Positions 1 to 64,000 of a stretch of 64,000 nucleotides of DNA are shown here, piece by piece. The stretch covers positions 3,011-67,010 of the forward strand of contig JAAYSR010000234.1 of the NCBI GenBank assembly GCA_012518325.1, written 5' to 3'. The notes under the pieces are model-generated. The model made no database searches. It was not told the DNA's origin and saw only the letters and a program-made list of their open reading frames with translations. Each line of letters begins with the position of its first letter. The stretch's first letter is position 1. Source of the DNA: Bacillota bacterium. Lineage in GTDB: Bacteria; Bacillota; Limnochordia; Darwinibacteriales; Darwinibacteriaceae. The translations under genes and the position numbers were made by a program.

Positions 1-20
1 CTCATCAAGACACAAAAAAA

Positions 21-48
21 TAAGCAGCCGCAAGGCTGCTTCACTTTT
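21..48. terminator. Bidirectional rho-independent terminator: stem AAGCAGCC / GGCTGCTT with a 4-nt loop, flanked by an A-tract and CACTTTTT
   Basis: A perfect 8-bp inverted repeat at 22-41. The T-run lies downstream on the plus strand and the A-run upstream, so on the minus strand the same stem is followed by ATTTTTTT. It closes the minus-strand tRNA cluster. Confidence 0.6.
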
Positions 49-54
49 TCTAAA

Positions 55-132
55 TGGGGTGAGTAACCGGATTCGAACCGGCGACCTCCAGGGCCACAAC
101 CTGGCGCTCTAACCAGCTGAGCTATACCCACC
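55..132 (-). tRNA. tRNA-His (anticodon GTG), with genomically encoded G-1 and 3' CCA
   Basis: The reverse complement reads GGTGGGTATAGCTCAGCTGGTTAGAGCGCCAGGTTGTGGCCCTGG...GGTTCGAATCCGGTTACTCACCCCA. A cloverleaf can be drawn, and the anticodon loop contains GTG. The extra 5' G pairs with discriminator C73, as is typical of tRNA-His. Confidence 0.85.
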
Positions 133-140
133 ATGATGTA

Positions 141-216
141 TGGCGCGCCTGGCAGGAATCGAACCTGCGGCACTCGGATTAGAAGTCCGATGCACTATCC
201 CCTGAGCTACAGGCGC
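141..216 (-). tRNA. tRNA-Arg (anticodon TCT)
   Basis: The reverse complement reads GCGCCTGTAGCTCAGGGGATAGTGCATCGGACTTCTAATCCGAG...GCAGGTTCGATTCCTGCCAGGCGCGCCA. The acceptor stem is GCGCCTG/CAGGCGC, the TpsiC loop is TTCGATT, and the anticodon loop is CTTCTAA. Confidence 0.85.
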
Positions 217-231
217 CTGAAAAGGCAGAAA

Positions 232-305
232 TGGAGCGGGTGATGAGAATCGAACTCACATAGCCGGCTTGGAAGGCCGGTGCTCTACCATTGAGCTACA
301 CCCGC
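232..305 (-). tRNA. tRNA-Gly (anticodon TCC)
   Basis: The reverse complement reads GCGGGTGTAGCTCAATGGTAGAGCACCGGCCTTCCAAGCCGGCTATGTGAGTTCGATTCTCATCACCCGCTCCA. The acceptor stem is GCGGGTG/CACCCGC, the discriminator is T, and CCA is encoded. Confidence 0.85.
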
Positions 306-313
306 AAGATCAT

Positions 314-390
314 GGTCGGGGCGAGAGGATTTGAACCTCCGGCCTCCTGCTCCCAAGGCAGGCGCGCTAGCCAAACTGCGCCACGCCCCG
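314..390 (-). tRNA. tRNA-Pro (anticodon TGG)
   Basis: The reverse complement reads CGGGGCGTGGCGCAGTTTGGCTAGCGCGCCTGCCTTGGGAGCAGGAGGCCGGAGGTTCAAATCCTCTCGCCCCGACCA. The acceptor stem is CGGGGCG/CGCCCCG and the anticodon loop is CTTGGGA. Confidence 0.85.
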
Positions 391-429
391 ACTGACAATG
401 TCAATATTACCACAGGTAGCCGATCTGTG

Positions 430-1044
430 TCAACTGCTTTTCTCAGCTTCCAGCCCCATAATTACCTTCAGCATGCCCTGCATGGCGCGGAATCGATGGC
501 TGATGCTGTTTTTTTCAGCAGAACTGAGCTCCGCAAAGGTAAGCCCCAGCTCCGGGACAAAGAACAAAGGATCATACCCGAAACCGCTGTTGCCTCTAGG
601 TTCAAAGAGGATAACACCCCGACAGATCCCTTCAGAAAACTCTACCTGACCATCCGGTGCGGCTAACGCCATCACACAGCGAAACTGCGCACCGCGCTGC
701 TCTATGGGGCAGTCCGCCAACTTCTCCAAAAGCAGTTCGTTATTTCGCCTATCCGAGGCCGGTTCACCTGCAAAACGGGCAGAATGAACGCCTGGCGCCC
801 CGCCAAGGGCGTCCACCTCTAACCCAGAGTCATCGGCTAGGACATACTCTCCACACAGCCTGGCAATCTCCACTGCCTTTTTGCGGGCATTATCCTGGAA
901 AGTGTCACCGTCTTCCACCACGGGAGGATAGTCCCCTACTTCAGACAGGCTCACCACTTCCAGGTCAAGCTGTGAGACAAGCTCCTTGATTTCCTTGATT
1001 TTATGTGCGTTGTGGCTGGCCACAATAATGCGTCTTGTCGCCAT
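430..1044 (-). CDS. rdgB: Non-canonical purine NTP pyrophosphatase (dITP/XTP pyrophosphatase, Ham1/RdgB family)
   Basis: 204 aa. The N-terminus IVASHNAHKIKE and the FGYDPLF motif are typical of the Maf/Ham1 family. The ATG start sits directly after the rph stop, so the two genes are tightly coupled. Confidence 0.9.
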   Translation of the reverse strand: MATRRIIVASHNAHKIKEIKELVSQLDLEVVSLSEVGDYPPVVEDGDTFQDNARKKAVEIARLCGEYVLADDSGLEVDALGGAPGVHSARFAGEPASDRRNNELLLEKLADCPIEQRGAQFRCVMALAAPDGQVEFSEGICRGVILFEPRGNSGFGYDPLFFVPELGLTFAELSSAEKNSISHRFRAMQGMLKVIMGLEAEKSS

Positions 1045-1782
1045 CTACTTACCACCAAACTTCTTTGCCAAATCTTCCATGAGCAAAGCCTGCTGTTTCT
1101 CAAACAGCTCTGAGATACCCTTTTCGGCCAGATCCATCAGCTGTCCCATCTGTTCACGGGAAAACGGCTGCCCTTCGGCTGTGCCCTGCACCTCGACAAT
1201 CTGTCCGCTTTGGGTCATCACCACATTAAAGTCAACCTCGGCTGCAAAGTCTTCTTCATAATTCAGGTCTAAGACAGGCTGGCCGTTGACAATCCCTACA
1301 CTGACCGCGGCCAGGTATTCCTTGACACCTGGGTTGCCCTCAATGGTGCGCAGGGCATCGACCAGCGCAATAAAAGCTCCGGTAATGGATGCGGTCCGTG
1401 TCCCCCCGTCGGCTTGGATCACATCGCAGTCGATCCAGATCGTACGCTCGCCTAAAGCCTTCAGGTCAACAACGGAACGCAGCGAACGCCCGATCAGGCG
1501 CTGAATCTCATGGGTGCGGCCGCCAATCCTGCCCCTGGATGACTCCCTTGGGTTGCGTACAGCTGTGGCCCGAGGCAGCATAGAATACTCCCCAGTGACC
1601 CATCCTTCACCCATGCCCCGCAAAAAGGGCGGTACTTTGTCTTCAACAGTGGCGGTGCAAATCACCTGGGTATGTCCAATCTCAATTAGAACCGAGCCTT
1701 CCGCGTACATATTCACATTCCGCGTTATCTTCACTGGCCGCAGCTCATCACAGGCACGTCCGTCTGGCCGTGTGTATTCCAT
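1045..1782 (-). CDS. rph: Ribonuclease PH
   Basis: 245 aa. The protein begins [44 protein letters not shown] and contains [15 protein letters not shown]. It is classic RNase PH. The RBS GGAGGAGG lies upstream of the ATG. Confidence 0.93.
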
Positions 1783-2343
1783 TTATTTGTCCTCCTCCAC
1801 GCCAAAGTTGCGATACTTGGCAACCCCTTGTTCATAAAGATTGTTTCCCAAACTGTCAATAGCTACAATCGCAGGAAAGTCTTCGACTACCATGCGGTGC
1901 ACAGCCTCTGCGCCCAAATCAGGGTAAGCGACAACCTGGACTTCCTTGATGCTTTGGGCAATATACGCGGCAGCTCCGCCCACCGCTGCAAAATAGACTG
2001 CACCGTGTTCTTGCATTGCCTCGATTACCTCTTGGCTGCGGCCGCCCTTGCCGATCATCCCCTTGACACCCTGCGCCAACAGGGGAACGGTCAAGCTGTC
2101 CATGCGCGTGGAGGTAGTTGGGCCCGCAGAACCGATTGGCTCACCGGGCTTGGGCGGCGTTGGCCCAACGTAGTAAATAATTGCTCCCTTCGGGTCAAAC
2201 GGCAGAGGTTCACCGGCCTCGATCAGTTTGACCAGCCGCTGATGTGCAGCATCACGTGCGGTATAAATGACACCGCTAATCAGCACCTCATCGCCGGCCC
2301 GAAGCGACCTGGCATCCTCAAGGGGGGCTGTTACACGAATCAT
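1783..2343 (-). CDS. Class I fumarate hydratase / L(+)-tartrate dehydratase beta-type subunit (Fe-S hydro-lyase C-terminal catalytic domain). No alpha subunit gene is adjacent
   Basis: The ORF-track product is 227 aa. The likely true start is MIRVTAPLEDA at 2343, giving 187 aa, because GGAGGAG sits 5 nt upstream of it. Fumerase_C-like stretches include GAIIYYVGPTP, GKGGRS and AVYFAAVGGAAAY. The gene is wedged between the murD-like stop (1-nt gap) and the rph start. Confidence 0.75.
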   Translation of the reverse strand: MIRVTAPLEDARSLRAGDEVLISGVIYTARDAAHQRLVKLIEAGEPLPFDPKGAIIYYVGPTPPKPGEPIGSAGPTTSTRMDSLTVPLLAQGVKGMIGKGGRSQEVIEAMQEHGAVYFAAVGGAAAYIAQSIKEVQVVAYPDLGAEAVHRMVVEDFPAIVAIDSLGNNLYEQGVAKYRNFGVEEDK

Positions 2344-2344
2344 C

Positions 2345-3733
2345 TTAATCTCCTCCTGCACTCTCTGATTGTAATTTGGCCACCAGAGCCCGGAAATGTT
2401 CGCCCCTGGCCATGAAATTGGCATATTGATCAAAGCTTGCGCTGGCAGGCGACAGGAGCACCACATCTCCCGGCTCTGCCAACTCCTTTGCTAAAGGCAC
2501 CGCCGCTTCTAAGTCTTCGACTTCGTGCAGGGAAACGCCTCCCGCATCAAGGACCGCCCTACGAATTTTTGGTGCTGTGGCGCCCAGCAGGATCAAGTGC
2601 CTTACTCCAGAATGGACAGCACAGCCCAATTTGTCAAAGGAAAGCTGCTTGTCGGATCCGCCGGCAATCAGTATTGGCGGCTTGGCAAAGGATCGCAGTG
2701 CAGCTATGGTCCTGTCTGGAGTTGTGGCTATAGAATCATTGTAGTACTTTACCCCGTCAACTTCAGCTACCAGCTCCAAACGATGGGGCACACCGGTAAA
2801 GGTCCGACCAACCTGCCTGATTGCCTCTAAGCCGGCGCCGGCGACGTGACTGAGGAGAGCCGCTGCCAGGAAGTTGGCCACATTATGTTCCCCGGGAAGG
2901 AGCAGCTCTGTCCTTCTGGCAAAGAACTGCTCACCTGCGCCATCAGACAAGACCAGGTCATCACCGGACAAATAGGCTCCGGGCTTCACCCTTTCCTTAA
3001 GGCTGAAAAAGAAGACTCTGCCCGGAGCCTCGTCTGCCATCGCCCGTGTGACTGGGTCATCATAATTAAGAACCAAAAAATCGCTGTCCTTTTGATAACG
3101 ATAGATGTTCTGCTTGGCGCTGACGTAGTTTTCCATGGTATGATGAACATCCAGGTGATTTTCGGCGATATTGGTAATTACCGCGCCGTGGGGACTTTTC
3201 CTCAGATCTTCCAGCTGAAAGCTGGACAGTTCCAACAGAACATGATCCTCCGGTCTGAACCGGTCAAGTTCGCCAATGAGAGGCTCACCGATGTTCCCCC
3301 CTACATAAGTGGACATCCCGCCCGCCTTGAACATTTCCCCTGCCAGGCTGGTGGTGGTTGTTTTACCGCTGCTGCCCGTGACGGCAAAAACAGGTGCCCG
3401 GCTGTAGTGAAACAGCAAACCGATTTCGCTTACCAGGCAGCCCCTTTCCCTCACTGCCTGAAGCTCTGGAAGGTCCTTGGGCACCCCCGGACTGACGGCC
3501 ACCGCATCATAATCCTCTAAACCATTCAGGTAATCTGAACCTAAGACCAGATCGATTCCCAGGGACTGCAGCTCTTGAAATCTGTCCCCCAGCTCAGAAC
3601 TTGACTTGCGATCTCTCCCGCTCAGCTGCGCCCCGGCTTCCTTTAGGACTTTAATAAGTGCAATGTTGCTGATCCCGAGGCCGATTACCGCAACTCGCTT
3701 TCCAGACCACTCTTCTGACAATCTCCTGTACAT
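2345..3733 (-). CDS. murD: UDP-N-acetylmuramoylalanine--D-glutamate ligase (MurD family Mur ligase)
   Basis: Mur ligase motifs are present. They include VTGSSGKTTTTSLAGEMF (P-loop), DAVAVSPGVP, HNVANFLAAALL and GVPHRLELV. The true start is probably MYRRLSEEWSGKRVAVIGLG at 3733. That ATG overlaps the murI stop as TAATG, which indicates translational coupling. Confidence 0.85.
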   Translation of the reverse strand: MYRRLSEEWSGKRVAVIGLGISNIALIKVLKEAGAQLSGRDRKSSSELGDRFQELQSLGIDLVLGSDYLNGLEDYDAVAVSPGVPKDLPELQAVRERGCLVSEIGLLFHYSRAPVFAVTGSSGKTTTTSLAGEMFKAGGMSTYVGGNIGEPLIGELDRFRPEDHVLLELSSFQLEDLRKSPHGAVITNIAENHLDVHHTMENYVSAKQNIYRYQKDSDFLVLNYDDPVTRAMADEAPGRVFFFSLKERVKPGAYLSGDDLVLSDGAGEQFFARRTELLLPGEHNVANFLAAALLSHVAGAGLEAIRQVGRTFTGVPHRLELVAEVDGVKYYNDSIATTPDRTIAALRSFAKPPILIAGGSDKQLSFDKLGCAVHSGVRHLILLGATAPKIRRAVLDAGGVSLHEVEDLEAAVPLAKELAEPGDVVLLSPASASFDQYANFMARGEHFRALVAKLQSESAGGD

Positions 3734-4593
3734 TAGACTTTCTCTCCCGACATATGATAAAAGCCCACCGCTGGCAGTTCCTCCTTGAGCAACAGCTCGG
3801 CGGTGGTTTTGAACGTCTGCGGATCGCCGCTGACCCAAAACTGTGTATCGCAACTTGCAGCTTTCCCCAGCTGATCAGCCTGCCAGGCTGGGAACATCTC
3901 CCCCACCTGCACTGCCAAAGCAGGGGCCGGGTCAACGATGCGCACCGCTGGACCCGCCAGCTCTGCAATGGACTCCCGCAGGAAGGGATAATGGGTGCAG
4001 CCGAGCAAGAGGGTGTCTATATTCTCAGCCAGGAGAGGATCAATGTATTCTTTCAGTGCCTGCCTGGTGAGATCAGAGTTTATCTCCCCTGCTTCAACCA
4101 AGGGCACCAGTTTTGGTGCGCTTTGGACAAATACTTTCGTATCGGGCGCAGCCTCAGCAAAAGCCCTTTGATACGCCCCGCTTTCTGCAGTTGCCCGGGT
4201 GGCCAGCACTCCCACGCGTCCGTCGCTTACCTCAAGCACGGCATCGACCGCCCTTTCAATAATGCCAAACACAGGGATATCCACCTTACCTGCCACCCGC
4301 GGCACCACAAGGGCGCTGGAAGTATTGCATGCCACCACAACAGCCTGACACCCTTTAGTCAGGAAAAACCCGACAATCTCCCAAAAGTACCCTTCCAGCT
4401 GGGCCTGGGTTTTCTCTCCATACGGAACATGAGATGTATCACCAAAATACAGGAGCCGTGCCTTGGTAGATCGCCGAAGCTCACGCCAGACAGACAGCCC
4501 CCCTAAACCAGAGTCGTAAATTCCAATTGCCAATACAATTCCCCCAGGAGGTGTGTTCTCACCATCATATGTGAGAACTACCCAAAATCTCAT
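3733..4593 (-). CDS. murI: Glutamate racemase
   Basis: Glutamate racemase signatures are present. They include IGIYDSGLGGLSV, YFGDTSHVPYG, VVACNTSSA and LLGCTHYPF. An alternative TTG start near 4533 is preceded by GGGGGA and would avoid overlapping gerM. Confidence 0.88.
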   Translation of the reverse strand: MRFWVVLTYDGENTPPGGIVLAIGIYDSGLGGLSVWRELRRSTKARLLYFGDTSHVPYGEKTQAQLEGYFWEIVGFFLTKGCQAVVVACNTSSALVVPRVAGKVDIPVFGIIERAVDAVLEVSDGRVGVLATRATAESGAYQRAFAEAAPDTKVFVQSAPKLVPLVEAGEINSDLTRQALKEYIDPLLAENIDTLLLGCTHYPFLRESIAELAGPAVRIVDPAPALAVQVGEMFPAWQADQLGKAASCDTQFWVSGDPQTFKTTAELLLKEELPAVGFYHMSGEKV

Positions 4594-5101
4594 AGTCCTT
4601 CTCCAGGGGCTCAGTTAGGTCTAAGTGACCTGCCAGGGTGGAAACCATTCTGTTTTCCACCAGGATCTGCACCCGCCGAACCCCCTGGGCCCCAACTAAA
4701 GTGTTGACTATGCCATATACTGTAAAGATCTCTCCTGTACTTCCCCCCGGATGATTGGTTACGAGATGGTGACTGAAATTGAGATACAGCACATCGCCGC
4801 GCTGACTGTAGCTCAGCAGCCGGACACCTTCAGGCAGAATCGGAAACAAGCCTGGCAGGCGCGGGCCCGCCAAGAGGCTCTCCAAACGCTCTTCAATCGT
4901 CCCTGCACCTTGGCGAAACTCGGGCACCAGGTAAAGGCTCCCGGGAGATGCGAAGTACACCGCATAAAAAGGCTTGCTGACATCAACGGATACCTCTATT
5001 ATCCCATTTTCCTCACTGAGTACATACAGCACAGTACGCACCGCAAACAGCAAGAGCAAGAATACAACTGCCATGGCTGCACTGCGCTTCCATCTCATCA
5101 C
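4565..5101 (-). CDS. gerM: GerM-like (GerMN domain) sporulation/germination lipoprotein
   Basis: 178 aa with an N-terminal signal/TM segment (AVVFLLLLFAVRTV). The composition is GerMN-like, with LAGP, GLFPILPEG and YLNFS. GerM sits beside rph in Bacillus subtilis, which supports the call by synteny. Confidence 0.7.
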   Translation of the reverse strand: MMRWKRSAAMAVVFLLLLFAVRTVLYVLSEENGIIEVSVDVSKPFYAVYFASPGSLYLVPEFRQGAGTIEERLESLLAGPRLPGLFPILPEGVRLLSYSQRGDVLYLNFSHHLVTNHPGGSTGEIFTVYGIVNTLVGAQGVRRVQILVENRMVSTLAGHLDLTEPLEKDYEILGSSHI

Positions 5102-5110
5102 CGTCGCCCC

Positions 5111-6913
5111 CTACTGTCTGAACTCCAGATAAAAGCGCCTGATCCCGTTGTAAATGCCTTGAGCAGCAACCCTTTGAAATCCCGGTGCCAACAGCAGTAT
5201 CTCTTCATCGGGGTGATCCAAAAACCCAACCTCCACCATAATCGCAGGCATCCGCGTCTGATTGAACACCGCAAGATCATCCCGGCCCCAGATGCGCCTG
5301 TTCACCAGCGTAATGGCTTGCACAAGCTCTTCCTGGACCGCCCGGGCCAAAAGTTCAGATGCAGGGTCATTTGCCCTGTACAAAGTCTCGGTGCCTCTGG
5401 CAGTGCCCCTCTTGATATGGGAATTTGCATGTATGGAGACGAACATGTCTGCTTTGGCTTCGGTGGCAATGGCCGGACGCTCAAAAATCGACACATATAC
5501 ATCGCTGTCTCTAGTATACACAACTCTTGCCCCCGCCTGTTCCAGCAATTCACCCAAGTACATGCCAATGGCCAGGTTAACATCCTTTTCAAAAGTACCC
5601 TGGTGTCCAATAGTACCTGGATCCGACCCTCCATGCCCAGGGTCAACCACGACTGTCAATCCTGCCAGTTCACCGTCGACGACGGTATCTTCCGCCAAGT
5701 CAGTGTCGGCCTGGCCCTGCAAGCCGGCCAGGTAGGCGTGGGCCTCGCTGGCTGTTCCGAGAAAGAGCGGCAGTATAAACTCACCTTCGCCGATTTGCTC
5801 CAGGAGAAGGGGAGCAACCGGCTCTGTCACCTGCAGAACAACCCTCGTCACCGCCGGAGTGTGCTGGCTGACCCGGAAGCGCTCAACCCGCCCCTGATTG
5901 ACAGGTCTGTCAAAGGAGCTGATCATCAGCGTGGTCTCTTGCAGATCCAGCACCAGGCGGAGTGGGTTCTCCAGGTAGACTGCCTCAACTACAGGGGCTG
6001 CGGAAGCCTGAAAGTAAAGGCAAAACTCTGCACCGTCCTCCCGCAGCTCGATGGATGTCAGCTGAAAGTTGAACTCAATCTCCAGTCCTCCCTCCGGCCA
6101 GGGGTTCACCCGGTAACCGGTTGAGCCCTTCAAATCACAGACTATGCGCATCGTCTGCTCATCAAAACGGGAGCTGCGGATGGAAGATACTACAGGATCG
6201 CCCTTCACTTCAACCGCAGGCAGAGCGTCGCCGCCTACGCCATACAAGTCAATGACCAGGCGATCCGGCTCCGTTAACAGATAGGCCTGATATCCAGTAT
6301 ATGAATTCAGATCAAGAAAAACCCTCGACCTGGGTCCGCCCATAAAAATGATGTCCTTAAGGTCTTGCTCTTCTTCAGGATGATGGATAACAATGGGTTC
6401 AGTCTGGTCCGATTCATCTGGTTCCGGTTCTGCCGTTCTGAGGCTCAGGGGCTCCCGAATCAGGCTGGATGTGAAGGAGCGTTCCATGAGTCTGCTCTCC
6501 CTGGGAGGTTCCAGGCGCAAACCCATGATGTCCTGATCAAAGACCAGACTCAAGCCTAGCCGATTGGCAATGAAACGGATCGGTACCACAATCTCCCCAT
6601 CCATCAGCTGGGGGGCAACTTCCAGTTTGTAGGATTTGCCCTCCACTTGTGCACTTTCATTCTCCAGCTGCATAAGAATAGTCTGATCCGAAAACACCAA
6701 CTCAATGTCCGGTTCAGCTATGTTAACCTCGGCTCCTAGGTGATCGGCAAAGACGCTCACAGGAATCATGAAGTTGCCGTTAATCATAACCAGGGAATGT
6801 TTCAGCTCTACCTCATCAGGCCCTACAAAAAGTCTCAGGGCGGCGTTCGATTGACTTGGGCAAATCATGGTAATTAGGAAAATAAAAAAAAGTATAAGGG
6901 CAACCCGCTTCAT
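5111..6913 (-). CDS. Large secreted multidomain N-acetylmuramoyl-L-alanine amidase (stalk/AMIN-like repeats plus a C-terminal Amidase_3 catalytic domain)
   Basis: The ORF in the track is 655 aa. The likely true start is MKRVALILFFIFLITMICPSQSNA at 6913 (RBS GGAGGTAAG), which is a signal peptide. The C-terminal domain has VVVDPGHGGSDPGTIGHQGTFEKDVNLAIGMYL and VSIHANS, which are the Amidase_3 zinc ligands. The N-terminal region resembles the copper-amine-oxidase-like stalk domains common in clostridial wall proteins. Confidence 0.8.
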   Translation of the reverse strand: MKRVALILFFIFLITMICPSQSNAALRLFVGPDEVELKHSLVMINGNFMIPVSVFADHLGAEVNIAEPDIELVFSDQTILMQLENESAQVEGKSYKLEVAPQLMDGEIVVPIRFIANRLGLSLVFDQDIMGLRLEPPRESRLMERSFTSSLIREPLSLRTAEPEPDESDQTEPIVIHHPEEEQDLKDIIFMGGPRSRVFLDLNSYTGYQAYLLTEPDRLVIDLYGVGGDALPAVEVKGDPVVSSIRSSRFDEQTMRIVCDLKGSTGYRVNPWPEGGLEIEFNFQLTSIELREDGAEFCLYFQASAAPVVEAVYLENPLRLVLDLQETTLMISSFDRPVNQGRVERFRVSQHTPAVTRVVLQVTEPVAPLLLEQIGEGEFILPLFLGTASEAHAYLAGLQGQADTDLAEDTVVDGELAGLTVVVDPGHGGSDPGTIGHQGTFEKDVNLAIGMYLGELLEQAGARVVYTRDSDVYVSIFERPAIATEAKADMFVSIHANSHIKRGTARGTETLYRANDPASELLARAVQEELVQAITLVNRRIWGRDDLAVFNQTRMPAIMVEVGFLDHPDEEILLLAPGFQRVAAQGIYNGIRRFYLEFRQ

Positions 6914-6973
6914 AATCTTACCTCCGGCTGTAATTACTACCATCATTTCTCCCTCGAAAGGAGGAATCCTCTT

Positions 6974-7789
6974 ATGTTTTCGCAGTTTTGGATTCGCCTG
7001 GGAAGGTTTGCCTTGCTTCTGCTTGCGGCCTATGTGCTTACGGCCTACGTTGCTGTAGTCACTATTATACTTCGACAAGAGCTCGACATTCTCGACGCCG
7101 GCAGAGCAATCTCTGCATTCAGTTCAGCAGAAGGCTCGAGCACTGTGGAAGGACAGATCCGCAACGTCTTCGGCGACCCCGTCCCCTTCGGGGTCATTAT
7201 CATAGGTGATCATTTGGTCCAGGCAGACAGCCTTGGCTTTTTTCGCGTCACACACCTCAAACCGGGCCGCCACACTCTGGAGGTATTTGCCGGAGACTAC
7301 GCGCGGTACGCACGGGAAATCCAGGTAGAAGAAGGAATCAACCAGCCCACCATAAAATATGAAACCGGGCTCTGGCCCCAAGTCTTTCTGGCAGACTTCC
7401 ATGTGTATTATAAGGAGTACAATGAAATTTTCGGGTTGATTGGGTTCGCCAACGGAACTGACAGGCCGGTCTTTATTCACAAGGCTTCTCTCTTGAATTC
7501 CCAAGGCGGAGTAATAGCAGATATACTCCATGATCTAGGCGGCTTCACTTATTTCGCAGATCTCTCCAATCGCCTGGAAATAGTGGATGCGCCCCAAAAA
7601 GCACTGAAATGGGGTCCCCGCATGGTGCAGGGCGGCGAGTTCATCCCGGTCAAGGGGCACTTCCCGCCTGGACTCTACAGCCTCGAAGTTCATTATGCCT
7701 TCCAGGAAGGGCACAGCCTCGGCCAGTACCAGGTCTTGACCGTAACGGACCATCTGGACCTGGACAGCGACTGGCCCCACATCCCTTAG
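6974..7789 (+). CDS. Hypothetical membrane-anchored protein with a carboxypeptidase-regulatory-like beta-sandwich segment
   Basis: 271 aa. It has an N-terminal TM helix ([22 protein letters not shown]) and the stretch [20 protein letters not shown]...[16 protein letters not shown], which looks like CarboxypepD_reg. AAGGAGG lies 7 nt upstream of the ATG. The gene is divergent from the amidase-gerM genes. Confidence 0.55.
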
Positions 7790-7826
7790 TCACAAGGCAC
7801 ATCTTCCTTACGAGGGCCAACTCTGT

Positions 7827-7832
7827 TATAAT
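7827..7832 (+). promoter_or_regulatory. Candidate -10 element (TATAAT) upstream of smpB
   Basis: A TATAAT hexamer lies 20 nt upstream of the smpB RBS. I did not find a convincing -35. Confidence 0.3.
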
Positions 7833-7851
7833 ACATCCAAAGGAGTTGATT

Positions 7852-8310
7852 GTGGTGTCTCAGATCAAAGTTATTGCCGAAAATCGCAGAGCCCGCCATG
7901 ACTATTTTATTGAAGATACTTATGAGGCAGGCATCGCACTGCAGGGTACTGAGGTAAAATCACTCCGTTTAGGGAAAGTCAACCTCCGGGACAGTTTTGC
8001 CCGAGTTGAAAATGGAGAAGTGTTTCTCTACGGCATGCACATCAGCCCGTATGAACAAGGCAACCGCTTCAACCATGACCCCACTCGGCCCCGGAAACTG
8101 CTTCTGCACAAGCGGGAGATTCGCCGACTGATAGGCAAGACTCGGGAAGAAGGCTATACCCTGGTCCCAACCCGCCTTTACTTCCTGAGAGGTAGATGCA
8201 AGGTTGAGCTGGCGCTGGCAAAAGGGAAAAAGCTCTACGATAAGCGTGAGACCTCCGCAAAGAGAGACGCACAGCGAAGGGCACAGCAGGCCCTTGGCCG
8301 GGATCGCTAG
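7852..8310 (+). CDS. smpB: SsrA-binding protein SmpB
   Basis: The ORF-track frame starts at 7609, but the SmpB homology begins at [41 protein letters not shown] at 7852 sits 6 nt after AGGAG, giving a protein of about 152 aa. The C-terminal basic tail [13 protein letters not shown] is typical of SmpB. Confidence 0.9.
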
Positions 8311-8321
8311 GGGGATCTGCC

Positions 8322-8350
8322 TTGACAGCTGAGCAGGTTTTTGATATTCT
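8322..8350 (+). promoter_or_regulatory. Probable ssrA promoter: TTGACA, a 17-nt spacer, then an extended -10 TGATATTCT
   Basis: TTGACA is at 8322-8327 and TGnTATTCT at 8342-8350, about 12 nt upstream of the mature tmRNA 5' end. Confidence 0.45.
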
Positions 8351-8361
8351 GTAGATACCTT

Positions 8362-8710
8362 GGGGGTGAATTAGTTTCGACGTGGGTAGGGAGAGCACCA
8401 GAAGCGAGCCGAGGACCCCAATGCCTCGTTAAAAGTGGGAAAGCAATAACTGCAAACAACAATTACGCCTTAGCTGCTTAGTTCAGCTAACGTCCCTTGT
8501 TTCTTTGTCTGTAGGAAATAAGAGTGACGTCAAATTACAGACTACCCTTTGAGCAGCGCCCGGAGCTGAAAGGGGAAATTTACGGGCTGGTTTGTCCTTT
8601 AGCTGGCCACAAAGTAGAAGGATGAACGAGAACTAGATTTGTGGCTGCGCTCGGAGATGCTGGTGTAATTTCACTTGCGGACAGCGGTGCAACTCCGCTC
8701 ACCTCCACCA
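8362..8710 (+). ncRNA. ssrA: tmRNA (transfer-messenger RNA, SsrA)
   Basis: The 5' end GGGGGTGAATTAGTTTCGACG and the 3' end GGTGCAACTCCGCTCACCTCCACCA can form the tRNA-Ala-like acceptor and T arm. An internal tag reading frame GCA AAC AAC AAT TAC GCC TTA GCT GCT TAG at 8452-8481 encodes ANNNYALAA followed by a stop. The gene lies immediately downstream of smpB. Confidence 0.88.
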
Positions 8711-8740
8711 AAACATAATTTGAAAATGAAGTGAACAATG

Positions 8741-8777
8741 CTGCGCTCAGAAAAAACTTGAGTGCAGCGTTTTTTTA
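8741..8777 (+). terminator. Rho-independent terminator after ssrA
   Basis: CTGCGCTCAG, a loop, then TGAGTGCAG, followed by CGTTTTTTT. Confidence 0.6.
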
Positions 8778-8813
8778 TATTGGCCGCACAATCAGGAAAG
8801 GAGGAGCGGGTCC

Positions 8814-9293
8814 GTGGTAGAACTGCGGGAAATATCGACGGAGAATTTTGAGGAGTGCATCAGCCTAAGTCTAACTGAGGAACAGAGAAAATTCATGGCT
8901 CCTAATGCCTACAGCCTGGCAGAAGCCTACGCTCTGCAGAATGAGGGCAAGTATGCGCCCCTGCCCTATGCCATCTACAGCGGCGAGACTATGGTAGGCT
9001 TTATCATGGCAGTATACCAGCCGAAAGATGCAGACGACCCAGAAGACGAGACGGTTTTTTACCTGTCCCGCATGATGATTGATCGAAGATACCAGGGTAA
9101 GGGCCACGGCAAGAAGGCATTGAGCAAAATGATTCAGATACTGAAATCATTCTGCTCCAGCGCAGATGCGGTTGTCCTATCCTGCAGCAGGGAAAATGCA
9201 GCAGCATATAAACTCTACAGATCTTTCGGATTCAAAGACACAGGCGAATACGATGATGCGGGAGATGTCTACTGCAGACTGGATCTGAAATAG
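8814..9293 (+). CDS. GNAT family N-acetyltransferase
   Basis: 159 aa. The stretch RRYQGKGHGKKALSKMI matches the acetyl-CoA-binding motif A region (Q/RxxGxG/A). The gene has a GTG start 8 nt after AGGAGGAG. Confidence 0.75.
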   Translation: MVELREISTENFEECISLSLTEEQRKFMAPNAYSLAEAYALQNEGKYAPLPYAIYSGETMVGFIMAVYQPKDADDPEDETVFYLSRMMIDRRYQGKGHGKKALSKMIQILKSFCSSADAVVLSCSRENAAAYKLYRSFGFKDTGEYDDAGDVYCRLDLK

Positions 9294-9300
9294 GGCATAA

Positions 9301-9340
9301 CAAAAAACCTTTGCTTGTGCGGCAAAGGTTTATTTAATTT
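9301..9340. terminator. Bidirectional terminator between the convergent GNAT and secG genes
   Basis: ACCTTTGC, a 7-nt loop, then GCAAAGGT. The stem is flanked by an A-run on one side and a T-rich run on the other. Confidence 0.6.
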
Positions 9341-9351
9341 CAGAAGCAAGA

Positions 9352-9573
9352 CTAAAACCATACTGATAATACGACAGAAAGGATCATGAAACCAACGGCG
9401 AGATAGGTAGTGGCCGTTGCAAGGATTTCTTCCTTCCCTTTTCTCTGATTAAAGAACATACGGCTTCCTCCGCCGATCGAGCCCAAACCCTCACCCTTAC
9501 TCTCCTGCAGGGTCACCGCAACAATTAAAGCGATACAGATCAGAAACTGAACAATCATCAAAAAGGTTCCCAT
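9352..9573 (-). CDS. secG: Preprotein translocase subunit SecG
   Basis: 73 aa with two TM helices and a central glycine-rich loop (GEGLGSIGGGSRMFF), which is the SecG signature. Confidence 0.8.
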   Translation of the reverse strand: MGTFLMIVQFLICIALIVAVTLQESKGEGLGSIGGGSRMFFNQRKGKEEILATATTYLAVGFMILSVVLSVWF

Positions 9574-9678
9574 AGCTTAATGACACCTCCCTGCCCCATT
9601 GATAACACTACTTGGTTATTCTATCACAGTGTCATGAACCAGGCAAGAGAAAAGGGCTGTGAGGCGGTGCGCACCAGA

Positions 9679-10980
9679 TTACTTCTGCAAAAAAGACCTG
9701 TACCACCGGGCGCTGTCCTTGAGAATCCTTTCCTGGGTCTCAAAATTGACATAGACGATCCCAAAGCGCCGCTCGTAGCCATAGGCCCATTCGAAGTTGT
9801 CCAGCAGGGACCAGACATAGTATCCTTTGAGGGGCACGCCAGCTTCAATGGCTCTGGCTGACTGGGCTATATGCTGCTCTAGATATGCCTGGCGCTTAGT
9901 ATCCTTGATCCTTCCGTTCTCCAGCTCATCTTCATAGGCAGCTCCATTTTCGGTGATATAAAGTGGAATTGGGCCGTAGTCGCTGTGCACCCGAACCAGC
10001 AGATCATACAGTGCTTCAGGGCAGACCTCCCAGCCCATGGCAGTTACCTCGAACTCGGGGTTCTCCGTTTGAGGCTGTCCCTGCTCATCTGCGGATACAA
10101 TCGCCCTCGAATAGAAGTTGATGCCCAGGAAGTCATTGGGCATGGAGATCAGTTCAAGGTCCCCCTCCTTAACGGCGGGGCTGACACAGGACAGAGCCTC
10201 ATCCATATCTTCAGGATAAGCCCCTTTAAAGATCGGATCCAGGTACCATCTGTTTTGAAACCCGTCGGCCTTTCTGGCAGCTGCCACGTCTGCAGGCCTG
10301 GAAGATGCCGGATACTGAGGAGTTAGATTCAGGGTGATACCTATGTCCGCGGGCAGATTCATCTGGCGGTAACCCTGCAGTGCCAGGCCGTGGCCCAAAA
10401 GTAAATGGTGGGCCGCAATGTAGTGGGAAGGAATATCTGCTTTGCCCGGCGCATGTTCTCCAATGCCGTAACCCAGAAATGCGGAGCACCAAGGTTCATT
10501 CAGGGTAATCCAGGAGGCAGCGACATCGCCGAGCTGCTCAAAAACAACCATAGCATAATCGCGGAAATACTTAGCCGTATCCCGATTCAGCCAGCCTCCC
10601 CGATCTTCCAGGGCCTGAGGCAAATCCCAGTGATAGAGGGTAACTGCAGGCGCTATCTCGTTTCTGAGCAATTCATCCGTCAGGCGCCTGTAGAAGTCGA
10701 TGCCTTTTTGATTCACTGTGATTCCGTCAGGCATGACCCGGGGCCATGCCACAGAAAAACGGTAGCTGTCCACCCCAAGTTCCCGGATCAGAGCTACGTC
10801 TTCTTTGTATAGGTGGTAATGATTGCAGGCCACATCGCCGGTGTGGCCATGCAGCACTTTGCCCGGCGTCTTGCTGAAACGGTCCCAGATTGATTCTCCC
10901 CGCCCGTCCTCATCAAAGGCCCCTTCGATTTGATACGAAGCAGTAGCTGCGCCCCAGATAAAGTCATCTGGAAAAATCAT
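9679..10980 (-). CDS. GH1 beta-glucosidase / 6-phospho-beta-glucosidase family enzyme
   Basis: 433 aa. The N-terminus FIWGAATASYQIEGA is the GH1 signature. TLNEP contains the acid/base Glu and ITENG contains the nucleophile Glu. Confidence 0.92.
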   Translation of the reverse strand: MIFPDDFIWGAATASYQIEGAFDEDGRGESIWDRFSKTPGKVLHGHTGDVACNHYHLYKEDVALIRELGVDSYRFSVAWPRVMPDGITVNQKGIDFYRRLTDELLRNEIAPAVTLYHWDLPQALEDRGGWLNRDTAKYFRDYAMVVFEQLGDVAASWITLNEPWCSAFLGYGIGEHAPGKADIPSHYIAAHHLLLGHGLALQGYRQMNLPADIGITLNLTPQYPASSRPADVAAARKADGFQNRWYLDPIFKGAYPEDMDEALSCVSPAVKEGDLELISMPNDFLGINFYSRAIVSADEQGQPQTENPEFEVTAMGWEVCPEALYDLLVRVHSDYGPIPLYITENGAAYEDELENGRIKDTKRQAYLEQHIAQSARAIEAGVPLKGYYVWSLLDNFEWAYGYERRFGIVYVNFETQERILKDSARWYRSFLQK

Positions 10981-12008
10981 AAGTCAGCCCTCCCAGCATT
11001 GTTCGGCGGTGCTGTTGAATCCCGCACCACCAGTTCTGTCTCTATAATCATGCGCTCAGGCCCAACAGGCTTGGTGCTGTCCGTCAGCCTGGCAATCAGA
11101 TTCTCGGAGGCAAGGTAGCCGAGTTTGGAAATGGGCTGCCTGATTGTGGTCAGCTTAATTTCATGCTCCTGGGCAAAGGGAATGTCATCAAAGCCCACCA
11201 CTGATAAGTCGTCAGGAATCCTGTAGCCCAGTTCACGGGCGGCAGCAATGGCACCGTAGGCTGCCATGTCGCTGGCGCAGGCAATGGCGGTAATACCCCG
11301 ATAGTTTTCCAAAAGATGTCTTGCCCCCCGCTGCCCAGACCGATGGGTAACATCCCCCAGATGGACATGGGCCGAACCTATCCCTCCCTCATCAAGGGCC
11401 CGCTGGAAGCCGCGGTAGCGCTGCACTGCATAATCAAAGCGCATATCACCGCTGATGTAGCCGATCTCCCGGTGCCCAAGGTCGATCAGGTGCCTGGCTG
11501 CCCGGTACGCCCCCTCCTCATTATCCACGTCAACAGAATGAACGTCCGGCAAGAAACAGGGTCCGATCAGCGTAAAGGGCAGACCTCCCTCGCGGACCTT
11601 AGTGACTACTTCACTGTCCCGGGGAGTAGAAGCAACTATGATACCGTCGACTCTGCGCTGGCTGATCATGTTGCTCAGCACAGAGACAAAATCCTCCGTT
11701 GCACCCAGCAAAGACAGCAGCAGAAAGTACCCCTCCCGCGCTACTACGGTGCCGATCCCCTTCAGGAGTTCAGGGAAGAAGGGATCAGAAAAGACAGATT
11801 CTGCAGTGTGGGGAATCACCACGCCAATGTTGCGGGTTTCATTCTTCACCAGACCCTGGGCCAGGGCATTTGGCTGGTAGCCCAACTCCTCAACGGCGCG
11901 AAGCACCCGCTCGCGAGTCTTCTTTGAAACACGATTTGATTTGTTTAAGACATAACTTACCGTGGCAGTAGACACCCCGGCCTTGGCAGCAACATCGGCA
12001 ATAGTTAC
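10977..12008 (-). CDS. LacI family transcriptional regulator
   Basis: The N-terminal HTH is VTIADVAAKAGVSTATVSYVLN, followed by a periplasmic-binding-protein-like sugar-binding core. The probable start is the TTG at 12008, 7 nt after GGGAGG (the ORF track extends to 12029). The 3' end overlaps the GH1 gene start by 4 nt. Confidence 0.85.
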   Translation of the reverse strand, partial: VTIADVAAKAGVSTATVSYVLNKSNRVSKKTRERVLRAVEELGYQPNALAQGLVKNETRNIGVVIPHTAESVFSDPFFPELLKGIGTVVAREGYFLLLSLLGATEDFVSVLSNMISQRRVDGIIVASTPRDSEVVTKVREGGLPFTLIGPCFLPDVHSVDVDNEEGAYRAARHLIDLGHREIGYISGDMRFDYAVQRYRGFQRALDEGGIGSAHVHLGDVTHRSGQRGARHLLENYRGITAIACASDMAAYGAIAAARELGYRIPDDLSVVGFDDIPFAQEHEIKLTTIRQPISKLGYLASENLIARLTDSTKPVGPERMIIETELVVRDSTAPPNNAGRADL

Positions 12009-12412
12009 TCTCAAGCCACAACCTCCCAAAAAACAAACTCCTTTACGCTCGTTTTGCCCCGTTTGTCCAGCTCATAGGCTAATCGTTTAAGCATCGGTGT
12101 CAACGGGATTAGGGCCGCAATATCATCATATTCTACATGACAGCTTAGGATCCTTCCCAAATGGATAATCACGCTAGCTAAATGCAAAAGTTTTTGCGTT
12201 TCAATTTTATTTTATAGAAGGATATTTGCGGTTCTGCTTGAATATGTTAAGTGAATTGAAATTCTTCAGATACAGTCGCCTTTGATTCGCACCAGACCAG
12301 CAGCCGATGGCGAGTATTGCTTAATCGCTTAACTTCTACAGCAAATCCTATCCACTTGTGACGGCGACCAAACCCGTGCCGGGTTTGTTGATATAGAGCA
12401 AAGAAAAAACAA

Positions 12413-14101
12413 ATGGAGAGGTGTTGTGCTTTGAGAAAACGCGTAGCTTTACTATTGGTTGTGCTGTTACTGGTCACGTCGAGTTCGATTGCATTTGCCG
12501 CCCCGGAACGCCATGAGACCCTGGTCGTCGGCGGCGGGCCCTGGAACCCTGCTACGAACTGGAATCCCCTGTATCCTCAACGCACTTCTGCAACAATCGG
12601 CCTGGTATACGAAACACTCTTCAGCTACAACCCTGAGACGAACGTATACAAGCCGTGGCTGGCAAAAAGCGGCGAGTGGGTCTCCGACACCGTTTATGAA
12701 GTTGAACTGCGCAGTGAGGCCCGTTGGTCAGACGGTGAACCTCTCACAGCGGCTGACGTCGTGTTTACCTACGAACTGGCTCGCGACAATGAACTTCCCT
12801 ACACCCCAATTTGGAGACAGCTTTCAGAAGTAAAGGAACTCTCACCGACTAAGGTTCAATTCGTGTTCAGCGACCCAAGCTACCAGGAGTGGCAGGTTGA
12901 ACTTTATTCACGCCCCATCATCCCGAAGCACATCTGGAAAGACATACCAGGGGATCAACTGTTGGTGGTTGCCAACGAAAATCCTGTAGGCAGCGGCCCC
13001 TACAAAGCCGGTGAAGGCGCTTCAGACAGAATTGTCTGGGATCGCGACGATAACTGGTGGGCTAACGAAGTATTTGGGCAGCCTCAGCCGAAGCGCGTGG
13101 TTGAGATGATTATTCCTGAGAACAACGTAGCCCTGGGCATGCTGATGCAGCGTACACTGGACCTGAGCAACTACTTCATCCCTGGCATTCCCGCGATCAA
13201 AAACTCGTTCGGTTTGAACACCTGGTTTGATGACGCTCCCTATATGCTGCAGGCAAATACTGCCGTTCTCTACCTCAACAATCAGCGTCCTCCAATGGAT
13301 GATAAGGTCTTCAGGCGTGCTTTGGCTCACGCTGTCAACCCAGAGGTCATTGTGGAACGCGTCTTTGAGTTCATGGTGCCTGCATCTGACCCAACCGGAC
13401 TCTTTGGCGGCTGGATGGCCTACCATGATCCCGATGTCGCACGTGAATACGGCTTCAGCTACAATCCGGAATATGCAGCGCAACTGCTGGACGAAGCAGG
13501 CTACGTCGACCAGGACGGCGACGGCTGGAGAGATCTGCCGGACGGTACGCCTATGAGCTTTGAGATTATCGTTCCTGCAGGCTGGACCGACTGGATGGAA
13601 TCTATCCGCATCATCTCTGACCACTTCAGAGCAATCGGCGTCAACGCCAATCCGGCCTTCCCCGACCAGTCCGTATATGAAAACCGGATGTTCACAGGCA
13701 ACTTTGATATGCTGATCAATAACTACGGAGCCACTGTCTCTGGGTCCCCCTTCACCTACTGGAACTGGATTGCCAACCATAACATCCATAGAGAACAGGT
13801 AACAGAAGGCAACTTCGGACGCTACGACAATCCTGAGCTGTTTGATCTCATTCTTGAGTTCAACAAGGTGCTGCCTATGACCGAAGAGTCCCTGGCGATT
13901 GCATCTGAGATCCAGAGGATCTTGCTGGAAGATATGCCGGCAATCCCCTTCTGGCAGAACGGAATGTGGGCAACGTCTCAATCTGAGTGGTGGACCAACT
14001 GGCCAAGTGAGCACAACCCCGACGGATATCCCTCCACCTGGGGCGGCTACTGGCAAATGGGCGGCGTAGATATGCTCATCAACCTCAGATCCACCAAGTA
14101 G
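12413..14101 (+). CDS. ABC transporter substrate-binding protein, family 5 (Opp/Dpp-like). The context suggests an oligosaccharide substrate
   Basis: 562 aa with a signal peptide (LLLVVLLLVTSSSIAFAAP). The size and composition fit SBP_bac_5. The gene is divergent from the lacI-GH1 pair. An alternative TTG start lies at 12431. Confidence 0.85.
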   Translation: MERCCALRKRVALLLVVLLLVTSSSIAFAAPERHETLVVGGGPWNPATNWNPLYPQRTSATIGLVYETLFSYNPETNVYKPWLAKSGEWVSDTVYEVELRSEARWSDGEPLTAADVVFTYELARDNELPYTPIWRQLSEVKELSPTKVQFVFSDPSYQEWQVELYSRPIIPKHIWKDIPGDQLLVVANENPVGSGPYKAGEGASDRIVWDRDDNWWANEVFGQPQPKRVVEMIIPENNVALGMLMQRTLDLSNYFIPGIPAIKNSFGLNTWFDDAPYMLQANTAVLYLNNQRPPMDDKVFRRALAHAVNPEVIVERVFEFMVPASDPTGLFGGWMAYHDPDVAREYGFSYNPEYAAQLLDEAGYVDQDGDGWRDLPDGTPMSFEIIVPAGWTDWMESIRIISDHFRAIGVNANPAFPDQSVYENRMFTGNFDMLINNYGATVSGSPFTYWNWIANHNIHREQVTEGNFGRYDNPELFDLILEFNKVLPMTEESLAIASEIQRILLEDMPAIPFWQNGMWATSQSEWWTNWPSEHNPDGYPSTWGGYWQMGGVDMLINLRSTK

Positions 14102-14189
14102 AAGCGGATACTCCCTCAACAACCCCGATAGATCTTCTGATCTATCGGGGCACCATTTACTGTTATGGAAACTACAGAAAGAGGTCGTT

Positions 14190-15179
14190 ATGGGACGTTA
14201 TTTGAGTAAGAAAATAGCAATTTACCTTGTCACTTTTGTCTTTGCGGTGACTCTGAACTGGGTGGTCCCCCGGCTGGTGCCAGGTGATCCCATCACCTCG
14301 CTCCTGGCCAGGTTTTCAGGGCTGGAAGGGGGCAAAGAAATTCTGCAGAGCTACTTTGTGCAGACATTCGGTTTGGATAAACCGCTGTGGTCTCAGTATC
14401 TGGGTTTCTGGCGCTCACTTTTCATGGGCGAACTGGGAATCAGCATCACCCGCTTTCCGTCGCCGGTGATTGATATTATCAAAAACGCCATCATTTACGA
14501 TTTCATCATTCTGCTTCCTTCAATCATTTTAAGCTGGATCATAGGCAACAAGCTCGGTGCCTTGTCGGGCGTGAACAAGACGGCAGATAACTTTCTGATG
14601 CCCGTCTTCTACTTCCTGACGTCCTCACCGTATTTCTGGTTTGCACTGGTTGTCTCCTATCTCCTCGGCATCGTGCTGGATATCTTCCCTATCAGCCATG
14701 CCTACAGCGCTGCCCTTACACCCGGCTGGAACTGGATATTTATCGCAGATTTTATTATGCACTGGTTTCTGCCCTTCATCACTATGTTCCTGGTCCAGCT
14801 CGGCGGCTGGGCAATCGGCATGCGGAACATGATTATCTACGAGACAAACACCAACTACTCCAGGTACATGGAGTCCCTGGGAGCATCCAGGCGGTTAATC
14901 CGCAACTACGGCTACCGCAACGGAATCCTGCCCCAGGTAACCGGCTTAGCGATAAGCCTTGGGACAATCATTTCCGGAGGAGTTCTGACACAGGTGGTGT
15001 TTGCCTATCCAGGTCTTGGCTATACCATGGTGCAGGCCATTAGGCAAAGTGACTATTTCCTGATTCAAGGATGCTTCCTCTTCCTGATCCTGATGGTGCT
15101 CGCCGCCAACTTCATTGTAGATATCGTCTACATGATCATTGACCCGCGGGTGCGGCATTCCTATTCGGAGGAGGTTTAG
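14190..15179 (+). CDS. ABC transporter permease (DppB/OppB-like)
   Basis: 329 aa with six TM helices and the BPD_transp_1 EAA-like region. Confidence 0.85.
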   Translation: MGRYLSKKIAIYLVTFVFAVTLNWVVPRLVPGDPITSLLARFSGLEGGKEILQSYFVQTFGLDKPLWSQYLGFWRSLFMGELGISITRFPSPVIDIIKNAIIYDFIILLPSIILSWIIGNKLGALSGVNKTADNFLMPVFYFLTSSPYFWFALVVSYLLGIVLDIFPISHAYSAALTPGWNWIFIADFIMHWFLPFITMFLVQLGGWAIGMRNMIIYETNTNYSRYMESLGASRRLIRNYGYRNGILPQVTGLAISLGTIISGGVLTQVVFAYPGLGYTMVQAIRQSDYFLIQGCFLFLILMVLAANFIVDIVYMIIDPRVRHSYSEEV

Positions 15180-15181
15180 GC

Positions 15182-16048
15182 ATGGCAAAGGGTTCTTTTT
15201 GGAAAAGGCATGAAAACCTCTACTTCGCGGTTACCAATAAAAAAGTGCTGTTTGGGGCATGTTTGTTCACCGCCATCTTGCTGCTCAGCATCATTGGGCC
15301 CTACCTTACCCCTTACGAACACGATGAGTTTGCCGGGCCGGGGTATCTGCCCCCCTCAAAGGAGCATTGGTTCGGCACGACTCTCCAGGGCAGAGATGTG
15401 TACACCGGAGTAGTCTACGGGCTCCGTTCCACCCTTTTGGTCGGTTTTCTAGCAGGAACGATTGCATCTGCAATCGGCCTGGTAGTGGGTTTTATCTCAG
15501 GCTACAACAGCGGCCGGGCAGCAGATGAGGGCCTGATGATGGTCACTAATGTGTTCATGGTTATTCCTTCCCTGGCCCTTTTAATTCTGCTTTCGGCCTA
15601 TCTGCCCTACCGGGGCATTGTTACCCAAAGCCTGATTGTATCTGCCACCGCCTGGCCCTGGACAGCCAGGGCGGTTCGCTCACAGACGATGTCCCTGCGC
15701 AGCCAGGAGTTTGTCAATTTGTCTCGGATCTCCGGCCTGAGCACCTTCCGCATACTCAAAGAAGACATTGCCGCCAACATGTTTTCCTATGTGTTCATGG
15801 TCTACATCCTCCAGTTTAACGGAACCATCTTGGCTTCAGTGGGACTGGAGTTTCTCGGGCTCGGTCCAACCCGGGGCATTTCCCTGGGCTTGATTCTGCA
15901 AAATGCAGTAAACTGGAATGCCCTGCATTTGGGTATGTGGTGGTGGATTATTATCCCAGGCCTGCTTCTGACTCTGTTGATCGTTTCGCTGTACTTTATT
16001 AATACTGGGCTTGATGAAGTATTCAACCCACGCTTGAGGGAGTTGTAG
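15182..16048 (+). CDS. ABC transporter permease (DppC/OppC-like)
   Basis: 288 aa polytopic membrane protein. GGAGGAGG lies upstream of the ATG, which follows the previous permease stop after a 2-nt gap. Confidence 0.85.
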   Translation: MAKGSFWKRHENLYFAVTNKKVLFGACLFTAILLLSIIGPYLTPYEHDEFAGPGYLPPSKEHWFGTTLQGRDVYTGVVYGLRSTLLVGFLAGTIASAIGLVVGFISGYNSGRAADEGLMMVTNVFMVIPSLALLILLSAYLPYRGIVTQSLIVSATAWPWTARAVRSQTMSLRSQEFVNLSRISGLSTFRILKEDIAANMFSYVFMVYILQFNGTILASVGLEFLGLGPTRGISLGLILQNAVNWNALHLGMWWWIIIPGLLLTLLIVSLYFINTGLDEVFNPRLREL

Positions 16049-16050
16049 CT

Positions 16051-17040
16051 ATGTCAGCAGAAAAAATCCTGGAACTGGAAGAACTGCGGGCGTATTACCG
16101 CATCCTCAAGGGCGATGTCAAAGCCCTTGACGGCGTATCGTTCCACGTCACAAGGGGTGAGATCCTCGGAGTTGCAGGAGAATCGGGCTGCGGCAAGAGC
16201 ACACTGGCCAATACGCTCATCTTGCGCAAGAAGCCGCTGCAGCACATCTCCGGCAAAGCATGGTTTCTAGGCCAGGACCTGATGACCATGCCTGAAGAAG
16301 AGTTTCGGCGGCTGCGTTTTCGCAATATCTCCATCATCCCCCAATACGCTTTGGATGCCCTCAGCCCAACGAAGAGAATAAAGACTTTTATTACAGATAT
16401 GGCCCATGAACATGAAATTGAAACCAATGCAGCGTTTTTTGAGAAAGTTGCGGACAGATTCGCCATGGTCAATTTGGATCCCAATGTGTTGAATAAATAC
16501 CCTATCGAGCTTTCTGGCGGGATGAAGCAGCGCGTTGTGATGATCATTTCCACGCTGATGAATCCCGACTTGGTGATAGCAGATGAAATCACTTCGGCCC
16601 TGGATGTGAGCTCCCAGCGCTTTGCCGCGACGATGCTTATGGAACTGCGCGATCAGGGGATTATCGGCTCTTCGATATTCATCACCCACGATATCTCCAT
16701 CCTGTATCAAGTTGCTGACAGGCTGCTGATCATGTACGCCGGGCATGCGGTGGAGACCGGACCGGTGGAGGATCTGATCAAGAACCCCCGCCATCCGTAC
16801 ACGCAGGCACTGATCAGTTCCCTGCCCAAAGTTGGGGCACAGATCAAAGAGGAGCGTCTGGAGGGGATTAAGGGTACACCCCCGGAGCTCCTTGATATCG
16901 GACCAGGATGCCGTTTCCGGTTCCGCTGTCCATATCAAACCGCACAGTGCCAGAAAACGCCGGAAACCGTACAGATTTCTGAACGCCACTCCATCGCCTG
17001 CTGGCATTATGAAGAGATTGGAAGTGAACACGTTGGCTGA
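16051..17040 (+). CDS. ABC transporter ATP-binding protein (OppD/DppD-like) with a Cys-rich C-terminal oligopeptide-ATPase domain
   Basis: Walker A GESGCGKST, signature LSGGMKQR and Walker B LVIADEITSALD are all present. The C-terminus has CRFRFRCPYQTAQC plus a further Cys. Confidence 0.9.
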   Translation: MSAEKILELEELRAYYRILKGDVKALDGVSFHVTRGEILGVAGESGCGKSTLANTLILRKKPLQHISGKAWFLGQDLMTMPEEEFRRLRFRNISIIPQYALDALSPTKRIKTFITDMAHEHEIETNAAFFEKVADRFAMVNLDPNVLNKYPIELSGGMKQRVVMIISTLMNPDLVIADEITSALDVSSQRFAATMLMELRDQGIIGSSIFITHDISILYQVADRLLIMYAGHAVETGPVEDLIKNPRHPYTQALISSLPKVGAQIKEERLEGIKGTPPELLDIGPGCRFRFRCPYQTAQCQKTPETVQISERHSIACWHYEEIGSEHVG

Positions 17041-17962
17041 CAGACAAGGGAAACAACCAATTATCGCAGCTGAAAATCTAAGTAAAGTCTTTACCAGCGG
17101 TATTTTCATCCGAGCCAGAACGGAGGCCGTCAGGGATGCTTCCTTCGAAATGTACCCAGGGACCGTTCTCTCCTTGATCGGTGAAAGCGGCAGCGGCAAA
17201 ACCACCATAGGGAAACTGATGCTGAAGCTGATCAAGCCCACCTCCGGGAAACTTCTCTATCGCGGACAGGACATCACCGAGATCAAGGGCAAGGATGCCT
17301 TGCGGGATTATTACCGGAAGGTGCAGGGGATCTTCCAAGACCCATTTTCGTCATTTAACCCCCTCTTTCGCGTCGATCGAGTCTTTGATATGGTCTATGA
17401 TGTGTTTCTGCCCCATGTCAAGAACCGGGAAGAACGCACCGCTGAAGTTCTGGAGAGCGTCAATCTCAACCCGGCCCGGATCTTGCACCAGTTCCCCCAC
17501 CAGCTGAGCGGCGGACAGCTGCAACGCCTGCTGATCGCCCGTTCACTGCTCTTGGACGTTGATGTGCTGGTGGCAGATGAGTTAATCAGCATGCTGGACG
17601 CCTCGACGCGCATGGGCATCTTAAACTTGCTGGTGGATATCTGCCGGGAAAGGGGCATGTCAATTCTGTTTATCACCCATGACTTAGCGTTGGGCTACTA
17701 CATAAGTGATTACACCATGATCATGCACAGGGGCAGGCTTGTGGAAAAAGGCGCCACTGAGAAAATCTACAAGAACCCTGTCCACCCCTACACAAAAATG
17801 CTCTTTAACTCGGTACCCGATATCGGGCATAAGTGGGACAGGAATGAAAAGTTCGTCCCTGAACATGTGGAGCGTGAGATAGAGGCCTTCTACCGAAAAA
17901 ATGCCGGCCAAGGCTTTACCTATGTTGACGCCGAGCATGGCGTGCTGCTCAGTGCAGAATGA
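17008..17962 (+). CDS. ABC transporter ATP-binding protein (OppF/DppF-like)
   Basis: Walker A GESGSGKTT, signature LSGGQLQR and Walker B LVADELISMLD are all present. The start is uncertain. The ATG at 17008 (MKRLEVNT) overlaps the upstream gene, and GTG/TTG alternatives lie at 17023-17032. The ORF-track start at 16832 is a read-through artefact. Confidence 0.85.
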
Positions 17963-17973
17963 TTCACTCCCAT

Positions 17974-18010
17974 GAAAAAAGCGGAGCCCACTCGGCTCCG
18001 CTTTTTTTCT
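17974..18010. terminator. Bidirectional terminator between the ABC ATPase and eno
   Basis: AAAAAA, then GCGGAGCC, loop CACT, CGGCTCCGC, then TTTTTTT. Confidence 0.7.
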
Positions 18011-18019
18011 TGACTCCTG

Positions 18020-20838
<2,819 letters not shown>

Positions 20839-20860
20839 CTCTTCACACCTCTTTGGACCG

Positions 20861-21604
20861 CTAATAGTTGATAATGCCAACGAAGTCCTCTACTTTCAGG
20901 CTGGCACCGCCGACTAATGCGCCGTCAATTTCTGGCTGGTCCATAAATTCTTTGATATTCCCCGGCTTAACGCTGCCTCCGTACTGGATGCGCACCTCTT
21001 GTGCGAGCTCGGGGCTGAACAGCTTGGCTACAGTCTGACGGATGGAGGCGATAACCTGGTTGGCATCGTTTCCATCGGATGTTTCTCCTGTACCAATGGC
21101 CCAGATCGGCTCGTAGGCGATGACAACCTGCCTGATTTGCTCCGCGCCCACACCGGCCAGGCCCTTCGTTGTCTGTTCGACCACAACATTCTCTGTCTCG
21201 CCGGCTTTGCGCTGCTCCAAAGTCTCACCTACGCAGAGAATCGGTTTCAAACCGGTTTCCAGTGCCTTCAGAACTTTTTTGTTGATCAGCTCATCGTCTT
21301 CTTTAAAAATCTCCCTGCGTTCGGAGTGGCCCAGGATTACATATTCACAGCCAACATCTTCCAGCATGGCTGCGGAGATCTCGCCGGTAAATGCTCCCTG
21401 TTCAGCGAAATACATGTTCTGGGCTCCGAGTTTCACCTTGTTCAATCCCAAGGCGCTCAGGGACGCCAGGCTGGTAAATGGTGCACAGATTACTACTTCC
21501 ACAGGGCTGTCTGCAACGAGTTCATCCAGCTTGCGGACCATCTCTGTTGCTTCACCTACGGTCTTGTGCATCTTCCAGTTTCCTGCAATAATTGGGGTTC
21601 GCAT
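20861..21604 (-). CDS. tpiA: Triosephosphate isomerase
   Basis: The N-terminus is MRTPIIAGNWKMHKT and the protein contains AYEPIWAIGTG. The start at 21604 has the RBS AGAGGTGAG. Confidence 0.96.
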   Translation of the reverse strand: MRTPIIAGNWKMHKTVGEATEMVRKLDELVADSPVEVVICAPFTSLASLSALGLNKVKLGAQNMYFAEQGAFTGEISAAMLEDVGCEYVILGHSERREIFKEDDELINKKVLKALETGLKPILCVGETLEQRKAGETENVVVEQTTKGLAGVGAEQIRQVVIAYEPIWAIGTGETSDGNDANQVIASIRQTVAKLFSPELAQEVRIQYGGSVKPGNIKEFMDQPEIDGALVGGASLKVEDFVGIINY

Positions 21605-21614
21605 AATCTCACCT

Positions 21615-22796
21615 CTATTTATCATTCAAAGCGGCCACACCTGGCAGAACCTTGCCTTCCAAGAACTCGAGGGAAGCTCCGCCGCCGGTGGAAACGTGGG
21701 TCATCTTGCCGGCAAGGCCCATTTGCTCCACCGCCGCAGCAGAATCTCCGCCGCCAATGATGGTCACTGCCGAAGAAGCTGCCATTGCTTCTGCGATGCC
21801 GCGGGTTCCGGCAGCAAAGGGTTCCAGTTCAAAGACGCCCATGGGTCCGTTCCAAACCACTGTGCCTGCTTTCTTAATCGCTTCGCTAAAGAGCTCCGTT
21901 GTCTTGGGACCCGAATCCAGGCCTTCCCAGTCCGCAGGAATCTCTTTGAAGTCTACGATTTTGTATTCAGTATCTGCAGTACGTTCTTTACCTACTACAA
22001 TGTCTACCGGGAAGAGAAGCTCTACGCCCTTCTCCTTAGCCTTTTCCATTACCTCAAGGGCGAAGTCGAGGCGCTCAGGATCCAAGAGGGATTTTCCAAT
22101 CTCATAGCCCTCGGCCTTGAAGAAGGTGTAAGCCATGCCGCCCCCGATAATCAGGGTGTCTGCCTTGTCCAGCAGGGCTTCAATAACACCGATCTTATCC
22201 TTGACTTTTGCGCCTCCCAGAATGGCTACAAAGGGACGTTTCGGCTCTTCCAGCGCTCCGCCTAAGAACTCAAGCTCCTTTTCCATCAAGAAGCCTGATA
22301 CTGCAGGCAGATAGTCTGCCACGCCTGTTGTGGATGCGTGGGCACGGTGGGCTGTACCGAAGGCATCATTGACGTAGAGGTCGCCGTGGGCGGCCAGCGC
22401 CTTGGCAAACTCGGGATCATTTTTCTCCTCTTCGGCATAGAAGCGGACATTTTCCAGTAAAAGCACTTCGCCAGGCTTAAGGGCTGCAACAGCTTGTTCA
22501 GCCTCAGGCCCGATACAGTCATTGACCTTCTTAACAGGCTGGCCCAGGAGTTCGCTTAAACGCTCAGCGATGGGATCGAGGCGCAGCTCTTCTTTCACCT
22601 CGCCCTTGGGACGGCCAAAGTGGGACATGAGAATTACTTTTCCGCCCTGCTTAACCAGATGCTGAATCGTGGGCAGCGCGGCCCTGATTCTTTTGTCATC
22701 AGTAATGACTCCGTCAATCATGGGCACGTTAAAGTCAACCCGCACCAATACCCGCTTATCCTGAACATTAACGTCAGCAATGGTCTTTTTCGCCAT
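21615..22796 (-). CDS. pgk: Phosphoglycerate kinase
   Basis: The N-terminus is [25 protein letters not shown]. The start at 22796 has the RBS AAGGAGGA. Confidence 0.96.
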
Positions 22797-22870
22797 ATTA
22801 ATCCTCCTTGCATGAATGCTTGACAAAGGATCCCCCCGCAAGACGGGGGGATCTTCGGCTCAAACTTATT

Positions 22871-24918
<2,048 letters not shown>

Positions 24919-24940
24919 AGTTGGCCACTCACTTTCTCGG

Positions 24941-24978
24941 GACACTTAGCGACCCGCCGGGGTGCATTACGTCCCGCC
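24941..24978 (-). promoter_or_regulatory. CggR-type operator: a tandem direct repeat of the form CGGGAC-N6-(TGTC)
   Basis: The minus strand reads CGGGACgtaatgCACCccggCGGGTCgctaagTGTC. This matches the B. subtilis CggR operator architecture CGGGACN6TGTCN4CGGGACN6TGTC with two substitutions. Confidence 0.6.
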
Positions 24979-25002
24979 TCATGGCTAAATATTCTTCTTT
25001 CC

Positions 25003-25032
25003 AACATAGTTCCCTTCCCTGCACTTGTTAAT
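25003..25032 (-). promoter_or_regulatory. Probable sigma-A promoter of the cggR-gap operon
   Basis: On the minus strand, TTAACA is followed after about 17-18 nt by TATGTT. The -35 overlaps the whiA stop codon, and the operator lies just downstream, as in Bacillus. Confidence 0.45.
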
Positions 25033-25954
25033 ACTTGGTATTCATTTTGTCAACTTGTCGCGCCTTTTCCCTGATCTGCCTAAGCCGGTAATTAACGCCT
25101 GATTTGCTCATTTTAGGCACCATCAAAGCCCCGATTTCCTGCAGCGAGGCATAGGGATTTTCCAGACGTACCCGGGCGACTTCCCTCAGTTTAGGGGGAA
25201 GCTCATCCAGCCCGATGGCTTTATCAATGATTTGAATATCTCTGATTTGATCCATGGCTGCCTTTACCGTTTTTTCCACATTGGCAGTCTCACAGTTCAC
25301 CAGGCGGTTAACCTGATTGCGCATATCCTTCAGGATCCTGACATTTTCGAAATGCAGCAAAGCATTGTGGGCGCCTATCAAATTCAGCATATTGACAATC
25401 TGCCCCCCGTCTTTCAGGTAGGCCACCAGGGAGCCCTTGCGTTCTATAATGCCGGCGTCAAGGCCCAATGACGCCATAATCTCCAGAATTTTGTCGGCTA
25501 ACTTAGTCTGAACTGTAGAAATCTCCAGATGGTAGGCTCGTTCAGGATTGGTGATCGAGCCATTGCTCAAAAAAGCTCCCCGCAGGTACGCGCGTCGGCA
25601 GCATTTTTTCCGGGGAATCTTCAATTCACCCATAACGCTTTGGTCTTTAAAGTCCTGGTAGACTTGTCCAGCTGCTTCACTGCCCAATACCCTCACTGTG
25701 CAGATCTGCGTTCTTCTGGACCGGGACTTGGAAACCAGCACCTGGGTGGGCAGTTCAGGATAAAGGCCCTTGAGCAGCAGGAGAATCTTCCGGGCCACCA
25801 GGGGAGATGAATTGTTGAAGTCCAGAACTTGATTTTTGTCACCCAGCAAAAATCCTTCCAGATCATAAAAAGCGTTAAGTTCGGCAATGCGGCAGCAGCT
25901 GGCACGGGGAATCACCCTTGCCAGTTCATTGCGGACATCATCGGAAAAACTCAT
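25028..25954 (-). CDS. whiA: Sporulation/cell-division transcription regulator WhiA
   Basis: 308 aa. It has an N-terminal degenerate LAGLIDADG-like domain and a C-terminal HTH (YASLQEIG). Confidence 0.9.
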   Translation of the reverse strand: MSFSDDVRNELARVIPRASCCRIAELNAFYDLEGFLLGDKNQVLDFNNSSPLVARKILLLLKGLYPELPTQVLVSKSRSRRTQICTVRVLGSEAAGQVYQDFKDQSVMGELKIPRKKCCRRAYLRGAFLSNGSITNPERAYHLEISTVQTKLADKILEIMASLGLDAGIIERKGSLVAYLKDGGQIVNMLNLIGAHNALLHFENVRILKDMRNQVNRLVNCETANVEKTVKAAMDQIRDIQIIDKAIGLDELPPKLREVARVRLENPYASLQEIGALMVPKMSKSGVNYRLRQIREKARQVDKMNTKY

Positions 25955-26784
25955 TCTACTTCACCTCCATCTTTCCCCAAAATCCAGACTCGAACACGCC
26001 AGCCCTGAATCTCCGCCTTCACAATGACCGGCCTATCGGAATCATTTTTGAACTTGAAATCAGTATGGGGCCAGGCCACCGTGGCATCCAGCCCGTGTTT
26101 AATGTAACTTGGTGCAACAGAATGAATCCTGCGCTCCACAATCTCCAGCCCAGCCAGGCGCACCGCATTGTACAGTGTGGTGGAAGACTGGCAGATACCT
26201 CCCCCTACACCAGGAACGACGGCTTCGCCTAAAATGATGGGAGCATTCTTGTAGCCCTTCTCCACTGTCCTCTCCCCGACTGTCTCATTAAAGGAAAACA
26301 CCTCCCCCGGCAGCACAACTGTATTGTTGATGGCTGCCAAAGAAAGGCGAATGTTTTCCACCCGGCCGGGACTGCCGATCAGGGGAGTAGTAAAATCGCC
26401 TAAGACATCTGTCAGCTCCTGCAAGTGCTCTGTGCGAACAAAAGGCACTACCTCTATACCTTCCATTCTAAGCTGGCTTTTGGCCGAGGCGTTGACAACC
26501 TTGTCAACAATGGCATCCACATCAAAATAAAGGCCGTTTTCATGGGGAATGATCTCCCCCGTAGCCTTATCCAGCGTAGCGTTGACGGGAGAACGCATGT
26601 TGGCCAGGGCCATCTGCTCCACAATGACGCGCACTTCATCTGGATAGTAGTATTCCATGATCTGCCCTTCTAAATAGACCTCGGAGCGAACTCCAAACAG
26701 CCTGCGGTGAATGGTGCGGTACATCATGGGCAGGCCTACGCCCAAAGTGGAAATCAGGGCTGCCATTGCTATTACTTTTCGCAT
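25951..26784 (-). CDS. VanW domain-containing protein, membrane-anchored
   Basis: 277 aa with an N-terminal TM segment. The VanW-like core contains FSFNETVGERT, KGYKNAPII and GGGICQSSTTLYNA. The stop overlaps the whiA start as ATGA. Confidence 0.75.
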   Translation of the reverse strand: MRKVIAMAALISTLGVGLPMMYRTIHRRLFGVRSEVYLEGQIMEYYYPDEVRVIVEQMALANMRSPVNATLDKATGEIIPHENGLYFDVDAIVDKVVNASAKSQLRMEGIEVVPFVRTEHLQELTDVLGDFTTPLIGSPGRVENIRLSLAAINNTVVLPGEVFSFNETVGERTVEKGYKNAPIILGEAVVPGVGGGICQSSTTLYNAVRLAGLEIVERRIHSVAPSYIKHGLDATVAWPHTDFKFKNDSDRPVIVKAEIQGWRVRVWILGKDGGEVE

Positions 26785-26836
26785 GTTTACACTTCCCCCC
26801 TTCCCAGTCTATTCCGGGAAGGAGAGAACTAAGACC

Positions 26837-28147
26837 TCAGACGACCCATTCGCTGTTTTTGTGCTTGCCGCTGGCACCGGCGAGATACATAATCTCCTCG
26901 GCAAGTTTCCGGCTGTCATGGCGGACCAGGTCCATACGATCTAACAGATCTCTTTGGTGCACCTGAATGCCCAATGCCTCCAAGGCCTTTACGTCGACCC
27001 GAACGGGATGGGCGCCCTTGGCGGCATACATCCGGGTCTGTACCGGCGAAATCAGAGCCTGGTTCACGACCATATAATCAAAAATGTTCTTCCCGTCCAA
27101 ATGGGCCAAGACTGCCCGCAGGTGGTCGCTGGCAGTATACCCGTCTGTCTCGCCGGGCTGGCTCATGGCGTTGCAGACATAGATGCGCAGAGCAGCAGTT
27201 TCCGCCAGCGCTTCCTTTATGCCGGGAATCAGCAGGTTAGGCATGATGCTGGTGTACAGGCTTCCGGGGCCGACTACTACCACATCGGCGTCGCGGATCG
27301 CCTGTACAGCCTCGGGCAAAGCTTTAGGGGCTGCAGGCTCCAAAAACACCTGTTTAATCTTTTTGTTCTGCTGAGGAAGCAGACTTTCGCCCATCATGGT
27401 CGAGCCGTCTTCATACACCGCCCCCAACCGGACTGATTCCAGCGTGGGAGGCAGCACCCTGCCCCGCACTGCCAAGACCTTGCTGAAGGCCCGAATGGAC
27501 TCTTCAAAGTCGCCTGTAATGTCAGTCATTGCTGCTATGAACAGGTTGCCGAAACTGTGCCCTTCCAGCCCTTCGCCCCAGTTAAAACGATATTGAAAGA
27601 GATCTTCCATCAAAGGTTCTGTATCTGCCAGGGCAACCAAGGTATTGCGAATATCACCTGGCGGCAGGATGCCCAAGTCATCCCGGATGCGCCCGGAGCT
27701 GCCTCCGTCATCGGCCACGGTAACAATCGCTGTAATGTTGGCAGTATGCTCCTTTAAACCCCTGAGCATGGTGGCAAGGCCGGTTCCTCCCCCAATGGCT
27801 ACGATATGCAGCCCCTTCTCAAGGTTGCGCGTCTTATAAACATGCTCAACCAAGTTCGGTACATCGGCAGGGCGAATCGCCCCCACCACAGAACGGATGC
27901 CGAAACGAACCGCCAGAGCCACACAGATGGCGCCTACGCCAATCAGGACTGCACCTAGAAAAACAGGATGGAAGTCCCAGCCCGCTGCCCAATCCAGGAT
28001 CTTCTTCTCATAAAGTGAGAATACTGGAGTGTTCAGCAGGATAATAATCCCGGTGGCAACCGCAAAAACCCCCACTGCCAGAAGTGCCAGCCAGCGCTTG
28101 ACCCGCATGCCCGGGTACAGCCACTTCATCCTCTGCACCTTGCCCAC
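26837..28147 (-). CDS. yvcK: YvcK/UPF0052 (CofD-like gluconeogenesis factor) with an N-terminal membrane extension
   Basis: The core reads HIVAIGGGTGLATMLRGLKEHTANITAIVTVADDGGSSGRIRDDLGILPPGDIRN. About 100 aa of N-terminal sequence carry two or three TM helices. Alternative starts lie at 28129 and 28108. Confidence 0.85.
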   Translation of the reverse strand: MGKVQRMKWLYPGMRVKRWLALLAVGVFAVATGIIILLNTPVFSLYEKKILDWAAGWDFHPVFLGAVLIGVGAICVALAVRFGIRSVVGAIRPADVPNLVEHVYKTRNLEKGLHIVAIGGGTGLATMLRGLKEHTANITAIVTVADDGGSSGRIRDDLGILPPGDIRNTLVALADTEPLMEDLFQYRFNWGEGLEGHSFGNLFIAAMTDITGDFEESIRAFSKVLAVRGRVLPPTLESVRLGAVYEDGSTMMGESLLPQQNKKIKQVFLEPAAPKALPEAVQAIRDADVVVVGPGSLYTSIMPNLLIPGIKEALAETAALRIYVCNAMSQPGETDGYTASDHLRAVLAHLDGKNIFDYMVVNQALISPVQTRMYAAKGAHPVRVDVKALEALGIQVHQRDLLDRMDLVRHDSRKLAEEIMYLAGASGKHKNSEWVV

Positions 28148-28173
28148 CCCCTAAGGCAAAATCCCCGCGATTC

Positions 28174-28896
28174 CTAGAGCCTGCCCCCGGCAGCCTGATC
28201 CACAACGATCGTCACTGAAGGATGCAGCTGCAGGACAGACGCAGGCACTTCCGGTGTCACCGGGCCGTGCACCGCCGCACAAACCGCGTCAGCCTTGCTG
28301 CCTCCGGAGGCGATCAGCACGATACTCTTAGCCTGCATAATACTTTTAATGCCCATGGAGACTGCCTGTGTCGGCACTTCATCCGGGGAGTCGAAGAAGC
28401 GTGAATTGTCCCTGATTGTGCTCTCAGTCAGGTCCACAATCTGAGTTGTAGAATCAAAGGGAGTGCCTGGCTCATTGAAGCCGATATGACCGTTGGAGCC
28501 AATGCCCAAGAGCTGCAGATCAATGCCGCCGGCCTGCCTGATCGCCTCCTCATAGCGCCTGCACTCAGCTTCCAGATCCGGTGCAATGCCGCTGGGAACA
28601 TGGGTGTTTTCTTGCTTAATGTTTATCTTGGAAAAGAGGTTTTCTTCCATATAATACCGATAGCTTTGGGGATGATCCGGAGCCAATCCGATGTATTCGT
28701 CCAAATTAAAAGTAATCACCCTGCTGAAATCCACCCCGGCCTGATGGTACTCTGCCAAAAGCTTATAGACTCCCAGAGGAGTGCTTCCGGTGGCTAATCC
28801 CAAAACACTGCCGGGCTTGGTTCTTACTTGGGCAACCAGCAGCTTGGCTGCTTCCTCACTCATTCTGTTGAAGTTATTCACAACAATTACATTCAT
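28174..28896 (-). CDS. nagB: Glucosamine-6-phosphate deaminase
   Basis: 240 aa. The N-terminus is LGLATGSTPLGVYK and the active-site region reads GIGSNGHIGFNEPG. Confidence 0.93.
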   Translation of the reverse strand: MNVIVVNNFNRMSEEAAKLLVAQVRTKPGSVLGLATGSTPLGVYKLLAEYHQAGVDFSRVITFNLDEYIGLAPDHPQSYRYYMEENLFSKINIKQENTHVPSGIAPDLEAECRRYEEAIRQAGGIDLQLLGIGSNGHIGFNEPGTPFDSTTQIVDLTESTIRDNSRFFDSPDEVPTQAVSMGIKSIMQAKSIVLIASGGSKADAVCAAVHGPVTPEVPASVLQLHPSVTIVVDQAAGGRL

Positions 28897-28914
28897 ATCT
28901 GTCCACCTCTCTGC

Positions 28915-30096
28915 TTATTGTGCACTGTATGCCGTTTTCCCGTCGACAATGGTCTTCTGAACGTCAAAGCTGTCGGAAAGAACTACAAAGTCTGCCCGGA
29001 ATCCTTCCCTGATCCAGCCCCGGTCTGCAAGCCCCAGGGACTGGGCAGGATTCAGGCTGGCCATGCGAAATGCATCTGGAATGGAGACGCCAACCTCCTG
29101 AATCATGTTCTGAACCGCCTGGAGCATTGTCAGAGTGCTCCCAGCCAGATTGCCTTCTGCCAGGCGGGCTGCTCCGTCCTTGACAAAGATTTGGTGGTCA
29201 CCCAGCGTATATTCGCCATCCGGCAGTCCAGTTGCCTGCACAGCATCTGTGATAAGGACTATCTGCTCCACGCCGGCGCAGCGCAGTAATACCCTGATGG
29301 CGCCTGGATGCACGTGAACCAAGTCCGCGATCAGTTCTGTCCAAATACCCGGTGTGGCCAGAACAGCCCCCAGCACTCCCGGCTCTCTGTGATGCAGACC
29401 GCGCATGCCGTTATAAGTATGGGTGGCGTGGGTGATTCCCGCCTCAAAGCCCCGCACAGCCTCTTCATATGTGGCATCAGAATGGCCGATGGATACTTTG
29501 ACTCCCCGTGCCTTCAGCCAGGCGATAGCCTCGAGACTGCCTGGAACCTCCGGTGCTAACGTCACTAAACGGAGCTTTTCTCCTAAGATGCTGTAAAGGT
29601 CTTCCAGCTCACTAACGTCCGCAGGCCTGATGGCCGGGCCATACTGTGCACCTTTATATCTTTCATTAATGTAAGGGCCTTCCAAATGAATGCCCAGCAC
29701 CTCCGCCTCATCCTCGGATCCGGCATAGTCTGCCACAAGCCTGGCTACACTGCGGGTTATCTCCGGTGCGGCGGTAACGGTGCTTGGCAGAAACGCAACA
29801 GTCCCTGATTTCGGCAGATAGCGGGCCATTGTCCGCAAGGCCTCTTCAGTCCCGTCCATCAGCTCACAGCCTGCGGAACCGTGCATGTGTACATCAATGA
29901 AACCAGGTGCAATGTACCCGCCCTGGGCATCAATGATCTCAAAAACACCTGGAATAGCTGCATCTTTAATCTTGGCGCCTTCTTCTTCGTCGCCGACGTA
30001 AATAATGCGGCTGCCTAAGGTTACAACTGTGCCGTTCGGGATCAGTTTATCTGCAACCACTGTGCCGTTGGTCAGGATCAAGTGCTTTCTTCTCAA
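28915..30096 (-). CDS. nagA: N-acetylglucosamine-6-phosphate deacetylase
   Basis: 393 aa. FIDVHMHG provides the metal ligands. The gene starts on a TTG with a weak RBS, because an in-frame TGA lies 3 codons upstream. Confidence 0.9.
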   Translation of the reverse strand: MRRKHLILTNGTVVADKLIPNGTVVTLGSRIIYVGDEEEGAKIKDAAIPGVFEIIDAQGGYIAPGFIDVHMHGSAGCELMDGTEEALRTMARYLPKSGTVAFLPSTVTAAPEITRSVARLVADYAGSEDEAEVLGIHLEGPYINERYKGAQYGPAIRPADVSELEDLYSILGEKLRLVTLAPEVPGSLEAIAWLKARGVKVSIGHSDATYEEAVRGFEAGITHATHTYNGMRGLHHREPGVLGAVLATPGIWTELIADLVHVHPGAIRVLLRCAGVEQIVLITDAVQATGLPDGEYTLGDHQIFVKDGAARLAEGNLAGSTLTMLQAVQNMIQEVGVSIPDAFRMASLNPAQSLGLADRGWIREGFRADFVVLSDSFDVQKTIVDGKTAYSAQ

Positions 30097-30225
30097 TTTC
30101 CATCACATCCCTTCAGCAGTTCTCTCTCCTGCAATTCTGCTATGGCAGATGCTTTTCCTGCCTGTTCCGCCAGTGTTGCCCGCCGCCGTCCAAACAAGTT
30201 AACCTGGAATAAATATTAATCTTAC

Positions 30226-30255
30226 TTGCATATTCATGCAAAGATGCTGTATAAT
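30226..30255 (+). promoter_or_regulatory. Sigma-A-type promoter for the amino-acid ABC genes (TTGCAT-18-TATAAT). Its -35 is embedded in a perfect inverted repeat TTGCAT-attc-ATGCAA
   Basis: TTGCAT at 30226-30231 and TATAAT at 30250-30255. The inverted repeat at 30226-30241 is a candidate operator. Confidence 0.55.
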
Positions 30256-30291
30256 GAGCCCATTAACCGAAGGAAGGATGTATGTTATTCT

Positions 30292-31062
30292 ATGAAAAAA
30301 CTGGCTGTAATCATACTTGCTGTCGCCCTGTCTTTGAATTTCTCCACCCTGGCTTTCGGCCAAGGGGTTCTGAAGGTTGCAACTGAAGCCGGCTTCATGC
30401 CCTTTGAATACGTAGGGGCAGAAACTGGCGAACTGTTGGGCTTTGATATGGATCTGATCCGGGCCGTCGGTGAGGTTCTGGGCCTGGAAGTCAAAATTGA
30501 CAACATCAGCTGGGACGGCCTGATTCCTGCCCTGCTCAACAATAACTACGATGCGGTCATTGCCGGCGTCACCATTACCCCCGAACGCCAGGAAAATGTG
30601 GCCTTCTCTAAACCCTACTTCGAATCGGTGCTCACAATTGTGACTAGGCAAGGTGCTTCTGAGGCAGCCAGTTTAGATGATCTGGCAGGAAAAGTCGTGG
30701 CAGTACAGATCAGCACGACGGGAGACTTTACTGCAAGTGACCTCTATGACGAGGGCAAACTGAAGAGTGTATCCCGTTTTGATACCGTAGCCGATGCCAT
30801 GCAGGCTGTGATTATTGGCGTAGCTGATGCCGTTGTAGTCGACCTTCCTGTAGCCCAGGCCTACCTGGAGGCCAACCCCTTGGCGCCGCTGGCTGCTGCC
30901 GGTCCTGTGTCTGCCGATGAACACTATGGGATCGCAGTAAACAAGAACAACGTTGAACTGCTGGAAAAAATCAACGCCGCCCTGGATGAACTTGAACAAA
31001 ACGGAACCTATGCCGAAATCTACGCAAAGTGGTTTGGAGCTAACACGCCCGCAGCCAACTAG
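30292..31062 (+). CDS. Polar amino acid ABC transporter substrate-binding protein (SBP_bac_3, glutamine/His/Arg-binding type)
   Basis: The true start MKKLAVIILAVALSLNFSTLAFG is a signal peptide. The ORF track begins 22 codons earlier, inside the promoter. GFDMDL and ISWDG are hallmarks of SBP_bac_3. Confidence 0.85.
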   Translation: MKKLAVIILAVALSLNFSTLAFGQGVLKVATEAGFMPFEYVGAETGELLGFDMDLIRAVGEVLGLEVKIDNISWDGLIPALLNNNYDAVIAGVTITPERQENVAFSKPYFESVLTIVTRQGASEAASLDDLAGKVVAVQISTTGDFTASDLYDEGKLKSVSRFDTVADAMQAVIIGVADAVVVDLPVAQAYLEANPLAPLAAAGPVSADEHYGIAVNKNNVELLEKINAALDELEQNGTYAEIYAKWFGANTPAAN

Positions 31063-31097
31063 CGTTTTGCGGATAGGCCGGAAAGGAGAATTCTAAC

Positions 31098-31754
31098 GTG
31101 GACTTTCGCTGGGACCTTGTCTGGAACTCGCTGCCAACACTGCTTACAGGTGCCAAACTCACAGTGCAGCTCACTTCCATAGCAGTATTTTTCGGTACGA
31201 TCCTTGGCACCTTTGCCGGTATAGCCAGGATCTCTGCCGGACCTTTCAAAGCGGTGTCTGCCGCCTACATCGATGTAATTCGGGGAACGCCGCTTCTTGT
31301 ACAGACTTTCATAATATTCTACGGCTTGCCCAGCCTGATCCAGCGTCCCATTCCGGCCTATGTGGCAGCAGTATTGGCACTCAGCATTAACAGCGGAGCG
31401 TATGTGGGGGAAATTGTCCGAGCAGGCATCCAGTCCATTGACCGCGGCCAGTGGGAGGCAGCAGCATCCCTGGGACACTCCCGCCTCCAGGCCATGGGGT
31501 ATATTATTCTGCCCCAGGCCTTTAAGCGAACGCTGCCTCCCCTTGGCAACGAGTTTATTGCGCTTTTGAAAGACTCTTCCCTCGTCTCTGTAATCGCCCT
31601 TGAAGAGTTGGTGCGCAAAGGGCAGATCATCATTGGGCGCACCTTCCGTCCCTTTGAGGTGTGGCTGGCGGTTGCACTGATCTACTTTGTGATGACCTTT
31701 ACCGTCTCACGCTTCGTAAACCTGTTAGAGCGCAAAATGGCGCCGGAGTCTTAA
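31098..31754 (+). CDS. Polar amino acid ABC transporter permease (HisM/GlnP family)
   Basis: 218 aa with an EAA-like motif region (LGHSRLQAMGYIILPQAFKRTLPPLGNEF). No ATPase gene follows it. Confidence 0.85.
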   Translation: MDFRWDLVWNSLPTLLTGAKLTVQLTSIAVFFGTILGTFAGIARISAGPFKAVSAAYIDVIRGTPLLVQTFIIFYGLPSLIQRPIPAYVAAVLALSINSGAYVGEIVRAGIQSIDRGQWEAAASLGHSRLQAMGYIILPQAFKRTLPPLGNEFIALLKDSSLVSVIALEELVRKGQIIIGRTFRPFEVWLAVALIYFVMTFTVSRFVNLLERKMAPES

Positions 31755-31760
31755 CCGCTC

Positions 31761-32498
31761 TCAGCGTTGACTCAAGCGCCAGTCAGGTCCCATTAGGAAC
31801 ACATGTAAGTTGTTCCCTATAATTCTCGAAGCTAGGCGCATCCCAACCCTCACTTCAAAATCTTTGAGTTCATAGTTGGTGGTGAACACTGTAGGCTTTA
31901 GATTGGTCAGGCGCGCATCAACGATGAGCAGCAAACGTTCAACAGTCCAAGCAGTTTCTCGCTCACTGCCAAGATCATCCAAAACTAACAGATCCGCGGA
32001 CAGCATTTCCTCCACACTGACATTGCCTGTCCGCATTTTTTCTAAGAGCATCGGAACATTGGCGAAGGAAACTGCGTATTTACCTTTAAGTTCGTTGGCA
32101 ATAGCGCAAGCCAAATGGGTTTTGCCGGTCCCTGACGGTCCCATGAGCAGAATCCCCCTGCCATCCGAGATTTTGCCGAAGTTCCGCGCAAAGGCAAGGC
32201 AGTCGTTATATGGCTTTCTGTTTAAAGCGGTGACTTGAAAGCTTGCAAAGGTGTGCTCCCTCAACCCGATGGGCAAAGGGTCACGCTGACCGGGACTAAT
32301 CAATAAATTCTGCAGGCGAGAGCGTTCTTCGGAGCGCTCTTTTCTTATACAGCTGCAATCAGATTGAAGCCAGTGCCCCCGAGCCAATGGTTCCGGCACC
32401 GGAAAAGGATGACGGCGGTAGACCTGATGGCGCAGCTCCCCGCATGCGGGGCAGACCTTGCCGCCAAAAAAAGAACGCCTCAAACCAAGTTTACTCAT
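31761..32498 (-). CDS. DnaI/DnaC-like helicase-loader AAA+ ATPase with an N-terminal Cys zinc-binding region
   Basis: Walker A LLMGPSGTGKTHLACAIAN and Walker B LLVLDDLGSE are present, and the C-terminus is IstB-like. The N-terminus has CPACGE. The start is MSKLGL at 32498; the ORF track runs further upstream to 32615. Confidence 0.8.
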   Translation of the reverse strand: MSKLGLRRSFFGGKVCPACGELRHQVYRRHPFPVPEPLARGHWLQSDCSCIRKERSEERSRLQNLLISPGQRDPLPIGLREHTFASFQVTALNRKPYNDCLAFARNFGKISDGRGILLMGPSGTGKTHLACAIANELKGKYAVSFANVPMLLEKMRTGNVSVEEMLSADLLVLDDLGSERETAWTVERLLLIVDARLTNLKPTVFTTNYELKDFEVRVGMRLASRIIGNNLHVFLMGPDWRLSQR

Positions 32499-32898
32499 CC
32501 AGCCACGTGAAGAGGCTGCGATCCTGTTTCGACTCGGTATAGGTAAAATCTTCCCTCCGGATTTTCTCCTTAGTCTGGACACGTCCTTCCCTCCCTGCAC
32601 TGCTTTGGTCTTCACTCAAGGCAGACCAATAGGCGTAGAATGTATCATCGGTAGTGATTCCGTGATTAAGCCAGTCCTGAATAATCGCATATACATAATT
32701 GAAAGTGACCCGCTTGTCCTTGCCCTGCAGCCGGCTGCGGCGCTGCTCCTGCTTTGCCCTTAAAATAGCGCACCCAATGACAAAGGGGGTCATTCCCTCA
32801 TCGTGGGCAGCCCAAAGCTTCTCCTTTTGGGCACTGGACAAAAGGGCTATCTTCTTTTGATACAGCAAAAAGACATCCTCCATTGTAGGATCAGCCAC
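32491..32898 (-). CDS. DnaD-domain replication initiation / primosome protein
   Basis: The DnaD C-terminal region reads FNYVYAIIQDWLNHGITT. The probable GTG start lies after GGAGGTG. The gene overlaps both the upstream and the downstream ORF. Confidence 0.7.
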   Translation of the reverse strand: MADPTMEDVFLLYQKKIALLSSAQKEKLWAAHDEGMTPFVIGCAILRAKQEQRRSRLQGKDKRVTFNYVYAIIQDWLNHGITTDDTFYAYWSALSEDQSSAGREGRVQTKEKIRREDFTYTESKQDRSLFTWLDE

Positions 32899-33712
32899 GC
32901 CGCCACCTCCATAGACCAAATGTTCCCACTAACAAAATAACAGCCGACAGCACTGTCAGCCACGGTGCTGAACTTACTTTCCGGCTGACAACAGGATGAA
33001 GCACTCCAGTCCTCAGCTGAGCCCTTTGACTGTTCCTTCCAAAGCGGGGAGCTAAAAGATCGAAGACAGGCGGACCTTCGCCCCGCAGCTGCCAGGGCCC
33101 TTCCCCCAAGTCACGCCAGAAGTCTGCGGCTAAACCGTCGAAAGAACCCGTCAGGACATAATAGCCCCAGGCTGAGTCGGGCTGGGGCAGTAAGTCGCTG
33201 CTGACTTGTACACGAATTGTTCCGTTTTCAGGCCTACTGTAGCTGGTTACTCCTTCAGAAAAAACCTGCACCCGGTTTTCTTCGCCAACGGCGTAAAGCC
33301 TGGTCTCGCCGAAGGGGGCCACACTCAGGCGCAAATCCCAGCCCAGCTCCGGAGCTGTCTGAAAGGTCCAGCCGCCAATTTCAACTTCGGTGCGCCCAAG
33401 GCGGGTCCCCGTGTGTACGTATACTTCGAGGCGCTGGTGGAAGTAACCTTCCGGTGCTTGAAAAGGATTCGTTAAAGCAGCAAACTGGAAATCAAAATAG
33501 AGATGATCGCTGTCGCTGGATAGCGAAAACTGCAGAAGATCAAACAGTCCCGGAACATATACCCCGTGGGCTGGATAAAGAAGCCCGCCGGCCCCTGCAT
33601 CGTCCCCCTTCGGATCCTTGAACACCGCAAATGTCTCCAGCGCAGCAGCCCGCCGGCAAAGCAGTACAATACAGACAGAAAGAAGCAACACTCTTAGTTT
33701 TCGCAAGCGCAT
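32891..33712 (-). CDS. Hypothetical exported protein (signal peptide plus C-terminal TM anchor)
   Basis: 273 aa. MRLRKLRVLLLSVCIVLLCRRAAALE is a signal peptide. The C-terminus PWLTVLSAVILLVGTFGLWRWRRG is a TM helix with a basic tail. The mature part is Trp- and Gly-rich. Confidence 0.55.
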   Translation of the reverse strand: MRLRKLRVLLLSVCIVLLCRRAAALETFAVFKDPKGDDAGAGGLLYPAHGVYVPGLFDLLQFSLSSDSDHLYFDFQFAALTNPFQAPEGYFHQRLEVYVHTGTRLGRTEVEIGGWTFQTAPELGWDLRLSVAPFGETRLYAVGEENRVQVFSEGVTSYSRPENGTIRVQVSSDLLPQPDSAWGYYVLTGSFDGLAADFWRDLGEGPWQLRGEGPPVFDLLAPRFGRNSQRAQLRTGVLHPVVSRKVSSAPWLTVLSAVILLVGTFGLWRWRRG

Positions 33713-33753
33713 GCCAGATCCCCCCCAGGGATCCTATGCAGTAATACGCTTTT

Positions 33754-34866
33754 CTATTTGTAAACTCGCTCAACCCGGCTGCTCAGCCTGGACGTGATTT
33801 CATAATTGATGGTTCCCAGCAAATCTGCCCAGTCATGGGCATGGATGCAATTTGTCCCGTCTGAGCCGAGCAGAATAACCTCATCGCCGATGGAAACCGG
33901 CAGGTCCCCCACGTCCACCAGGGTGTGGTCCATGGTAACCATGCCAACTATCGGACAAAGCGTACCCGCGATCAGAACCTTCCCTTTATTGCTCAGTCCC
34001 CGGGCCAGGCCATCTGCATAGCCAATGGGCAAGACCGCAATAGACGTTTCCCTTTCTGTCACATAGGTGCTGTTATAACTCACAGCACTTCCCGCAGGCA
34101 CCCTTTTGACAAAGGCCACTCTGGTTTTCAAACTTAAAGCTGGTTTGAGCTCCAAAGGCCTGCGTGCATCAGGATACATGCCATAAATGCCAAGCCCCAC
34201 CCGGACCAAATCTAAATGGGATTCTGGAAAAAACAGTGCAGCTGCAGTGTTTGCCGCGTGGGTATAGGGAATGCTGATTCCCCTTGCTCTAAGGTCCTCC
34301 CGGACTTTCTGGAACCTCTCCCACTGCCGCCGGGTATACTCCAGATCCTCCTGTTCAGCCTGGGCAAAGTGGGTGAAGACGCCTTGAATCTCCAAGCCCG
34401 GCAGCGATCTGACCAGTTCCACCAAGTCGCCAAAATCCTTCGGCAAAAGGCCCAGACGCCCCATGCCGGTATCAACTTTGATGTGAACCTTGGCACTCTT
34501 CTGCTGAGCTGCCGCAGCCTGGGACAAAAGCCTGGCAATATGGGGCTCAAAGACGGTTACCGCCAGGTCAGCGGCTACACAGACGTCAAGTTCATCGGCA
34601 CCCACAGCTCCCAACACCAAAATGGGCGCGGTGATTCCGCCCCGGCGAAGCCGAACCCCCTCTTCTGGGAGTGCCACCGCTAACCAGTTGGTGCCGTTGG
34701 CGATCATGGTATACGCCGTCTCCAGGGCACCGTGGCCGTAGCCGTTGGCCTTTACCACCGCCATCAGCTCGCAGTCAGGCCCGATAAACTCGTTAAACTG
34801 CCTTACATTAAAGGCAATATTGTCTAAACTGACTTCTGCCCAAACAGATCTGGTAAGTTTGCTCAT
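33754..34866 (-). CDS. alr: Alanine racemase
   Basis: 370 aa. AVVKANGYGHG contains the PLP-binding lysine. Confidence 0.93.
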   Translation of the reverse strand: MSKLTRSVWAEVSLDNIAFNVRQFNEFIGPDCELMAVVKANGYGHGALETAYTMIANGTNWLAVALPEEGVRLRRGGITAPILVLGAVGADELDVCVAADLAVTVFEPHIARLLSQAAAAQQKSAKVHIKVDTGMGRLGLLPKDFGDLVELVRSLPGLEIQGVFTHFAQAEQEDLEYTRRQWERFQKVREDLRARGISIPYTHAANTAAALFFPESHLDLVRVGLGIYGMYPDARRPLELKPALSLKTRVAFVKRVPAGSAVSYNSTYVTERETSIAVLPIGYADGLARGLSNKGKVLIAGTLCPIVGMVTMDHTLVDVGDLPVSIGDEVILLGSDGTNCIHAHDWADLLGTINYEITSRLSSRVERVYK

Positions 34867-36401
34867 GATAGTATTTCCTGTAACGAAGTAAGAGTATCGC
34901 CGGCCCTAAGGCCCCGCTGGCCCTTTTGGCCGGCCAAATCCCCGGCTTTTCCATGGACATAGACCCCAAGGGCAGCGGCCTTGAGAGGATCCAGCCCCTG
35001 GCTGAGCAAGCCTGCAATCAGCCCGGTCAGAACATCTCCACTGCCTGCGGTGGCCATGCCCGGATTGCCGGAAGTATTGATATAGGTATGTTTCCGGCTG
35101 GAGATTATGGTTGGGGCTCCCTTCAGAACAACCACCATGTTCCACTTCCGCGCATAATCATCCGCGGCCTGCAGCCGATTGGCATTCACCTGCCCAGTAT
35201 CGCTTCCCACGAGGCGGGCCATCTCCCCTGGATGGGGAGTTATGATCCAGCGGCTGCGCCTGCCCTCAGTAATGGTTTCCAGAAACCCTGCATCCAGGGC
35301 ACCCAGGGCATCTGCATCAATCACACAGGGTCCTTGCCATTTCCGCAAGAGCTCCTGCACCACCTGGACAGCCTCCGGCTGCCTCGTCAAGCCTGGACCT
35401 ATAGCTAAGACGTCTTTGCCTTCCATAAGCTCAAGCAGTTTCTGTACGCTCGGCACACCTATTGTACCATGGGCGGTTTCACCCACAGGCACTACGATCA
35501 GCTCATCGGGGCGGAAACGGCTGTAGATGCCCTCCGGCACAGCCAAAGTCACCATGCCTCCGCCGGCCCGCAAAACCGCCTGTCCACTCAGGGAAGCTGC
35601 TCCTGCATAGTTCCTTGAACCTGCTACAACCAGCGTATGGCCAAAGGTTCCCTTGTGGCTCCAGGGCCTGCGGACAGGCAGCCAACCCAGACTCTCATCG
35701 CCGAGGAGGTATCTGGTGCCGTCATGGGTCAAAGGAAACCCTAAATCTACGACTATGTTTCGGCCGGCATAGGCCTGGCCTGGATAGAGCACATTCCCTA
35801 CCTTGGGAAAGCCAAGGTTAATGGTGATCTCGGCCTGAACTGCTGCGCTGCGGACCTCTCCATTGGCCGAATTGACCCCAGTGGGACAGTCAATTGCCGC
35901 CACCGGTGCCTTAACCTCATTAACCACGTTCACTAAGGACTCCAGTTCGCCTCTGAGGGCACCGGAAAAACCGGTGCCAAAAACGGCATCAATGATTAGG
36001 TCTGCCAGTCCCAGGCTAAACCTGAGCTTGCCGATCTGGCTGCCCTTGACGGGCTGGCAGTCAGCCCCCAGTTTCCGTAGTATTTGCAGGTTCGCGGCGT
36101 TTTCCGGAGTAAGCTTTTGCTCATCGCCCACCAGGTACACCTTGATGCGGGCACCGAGAGCCAGAAGCTGCCTGGCTGCAACAAGGCCATCTCCACCATT
36201 GTTTCCTGTACCGGCCAGAATATGAACGCGTTTTCCGTCCATAGCGCCGTATTCTTGTTTCAGCACCTCAACAATGCGGCTTCCGGCATTTTCCATCACC
36301 ACTAAAGGAGAAAGACCCAGCTTGGCAAAGGCCTCTTTTTCTATGATCTGCATTTCAGCACCTGTAACAACCTGCATCTGCTCAATCCTCCCCAAGGGCA
36401 A
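34863..36401 (-). CDS. nnr: Bifunctional NAD(P)H-hydrate repair enzyme Nnr (epimerase / ADP-dependent dehydratase)
   Basis: 512 aa. It has an N-terminal YjeF_N domain (GTGNNGGDG) and a C-terminal carbohydrate-kinase-like domain. The stop overlaps the alr start. Confidence 0.9.
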   Translation of the reverse strand: MPLGRIEQMQVVTGAEMQIIEKEAFAKLGLSPLVVMENAGSRIVEVLKQEYGAMDGKRVHILAGTGNNGGDGLVAARQLLALGARIKVYLVGDEQKLTPENAANLQILRKLGADCQPVKGSQIGKLRFSLGLADLIIDAVFGTGFSGALRGELESLVNVVNEVKAPVAAIDCPTGVNSANGEVRSAAVQAEITINLGFPKVGNVLYPGQAYAGRNIVVDLGFPLTHDGTRYLLGDESLGWLPVRRPWSHKGTFGHTLVVAGSRNYAGAASLSGQAVLRAGGGMVTLAVPEGIYSRFRPDELIVVPVGETAHGTIGVPSVQKLLELMEGKDVLAIGPGLTRQPEAVQVVQELLRKWQGPCVIDADALGALDAGFLETITEGRRSRWIITPHPGEMARLVGSDTGQVNANRLQAADDYARKWNMVVVLKGAPTIISSRKHTYINTSGNPGMATAGSGDVLTGLIAGLLSQGLDPLKAAALGVYVHGKAGDLAGQKGQRGLRAGDTLTSLQEILS

Positions 36402-36765
36402 TGACGTAAGCCATGGCCAGTTCTTTAGTATGTGACAAGCTCAGCACAAATTGAACAATACCCAGATCTGCAGCCACTGTTTTCGCCGGCTCCAGCAGAC
36501 GAACCTGGGGCTGTCCCATTGCATTGGAGTAGATTTCGATGGAACCAAAGGGCACACCTTGCTGCCAGCCGCGGCCAATGGCCTTCATGACAGCTTCCTT
36601 GGCGGCAAAACGAGCTGCCCAGGACTGGACTCCCTTGCTTGCCAAAACCGCCCTTTCGTGCTTGGTGTAGATTCTTTCGCGAAAACTTGCGCGCTTCAGG
36701 GCCTTTTCTACCCGGGTGATCTCGATCAGGTCCACTCCGCAGCCCTTAACTGACACGGCTGCCAC
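36382..36765 (-). CDS. acpS: Holo-[acyl-carrier-protein] synthase
   Basis: 127 aa. GVDLIEITRV and FAAKEAVMKA match AcpS. Confidence 0.9.
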   Translation of the reverse strand: MAAVSVKGCGVDLIEITRVEKALKRASFRERIYTKHERAVLASKGVQSWAARFAAKEAVMKAIGRGWQQGVPFGSIEIYSNAMGQPQVRLLEPAKTVAADLGIVQFVLSLSHTKELAMAYVIALGED

Positions 36766-38092
36766 CCTGCTCTTCCCGAATTGTCTTCACCACCCTGTCA
36801 ACACAGTCCTGCAGCACCGCTGCATCGGGATGCTCACCCAAGACACGGATCATCGGCTCCGTTCCAGAAGCACGCACAAAGAGCCTTCCTAAGGGGGCCA
36901 GGTCTCTTTCAGCCTGCCTGATCACTCCTTGAATGCGTTGGTTATCCTGCCAGCCTTCTTTTCTTTCCACTGGAATATTGACCAGAGCCTGAGGGAAGAC
37001 TGCCATAACTTTTGCCAGGTCCGCCAGGGGCTGTCCTTGCAGCTCCCTCATTTCCAAAAGCTTGAGGGCAGAGAGTATGCCGTCGCCTGTGGTTGAGTTT
37101 TCCAGGAAGATAATGTGGCCGGACTGCTCCCCCCCTAGTATGCAGCCTGAACGCTGCATGCTTTCCAAAACATAACGGTCTCCGGGCTTGGCGTAAATCA
37201 CATCACCGCCGCTTTGGACAAAGGCCTGGCGCAAACCGCCGTTTGAATAGGCAGTGGCAATCACCTTCTGTCCGGGAAGGCGGTTTTGGCGCAGTAAATT
37301 AAGACCGATGATGGCAAGAATCTGATCGCCGTTGAGAATGCCTCCCCGTTCGTCGATGGCGAGGATGCGGTCTCCGTCACCGTCAAAAGCAAATCCTAGG
37401 TCAGCACCTGTTTCTTTAGTCAGGCTCTGGATTTTTTCCGGGAAGGTGGAACCGCAGCCATGATTAATGTTGACCCCGTTGGGCTGGTCATAGAATGAAC
37501 TGACCTCTGCCCCCAACTCCCTGAAAATTCGCGGGGCAAATGACGATGTGGCCCCGTTGGCGCAGTCAATTGCCAGGTGCAGGCCTCGCAGATCAACGTT
37601 CACCTGTTTTTTCAGGTACTGCACATAGAGCTCTGCCGCTTCATAGCGGCAGGTTACTTTCCCGACACTGCCGCCTATTGGCCGCAGAACGTCATCCCCG
37701 TCGATGAAGCCCTCAATCTTTTCTTCTAACTCCTCGGAAAGCTTAAAGCCGTCACAGCCGAAGACTTTTATGCCATTGTCCTGCACGGGGTTATGGGAGG
37801 CAGAAATCATAATTCCAGCGGAACAGCCCAGCTCCTTCGTGAGGAAAGCCACCGCAGGAGTCGGAACAACGCCCACCAGCATAACATCCAGTCCCGTAGA
37901 GGTGACACCTGCAATTAACGCACCTTCCAACATTTGACCTGACAGACGCGGATCCCGCCCCATCAGGATTGTTCCGTTACCCCTGCTGCCCAGAGCAAGT
38001 GCCGTCGCCCTGCCCACGCGCAGAGCCAGTTCCGCCGTGAGCTCGCGATTGGCAACTCCACGTATCCCATCAGTCCCAAAAAATCTCAGCAT
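36746..38092 (-). CDS. glmM: Phosphoglucosamine mutase
   Basis: 448 aa. The N-terminus is FGTDGIRG and ISASHNP contains the phospho-serine. Confidence 0.95.
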   Translation of the reverse strand: MLRFFGTDGIRGVANRELTAELALRVGRATALALGSRGNGTILMGRDPRLSGQMLEGALIAGVTSTGLDVMLVGVVPTPAVAFLTKELGCSAGIMISASHNPVQDNGIKVFGCDGFKLSEELEEKIEGFIDGDDVLRPIGGSVGKVTCRYEAAELYVQYLKKQVNVDLRGLHLAIDCANGATSSFAPRIFRELGAEVSSFYDQPNGVNINHGCGSTFPEKIQSLTKETGADLGFAFDGDGDRILAIDERGGILNGDQILAIIGLNLLRQNRLPGQKVIATAYSNGGLRQAFVQSGGDVIYAKPGDRYVLESMQRSGCILGGEQSGHIIFLENSTTGDGILSALKLLEMRELQGQPLADLAKVMAVFPQALVNIPVERKEGWQDNQRIQGVIRQAERDLAPLGRLFVRASGTEPMIRVLGEHPDAAVLQDCVDRVVKTIREEQGGSRVS

Positions 38093-38095
38093 ACA

Positions 38096-38767
38096 CTATT
38101 CCTCCCCTTTGTCAGCGACTTCAATGACCCGAATCTCCGGCGGGTCAATCTCAAGCCCAGCCAGGCTGCGCCCCTGCGCATCCAGGGCCTGCACCGGAAA
38201 GGTCATTTCCTGATTCAGCGCACGGTCGGTGCCTATATAGGCCACCACATGATCTACTTCCTCCAGTATACTTGCTGCTCCCCTAACGGTGATTACCGCA
38301 GGGGAAGGCCGGATATCCTTCATTGTGGGAGGGCGATCTGTCCCTAAATAGACCAACGTAACCGGAAATACTGATTCGGCCACTCCTTCTGTATAAACAC
38401 TTACCCACTGGGGGTTGACACTGACCACACTGATCCCCAGCGGTTCCTCTACTTGAACACTATATGTTTCGGTTCCCTCCGCTGCTCCAGTCAAATCGAT
38501 AAAGGCAGACAGCGACCCCTCGCTGCGGTTGATCAGGGGTGACAGTCCCCTGATTCTGACCCGGACTCTTTCGGGAGGATCAACCAGCACCAGCCCGTCA
38601 GGCATGTTCTGGACCTGGACCTCAAGGTTGACGGTCCGCTCGGTTTCCCCCAGGGTGCCGTCGCCGGTGGCCAGGAGCCAGAAAATAACGGCTAGCGCCA
38701 GGGAAAAGAGGCGCCAGTACACTTCAGGCCTGGTGAGAAAGGACCAAATTTTCCCGATCCGACTCAT
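38096..38767 (-). CDS. cdaR: CdaR (YbbR-domain regulator of diadenylate cyclase)
   Basis: It has an N-terminal TM segment and YbbR-like repeats. The start MSRIGK at 38767 is preceded by GGGGGAGAA and overlaps the cdaA stop as ATGA. Confidence 0.8.
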   Translation of the reverse strand: MSRIGKIWSFLTRPEVYWRLFSLALAVIFWLLATGDGTLGETERTVNLEVQVQNMPDGLVLVDPPERVRVRIRGLSPLINRSEGSLSAFIDLTGAAEGTETYSVQVEEPLGISVVSVNPQWVSVYTEGVAESVFPVTLVYLGTDRPPTMKDIRPSPAVITVRGAASILEEVDHVVAYIGTDRALNQEMTFPVQALDAQGRSLAGLEIDPPEIRVIEVADKGEE

Positions 38768-39519
38768 GTGGTTTCTCCCCCTCGCCAATAGAACTGGAGC
38801 TGCTCCCGGAGCCTGGCCTCCGTCAGGTATCTGCGCAAATGACCGCCGACAGCTAGAGAAATTGTGCCTGTCTCTTCAGATACCACAACGATCACCGCAT
38901 CAGTCTGTTCTGACATGCCCACAGCTGCCCGATGCCTGGTTCCAAGGCCGCCCCGCAACTGACTGTCTGTCAGGGGCAACACACATCCAGCACTCACTAT
39001 CCGTCCGTGGGAGATAATAACCGCCCCGTCATGGAGGGGACTGTTGGGCTCAAACACATTCATCAGCAGCTCAGTGCTGATCAGCGCATCCAGCCTGACT
39101 CCTGTCTCAATAAACTCATGCAGGCCTGTCTGGCGCTGGAACACGATGAGGGCCCCTGTCTTTTTGGCGCTCAGTTCGCCGCAGGCCTTCACCACTGCAT
39201 CCAGGTTTAGGGTATCCTGGCCCGAACCCCGGGAAGAGGGCCAGCCAAAGAGCTGTCCCCGTCCCAGCTGCTCCAAACCCCGCCTCAGTTCGGGGTAAAA
39301 AACAACCGGCAGGGCAACTAAAAACAGGGTTACTGCCTGCTCCAACAGCCAGCTCACAGTGCGCAGGCTTAACGCCCGGGCGACAACGCTGCTGGCAAAG
39401 ACAATGGCTAAGCCTTTTACTAGGGTAGTAGCCCTGGTTCCCTGGATTGAGTAGATAACCCGATAGACTACATAGGCGACAATCAGAATGTCAATTGCAT
39501 CTCGTACAGTAAACAGCAC
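38764..39519 (-). CDS. cdaA: Diadenylate cyclase CdaA (DisA_N / DAC domain)
   Basis: Three N-terminal TM helices are followed by GALIVFQR, DGAVII and RHRAAVGMSEQTDAVIVVVSEETG. Confidence 0.93.
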   Translation of the reverse strand: MLFTVRDAIDILIVAYVVYRVIYSIQGTRATTLVKGLAIVFASSVVARALSLRTVSWLLEQAVTLFLVALPVVFYPELRRGLEQLGRGQLFGWPSSRGSGQDTLNLDAVVKACGELSAKKTGALIVFQRQTGLHEFIETGVRLDALISTELLMNVFEPNSPLHDGAVIISHGRIVSAGCVLPLTDSQLRGGLGTRHRAAVGMSEQTDAVIVVVSEETGTISLAVGGHLRRYLTEARLREQLQFYWRGGETT

Positions 39520-39544
39520 AGGGAGTTCCCCCTCAGCGTCTTTC

Positions 39545-40663
39545 TTAGGAATTCATCACCTGTTCAGCAGCTTTTGTGGCCTCGCCGTACTTTTTCATGT
39601 CCATTTCCAACACTGCCAAAGCGGTCAGCACATCCAGGGGGGTAGCATAGCCCATGTGGCCCACCCTAAAGATCTTGTCGGCATGAATACCTTGCCCGCC
39701 GGCAAACTCCACCCCGTATCTTGTCCTAATGCGGGCCCTGAAGCTGTCTGCTTCGGGATACTTGATAGCAGTCACAGTGGGAGAAGCATCCTCATCTTTA
39801 ACCAGGAGTTCCAGGCCAAGTGCTCTGGCGCCCGCCCGCATCATGTCCCTCATCAGAATATGGCGGGCAAAGACGTTGTCCAAACCCTCAGTCTCGATTA
39901 TGTTCAATGCTTCCTCCAGGGCAAAGACATTATGAATATTTGGAGTGAAGGGTGTTTCGGATTTCTCCATATATTTATCATACAGACGCAAGTCGAAATA
40001 GTAGCGGCTTGCACGGCAGTCAGCAGAGTATTCCCGGGCCCTGTCGGAAAAAGCTATAAAGGCTGTACCGGGGGGCGCCATCAAGCACTTTTGCGATGCA
40101 CTTACTATCACATCAACTCCCCACTCATCCATCTTTAAGGGTGTCCCGCCCAAAGCGCTCACAGCATCGACGACCAAAAGGGCGCGATGGCTGCCGCGGG
40201 CCTGGGAGACAGATGCAACATCGTTAAGTACAGCCGTTGATGATTCGTTTTGCACCATAAATATAAGTTCAATTTCAGGATGCTGCTTTAAGTATTCACC
40301 AACCTGCCCGGCGTCAATTCCACCGTCCCACGGGAACTCCAGTACGTGCAGCTTTGCTCCGTAGGCCTGGCACAGTTCCACCCAGCGATTGCCGAAAAAT
40401 CCTCCCCTCAGGCATAAAACTGGGGTTTCAGGTGAAACGAGATTGCTGACCGCCGCTTCCATTCCGGAAGTCCCGGAACCAGTGATCATGTGGATTTGGT
40501 TCTGAGTGCCAAAGAGCGGGGCCAGCCGCTTGAGGACAGCAGGGTAGTGTTCCTTGAAAACCGCCCCCCTGTGGTTGATCATAGGCTTGGCCATCTGCAA
40601 TGATACTTCGTTTGGTACTGGCACCGGTCCTGGGATGCGCAGTACAGGTTTAAAACGGTACAT
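39545..40663 (-). CDS. Class V aminotransferase (serine-pyruvate / alanine-glyoxylate aminotransferase family)
   Basis: The start is MYRFKPVLRIPGPVPVP at 40663 with RBS GGGAGGG. VSASQKCL contains the PLP-binding lysine. Confidence 0.85.
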   Translation of the reverse strand: MYRFKPVLRIPGPVPVPNEVSLQMAKPMINHRGAVFKEHYPAVLKRLAPLFGTQNQIHMITGSGTSGMEAAVSNLVSPETPVLCLRGGFFGNRWVELCQAYGAKLHVLEFPWDGGIDAGQVGEYLKQHPEIELIFMVQNESSTAVLNDVASVSQARGSHRALLVVDAVSALGGTPLKMDEWGVDVIVSASQKCLMAPPGTAFIAFSDRAREYSADCRASRYYFDLRLYDKYMEKSETPFTPNIHNVFALEEALNIIETEGLDNVFARHILMRDMMRAGARALGLELLVKDEDASPTVTAIKYPEADSFRARIRTRYGVEFAGGQGIHADKIFRVGHMGYATPLDVLTALAVLEMDMKKYGEATKAAEQVMNS

Positions 40664-40751
40664 GCTTGAACCCTCCCTGTCTGTAATAGAAAAAACCATT
40701 CCCCAGGCGGAGCCCTCCGCTCCCGCCTAAAGGATGGCGTATTTCTAGAAC

Positions 40752-41171
40752 CTAAAGTATGCGCTGCAAACGCTTGGCGATGGACACAGCCTCCTGTTCG
40801 CGGCTGATGGTGTCAAAATCTTCTACAATGACACCCTGGCGCTCCATATGACTCATAAGCACGCGCAGCGCCTTGCCCGACCCAAATATGCCCGGGCGCA
40901 CAAATGCTCCGCCCTTTTTGCCTTCCAGACGCATGACCTTCTTGATGAGGCTGTCCATTTCCACAGGAATTTGCGGTTTCCACCAGCCGGTGTACCCTGT
41001 CACCACACATACCAGACCATAGGGCGCCGCGCTGACGGGCGAACCGGAGGCTGCTTCGGGCGACATCAGATCCACTCTCAGCCCATCCTGTTCCAATGCC
41101 CTTTGCAGCGCTGCTGCAGACGATTGAACTTTTTCCTCGTCTGCGTGCAAAATCAAAACACGCACATCCAT
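40752..41171 (-). CDS. Hypothetical protein with a flavodoxin-like fold signature, no recognisable motif
   Basis: 139 aa. The N-terminus MDVRVLILHADEE is followed by GLVCVVTGYTGWW. I can assign no function from the sequence alone. Confidence 0.5.
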   Translation of the reverse strand: MDVRVLILHADEEKVQSSAAALQRALEQDGLRVDLMSPEAASGSPVSAAPYGLVCVVTGYTGWWKPQIPVEMDSLIKKVMRLEGKKGGAFVRPGIFGSGKALRVLMSHMERQGVIVEDFDTISREQEAVSIAKRLQRIL

Positions 41172-41232
41172 TGCCCCCTATCTCGTTGTAGCTGTTCCTT
41201 GCTTATTTCTCTAAGGGGAGGTTAAATCCTGT

Positions 41233-41946
41233 TTACTGGCTGTAATAACGCAGTAGGCCGGCAAAAATGGCAGCGGCAACCTTCTGCTGATACGCGGGTT
41301 CACTAAGGAGCTGCGCCTCCCGGGGATTCGACAAAAAACCCACCTCTACCATTGCGGCAGGCATCGTTGTATCCCGCAGCACCCGAAAGTCCCCCGGCCT
41401 GGCGAGACGGTTATTCGGCCCGAGATGCCTTACCAGTTCAGTCTGCAGAGTCTCCGCTAAGTGCCTGCCTGCGGGACTCCCTTCATAATAGAAAGTCTGT
41501 GCCCCGTACCAGCGGGGTCCGGGGAAGTAATTGGCGTGGATGGAGATATACAAATCTGCATTCGCTTCTTCCGCGATTTTGACCCTTCTGCTCAGATCCT
41601 GGCGTTTGCGGCTCAGCAGGTTTGTTTCGCTGGAATCAGCCAGATCATAGTCGCCCTGGCGTACCATCACAACATAGACGGCTGCTCGTTTCAGCAGACT
41701 CTCGAGCTCTTTGGCAATCGCCAGGGTGACTTCCTTTTCCAGCACACCGCTGCTGCTTACAGCCCCGGGATCAATGCCGCCATGGCCGGCATCAATCACA
41801 ATCGTCCTTCCGGAAATCCCGGTATAAGAGTTCCTGGCTGAGGTTGGCAAATACGCTGCTCCCTGGGTTCCCAAAAAGATGCCAAAGGCAAGGCAGGCAA
41901 ACACCCACCACAGGACCTGCCTGCCGCTGAAGAACCAGACCCGCAT
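41233..41946 (-). CDS. cwlD: Germination-specific N-acetylmuramoyl-L-alanine amidase CwlD
   Basis: The N-terminus has a TM segment. VIDAGHGGIDPGA and ISIHAN are Amidase_3 motifs. The protein is about 237 aa, which is the typical CwlD length. Confidence 0.85.
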   Translation of the reverse strand: MRVWFFSGRQVLWWVFACLAFGIFLGTQGAAYLPTSARNSYTGISGRTIVIDAGHGGIDPGAVSSSGVLEKEVTLAIAKELESLLKRAAVYVVMVRQGDYDLADSSETNLLSRKRQDLSRRVKIAEEANADLYISIHANYFPGPRWYGAQTFYYEGSPAGRHLAETLQTELVRHLGPNNRLARPGDFRVLRDTTMPAAMVEVGFLSNPREAQLLSEPAYQQKVAAAIFAGLLRYYSQ

Positions 41947-41971
41947 AAAAACACCTCCACACCCAAGGTAT

Positions 41972-42586
41972 TCAGGTGTGGAGCTGTTTACAACACTTCA
42001 GGACACGAAATCCCGCTTTCTTGGCGACTGTCTCGCAATTGCCCGCCAAATCCCTCAAATAAGTTTCCAGGCTTTTGGCCCCCTGTTTAGTACGGATTAC
42101 CGCCATCAGGCATCCACCTGGCCTTAACCTGTGGTAAGCATCTGTCAATAGCTGATAGACCACGGCTTTGCCTGCCCTGATGGGCGGATTGGAGAGAACC
42201 CAGTCAAACTGCAGGTCATGGGGCAGTGCACCTAGCCCGTCACTAACCAGAACCTCAGCATGTCTAATCCCGTTTTTGGCCAGATTCTCTCTAGCAAGCT
42301 CACAGGCTCTCTCATTCACATCTATCAGATAGACGCGGCCGGAAGGTCCTACCAGGTCTGCAGCTGCTATGCCGATGGGACCATAACCGCAGCCCAGGTC
42401 CAGGACTGTATCCCCTTGCTTTAGATCAAGGGAGTCAATCAGGATTCTGCTGCCCAAATCTATTTCGTCCTTGGAGAAAACCCCCGCATCTGTCTGAAAG
42501 ATGTAAGTTTTTCCCCTCAGTTCCGCGGTGAACTCCTTGCGGTTATGCCTTGCCCTCGGCTTACTTGTAAAATAGTGATCATTCAT
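41972..42586 (-). CDS. Class I SAM-dependent methyltransferase (methyltransferase small domain, RsmC/YbxB-like)
   Basis: The start MNDHYFTSKP at 42586 has RBS GGGAGAAG. The SAM motif is VLDLGCGYGPIG and the NPP motif is LSNPPI. Confidence 0.8.
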   Translation of the reverse strand: MNDHYFTSKPRARHNRKEFTAELRGKTYIFQTDAGVFSKDEIDLGSRILIDSLDLKQGDTVLDLGCGYGPIGIAAADLVGPSGRVYLIDVNERACELARENLAKNGIRHAEVLVSDGLGALPHDLQFDWVLSNPPIRAGKAVVYQLLTDAYHRLRPGGCLMAVIRTKQGAKSLETYLRDLAGNCETVAKKAGFRVLKCCKQLHT

Positions 42587-43793
42587 CTGCTGCTTCTCCC
42601 AACGCCTTGAGCACCAAATCCAAATGGGCTGTGATTTCTTCCACAGCCCCTTCCGGGGCAGTTTCCAGAGCTTCCAGCAAGAGCTCCTTAGCTTCTTCAT
42701 AACGTCCCACCAGGTAGTATCCGTAACCTAGGGTATCCAGATAAATATCCCTGCGCTCCAGTTCAACAGCGCGTTCTGCCATTTCAACCGCCTTGTCAAT
42801 CTGCACTTCACGCAGCAGGTAATGGTAAGCCAGGTTATTGAGGGCCAAGTGATTATCGGGCTGACGCATCAGTACCTGCTGGTAGTTCTCAACTACACCC
42901 AAAAAGTTGTCCAAACCGTCATTAGCAAAGGCGCGATACAGATAAACCTGCCAAAAGTGGGGGGCTAAGGCCAGCATCTGCTGACTGATCTCCAAAGCGG
43001 CCTCAAAGTTCTCCCCATGGAATTCCTCCAGAAGGCGAGCGCGCAGCTCACTCAGCTCTGCCAGTCTTGGCATTGGATTGTCCTCCCATTCTTCCTGGAA
43101 GGACCAGTTAGAAAAGGACATGTGCACCTCGCCTGGAGCATCCGCAACTTCCAGCCTGGCCGGCACCCAGCCGCCTGGACCAGGTTCCAGAGCAACCCGA
43201 GCCTGCTCAGGGCCGAAGTAAAGCTCCAGCTCGACCTGGATCAGCTGTTCTTCCTCCACAAGATAGGATGACACAACCAGCAGGGTTTGCTTGCCCTGCC
43301 GGATCAAGAGAGGCAAACCGGTTTCCTCATCAAACCATAATAGGAACTGTGGATCATCAACCGCCGTAAAACGCTTGGCTTTCCGCTCAGCAATGGTTTC
43401 CCTGCCGGAAAATGACAGCGGAAGGCGGGAAAACTCAGCCAAGGCAAAGATCTGGTTCTTGACATCCTCAAACAGCCAGAAGCGATCATAGCCGTATTCG
43501 TACTCGCTTCCCCTCTGGACCTCTAAGAAATCGGCGTGGGCAGTGATGGTAACAGGTGCATCCCGAGTGACATACTTCAGCTGAAATCCGTCGGGGTAGG
43601 CGAATGTAAGCAGGCCGCTGACGAGCAAAGTCGTTTCGCCGTTTTCAATCAGCTCAGCTGCTACTGTACTGCTTCCATATTGATGCTCAAACCAGTCTGC
43701 CGGATGCTCATTTCCAGATACAAGGCCATTAAATCCACAAATAAGTATGAACAGCAGCTGCAAAAACACTAACCTGGATCTGTACAGGTTCAA
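42579..43793 (-). CDS. Secreted TPR-repeat protein with an N-terminal LolA-like/beta-barrel segment
   Basis: 404 aa. It has a signal peptide, and the C-terminal half carries TPR-like repeats (ALNNLAYHYL, GYGYYLVGRYEEA). Confidence 0.6.
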   Translation of the reverse strand: MNLYRSRLVFLQLLFILICGFNGLVSGNEHPADWFEHQYGSSTVAAELIENGETTLLVSGLLTFAYPDGFQLKYVTRDAPVTITAHADFLEVQRGSEYEYGYDRFWLFEDVKNQIFALAEFSRLPLSFSGRETIAERKAKRFTAVDDPQFLLWFDEETGLPLLIRQGKQTLLVVSSYLVEEEQLIQVELELYFGPEQARVALEPGPGGWVPARLEVADAPGEVHMSFSNWSFQEEWEDNPMPRLAELSELRARLLEEFHGENFEAALEISQQMLALAPHFWQVYLYRAFANDGLDNFLGVVENYQQVLMRQPDNHLALNNLAYHYLLREVQIDKAVEMAERAVELERRDIYLDTLGYGYYLVGRYEEAKELLLEALETAPEGAVEEITAHLDLVLKALGEAADE

Positions 43794-44575
43794 TAGTCGG
43801 TCTCCCCCCTCAAACCCTCCATAATGGCCACTCCCGAGCTGGCCCCCAGGCGGTTGGCGCCGGCCTTAATCATCGCCACAGCAGTTTCAGCATCCCGTAT
43901 GCCTCCGGAAGCTTTCACACCGCAGTCGGCACCCACAACCTTTCGCATCAGGGCAACATCTTCTGCCGTAGCGCCGCCCGGTCCAAATCCTGTGGAGGTC
44001 TTGACAAAATCGGCTCCGGCCATTTTGGCCAGGATGCAGCCTCTGACAATCTGCTCCTTGGTTAAATAACCTGTTTCCAGGATCACTTTCAAAACCTGCC
44101 CGGGCACTCCATCACGGACCGCTTTGATATCCGAATACACCCTGGCATAATCCCCCTCCAAAAGGGCGCCTATGTTCATCACCATATCAACTTCTTCTGC
44201 CCCTGCCGCCACAGCATCCCGTGCTTCCAAAACCTTGCACAGCGTGGAGTTGGCACCTAAGGGAAATCCAATCACAGTGCAGACTTTGACTGCGCTGCCT
44301 GCTAGAATTCCGGCAGCGGCAGGGACATGCACCGGATTCACACATACGGACGCAAACTCATAGTCCAGGGCCTCTTGGCAAAGCTGCCTGATTTGGGCCT
44401 GCGACGCAGTAGGTTTTAACAAAGTATGATCTATAAAGGAAGCAAGGGAGCTGTTCTCAGGTGCTGCAGCACCCTTTGTGCCATCGTCTGCAACCGGAAC
44501 CGCCAGGCGAATTCCCTGTCTGGCCAACGCTAAGCCGACTTCCTCCCTTTGCTCTTCCAACCATTTGTGATCCAT
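43790..44575 (-). CDS. deoC: Deoxyribose-phosphate aldolase
   Basis: The core reads IDHTLLKP...VCVNP...VIGFPLG...FVKTSTGF and includes the Schiff-base lysine region. It has an unusual N-terminal extension of about 45 aa, or a later start. Confidence 0.88.
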   Translation of the reverse strand: MDHKWLEEQREEVGLALARQGIRLAVPVADDGTKGAAAPENSSLASFIDHTLLKPTASQAQIRQLCQEALDYEFASVCVNPVHVPAAAGILAGSAVKVCTVIGFPLGANSTLCKVLEARDAVAAGAEEVDMVMNIGALLEGDYARVYSDIKAVRDGVPGQVLKVILETGYLTKEQIVRGCILAKMAGADFVKTSTGFGPGGATAEDVALMRKVVGADCGVKASGGIRDAETAVAMIKAGANRLGASSGVAIMEGLRGETDY

Positions 44576-44578
44576 GTT

Positions 44579-45187
44579 TTACACCCTTTCATAGTTCCAT
44601 AACTCGGCTCGACTGGTGGAAACAGCCAATACCGGAGGCCTGACAATCCGCTCCAGCTCCTCCTCGGTTTCAACCAACCCTCCAGCAATCATGGGCGGCA
44701 GTTCGTGGGACAAGAGACGTTCGCGCACAGCGGGCACCACCAGCGCCGGCAAAATCTCCACAGCGTCCGGCTGACTGGACTCAATCATGCGCAATCCGGT
44801 TTTCAGTGCTTCCGAATCCAGCATAAACAGTCGCTGAATACCCAGCATGCCCGCCTTTTGTGCCGCTGCTACCAGGTATCCCTTTGTGGTCAGGATGCCG
44901 TCAATGCCTACCTCATTGGCCAGCACTTCCATGCCCGGACCGTCTTTGGCAATCCCGGCAATCAGGTCCACATGGGCAAACAGCATCTGCCCCTGCTCCT
45001 TGCAAAACTTCGCTAAACTCCTGAGTTCAAAAATGTCACCTGTCAGATAAAAACAGACTTTTACACCCGCCTCGCCGGTAAGTCGGGCCTCCTTTATGCC
45101 TTTCAGCCCAGCGATAATCGGCTTCCGCCCTAAACCTTCCCTGAGGGTCTGCATCCGCCGTTTACGTACACTCTTGAAATTAATCAT
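44579..45187 (-). CDS. glpP: Glycerol-3-phosphate responsive antiterminator GlpP
   Basis: 202 aa. PIIAGLKG, HVDLIAGI and GIDGILTT match the GlpP family. Confidence 0.85.
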   Translation of the reverse strand: MINFKSVRKRRMQTLREGLGRKPIIAGLKGIKEARLTGEAGVKVCFYLTGDIFELRSLAKFCKEQGQMLFAHVDLIAGIAKDGPGMEVLANEVGIDGILTTKGYLVAAAQKAGMLGIQRLFMLDSEALKTGLRMIESSQPDAVEILPALVVPAVRERLLSHELPPMIAGGLVETEEELERIVRPPVLAVSTSRAELWNYERV

Positions 45188-46685
45188 CGCTCACCCAACT
45201 CTTGGCGCTGGCGATGGCTTTATCCCAGCCTTTAGCCAGCCGCAGGCGCTGAGCCTGTCTCATCTCCGGCTTATAAACCTGATCGGCCTGCCAATACTCG
45301 CGAATTTCCTCCGGGCTGTTCCAAAAACCCACAGCCAGCCCTGCCAAGTATGCAGCTCCAAGGGCGGTGGTTTCAAATATCCGCGGCCTTTGCACCTCGA
45401 TATCGGTAAGGTCTGCTAAGAACTGACAGATGAAATTGTTTACTGACGCTCCTCCATCCACCTTCAAAACCTTTAGGGGAAGCTGAGCGTCGGCGGCCAT
45501 GACATCTACTACATCCTTCGTCTGAAAAACGATGGCTTCAAGGGTAGCCCTGACTAGATGGGACTTAGTTACTCCTCTTGTAATGCCCATCATCATACCG
45601 CGCACATAGGGTTCCCAGTGGGGTGCCCCTAAGCCCACAAAGCTCGGGACAAAGTATACGCCATTGGTATCGGGCACAGACAGAGCCAGCGCTTCGGTTT
45701 CCGCTGCCTGCTTGATCAGCCCGAGTTCATCCCTGAGCCACTGGACTGCAGCCCCTGCCACAAACACGCTGCCTTCCAAAGCGTAGTCTACCTTGCCATC
45801 AATGCCCCAGGCAACAGTGGTTACTAGGCCCCTGTCTGAAGAGATCAGCCTGGAACCTGTGTTCATCAGGATAAATGCACCTGTGCCGAAGGTTGCCTTA
45901 ATGGTGCCTGGCTCAAAACAGGTCTGGCCAAACAGCGCCGCCTGCTGATCCCCTGCTGCCCCAGCAATAGGAATGCCTGCAGGAATCCTGCCGAGCTCTG
46001 CAGTGTGTCCGTAGACTGCGCTGGAAGGAACAACTTCAGGCAGAATCTCTTCCGGGATGTCCAGGGCATCCAAGAGATCGCAGTCCCACTTGAGATCAGC
46101 AATGTTAAAGAGCAGTGTCCTTGAGGCATTGCTGTAATCTGTAATGTGCCTCTGCCCTCCGGTGAGTTTGTAGATCAGCCAGGAATCAATTGTTCCAAAG
46201 GCCAGTTCGCCTTTTCCTGCCCTTTCCCGCAGCTCAGGACGGTGATCAAAAACCCACTTCAGCTTGGTGCCTGAAAAATAGGCATCTAAAATCAGGCCTG
46301 TCTTTTGCTTAAACAGAGGTTCCAAACCCTGCCTGCGCAAATCGTCGCAAATGCCTGCAGTTCTCCGGCATTGCCACACAATGGCCCTGGTCACCGGCTC
46401 ACCGGTTTTACGGTCCCAGAGCACCATCGTTTCGCGCTGATTAGTCACACCGATGGCTGCTACATCAGCGGGGTTTACACCTGTTTCTTGAAAAATGCGC
46501 TCCAAGAGCTCCAAAGTTCCAGCCCAGATTTCCAGGGCATCATGTTCCACCCAGCCCGGCTTGGGATAGTATTGGGTGAATTCCTGATACACTTTTCCGA
46601 CCATCTCAGACTGGCGGTCAAAGAGGATTACAGTAGTTCCCGTCGTTCCCTGATCAATTGCCAAAACGTATTTACCGAGCACCAT
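45180..46685 (-). CDS. glpK: Glycerol kinase
   Basis: 501 aa. The N-terminus is YVLAIDQGTTGTT, and the FGGY kinase motifs are present. Confidence 0.96.
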   Translation of the reverse strand: MVLGKYVLAIDQGTTGTTVILFDRQSEMVGKVYQEFTQYYPKPGWVEHDALEIWAGTLELLERIFQETGVNPADVAAIGVTNQRETMVLWDRKTGEPVTRAIVWQCRRTAGICDDLRRQGLEPLFKQKTGLILDAYFSGTKLKWVFDHRPELRERAGKGELAFGTIDSWLIYKLTGGQRHITDYSNASRTLLFNIADLKWDCDLLDALDIPEEILPEVVPSSAVYGHTAELGRIPAGIPIAGAAGDQQAALFGQTCFEPGTIKATFGTGAFILMNTGSRLISSDRGLVTTVAWGIDGKVDYALEGSVFVAGAAVQWLRDELGLIKQAAETEALALSVPDTNGVYFVPSFVGLGAPHWEPYVRGMMMGITRGVTKSHLVRATLEAIVFQTKDVVDVMAADAQLPLKVLKVDGGASVNNFICQFLADLTDIEVQRPRIFETTALGAAYLAGLAVGFWNSPEEIREYWQADQVYKPEMRQAQRLRLAKGWDKAIASAKSWVSDD

Positions 46686-46692
46686 TGGACGC

Positions 46693-46726
46693 CTCCTTTT
46701 GCTACCCTAAATTCTGCAAAAGGGGA
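46693..46726 (-). promoter_or_regulatory. Stem-loop that would sequester the glpK RBS, a candidate GlpP or translational control element
   Basis: On the mRNA, CCCCTTTTGC is followed by a 12-nt loop and then GCAAAAGGAGG. The downstream arm contains the glpK GGAGG, 8 nt before the ATG. No T-tract follows the hairpin. Confidence 0.4.
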
Positions 46727-47290
46727 CTATTTCCTTCCAAACACACCTTCGTCAGTGGCTAGGAAGTCCACCGGCCTGTCCCAGGGATCTACAGGCACAT
46801 CGCGCACAAAGGTCTGATACACTAAGCCAACGGTCTTCGCAGGCGTCGAGGCCAGAAACCGGTCATAGTAGCCGCCTCCGTAGCCGATGCGGTAGCCCTG
46901 AGGTGAAAAGGCCAGGCCTGGCACCAGTATCAGATCCAGCTCTTCAGGGTCAGCAGCAGGGGCTTCCGGTCCAGGTTCCAAAATGCCAAAGACGGCAGGG
47001 GAAAGAGCTTCCCGGGATGTAAAACGCCTGGCCACAAGCCCCTTGGGATTGCTCTGCACCACCGGCACGTATACTTCTTTGCCCAGGGACAGGGAGTGTT
47101 CTGCAATCTGCCAGGTGTCGATTTCCCAGCCGAAGGAGAGATAGGTCATGACGTTGTGAGCCTCTGCATAAACCTGATGTTGGGAAAGATGCTGAAAGAT
47201 CGCCTGATTCCACTGCTCCCGCAGATCCTTCGGCACCCTGCCCCTCTCCCTTTTCAATTCCCTTCTAAGCTCATTCTTGCTCATGATCAT
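46727..47290 (-). CDS. 5-formyltetrahydrofolate cyclo-ligase
   Basis: 187 aa. GYGGGYYDR is the 5-FTHF cyclo-ligase motif. Confidence 0.88.
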   Translation of the reverse strand: MIMSKNELRRELKRERGRVPKDLREQWNQAIFQHLSQHQVYAEAHNVMTYLSFGWEIDTWQIAEHSLSLGKEVYVPVVQSNPKGLVARRFTSREALSPAVFGILEPGPEAPAADPEELDLILVPGLAFSPQGYRIGYGGGYYDRFLASTPAKTVGLVYQTFVRDVPVDPWDRPVDFLATDEGVFGRK

Positions 47291-48560
47291 TCACCGGCCT
47301 TATCACAACAGTAGTCGACCGCTCCCAGTCAAGATGCTCTGCCAGGGCAGCCTGCACCTCATCTGCTGTCACGCTTTGCAGCACTTCCAGGAAACTGTCA
47401 GAGGGGATCCCCCGAAAATAGTTGGAGATCAGGCGATTTGCGGTATACTCGAAGGAGTCGTAGGACGCAAGATGCGCCCCGTAAAACTGCCTTTTCAGGC
47501 GTTCTACATCGCCGCTGGAAACTCGGGCAGTCTTCAGTTCGTTGATGATCCCGCTCAATGCATGATGGAGGGCATCAGGATCCCGGGTTTCCGAGCCCAT
47601 GGCTGAGTAGGCAAATCTAGGGTCTGCGCTGAAGTATGCTGAAAAAGAGTCTGTAATCAAGTCTTCTGCGTACAGCCTCTCATAGCTTGCGGAGCTCCGG
47701 CCTGCAATCAGCCTCATGCCCAAAGACATCACAATCTGTTGGCGGAGAAGATCCTCCCCCTGCCAGACGGGCTCGTGCTTAAAACCTAAGAGATAGCGGG
47801 GACGAGAAACTGGCAGTTCTTCCTCTACCCTGGCGGCCTTGACCTGACGCGGCTCTGGAGGATCAAAACGCTCAATGGGTCCTGTGCTTTGCTCCCAGAC
47901 GGGATAGTTGTCCTCGATCATCTGGAGAGTCTGAGCCGGATCCACATCGCCGACAACTGCCAGCGCCATGTTTCCGGGCTGGTAGAAGGTATTGTAGCAG
48001 CGCATCAGATCAGCCACAGTGGTTCTTTGCACCGACTCTGCCGTGCCGCCGATATCCAGCCTGACGGGATGCTCGCTGTACAGGTTCTCCAAGAGCAGAC
48101 TGTGGATGCGGTGACTCGGATAATCTGCATACATTTGCAGCTCCTGGATAATGATTCCCTTCTCTTTCTCTACGTTTTCGTCCGTCAAATGGGGACTGTT
48201 CACAAACTCAATCAAAAGCCGCAGGCAATCCTCCCAATTCTCGGTGGTAGAAAAGAGATAGCTCGTTTGGGTATAGCTGGTAAAGGCATTGACAGATGCG
48301 CCCCATTCCGCGTAACGGCTGAAAACACTGCCTCCTTCCTCCTCAAAGAGTTTGTGTTCGAGGAAGTGGGCAATACCCGCGGGAACATCCACGCAATCTC
48401 CGCCGGAAACTCCAAATCTAAGATCTATGGAGCCGTAATTGGTGGACAACATCCCGTAGGTTCTCAAAAACTGCTTTCTAGGAAAGACAAAACAGCTTAA
48501 ACCATTGGGCAGCCGTTTGCTGTATACGGTATCTCCAGTGGGGGTCTTAATCTTCTCCAT
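47271..48560 (-). CDS. M16 family zinc peptidase (insulinase-like, with HxxEH)
   Basis: The start MEKIKTP at 48560 has RBS AAGGAAGGAG. GIAHFLEHKLF is the inverted zinc motif HxxEH. Confidence 0.85.
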   Translation of the reverse strand: MEKIKTPTGDTVYSKRLPNGLSCFVFPRKQFLRTYGMLSTNYGSIDLRFGVSGGDCVDVPAGIAHFLEHKLFEEEGGSVFSRYAEWGASVNAFTSYTQTSYLFSTTENWEDCLRLLIEFVNSPHLTDENVEKEKGIIIQELQMYADYPSHRIHSLLLENLYSEHPVRLDIGGTAESVQRTTVADLMRCYNTFYQPGNMALAVVGDVDPAQTLQMIEDNYPVWEQSTGPIERFDPPEPRQVKAARVEEELPVSRPRYLLGFKHEPVWQGEDLLRQQIVMSLGMRLIAGRSSASYERLYAEDLITDSFSAYFSADPRFAYSAMGSETRDPDALHHALSGIINELKTARVSSGDVERLKRQFYGAHLASYDSFEYTANRLISNYFRGIPSDSFLEVLQSVTADEVQAALAEHLDWERSTTVVIRPVNDHEQE

Positions 48561-49833
48561 AGTTTGCTCCTTCCTTTTGCCCTGGACGCAGCAGATAGGT
48601 GGTGTCGAGTTCAATGCCCTGCATCGCTCGGACGCAATCATCATATTCCACCCTGCTGATGGCTTCCACAACCTGGTCTACGGAGCGCAGCTCCCCCTCC
48701 ACCATTCCGATCACATTGCGATCGATAATGCCTGCAGGATTATCGTTGATGCCGGTCATAGCACTGATCAGGCCCCGTTTTGTCTGCTCCAGCTCCTCAG
48801 GGCTGATCCGCCCTCCTTTAATGGCATTCACCTGCTCATTAATGATTTCCACAGCCTGCTCCCGGCTGTCATCGCTGATGCCTGCTACGATCGTAAGCAG
48901 TCCCTTGCTGCCTTCAATGCTCGAACCCACAGAATAAGCAAGGCTGGCTCTTTCGCGCACATTCATGAACAGTTTGGAGTGGGGAAAGCCGCCGAGAACT
49001 CCGTTGCCCACCAGCAGCGCATAGTAATCGTCATCAAGATAGGTGCAGTTTGTACGGTACCCCATTACCAGAACTGTTTGGTTTACATCCAGAGATTCCT
49101 CGAAAACCCGCTCCCCTTCAACCTGAACTCTCATAGGCTTCTGCAGCGTGACACTGCGGCCGGAGCTTGGGATCAGCGACGCGAAGAGATCTGCCGCCTG
49201 GTCAAGGTTGGACCCGACGATGAAAACATCCAGGGGATGCCTTTGCAGCAGGTTCTGGTAATGCTCATATACAAAGCGGTTGTCCAAGTGTTCCAAGCTT
49301 TCCAGATCACCATATTTGTAAATCCCAAAGGGTTCGTCCTCGCACATCAGGGCTGTAAACCGAGCTAGGGCATAGGATCGCTTATCATTGACCAACCCCT
49401 TCAAATCCTGTTCCAAGGTGCGCTTTTCCTGTGAGAAATACGGCTCATGGAAGCGATCGCCAGGGCCAAAGGGTTCGGTAAAAATCTGCCAAAACGACCT
49501 TAGCCCCCGCTCCAACAGTTTCTCTCCCTGCGGCAGCAGTTTGGGGTCCACCATTTGAAAGTAGAGCTCAAGGATCTGCCTCTCACCGACTTTCAAAATG
49601 TCAGAACCAAACTCCGCCGCATACAGCTCCTCCGACTCCCGGGCAATATGCAGGGTGGAAGGAAAGGTTCGCGATCCCCTGCGCAGCAAAAGAGGCAGGA
49701 GCGCGGTGCCCGTCGCCTCCTTTTCCTTCAGGTCCTGCTGGATAAAGATCTTGCAGGTCAGGGACGTAAACTTATCCGTTTCACAAAGGTGCAGGCGCAC
49801 ACCTTCGCTCAGTTCACACTGTGTGAATTTCAC
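48547..49833 (-). CDS. M16 family peptidase, non-catalytic-type partner (no HxxEH)
   Basis: The probable GTG start at 49833 lies after AAGGAGGAG. The gene is paired with the upstream M16 gene, a pair that resembles YmfF/YmfH. Confidence 0.8.
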   Translation of the reverse strand: MKFTQCELSEGVRLHLCETDKFTSLTCKIFIQQDLKEKEATGTALLPLLLRRGSRTFPSTLHIARESEELYAAEFGSDILKVGERQILELYFQMVDPKLLPQGEKLLERGLRSFWQIFTEPFGPGDRFHEPYFSQEKRTLEQDLKGLVNDKRSYALARFTALMCEDEPFGIYKYGDLESLEHLDNRFVYEHYQNLLQRHPLDVFIVGSNLDQAADLFASLIPSSGRSVTLQKPMRVQVEGERVFEESLDVNQTVLVMGYRTNCTYLDDDYYALLVGNGVLGGFPHSKLFMNVRERASLAYSVGSSIEGSKGLLTIVAGISDDSREQAVEIINEQVNAIKGGRISPEELEQTKRGLISAMTGINDNPAGIIDRNVIGMVEGELRSVDQVVEAISRVEYDDCVRAMQGIELDTTYLLRPGQKEGANYGED

Positions 49834-52800
49834 AATAACTCCTCCTTGGCCCATTCCATGTCAATACCTGTATTCTCCCCAAAAGGAGAAACATCATTAG
49901 AAGTTCTGCAATATGCATTCTGGGGGCAGAGAGAACAGTCGCTCCTGATGGGAAAAGCCGCCGCGCCCTGTTCAGAGCCTTGAATGATGTCTGTACAGGT
50001 CTTAATCAGCCACTCTTCTGTCTGATCAGCGTCCAAGAGCCGAGCTTCCAGCCCGTATAAACGGTTAGGTATCAGGAAATAGGCTTGCGAGCTGATTACA
50101 GGCAGCCCAAACTCCCTAGCCATCGCCCAGGCATAGAGGCGAAGCTGCACATCATAACCTGCACCCACCTGAGTCACCTGGTCATGGGTGATCCAGTTGG
50201 ACTTGAAGTCGACAATCTCAATGCCCCCCTCACCGAGGTAGACATGGTCAACCAAGCCGTTTACATAAAAGTCGCCCGCGGGAATAATAAAATCATGTTC
50301 CTGGAAAATCTTGCCCCGTCCCTGCTCCAGCCGCACTCTGCTAAAAAACTCACTGTTTAGGTAGGCTGTGATAACCTCCTCCAGCCCGGACTTCTGCCTA
50401 TTATCCAGTACCACACCTTCCATCGCGGCAGCATGTTCCACCAGTTCCGACAGCATGCGCGGGTCTTTGATCTGTTCAACCACCCGGTGCACAATATTTC
50501 CCCTCTGGGTCCCGCTCAGGGGCGCCCCGGCACCGCCTGAACCAGCCTGAACTCTGACGGGCTTGCGTTCAGGCACGCCTAGAATATAGCGGAGATAATA
50601 ATAGCGAGGACAGCGGGCATAACTCATCAATGAAGTGACGGAAAAGGAAACCTGATTGTATTGGGGCGTAAGCGGCACATAGTCTGGAAACTCCGGTTGC
50701 ACAAGTTCTGCCGAAGGCGCCTTGCCTTCAAGGGGCGGCAGGGTCCCCGGCACCTCCCTATAAAGATCTCCCGGCAGCCATTCGAGGGCAGCCTGGAGCC
50801 AGGACCACCAGCTGTCTTTCGCTGTCTTGCCGTCCCTGGCACACCAGTAAAGCCTCTCTTCAGCCCTGGTGACAGCTACATAAAGCAAGCGCTTGGCCTC
50901 GCTGATTTCTTCCTGCTTTTCGATCTCTTTCAGACGTTCAAAGCTTGCCATGCCGCGATAGGTTAAGCCAATGTCGGGATGGTACAGAATATCTCCCTTC
51001 TGAGCCCGCACTGCTCCGGCATTGGTGTCAGGCAGAAAGACTACTGGAAACTCCAAGCCCTTAGCCCCGTGAATCGTCCGCAGCACCACCACATCGGCAT
51101 GTTCCGCATCAAGGAGGGCCTCTCCCTCTTTTTGCGCTTCTCGTGCCATCAGGCGCAGAAATCTCGCTTGTTCCGGAATTGCATACACATCCTTGGCAAA
51201 GAGATCCCAGCTTTGTTCCAGAAGTTTTTCTATGTTGGCAACCTTTTGCGGTCCGAAAGGCAGGCGCCAGGTTTTAGCCACATAGTCTGTCCGCTGCAGC
51301 AGGCTGGATATAACCTCCGGGGCGGGTCTGTGCCTGGACTGGGCTTTGAGAAAGTCATAGTCTGCCTGCGACTTGACCACCGCTTCCTGCTCCTTGGCGC
51401 TCAGCTTGTCCAAGCGTCCCTGTCTAAGCCAGAACAGGCCTTCATCGGAAACCAGATAGAACGGAGAGCGCAGCACTGCCAATCGCGCGGCCTCATCCTG
51501 AGCATCTTCCAGCCAGCGGAAGTAGTGCAGAACATCCTGGATCTCCTGTTTTGAAAAAAACCCGCGGCCGCTGAGATTCACATAGGGAATGCCAGCTTCT
51601 TTCAGGGCTTTCTCATAAATGTGCGCATTGGTCATCGCCCGGAAGAGAAGGGAGATATCCTCATAGCGGTACTCTCCTCCGTCCACCAGCTTTCTGATCT
51701 TGAGGGCGATCTGCTCGGCCTCCAGTGCCCTGGCCTCGGCAGAAAGCTCATCTTCTGCCGGCGTCCGCAGGATCGCCACGCAAGGTTGTCCAGCTTCTTC
51801 TTTTTTTGCCGCACTTTTTTCAAAGCCTATGGCTTCCCCGGCCAAAAGTTCGCCAAAAAAAGCATTGACAAAACTGAGCAGCTCAGGGCGGGAGCGGAAG
51901 TTCTCCTCCAAAAACACAGTCTCGCCGGCAGCTGCAATTTCTGCCTTAGTATCCAGAAAGACCCCTACATCTGCACCGCGGAAACGATAGATCGACTGCT
52001 TAGGGTCACCTACTACAAAAAGCGTGGCACCGCCTTCTACAAGCGAGTCCACAATTTTTTTCTGCAGGGGATTGGTGTCCTGGAATTCATCTACGCACAG
52101 ATGCTTAAAGGGGTAGTCGGCAAGGACATTCGGATCCTGCAGAAGCTCGTAGGCAAGCTGTTCCAGGTCATTGTAGTCCAAGACGCCGAAGAGTCTCTTC
52201 CTCTCTCGGTAAAGCTCGTGGACCTGTGCCAAAATCTCCCCTACATACGCAAGGATCATTCGGCCCTGCTTCTCCTTAATGATCCCCTGGGCCCTTTCGA
52301 TTAAGTTCCGAAACTCCCGGGTTTGCTCAGCCAGCTTTCCCCTTATTTTCTTAATCAGATTAAGCAGTACATCCAGAGCCTCCAGGCGCAGCCCGTCATC
52401 TGGGAAGGCCAACAGGTCAGCCAGAGCAGGCCACTCCTCTGCCAGTTCTGCCAATATCCGTTCCTGGACCTCGGTGGTGGGTTTTAGGGCTAACACCCAT
52501 GCGGCAGCCTGACGGAGCTGGAACAAGGGGAAATCTTCCACCTCGTCCTCTGAAAAAGCATAATCGAAGTCAAAATCCCCCTTGCCGGCCATTTTCTCAT
52601 ACAAGTCCAGCACCATAGCTGCAACTTCAGAGGGACTGCCCAGCTCTTCAGGCGGATCCGACTCAGCGATCACTTCTTCAACCGCCTCGCCGAGCATAAC
52701 CCTGGTTTCCCACTCTTCTCCCACACGAAAACGGGGATCAATCCCTGCCTGGAGAGGGTGTTCCTTAATAATGCGCTGACAGAGACTGTGGATCGTTGAA

Positions 52801-53051
52801 ATCTGGGCCTGCTCAATGCTTTCGATTAAGTCGGGCCGTTCATCCCGCAGGCGATCCTTCATCTCCTGGGCGGCCTTTTTTGTAAAGGTAATGGCGGCAA
52901 TTTCATCTACCTGAACGCCTGTCCCTAGCAGATGCAGATAGCGCTCAACCAGAACTCGCGTCTTGCCTGAGCCTGCGCCGGCTGTAACCGCCAGGGGGTG
53001 GTCGATGGTGGTAATAGCCTTCTCTTGGCTGGGCGTCGGTTCAAAAGACAT
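49830..53051 (-). CDS. addA: ATP-dependent helicase/nuclease subunit A (AddA/RexA; UvrD-like helicase plus a C-terminal RecB-family nuclease)
   Basis: 1073 aa. The helicase region has Walker A AGAGSGKT plus VDEFQDTN, and the C-terminal nuclease has GDFYVNGLVDHVY...IVDFKS...QLRLYA. It also carries Cys residues in the pattern C...CSLCPQNAYC (Cx2Cx5C). Confidence 0.88.
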   Translation of the reverse strand: MSFEPTPSQEKAITTIDHPLAVTAGAGSGKTRVLVERYLHLLGTGVQVDEIAAITFTKKAAQEMKDRLRDERPDLIESIEQAQISTIHSLCQRIIKEHPLQAGIDPRFRVGEEWETRVMLGEAVEEVIAESDPPEELGSPSEVAAMVLDLYEKMAGKGDFDFDYAFSEDEVEDFPLFQLRQAAAWVLALKPTTEVQERILAELAEEWPALADLLAFPDDGLRLEALDVLLNLIKKIRGKLAEQTREFRNLIERAQGIIKEKQGRMILAYVGEILAQVHELYRERKRLFGVLDYNDLEQLAYELLQDPNVLADYPFKHLCVDEFQDTNPLQKKIVDSLVEGGATLFVVGDPKQSIYRFRGADVGVFLDTKAEIAAAGETVFLEENFRSRPELLSFVNAFFGELLAGEAIGFEKSAAKKEEAGQPCVAILRTPAEDELSAEARALEAEQIALKIRKLVDGGEYRYEDISLLFRAMTNAHIYEKALKEAGIPYVNLSGRGFFSKQEIQDVLHYFRWLEDAQDEAARLAVLRSPFYLVSDEGLFWLRQGRLDKLSAKEQEAVVKSQADYDFLKAQSRHRPAPEVISSLLQRTDYVAKTWRLPFGPQKVANIEKLLEQSWDLFAKDVYAIPEQARFLRLMAREAQKEGEALLDAEHADVVVLRTIHGAKGLEFPVVFLPDTNAGAVRAQKGDILYHPDIGLTYRGMASFERLKEIEKQEEISEAKRLLYVAVTRAEERLYWCARDGKTAKDSWWSWLQAALEWLPGDLYREVPGTLPPLEGKAPSAELVQPEFPDYVPLTPQYNQVSFSVTSLMSYARCPRYYYLRYILGVPERKPVRVQAGSGGAGAPLSGTQRGNIVHRVVEQIKDPRMLSELVEHAAAMEGVVLDNRQKSGLEEVITAYLNSEFFSRVRLEQGRGKIFQEHDFIIPAGDFYVNGLVDHVYLGEGGIEIVDFKSNWITHDQVTQVGAGYDVQLRLYAWAMAREFGLPVISSQAYFLIPNRLYGLEARLLDADQTEEWLIKTCTDIIQGSEQGAAAFPIRSDCSLCPQNAYCRTSNDVSPFGENTGIDMEWAKEELL

Positions 53052-55498
53052 TAGAACCCCACCTCCTTACGGCAGATACCCTGAAAGGCACAAAAACTGC
53101 AGATTCTGGAACTGGCAGGTTCAATGGGAAACTCACCCTCCAGGATACGCTGGGCATAGTCCTGCAAGATTTCGGCAAACTTTTCATTCTGCACTGCGAA
53201 ACCCGCTTCGTCCAGAACATTCTTGCCTTTAGTTACGCCAAGTTCCTTGCAGTAAGCCTCATGGAATATACCTTTCCTGCTTCTCTCCCTGATCACGTAG
53301 TAGGCTGCGCCAACATTCTGTCCCTGGGGAAGGATATCCTGGGCAGCCAGAAGATAGGCGGCAATCTGTACATCTTTTCCCGCGACCATGGCGCTAATCT
53401 GGGGAGCAGTCCCCGTCTTGTAATCGTAGAGCACATAGGCACCTTCCGCGTTGAGATCAATACGGTCAATGCGTCCTCGGATAACTACAGGTCCCAAAGC
53501 TGTAGTGACGGCCAGCCCCTGGAACCATTTTTCCAGATATTTAGGGCGAAATCCCCTCTGGGCCCAGGTTAAGTCAGAGCGGATAAAACTTCGCATTTCC
53601 CTGATCAGTCTGCTGGAAGGCTGGGCGCCCACGCCGTCATATTCCTTTCTCAGCAGGCCTTCAATCTTGACCTGTCCGTCCTCGACATCCGGAAGGGGAC
53701 CTTCCAGGTGCTCCTCCCAAAAAACCTGCAGTGCTTTGTGGACCAGATTGCCATGATCCCTGGCATCCAGCTCCAGGGATACTTCTTCATCCGGTACCAG
53801 CCTGAGGACATAGCTGCAGAAGAACTGGAAGGGGCAGTTGGCATAGCGGTTCAGCTGGGAGACTGACAGACCGTCCTCTAGGACCCTGCTTTGCAGCTCC
53901 TTGAGAAGCTCCCTGTCCTCCAAGAAACCTTCCCCCAGGAAAAGAGTGGGGTGGTGGATTCCTTCCCCTTTGACGGTCCTGGTTTCCTCTGCCTGTTTCG
54001 GCAGGATGGCCGCGGGCAGATTCAGTTTGCCTGCCCGGTCCACCTCTGGATAGTATAAGTTCACACACGCTGCTGCACTGAGCAGGCGTTCAAAAAGTTC
54101 TGTTCTCACCAGGGCAGGTCTGGCCTTGGTCAGCCAATGAGCGTTCCTCAGGGGCGGAAACTGACCCTCCACCAGTCCTCCTGCGTAAAGCTGCCCATAC
54201 ATCTGAGCTCCAAGCTGCTCCACACTGACCACCTGCACCTGCTCAGAAAAAATCCGTCTGCCCTGGATCTGATAACTGTCCAGAAGGTCTTGCAGCAGCT
54301 GAACAAATCGCTCAGGCGTGATCGTCCAGTCAAACTGGGTGAAACCTTGGGCAATTTTCTGCAGGCCGTCCCACGCTTTCACGAGCTCAGCCCAGTTATC
54401 TATCTCTTCATCAGGCACAACCCACAACTCCGGCTGAAGCTTGTCCAGCAGATCTTCCAGCAGGGCCCCGTATTCCCTGAGGGGTCTGGGGAAGAGTTCC
54501 TTGACGATGGCGCTGAGAAGCTCAAAGAGCTCTTCCCAGCCAGGCTGTATCCCTAGATACTCGCGCCAGGCAGGAAAACCCCTAAGAGGAGGCCCCAGGC
54601 GGAGCAGACGCTTTTCTTCGTCCGTTAAGACATGGGGGAGACCCCAGCCAGGTGCAGTCAGCAGCTCCCAGTGGTGTTTGTGCCAGCCCTGCAGCTCTGC
54701 CAGGAATGCGGTGAGGAAAGTCTTGCCTAGAGGAGTGTTGCGCAGACTCACCTCAGGCACCCTCCAGGGGATTTTCATTTTCCCAAAGACCATGCGGAGA
54801 ATCGGCAAATACTGCCCAGGATTGGGGAACGCCACCCCGAGCTCGTCAATTGGAACACCCTGCTCGATCTTGCGGCGCAGCTCCTCTCCAATCATCTCCA
54901 CCTCGGCAATGGGGTCGCTTGCTTTGCTGACTGAAACCTCTGCAGCTGAAGCCTCCGGTCGAATGACTTCCAATGACCTTCCCCGGGCTAGAGCTTGCAC
55001 GAGTTCCTGTTCCAGGGGGCGAAGCTCGCCTAATCCATACACTCTTACTTTCTCTGTTTCAGGCAGCGCCTTCCTTTGCCTTGCCAACTCTACGCTGCGT
55101 TTCATCTGGTCTGCAGCATCCAATACACCGTGGCCCGCCAGAATTTCTTTGTACCTGGTATGCAGTAAATACAGTTCAAGGCGGCCTGCTTCGGGCATGG
55201 AAGCAAAGATGTCTTCGCCGAAATCCGCCTGCTGAAACAGCGTTTTCAGCTCCTGGACAAAACCCGGGTAATGGGCTATAGGCGCGAAAAACTTCAGCTC
55301 TTCGGCATAATCCTGGACGCTTTGCCAAACAGCCACTTCTTCCACGATCTTGTCCTCCCTGTAGGAAACCAGACCCTCCTTGAGAATCTGGGCTGCGAGT
55401 CCGGGCAGCGTCATCACCAGAGAGGAGTCTCCCTCCCTGACCAGGCGCCGCCTGAATCTGCGTATCAAACTGTTTGGAACCAAGTACAGGCAAGTCAC
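53051..55498 (-). CDS. addB: ATP-dependent helicase/nuclease subunit B (AddB/RexB-like; inactive helicase-like N-terminus plus an Fe-S RecB nuclease)
   Basis: 815 aa with no Walker A motif. The C-terminal nuclease has IDRIDL...YVLYDYKTG...QIAAYLLA, with Cys CPFQFFC and CSFCAFQGIC (Cx2Cx5C). Confidence 0.82.
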   Translation of the reverse strand: MTCLYLVPNSLIRRFRRRLVREGDSSLVMTLPGLAAQILKEGLVSYREDKIVEEVAVWQSVQDYAEELKFFAPIAHYPGFVQELKTLFQQADFGEDIFASMPEAGRLELYLLHTRYKEILAGHGVLDAADQMKRSVELARQRKALPETEKVRVYGLGELRPLEQELVQALARGRSLEVIRPEASAAEVSVSKASDPIAEVEMIGEELRRKIEQGVPIDELGVAFPNPGQYLPILRMVFGKMKIPWRVPEVSLRNTPLGKTFLTAFLAELQGWHKHHWELLTAPGWGLPHVLTDEEKRLLRLGPPLRGFPAWREYLGIQPGWEELFELLSAIVKELFPRPLREYGALLEDLLDKLQPELWVVPDEEIDNWAELVKAWDGLQKIAQGFTQFDWTITPERFVQLLQDLLDSYQIQGRRIFSEQVQVVSVEQLGAQMYGQLYAGGLVEGQFPPLRNAHWLTKARPALVRTELFERLLSAAACVNLYYPEVDRAGKLNLPAAILPKQAEETRTVKGEGIHHPTLFLGEGFLEDRELLKELQSRVLEDGLSVSQLNRYANCPFQFFCSYVLRLVPDEEVSLELDARDHGNLVHKALQVFWEEHLEGPLPDVEDGQVKIEGLLRKEYDGVGAQPSSRLIREMRSFIRSDLTWAQRGFRPKYLEKWFQGLAVTTALGPVVIRGRIDRIDLNAEGAYVLYDYKTGTAPQISAMVAGKDVQIAAYLLAAQDILPQGQNVGAAYYVIRERSRKGIFHEAYCKELGVTKGKNVLDEAGFAVQNEKFAEILQDYAQRILEGEFPIEPASSRICSFCAFQGICRKEVGF

Positions 55499-55509
55499 AG
55501 CTTAACCTC

Positions 55510-56340
55510 CTAAGCCAAGAGCTCCTCAATTACTTGTGCCACGCCGTCCTGGTCGCAGTCGGGAGCTATCTTGCGCGCTTTGCTCTTGAGCAGTTCAGAA
55601 CCGTTGGCCATGGCAACTCCCAGGCCTGCCCAGGTAATCATCTCAAGGTCATTGACATTGTCGCCAATGGCCGCTACATGCTCTGCCTCCAGCCCCAGCC
55701 GCTCAGCAGCAAAGGCCAGTCCGGCACCCTTGCTGCAGCCGAAAGCGATGATTTCAATACCCTTCCAGGTGTCACCCTCTGCTCCAAAGAGCATGGCGTT
55801 CACCTTTCCAAAGCTGCCCCCGGCAAACTCCCCGTAAAGGGCTTCAACCCTGTCTGCCCTGTCAATCAGGGAGATGCGCACCGGGGCAGCCTCTAAGTCC
55901 ACCTTCGGTAAAAACTCTGCCTCCACGCCTAAAAACCAGCCTAAGAGATCCTCGGGTTCGTCCCAGCTGCCTGCAGGGGCTACCACCCTTTCACCGGCGC
56001 TCTCCCCGGTATAGACAACATAATTGATATCCAGAAAGTCAAGCTTGTCCACTATGTCCCGGGCAGCAGCCAGGTCGATCCCGTGCTGCGCCAGAATCTT
56101 TGCTGAAGAGGGATCATAAACCACAGCCCCGTTATGCACGATGACCAGCTCATTCAAACCCAAGGCCTGGACAAAGGGAAGGGTGCCTGCCAATCTGCGC
56201 CCGGTTGCCAGCAGAACTTTCATGCCGCGTTCCTTAGCCTTACGAATTGCTTCCTTAGTGCGGGGGGTCAGCTCCGATTTGCTGTTTAGCAGCGTTCCGT
56301 CAATATCTAAAGCAAGGAGTCGATACTTCACATCTTGCAC
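55510..56340 (-). CDS. Cof-type HAD-IIB family hydrolase
   Basis: LLALDIDGTLL is HAD motif I, followed by ATGRR and GDNVNDLEM. Confidence 0.85.
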   Translation of the reverse strand: MQDVKYRLLALDIDGTLLNSKSELTPRTKEAIRKAKERGMKVLLATGRRLAGTLPFVQALGLNELVIVHNGAVVYDPSSAKILAQHGIDLAAARDIVDKLDFLDINYVVYTGESAGERVVAPAGSWDEPEDLLGWFLGVEAEFLPKVDLEAAPVRISLIDRADRVEALYGEFAGGSFGKVNAMLFGAEGDTWKGIEIIAFGCSKGAGLAFAAERLGLEAEHVAAIGDNVNDLEMITWAGLGVAMANGSELLKSKARKIAPDCDQDGVAQVIEELLA

Positions 56341-56353
56341 CTCATTATGCTAT

Positions 56354-58597
56354 CTATAGCCAAATAGAAACTTCATCCCGATCCATAAGCTCAATACATT
56401 CTCGCAGTTTCCCGTTGAGATGTGCGTCTTCAGTCGTAGCGTTGCGCACCTGCCTTAAAAGGTCGATGCCTCTCCTGAAGGCAAAGACTAGATCGCCCTC
56501 ATCAACGGAGGAATCCTCCAGGAGCTTGGTGAAGCTTTCACCATTGCTCCAGCGGTAGGCCAAGGCAGCCACATGATCGTTAAACTGCACAGTCGAATAC
56601 CCAACCATCCTTTGCTCCATTTTCATCAAGGAATGCCAGATGCGGATGATCGGCGAAAAATCCAGTCTATGCTTGATGCGGAACTCGTTCTTCCGGGGCT
56701 CGTAACCGACTGAAACCAGGGCTGCGTTGAGCTCAGGGGGCGTATAGGCCTGAAACAACCCTTCCATGAACATCTCGGTAATTAACAGCTCATTGCCGTG
56801 AATCTGGCTGGCCAAAAGTCCTGCAGTAGTCAGCTCATCATTCTCCAAATAGCCCAGGGCTTCCAAAAACGCCTTCTTGTCGGAAAACTCCTGAATGTAC
56901 TTCTTATGTGGGTCGAGGGCCTCTTCCCTCAGCATCAGGCGCTCATAGGCTGCGATTTTCCTGCGGAACTTCCTGTGCTCCCGCCGCAGCGCCGAGCGCT
57001 GCTGTCCTGGATATTCGCGGAAAAAGGCGCTGTCAATGCGCTGAATCAGAGCACGCAGATCTCGCTTCATGCCCTTCTTGGCCCGTCGGTTGTAAGTGTT
57101 GGCCAAACGGCGCTCAAGCTCACTTTTCTTGCGAATTAGGCGGGCAAGCCCGTCCCGGCCGCGAAGATGCTGCTCATAACGGGCAAGTTCATCTTTCAGC
57201 ATCTCGATCTGCACCAGCACTCCCTGCCGCTCCGCCGAAGCCTGGTAAGTAGCGAAGTTCTGCCCCAGGATGCGGTGGATGTCCTGTTCGTTGTAGTTTT
57301 TCACCAAATTCAGGATGGAGTTATAAGTCAGGGCGAACTGGCTCTGGAGGGGCTCCACTTCATCCTCCTTCATGCTGGGGAACTCCCCGGCGTCGAAGTA
57401 ATTCAAATCTACAACGGTGAAGACATACCCCTCTTCATCAATGCCCCTGCGCCCTGCCCTGCCGGCCATCTGAAAATATTCACGGTTTGAAATGGGCCGA
57501 AATGTGACTCCGTCCCATTTGGTACTGGAATCGAAACAGACAGTCTTGCAGGGAAAGTTGAGGCCCACCGCGAAGGTCTCTGTGCAGTAGAGCACCTGAA
57601 TCAGGCGCTGCGTGAACAGCTCTTCCACAATGTCCTTTAAAACAGGCAGCATGCCCGCATGATGATAGGCTATCCCCTTTAAGAGAAGGCGTCTCAAGTG
57701 GGGCCAGCGTCCGCTTTCTACATTTGGATAACGCTCCAGCACTTCATCGATAATTGCCTGCACCTGGGCTTTCTGGGCTTTGTCCAGAAAGTCCTGTGCT
57801 TCGCTGAGCTCCAGCGCGTTGCTTTCACACTTTCTGCGGCTGAAGGTAAAGAAGAGGCAGGGCAGGTACTGATCTTTGATGGCGTCCACCAAGTCCAAGT
57901 GGGTGGTCGCCGGCACATCGGGACGGCCGTCAGTGCTTTCCGACATCAGCCGGCGATGCTTTTTCTGCAGCCTGCCCATGGTTGTAAAGCCGAGGGAACG
58001 TTCATAGAGCGCGTGTTTCAGAGGTACAATCCGCTCAGAGTGGGTTACCACTTCTACATCTGATCCCTGCACCTCTTCGATCCAGCTGGCCAGCTCATCC
58101 ACGTTGGGGATGGTCGCACTTAATCCGAGAAAACGCATGGAAGGCGGCATGAAAATCAGGCTTTCTTCCCATACGCTCCCCCTCTCCGGATCATCGATGT
58201 AGTGGATTTCATCAAAAATCACATAGCGAACATCACTGACACGCTCCGGATCTTCCTGGAGCATATTACGGAAGATCTCCGTTGTCATGATCAGAATCGG
58301 TGCATCGGGGTTTACGACGATGTCCCCTGTTAAAATGCCCATGGCTTCAGGGCCCACCAGGGCTTTGAACTCCCTGTACTTCTGATTGCTCAACGCCTTG
58401 ATCGGTGCTGTATAAACCACCCGGCCCCCTTCCCGAAAGATCTTCTCGATTATGTAATCGGCAATCAAGGTCTTCCCTACTCCAGTCGGAGCAGCCACTA
58501 GGACAGACTTGTTCTGGTCAATAAAGTCCACTGCCTGCTCTTGAAAGGGATCCAGAGTGAAACCGCGATACATTCTAGCTGTTGGCTGCTTGGTCAC
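56354..58597 (-). CDS. Ski2-like superfamily-2 DEAD/DEAH-box helicase with a DSHCT-like C-terminal domain (HelY/Mtr4-like)
   Basis: Motif I is AAPTGVGKTLIA, motif II is DEIH, and the Q-like FQEQA is present. The helicase core is followed by an arch-like region and a C-terminus resembling DSHCT. I place the start at the GTG at 58597, 6 nt after AAGGAGG. Confidence 0.82.
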   Translation of the reverse strand: MTKQPTARMYRGFTLDPFQEQAVDFIDQNKSVLVAAPTGVGKTLIADYIIEKIFREGGRVVYTAPIKALSNQKYREFKALVGPEAMGILTGDIVVNPDAPILIMTTEIFRNMLQEDPERVSDVRYVIFDEIHYIDDPERGSVWEESLIFMPPSMRFLGLSATIPNVDELASWIEEVQGSDVEVVTHSERIVPLKHALYERSLGFTTMGRLQKKHRRLMSESTDGRPDVPATTHLDLVDAIKDQYLPCLFFTFSRRKCESNALELSEAQDFLDKAQKAQVQAIIDEVLERYPNVESGRWPHLRRLLLKGIAYHHAGMLPVLKDIVEELFTQRLIQVLYCTETFAVGLNFPCKTVCFDSSTKWDGVTFRPISNREYFQMAGRAGRRGIDEEGYVFTVVDLNYFDAGEFPSMKEDEVEPLQSQFALTYNSILNLVKNYNEQDIHRILGQNFATYQASAERQGVLVQIEMLKDELARYEQHLRGRDGLARLIRKKSELERRLANTYNRRAKKGMKRDLRALIQRIDSAFFREYPGQQRSALRREHRKFRRKIAAYERLMLREEALDPHKKYIQEFSDKKAFLEALGYLENDELTTAGLLASQIHGNELLITEMFMEGLFQAYTPPELNAALVSVGYEPRKNEFRIKHRLDFSPIIRIWHSLMKMEQRMVGYSTVQFNDHVAALAYRWSNGESFTKLLEDSSVDEGDLVFAFRRGIDLLRQVRNATTEDAHLNGKLRECIELMDRDEVSIWL

Positions 58598-58854
58598 AGG
58601 CAACCTCCTTTGTCTTCTATAGTTTGCCTATGCAGAAATCATCTTTCTTTATGTATTCCCCATCAGTGGAGAAAAAGACAAGGCGATCGTACACAACAAA
58701 ACTGATTATCCTATACCTTTCGGGACCTTCTCTCAACTTCCTGCACTCCCCGGCAGAACTGTGGTACAATAGGACTGAATGCAGGGTGTGCTGCTGGATT
58801 GTGGACTGGAATAGCACTTCATATGTACGGCATAATAACTCCGGGAGGGACGTT

Positions 58855-60315
58855 ATGCAAAGTGATTTCGGCTTTAACTTCGACAACTCTTACGCCCGCC
58901 TGCCTGGGATCCTGTTCTCCTTCCAGGAACCGGCCTCTATTCCTGCTCCTCAGGCAGTTGTGATCAATGATGAACTGGCCGAGTTTTTGGGACTCTCTCC
59001 CCAGGCGCTGAGGAGCGAGGCTGGAACAGCTGTCTTAGCAGGCAATGAAAATCCTCCCGGCGGGCTGCCCCTGGCCCAGGCCTATGCAGGGCACCAGTTC
59101 GGCCACTTCACGATGTTAGGTGACGGCAGGGCGATCCTCATCGGTGAACAGATTACCCCTTCCGGCCAGCGCTATGACCTTCAGCTGAAAGGCTCAGGCC
59201 GCACCCCCTATTCCCGGGGAGGCGACGGGAAAGCAGCCTTAGGGCCCATGCTGAGGGAGTACATCATCAGTGAAGCCATGCACTCCCTGAAAATTCCCAC
59301 AACGAGAAGCCTGGCTGTGGTTACTACCGGAGAACAGGTGCAGCGGGAGAGGCTTCTGCCGGGTGCGGTGCTCACCAGGGTGGCAGCGAGCCACTTGCGG
59401 GTAGGCACTTTTCAATATGCTTCAGGCCTCAGGGACGAAAAAGTTCTGAAGCAGCTTGCCGACTACGCCATAAAGCGCCATTACCCGGACATCAGCCTGG
59501 AAGCCAATAAATACTTGGCGCTGTTCAGGGCTGCAGTCCGCGCCCAGGCATCGCTGGTGGCCGGCTGGATGCTGGTTGGCTTTGTGCACGGAGTGATGAA
59601 CACAGATAACATGACCATTAGCGGCGAGACCATTGACTACGGACCCTGCGCCTTTATGGATACCTTCGATCCTGCAGTTGTTTTCAGCTCCATTGACTAT
59701 CATGGACGTTATGCCTATGCCAATCAGCCCAAAATTGCAGCGTGGAATCTGGCCCGTTTTGCTGAGGCCCTCCTTCCCCTCATCGATGATGACCAGGAAA
59801 AGGCACGCCTGCTGGCAGAAGATGAACTGAAAAACTTCCACGCCCAGTACAATAAAGACTTCCTGGACGGCATGCGCCGCAAGCTTGGTCTGAAGGGCGC
59901 CCAAGAAGAAGATGCGGAGCTCGTTGGGGATCTATTGCAGCTGATGTATGAGCACAGAGCAGATTACACAAACACTTTTCTGGACTTGACTTTCGGCCGA
60001 TTCGACGAAGGCAGCCTCTACCGGTCAGAAGCATTTGCATCGTGGAAACTACGCTGGCAGAAGCGCCTAAGCGGCAACGCTGAACCCTGGGAGGAAACGC
60101 AAAAACGGATGAAGCAAAGCAATCCTGCGGTGATTCCCCGCAATCACCGGGTAGAAGAAGCCCTCAGGCCGGCGGTGCAGGCCGGCGACTACCGACCTTT
60201 GCACAAACTGCTGCAAATCTTGGCGGATCCTTTCTCCCACAGCCCAGAACAGGCAGAGTACGCAGCTCCACCCGACCCGGAGGCACCTCCTTATCGGACA
60301 TTCTGCGGGACTTAG
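58855..60315 (+). CDS. selO: Protein adenylyltransferase/AMPylase SelO (YdiU, UPF0061)
   Basis: The true start MQSDFGFNFDNSYARLPG at 58855 has RBS GGGAGGGA, whereas the ORF track begins at 58582. Conserved SelO stretches include GHQFGHF, GRAVLRE-like and HGVMNTDNM. Confidence 0.88.
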   Translation: MQSDFGFNFDNSYARLPGILFSFQEPASIPAPQAVVINDELAEFLGLSPQALRSEAGTAVLAGNENPPGGLPLAQAYAGHQFGHFTMLGDGRAILIGEQITPSGQRYDLQLKGSGRTPYSRGGDGKAALGPMLREYIISEAMHSLKIPTTRSLAVVTTGEQVQRERLLPGAVLTRVAASHLRVGTFQYASGLRDEKVLKQLADYAIKRHYPDISLEANKYLALFRAAVRAQASLVAGWMLVGFVHGVMNTDNMTISGETIDYGPCAFMDTFDPAVVFSSIDYHGRYAYANQPKIAAWNLARFAEALLPLIDDDQEKARLLAEDELKNFHAQYNKDFLDGMRRKLGLKGAQEEDAELVGDLLQLMYEHRADYTNTFLDLTFGRFDEGSLYRSEAFASWKLRWQKRLSGNAEPWEETQKRMKQSNPAVIPRNHRVEEALRPAVQAGDYRPLHKLLQILADPFSHSPEQAEYAAPPDPEAPPYRTFCGT

Positions 60316-60399
60316 TCAAAGTGGGCAATTCGTCATAGACATCGCTAAACATAAGGTGTATACTTATATTTGTAGAACAAGCGCCAAGGAGGTGTCGAA

Positions 60400-60624
60400 G
60401 TGAAAGATAGAGTACAAGCGGTTTTAGATAAAATTCGTCCTGCCCTTCAGGCCGACGGCGGAGATGTTGAGTTGGTCGGAGTAAACGAAGATAACGTAGT
60501 CACCGTAAAGCTGACCGGTGCCTGTGTAGGCTGCCCCATGTCTGAGTTGACTCTTAAAGGCGGAATTGAGCGAATCCTCAAGCATGAAATCCCAGAGATT
60601 GTTTCTGTAGAATCAGCCCGATAA
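60400..60624 (+). CDS. NifU-like (Nfu C-terminal domain) Fe-S cluster carrier
   Basis: 74 aa with GACVGCP, the CxxC of the Nfu domain. The gene has a GTG start 7 nt after AGGAGGTG. Confidence 0.8.
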   Translation: MKDRVQAVLDKIRPALQADGGDVELVGVNEDNVVTVKLTGACVGCPMSELTLKGGIERILKHEIPEIVSVESAR

Positions 60625-60680
60625 CAGTAAGAGGAGCCAAGTGCTCCTCTTTTTCAATAAAGTGTGAAAGGAGCATCTCT

Positions 60681-61706
60681 GTGAACCTGCGGAAGCTGCA
60701 GCAAGCTGTTTATGAGGCGGGCTTCGATGCCTTCGCCGTCATGCCTGCCAAACGAATCGAATACATGCTTCCCATTCTCAGGGAAGCCCAGGCCGAAAAC
60801 CGCTACCCCGATTTTGTCGACCCGGAGATTGAAAAACGCATCGACCCAAGAAACCTGCAAAGAAGCGCAAGAAGTATTGTCTCACTGGCCGTTTCGTATT
60901 TCACAGGCAGTCCGGGAGCTTGTCCCCCGCTGCATGGAACCGTTTCCCGCTCAGCCTGGGGTGTTGATTATCACCAGGTTCTGGGTGAGCGCATGAACAA
61001 AGTCATCGGCTTTCTCAAAGAGCACTTTGGCGCCAGCAGATGCACCAAAGCAGTTGATACCACCTTTCTAATCGACCGCGCCCTGGCCGTAGAAGCGGGA
61101 CTGGGTTATCCCGGACGAAACTGTGCCGTCTATGTACCGCCCTTTGGCTCATGGGTGTTCCTGGGGGAGATTCTGGTCGATGTTGAACTGCCCCCCACCA
61201 AAACCAAGCAGCAGGATAACTGGGCTTGCCCGCAGGGCTGTGCTCTGTGCGTACAGGCCTGCCCCACAGGGGCGCTCTTTGCTCCAGGGAAAATTCAGCC
61301 CAAGCGCTGCATCTCCTACTTAACCCAAATGTCGGGGCCCATCCCCCTTGAGCTGCGGGACAAAATCGGCGGGAAGCTCTGGGGCTGTGATATCTGCCAG
61401 CAGGTGTGCCCTGTCAACCAGACAGCGCAGCCTAGCCGGCACAGGGAGTTTAGTCCCCTGGTTGGTCCCCACATCGAGTTGCTCCCCCTGCTGGATCTGA
61501 CAAAACAGGAGTTTACTGAGCAGTTCGGCCGAACTAGCATGGCCTGGCGGGGCAAGAATGTACTGGCCCGCAACGCCTGCATCATCCTGGGCAACCAGGG
61601 CAGAGCCGAGGCTCTGCCTCTTTTAGAAAAAACAGCCCGGGAACATCCTAGCGCGATAGTCAAGGATGCCGCGGGCTGGGCTGCCAATAAGCTGAGCGGA
61701 AACTAG
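60681..61706 (+). CDS. queG: Epoxyqueuosine reductase QueG
   Basis: Two 4Fe-4S motifs (CPQGCALCVQACP and CDICQQVCP) are followed by the C-terminal HEAT-like region. The gene has a GTG start after AAAGGAG. Confidence 0.88.
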   Translation: MNLRKLQQAVYEAGFDAFAVMPAKRIEYMLPILREAQAENRYPDFVDPEIEKRIDPRNLQRSARSIVSLAVSYFTGSPGACPPLHGTVSRSAWGVDYHQVLGERMNKVIGFLKEHFGASRCTKAVDTTFLIDRALAVEAGLGYPGRNCAVYVPPFGSWVFLGEILVDVELPPTKTKQQDNWACPQGCALCVQACPTGALFAPGKIQPKRCISYLTQMSGPIPLELRDKIGGKLWGCDICQQVCPVNQTAQPSRHREFSPLVGPHIELLPLLDLTKQEFTEQFGRTSMAWRGKNVLARNACIILGNQGRAEALPLLEKTAREHPSAIVKDAAGWAANKLSGN

Positions 61707-63040
61707 TTTATGCTTTGCCGCGCCCTTTCCAGGGCACGCTTTAGATGTTCCCTGTAAGGGCCATGATGCTCTGTAGATTCAAGGGCCTGCTCCAGGAAGG
61801 TTACTGCTTCTTCACCGCCATAACGGCCGATTGAGACTGCCATTTGGGCCTTTTCCTCGTTCTCCTCGGGATAATGTTCGAACATTTCCCTTAGCAAACT
61901 CCATCTGCGCTTAGTCGGAGGCCCGTGGGAGAGAAAGAGGGCCAGATAAGGCAACAAAGGGGAATCGCGGTTTGCCCGCACAAAACGCCGAATGGCCGGC
62001 AACTCCTTGCCGCCAAAAGACTTAAGCAGACTCCAGCATTCGAAATACAGGGGATCATCCGGGTCAAGATCAACCAGGATTTGCAGAATCAAATCACTCA
62101 CTTCAACAAGTGACCACCTGTGGCAGTACACGAGCAGCCTGATCAGAAAACTTGGGTTAATGTCCGGGTTCACCACCCGAGCCCCTAGAATCTTCAGAAT
62201 CAGATCCACAACCTGCTCATCCGGCTCCGCATCAATGTGTTCAAAGCCGGAAAAAAGGCTTTCGAAGAAATAGTCGTACTTATCCCTGTCCAGCACCGTA
62301 TTGAAATCTGTGTAGCCGGACCCGCCCTGGCGGAAGTTGCGGAAAACGCCCAGGTCTGACACTATGTTCCCTTTCACTATTGTGCGTTTTTGCCGCTCAG
62401 TGGCAATGTCCTCAAGGGGAAAGTTGAAGTAGGGTGTGACCTTGAAATTGTTCATCAAGGTCTGCAGCCCCTGGATCACCACCTGAACGCGGGGGTGGCT
62501 GATTTTCAGCCAAATAGGCCGCAAGGGTGCTCCCCGCAGCATCCTAGCTCCTGCACGGCCCAGGATCAGGTTGAGATTTTGCTCAAGATGATTGTCCCTT
62601 TTCTGCAGGAGCTGATGCGCTTCCTCCAATATCTGATCCAGATCAGCTTCATCAGTGTCGGCCTGAGAGCTGTAGCACTGCATCATCTGCCCATAGGCCT
62701 GCATCCGCAAACGTGTCTGCAACCCTGCTCCCTGCAGAAAATTGTCCACCACATACTGAACATCCAGGGGAAACTGGAATTTATTCAAATCAGTAAACAG
62801 TCCGTCTACTAAACTCTGCAACTCTGCGTAGGCTTCCTGTAGCTCCGCCTCTCCTTTGAGGGCGGCACCCAGCATCACCACAACTGCCAGCAACTCCAGG
62901 GACGCGCTGAAAGCAGCCAGCATCAAGTCCCGCTCGTAGAAAAACATGCTTTCCTTGATCTCGAGGCAGGCCGCGACAAACCCATCTATTGTAGTAATCT
63001 CTTTGACTTCTTCCATGAGTTCTTGATAATCTCTCAGCAA
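61703..63040 (-). CDS. Hypothetical 445-aa protein, helical-repeat-like, function unknown
   Basis: A long ORF with coding-like composition. Its stop overlaps the queG stop by 4 nt in convergent orientation. I recognised no catalytic motif. Confidence 0.55.
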   Translation of the reverse strand: MLRDYQELMEEVKEITTIDGFVAACLEIKESMFFYERDLMLAAFSASLELLAVVVMLGAALKGEAELQEAYAELQSLVDGLFTDLNKFQFPLDVQYVVDNFLQGAGLQTRLRMQAYGQMMQCYSSQADTDEADLDQILEEAHQLLQKRDNHLEQNLNLILGRAGARMLRGAPLRPIWLKISHPRVQVVIQGLQTLMNNFKVTPYFNFPLEDIATERQKRTIVKGNIVSDLGVFRNFRQGGSGYTDFNTVLDRDKYDYFFESLFSGFEHIDAEPDEQVVDLILKILGARVVNPDINPSFLIRLLVYCHRWSLVEVSDLILQILVDLDPDDPLYFECWSLLKSFGGKELPAIRRFVRANRDSPLLPYLALFLSHGPPTKRRWSLLREMFEHYPEENEEKAQMAVSIGRYGGEEAVTFLEQALESTEHHGPYREHLKRALERARQSIN

Positions 63041-63055
63041 ATGAGCATCCCACCT

Positions 63056-63496
63056 CTATCCCTTGGTTTCAATAGCCCCGCGGGCCAGCGCATCGCAGCG
63101 ATTGTTAAACTTATTATCACTATGGCCCTTGACTTTAATCCACTCAATATCGTGAGTCTCACTCAAAGCAATCAGCCTGCGCCACAGATCAGCGTTGCTG
63201 ACCGGCTCCTTTTTTGCGTTGAGCCAGCCGTTTCTTTGCCAGTTTTCAATCCAGCCCTGGTTGAAGGCGTTGACCAAGTAAGCGCTGTCCGAATAGAGTT
63301 TCACTTTGCAGGGCCTCTTTAGGCTGCCCAGCGCTTCAATGGCCGCCAGGAGCTCCATACGCTGATTGGTAGTTGCCTCGCTGAATCCGGACATTTCCTT
63401 TTCATGACTGCCATAGCGCAAAATTGCTCCCCAGCCCCCCGGTCCAGGATTGCCGCTGCATGCCCCGTCTGTGTAAATTGTCACTTCTGGCTTCAT
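63056..63496 (-). CDS. rnhA: Ribonuclease HI
   Basis: 146 aa. IYTDGACSGNPGPGGWG, TNQRMEL and the catalytic DEDD residues are present. Confidence 0.93.
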   Translation of the reverse strand: MKPEVTIYTDGACSGNPGPGGWGAILRYGSHEKEMSGFSEATTNQRMELLAAIEALGSLKRPCKVKLYSDSAYLVNAFNQGWIENWQRNGWLNAKKEPVSNADLWRRLIALSETHDIEWIKVKGHSDNKFNNRCDALARGAIETKG

Positions 63497-63538
63497 ATCT
63501 TCACCTGCCTTTGGGCATACCCTCTTCAGCCCCTTTAT

Positions 63539-63567
63539 TTGGCACGTTCGGGAGAAAATGATACAAT
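63539..63567 (+). promoter_or_regulatory. Strong sigma-A-like promoter (TTGGCA-17-TACAAT)
   Basis: TTGGCA at 63539-63544 and TACAAT at 63562-63567. The promoter lies about 48 nt upstream of the following ATG. Confidence 0.5.
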
Positions 63568-63614
63568 ATTAATCATATCATACTATACATTTGTTTGTAT
63601 TTGGAGAGAGAATA

Positions 63615-64000
63615 ATGAAGGAGAATCTTGAAAAAATAACGCAAGGCACAGAACACGTTGGACAATCTTGTATTTTCTGCCAACAGCAGTTCAGGGACAC
63701 AGACGAAGTCGTAGCTTGTCCCCGCTGCCGCAGCGCCCATCATGTCCAGTGCTGGAAAGAAAAGGGGGGCTGCGGCAAGACAGGGTGTCCCCAGACAGCT
63801 CAGGCCGTCAGGGGCGAACGTCCTGCAGGGGACGGCCCCCCTCCTCCTGTTTCCAAGACAGCGGTCATTCTAGGCGCTGCAGCTGTACTTGCCGTGATTC
63901 TTGCAGTCATTTTCTGGCCCAAACCCCCTGACCCAGCCATGGGCCGCACCAAGATCACAGTCATGGGAGAGGCCTACTTTGAACTCAACGAAGTCATGTC
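63615..64000 (+). CDS. Partial CDS for a membrane-anchored zinc-ribbon (Cys/His-rich) protein. It continues beyond the window and is absent from the ORF track
   Basis: ATG at 63615 lies after GGAGAGAG. The frame stays open to the window edge. It reads MKENLEKITQGTEHVGQSCIFCQQQFRDTDEVVACPRCRSAHHVQCWKEKGGCGKTGCPQ, then a Pro-rich linker, then a TM helix AVILGAAAVLAVILAVIFW. Confidence 0.6.
   Translation, partial: MKENLEKITQGTEHVGQSCIFCQQQFRDTDEVVACPRCRSAHHVQCWKEKGGCGKTGCPQTAQAVRGERPAGDGPPPPVSKTAVILGAAAVLAVILAVIFWPKPPDPAMGRTKITVMGEAYFELNEVM

Follow-up and report, generated by a model that had tools for sequence, protein, structure and literature searches.

A compact AddAB-like gene pair in which both subunits carry an iron-staple-type cysteine set in the nuclease domain

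The role of Fe-S clusters in recombination nucleases is debated; they have been viewed as structural staples, as elements of DNA-end binding and as redox signalling devices. To our knowledge, the solved bacterial end-resection machines hold at most one cluster, always in the non-motor subunit. In Bacillus subtilis AddAB (3U44, 4CEH; PMC3321194), encoded in the order addB-addA, AddA is an SF1A motor with a RecB-family nuclease, and AddB is an inactivated helicase-like scaffold with an iron-staple nuclease of the C...Cx2Cx5C type. An earlier note on the DNA analysed here had placed a 4Fe-4S cluster in this AddB, in agreement with the literature, which gives C801, C1121, C1124 and C1130 as its ligands (PMC3321194). 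A large share of AddB proteins, those of Bacillus type included, carry an N-terminal Walker A motif, which stabilises the Chi complex in B. subtilis (PMC3064778). In mycobacterial AdnAB (6PPR, 7SJR, 9NP6; PMC8789073), the cluster is found in AdnA, the AddB-like subunit; none is reported in the motor subunit AdnB, and both subunits keep their ATPase motifs. Bacteroides fragilis AddAB is an active, single-motor enzyme, the AddB of which is 209 aa shorter than that of B. subtilis and retains its four cysteines, which are described for AddB only (PMC2887965). Cas4, Dna2, ExoV and ACE1 (PMC3466216, PMC4176176, PMC3439918, PMC12094033) share a RecB-family core flanked by a single cysteine on the N-terminal side and three on the C-terminal side. 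They are stand-alone nucleases or, in the case of Dna2, part of a fusion with an SF1B helicase, and no motor subunit of an AddAB-type heterodimer is among them. UvrD-Cas4-like fusions join a UvrD-type SF1 helicase to a C-terminal, Cas4-like PF12705 nuclease that bears cysteines; their genes are described as standing alone or as lying beside those of Type III restriction-modification or of Dcm/Vsr (Hudaiberdiev et al. 2017, PMC5704561).

We analysed a 64,000-nucleotide stretch of DNA (the window), in which an addB-like and an addA-like gene lie adjacent and co-oriented (Table 1). The order is addB followed by addA, as in B. subtilis, and the two genes are translationally coupled: the addB stop and the addA ATG overlap by one base (TAATG), and the addA ribosome-binding site (AAGGAGGTG) lies within the 3' end of addB. 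An ORF check returned the reading frames and lengths that the earlier note had given. Both proteins are, as it had claimed, shorter than those of Bacillus (1073 vs 1232 aa for AddA and 815 vs 1166 aa for AddB, in comparison with B. subtilis).

Table 1 Features of the addB-addA locus (coordinates in the window).
Feature	Coordinates	Strand	Description
addB-like gene	53051..55498	(-)	815 aa, GTG start, AGGAGG ribosome-binding site
AddB N-terminal region	53870..55498	(-)	aa 1-543; SF1-helicase-like fold without ATPase motifs (structure match)
AddB nuclease domain	53054..53869	(-)	aa 544-815; motifs GNLVH, GRIDRID, LYDYKTG, QIAAY
AddB first staple cysteine C555	53834..53836	(-)	within RYANCPFQF
AddB Cx2Cx5C (C800, C803, C809)	53072..53101	(-)	CSFCAFQGIC, aa 800-809
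addA-like gene	49830..53051	(-)	1073 aa, ATG start
AddA SF1A motor	50772..53051	(-)	about aa 1-760; Walker A AGAGSGKT aa 24-31, DEFQD aa 321-325
AddA nuclease domain	49905..50648	(-)	PDDEXK_1, aa 802-1049; C-terminal helix and cysteine module
AddA first staple cysteine C814	50610..50612	(-)	within SYARCPRYY
AddA Cx2Cx5C (C1039, C1042, C1048)	49908..49937	(-)	CSLCPQNAYC, aa 1039-1048
AddA acidic C-terminal tail	49833..49907	(-)	aa 1049-1073, ending ...SPFGENTGIDMEWAKEELL

AddA is a complete UvrD-type motor with an intact RecB-family nuclease. The motor region matched the Pfam families UvrD-helicase (E 1.7e-60) and UvrD_C (E 1.3e-35), and residues G25, G27, G29, K30, T31, D321, E322, Q324 and D325 were invariant in 70 sequences. 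The nuclease domain contains the motifs GNIVH, GLVDHV, VDFKS and QLRLY, with D935, D948, K950, Q969 and Y973 invariant among 116 homologues. A single-sequence search of this domain against PDB sequences returned nothing useful, and profiles were therefore needed. The AddA family profile, built from 70 homologues, matched B. subtilis AddA (3u44_A) over its full length with an E value of 2e-169, positions 5-1045 of the profile aligning with residues 11-1230. B. subtilis AddAB thus provided the best sequence-profile match for AddA, as it did the best fold match for AddB. AddA scored below the NCBIfam equivalog cut-offs (TIGR02785 addA_Gpos, 339.5 vs 707.65 bits; TIGR02784 addA_alphas, 254.4 vs 860.75).

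The AlphaFold model of AddB (pLDDT 86) had B. subtilis AddB (4ceh_B) as its best PDB match in Foldseek, over the whole length and with an E value of 1.1e-30, followed by AdnA, RecC and UvrD. Pfam returned PDDEXK_1 as the sole match (aa 544-810, E 1.4e-42, profile positions 2-247 of 247); ADDB_N was not detected and aa 1-543 matched no Pfam family. The match and the position of the cysteine motif confirmed that AddB carries the RecB nuclease with C...CSFCAFQGIC described in the earlier note, and D678, D692, K694, Q711 and Y715 were invariant in 39 orthologues. Residue 544 aligned to position 784 of the addB_Gpos model, which makes the N-terminal region some 240 aa shorter than its equivalent in AddB of Bacillus type; the protein is shorter still than the AddB of B. 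fragilis. The claim that AddB lacks a Walker A motif held in a motif scan, which found neither Walker A ([AG]x4GK[ST]) nor DExx in the whole protein. Its N terminus reads MTCLYLVPNSLIRR, and the P-loop was absent from the orthologue consensus also. In this respect, AddB differs from its B. subtilis counterpart and from both AdnAB subunits. The lack of ATPase motifs and of a helicase Pfam match in AddB led us to reject a dual-motor enzyme similar to AdnAB. By analogy with AddB and RecC, aa 1-543 are presumed to act as a scaffold and a 3'-strand scanning domain, and an 815-aa AddB without an ATP site would come close to a minimal scaffold for this subunit. Similarly to AddA, AddB fell below the NCBIfam cut-offs (TIGR02773, 66.7 vs 903.7 bits; TIGR02786, 59.5 vs 486.5; TIGR02774, 39.3 vs 718.35).

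A comparison of neighbourhoods showed that the addB-addA pairing is kept in relatives. The neighbouring genes encode a Ski2-like helicase, a HAD phosphatase, two M16 peptidases, a 5-formyl-THF cyclo-ligase and a glycerol kinase, a housekeeping neighbourhood for which synteny is kept across the clade, in relatives whose proteins are 41-66% identical. The conserved neighbourhood of the locus and its syntenic relatives contained no genes for restriction enzymes, methylases or other defence proteins. These observations bear on the idea that the pair serves another pathway, for example anti-phage defence, instead of double-strand-break resection. UvrD-Cas4-like Fe-S fusions are described as a large PF12705 branch in defence contexts (PMC5704561), and both proteins score under the curated AddA and AddB thresholds. 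The AddA described here shares the single-polypeptide architecture of those fusions but, unlike them, is coupled at the level of translation to a partner whose fold resembles that of AddB from end to end, in the addB-addA order and within a syntenic housekeeping context. Because of this genomic context, we consider a role in defence quite improbable.

Each of the two nuclease domains carries one cysteine ahead of the catalytic core and a C-terminal Cx2Cx5C motif. The positions of the motifs agreed with the most unexpected claim of the earlier note, that the AddA nuclease contains C...CSLCPQNAYC with the same spacing as in AddB. AddA contains nine cysteines in total and AddB eight. The number of Cx2Cx5C motifs expected by chance anywhere in the sequence is about 6e-4 to 8e-4 per protein; this figure and the conservation of the cysteines make a chance origin unlikely. 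Conservation of the AddA cysteines among orthologues had been set beforehand as the test that could refute the finding. The cysteines were conserved and the finding stands: in 116 homologues, C814 was kept in 116, C1039 in 110, C1042 in 113 and C1048 in 105. All four were present in 102 homologues (a count that allows Cx3 or Cx4 spacing, in proteins down to 28% identity), three in the other 14, and fewer than three in none. Among 39 AddB orthologues, C555, C800 and C803 were kept in all, and C809 in 34, the remaining five having a serine at this position. One subclade has lost the fourth cysteine from both subunits together, and a clade of AddA relatives at about 41% identity shows Cx2Cx3C spacing. 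A search of representatives of 50%-identity clusters identified the AddA triad in 124 of the 130 best new matches.

The 14 AddA homologues with one cysteine fewer suggest that some lineages can do without the fourth ligand or replace it. They would also fit a cysteine module that is an evolutionary relic and binds nothing now, as would the fact that the well-studied AddA, RecB and AdnB nucleases function without it. This explanation appears most improbable: C814 is invariant, at least three cysteines are found in 116/116 homologues down to 28% identity, and the triad is present in 96 of the 100 full-length proteins (at least 950 aa) from the best 130 new representative matches. Such conservation implies selection.

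Profile searches indicated that the AddA module is homologous to known Fe-S ligands. The C-terminal module aligned with residues 1091-1131 of B. subtilis AddB, and within this alignment, the E value of which is weak (0.058), the AddA triad fell column for column on C1121, C1124 and C1130. The ACE1 triad likewise aligned with that of AddA, with an exact match in spacing. Alignments to the nuclease profile extended through position 267 for the Fe-S proteins AdnA, Cas4 SSO0001 and ACE1. B. subtilis AddA, which unlike the AddA described here stops right past the nuclease core, aligned only through position 216 of 270, a point two residues short of its C-terminal end; the alignments of AdnB and RecB stopped at about positions 209 and 200, respectively. 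In the nuclease profile search, none of these three proteins aligned to the cysteine module. The AlphaFold model of AddB placed C555 between helices 546-554 and 556-564, in the turn that joins them. In the AddA model, C814 occupies a turn flanked by two helices (model residues 17-25 and 27-35), and the same helix-turn placement is described for C801 of B. subtilis AddB (PMC3321194). A structure search with the predicted AddA nuclease domain returned Fe-S nucleases as the closest folds, with Cas4, Dna2, ExoV and ACE1 as top structural neighbours. No description of cluster cysteines in an AddA subunit was found in the searched literature, an absence that is not proof.

The same four-cysteine layout holds a [2Fe-2S] cluster in the Cas4 protein Pcal_0546 (PMC4176176). 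Together with the AddA relatives that have Cx2Cx3C spacing (the clade at about 41% identity) or just three cysteines, which suggest some plasticity of the site, this protein raises the question of whether the AddA cysteines bind structural Zn2+ or [2Fe-2S] instead of [4Fe-4S], the domain still being stapled. We regard another metal centre as unlikely: the AddA cysteines are spaced exactly as in the AddB and ACE1 sites, the AddB site holds a 4Fe-4S cluster (PMC3321194), and the closest folds are Fe-S nucleases.

Collectively, we propose, with a probability of about 0.75, that the locus encodes an AddAB-type DNA-end resection heterodimer in which both nucleases are of the iron-staple type, with two clusters predicted. 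The heterodimeric helicase-nuclease would resect double-strand DNA ends and probably acts in recombinational repair. AddA would be its only motor, a UvrD-like SF1A helicase moving 3'->5' on the 3'-ended strand, which its RecB-family nuclease would cut. AddB would contribute a helicase-shaped scaffold without an ATP site and a second RecB-family nuclease, predicted to act on the 5'-ended strand. In each subunit, the cysteine in the helix-turn-helix and the Cx2Cx5C motif would bind an Fe-S cluster, most likely [4Fe-4S], pinning the two ends of the nuclease domain together and giving two clusters per heterodimer. By analogy with AddB, the AddA cluster is most likely structural. We know of no Chi sequence for this lineage.

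AddA-like proteins with the cysteine module are a large and widespread family: at E<=1e-30, the search of 50%-identity clusters returned 679 representatives. Pairs with two cysteine sets were found in several phyla, and in cultured Thermoactinomycetaceae the module-bearing AddA is paired with a long AddB (1051-1065 aa). The short, 815-aa form of AddB occurs only in a Limnochordia-like clade, and small size is a trait distinct from the double cysteine set. The distinct AddAB subtype put forward in the earlier note is supported with a qualification: the double cysteine set is real and conserved, but it is not peculiar to the compact enzyme, since it also occurs with a long AddB. A scan of genome contigs gave no close (Limnochordia) relatives among the matches listed and was used as a broad comparison set. 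Relationships were drawn from a neighbour-joining tree built by a fast distance method, the branching order of which is a rough guide only.

We also considered a more far-reaching reading, in which the staple is ancestral in the motor-subunit nuclease of AddA, AdnB and RecB, was lost by the model enzymes, and gives the AddA cluster a role that is more than structural. We hold it to be doubtful. If it were true, the AddA cluster would lie at the outlet of the 3'-strand channel and could, for example, make the shut-off of the 3'-strand nuclease depend on cellular redox or iron status or on hotspot recognition; the fact that one subclade lost the fourth cysteine from AddA and AddB alike would then indicate that the two sites are functionally connected. 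Under the AddAB-type reading preferred above, a naturally occurring AddAB whose motor subunit has a predicted second cluster site, homologous to the first, would offer a comparative system for the role of the cluster in each nuclease. Members of the family have four cysteines, three, or a set with different spacing, and some come from cultured thermophilic Bacillales.

Annotation pipelines label these proteins only as 'UvrD-helicase domain-containing' and 'PD-(D/E)XK nuclease family'. Given these generic labels, surveys relying on curated AddAB models miss the group. Within the acidic tail of AddA, an FGE(N/T)T...W.EEE motif is kept among close orthologues, and the tail is predicted to be disordered (pLDDT <50, model residues 263-285).

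An ORF check confirmed the addB-like and addA-like genes proposed in the earlier note, with the same coordinates and product lengths. One base is common to the stop codon of addB and the start codon of addA (TAATG), and a ribosome-binding site for addA (AAGGAGGTG) lies inside the 3' end of addB, indicating that the two genes are translationally coupled.

Coordinates of the addB-addA pair, neighbouring genes and related features
Feature	Location	Strand	Description
addB-like gene	53051..55498	-	815 aa; GTG start preceded by AGGAGG
addA-like gene	49830..53051	-	1073 aa
Two M16-family peptidase genes after addA	47271-49854	-	same arrangement conserved in relatives
Ski2-like helicase gene	56354-58603	-	749 aa; DEAD, Helicase_C and DSHCT domains
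AddA acidic tail (aa 1049-1073)	49833-49907	-	follows the last cysteine
Subclade lacking the fourth cysteine	L084 (relative's locus) 8001-13612		AddB P0168 and its 1049-aa AddA; the subclade's homologues are AddA P0042-P0048 and AddB P0164-P0168

AddA contains UvrD-helicase, UvrD_C and PDDEXK_1 Pfam domains and displays motor motifs (Walker A AGAGSGKT and DEFQD). A profile built from 70 AddA homologues gave a full-length match to B. subtilis AddA (3u44_A) with an E-value of 2e-169, PcrA, UvrD, RecB and AdnB ranking well behind. The only Pfam match in AddB was a C-terminal PDDEXK_1 domain; the absence of a Walker A motif, already remarked upon from the sequence, extended to all ATPase motifs. 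The AlphaFold model of AddB (pLDDT 86) gave B. subtilis AddB (4ceh_B) as its best match, over the full length (E 1.1e-30), followed by AdnA and then RecC. Given these model matches and the lack of ATPase motifs, the 540-residue N-terminal part of AddB is a degenerate, helicase-like scaffold akin to those of AddB and RecC. The active sites of both nucleases were intact and invariant among relatives (H855, D935, D948-x-K950 and Q969...Y973 in AddA; D678, D692-Y-K694 and Q711...Y715 in AddB). Neither protein came near any of the curated NCBIfam thresholds for AddA or AddB, which accounts for the generic names given to their relatives in databases. As estimated from NCBIfam model coordinates, AddA is approximately 70 aa shorter than Gram-positive AddA before aa 247 and lacks another 70 aa between aa 247 and 755; in AddB, the scaffold is shorter by approximately 240 aa and the nuclease region by approximately 100 aa.

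Both subunits were found to carry a candidate iron-staple cysteine set, as the earlier note had claimed. The AddA motif CSLCPQNAYC was located at aa 1039-1048, with the distant C814 in SYARCPRYY; its AddB counterpart CSFCAFQGIC was located at aa 800-809, with C555 in RYANCPFQF. AddA and AddB contain 9 and 8 cysteines in total, respectively, and fewer than 1e-3 Cx2Cx5C patterns are expected by chance per protein. Conservation of the AddA cysteines was examined in 116 full-length homologues. C814 was invariant down to 28% identity, and the triad was found at C1039 in 110, C1042 in 113 and C1048 in 105 sequences. Allowing for Cx3 or Cx4 spacing, four cysteines were kept in 102/116 homologues and three in the remaining 14, so that every sequence retained at least three. 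Among 39 AddB orthologues, C555, C800 and C803 were invariant and C809 was present in 34.

Searching a 270-position profile of the AddA nuclease domain against PDB sequences revealed a clear split between Fe-S proteins and cluster-free nucleases. The Fe-S proteins AdnA, Cas4 SSO0001 and ACE1 aligned through position 267, including the cysteine module, whereas B. subtilis AddA reached position 216 only, two residues short of its own C terminus, and AdnB and RecB aligned no farther than positions ~209 and ~200, respectively. A profile restricted to the C-terminal module matched residues 1091-1131 of B. subtilis AddB; the E-value of this short profile was weak, but the cysteine columns were exact, falling on C1121, C1124 and C1130; the ACE1 triad was matched in the same way. 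Together with C801, the three AddB residues are the crystallographic 4Fe-4S ligands of B. subtilis AddB (PMC3321194).

The cluster of AddAB enzymes has been assigned to AddB (PMC3321194, PMC3378879, PMC2887965) and that of AdnAB to AdnA (PMC8789073). Iron-staple domains have been called rare, those listed being AddB, Dna2 and Cas4 (PMC7430649). Among the papers that could be searched, the closest description is of UvrD-Cas4-like fusions, which stand alone or occur in defence contexts (PMC5704561), and none describes an AddAB-type pair in which each subunit has its own cysteine set. Such a pair broadens the question of the role of Fe-S clusters in resection nucleases, a matter of moderate interest, for specialists, and the family supplies natural four- and three-cysteine variants.

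In a subclade approximately 43-50% identical to the window proteins, the fourth cysteine was lost and the other three kept in both subunits; AddB reads CSSCPYQHIS, with a Cys to Ser change, and AddA ends at CSDCLRWEE. The AddA homologues P0033-35 and P0038 have three cysteines in AddA alone, their partner AddB keeping four. A sister clade at ~41% identity (locus L088, 3584-9279) combines an 803-aa compact AddB carrying Cx2Cx5C with an AddA triad of the Cx2Cx3C type (CHYCPYDC), in the same HAD-addB-addA-M16-M16 synteny. Distant AddB-like proteins (P0173, P0189, P0190, P0194 and P0195) end in ...YGDYDHLARVKEWS and lack the C-terminal triad altogether, so that cluster-free forms of AddB exist as well. 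This agrees with the statement that "many", not all, AddB proteins have a cluster (PMC2887965).

The nearest relatives came from Bacillota genomes assembled from metagenomes, several with a Limnochordia label. AddB proteins of 813-821 aa were limited to this Limnochordia-like clade (49 clusters; next match only at E 1e-16), and cysteine-bearing AddA is far more widely spread. The latter was found in Clostridia and in cultured Thermoactinomycetaceae (Lihuaxuella, Hazenella, Melghirimyces, Salinithrix, Paenactinomyces and Thermoflavimicrobium). An AddA search of 1.84 billion cluster representatives returned 679 matches (E<=1e-30); the triad was present in 124 of the 130 best new matches, and in 96 of the 100 that were at least 950 aa long. 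A broader sample consisted of AddA-like loci of named genomes, among the matches listed, and was ordered in a tree by a quick distance method. Among these matches, cysteine sets in both subunits occurred in Gaiellaceae, Thermoleophilia, Solirubrobacterales, Bryobacterales, Synergistaceae and a Methanosarcinales MAG; Bacillus- and Clostridium-type pairs had the module in AddB and not in AddA, and Lactobacillales mostly had none in either subunit. In Thermoflavimicrobium dichotomicum and Lihuaxuella thermophila (L001 4825-11504; L087 2807-9561), a long AddB of 1051-1065 aa with Cx3Cx5C and no N-terminal Walker A is paired with a Cx2Cx5C AddA. The pair is located downstream of a large SMC-like/AAA_27 ATPase gene, and the Lihuaxuella AddB has a Pfam ADDB_N record. 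Since cysteine-bearing AddA also partners long AddB, compactness and the double cysteine set are independent traits. These two species would be convenient organisms for the two-cluster idea. The actinobacterial loci L006, L007 and L014 (Gaiellaceae, Thermoleophilia and Solirubrobacterales) encode an AddB/AdnA-like subunit with a P-loop-like N terminus (e.g. GPAKAGK) and Cx3Cx5C; their motor subunit, unlike mycobacterial AdnB, has Cx2Cx6C (CAGCPALDVVC).

By homology with the established AddAB mechanism (PMC3321194, PMC3064778), we infer that the heterodimer would bind a DNA end and that the AddA motor would draw the 3' strand through its own subunit and along the AddB scaffold until it reaches the AddA nuclease. 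The 5' strand would go to the AddB nuclease, beside the predicted AddB cluster, and a second, predicted cluster would staple the AddA nuclease. Since AddB has no ATP site, any hotspot recognition would work without the ATP-dependent stabilisation described in B. subtilis (PMC3064778).

The gene order, Ski2-like DEAD/DSHCT helicase, (HAD phosphatase), addB, addA, two M16 peptidases, 5-formyl-THF cyclo-ligase and glycerol kinase, was conserved in relatives at 41-66% identity, and this conserved neighbourhood contained neither restriction nor methylase genes, nor any others linked to defence. This context favours a housekeeping function in repair rather than one in defence. The first M16 gene begins 25 nt ahead of the addA stop codon, an overlap that suggests co-transcription. 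The Ski2-like helicase gene lies just upstream of addB with only the HAD phosphatase gene between them, an arrangement kept in two sets of relatives (AddB 43-66% identical); the helicase may be functionally linked to AddAB. The last cysteine of AddA is followed by a disordered acidic tail (SPFGENTGIDMEWAKEELL), whose motif FGE(N/T)T...W.EEE(L/F) is kept in close orthologues and which resembles a short tail for partner binding or DNA mimicry.
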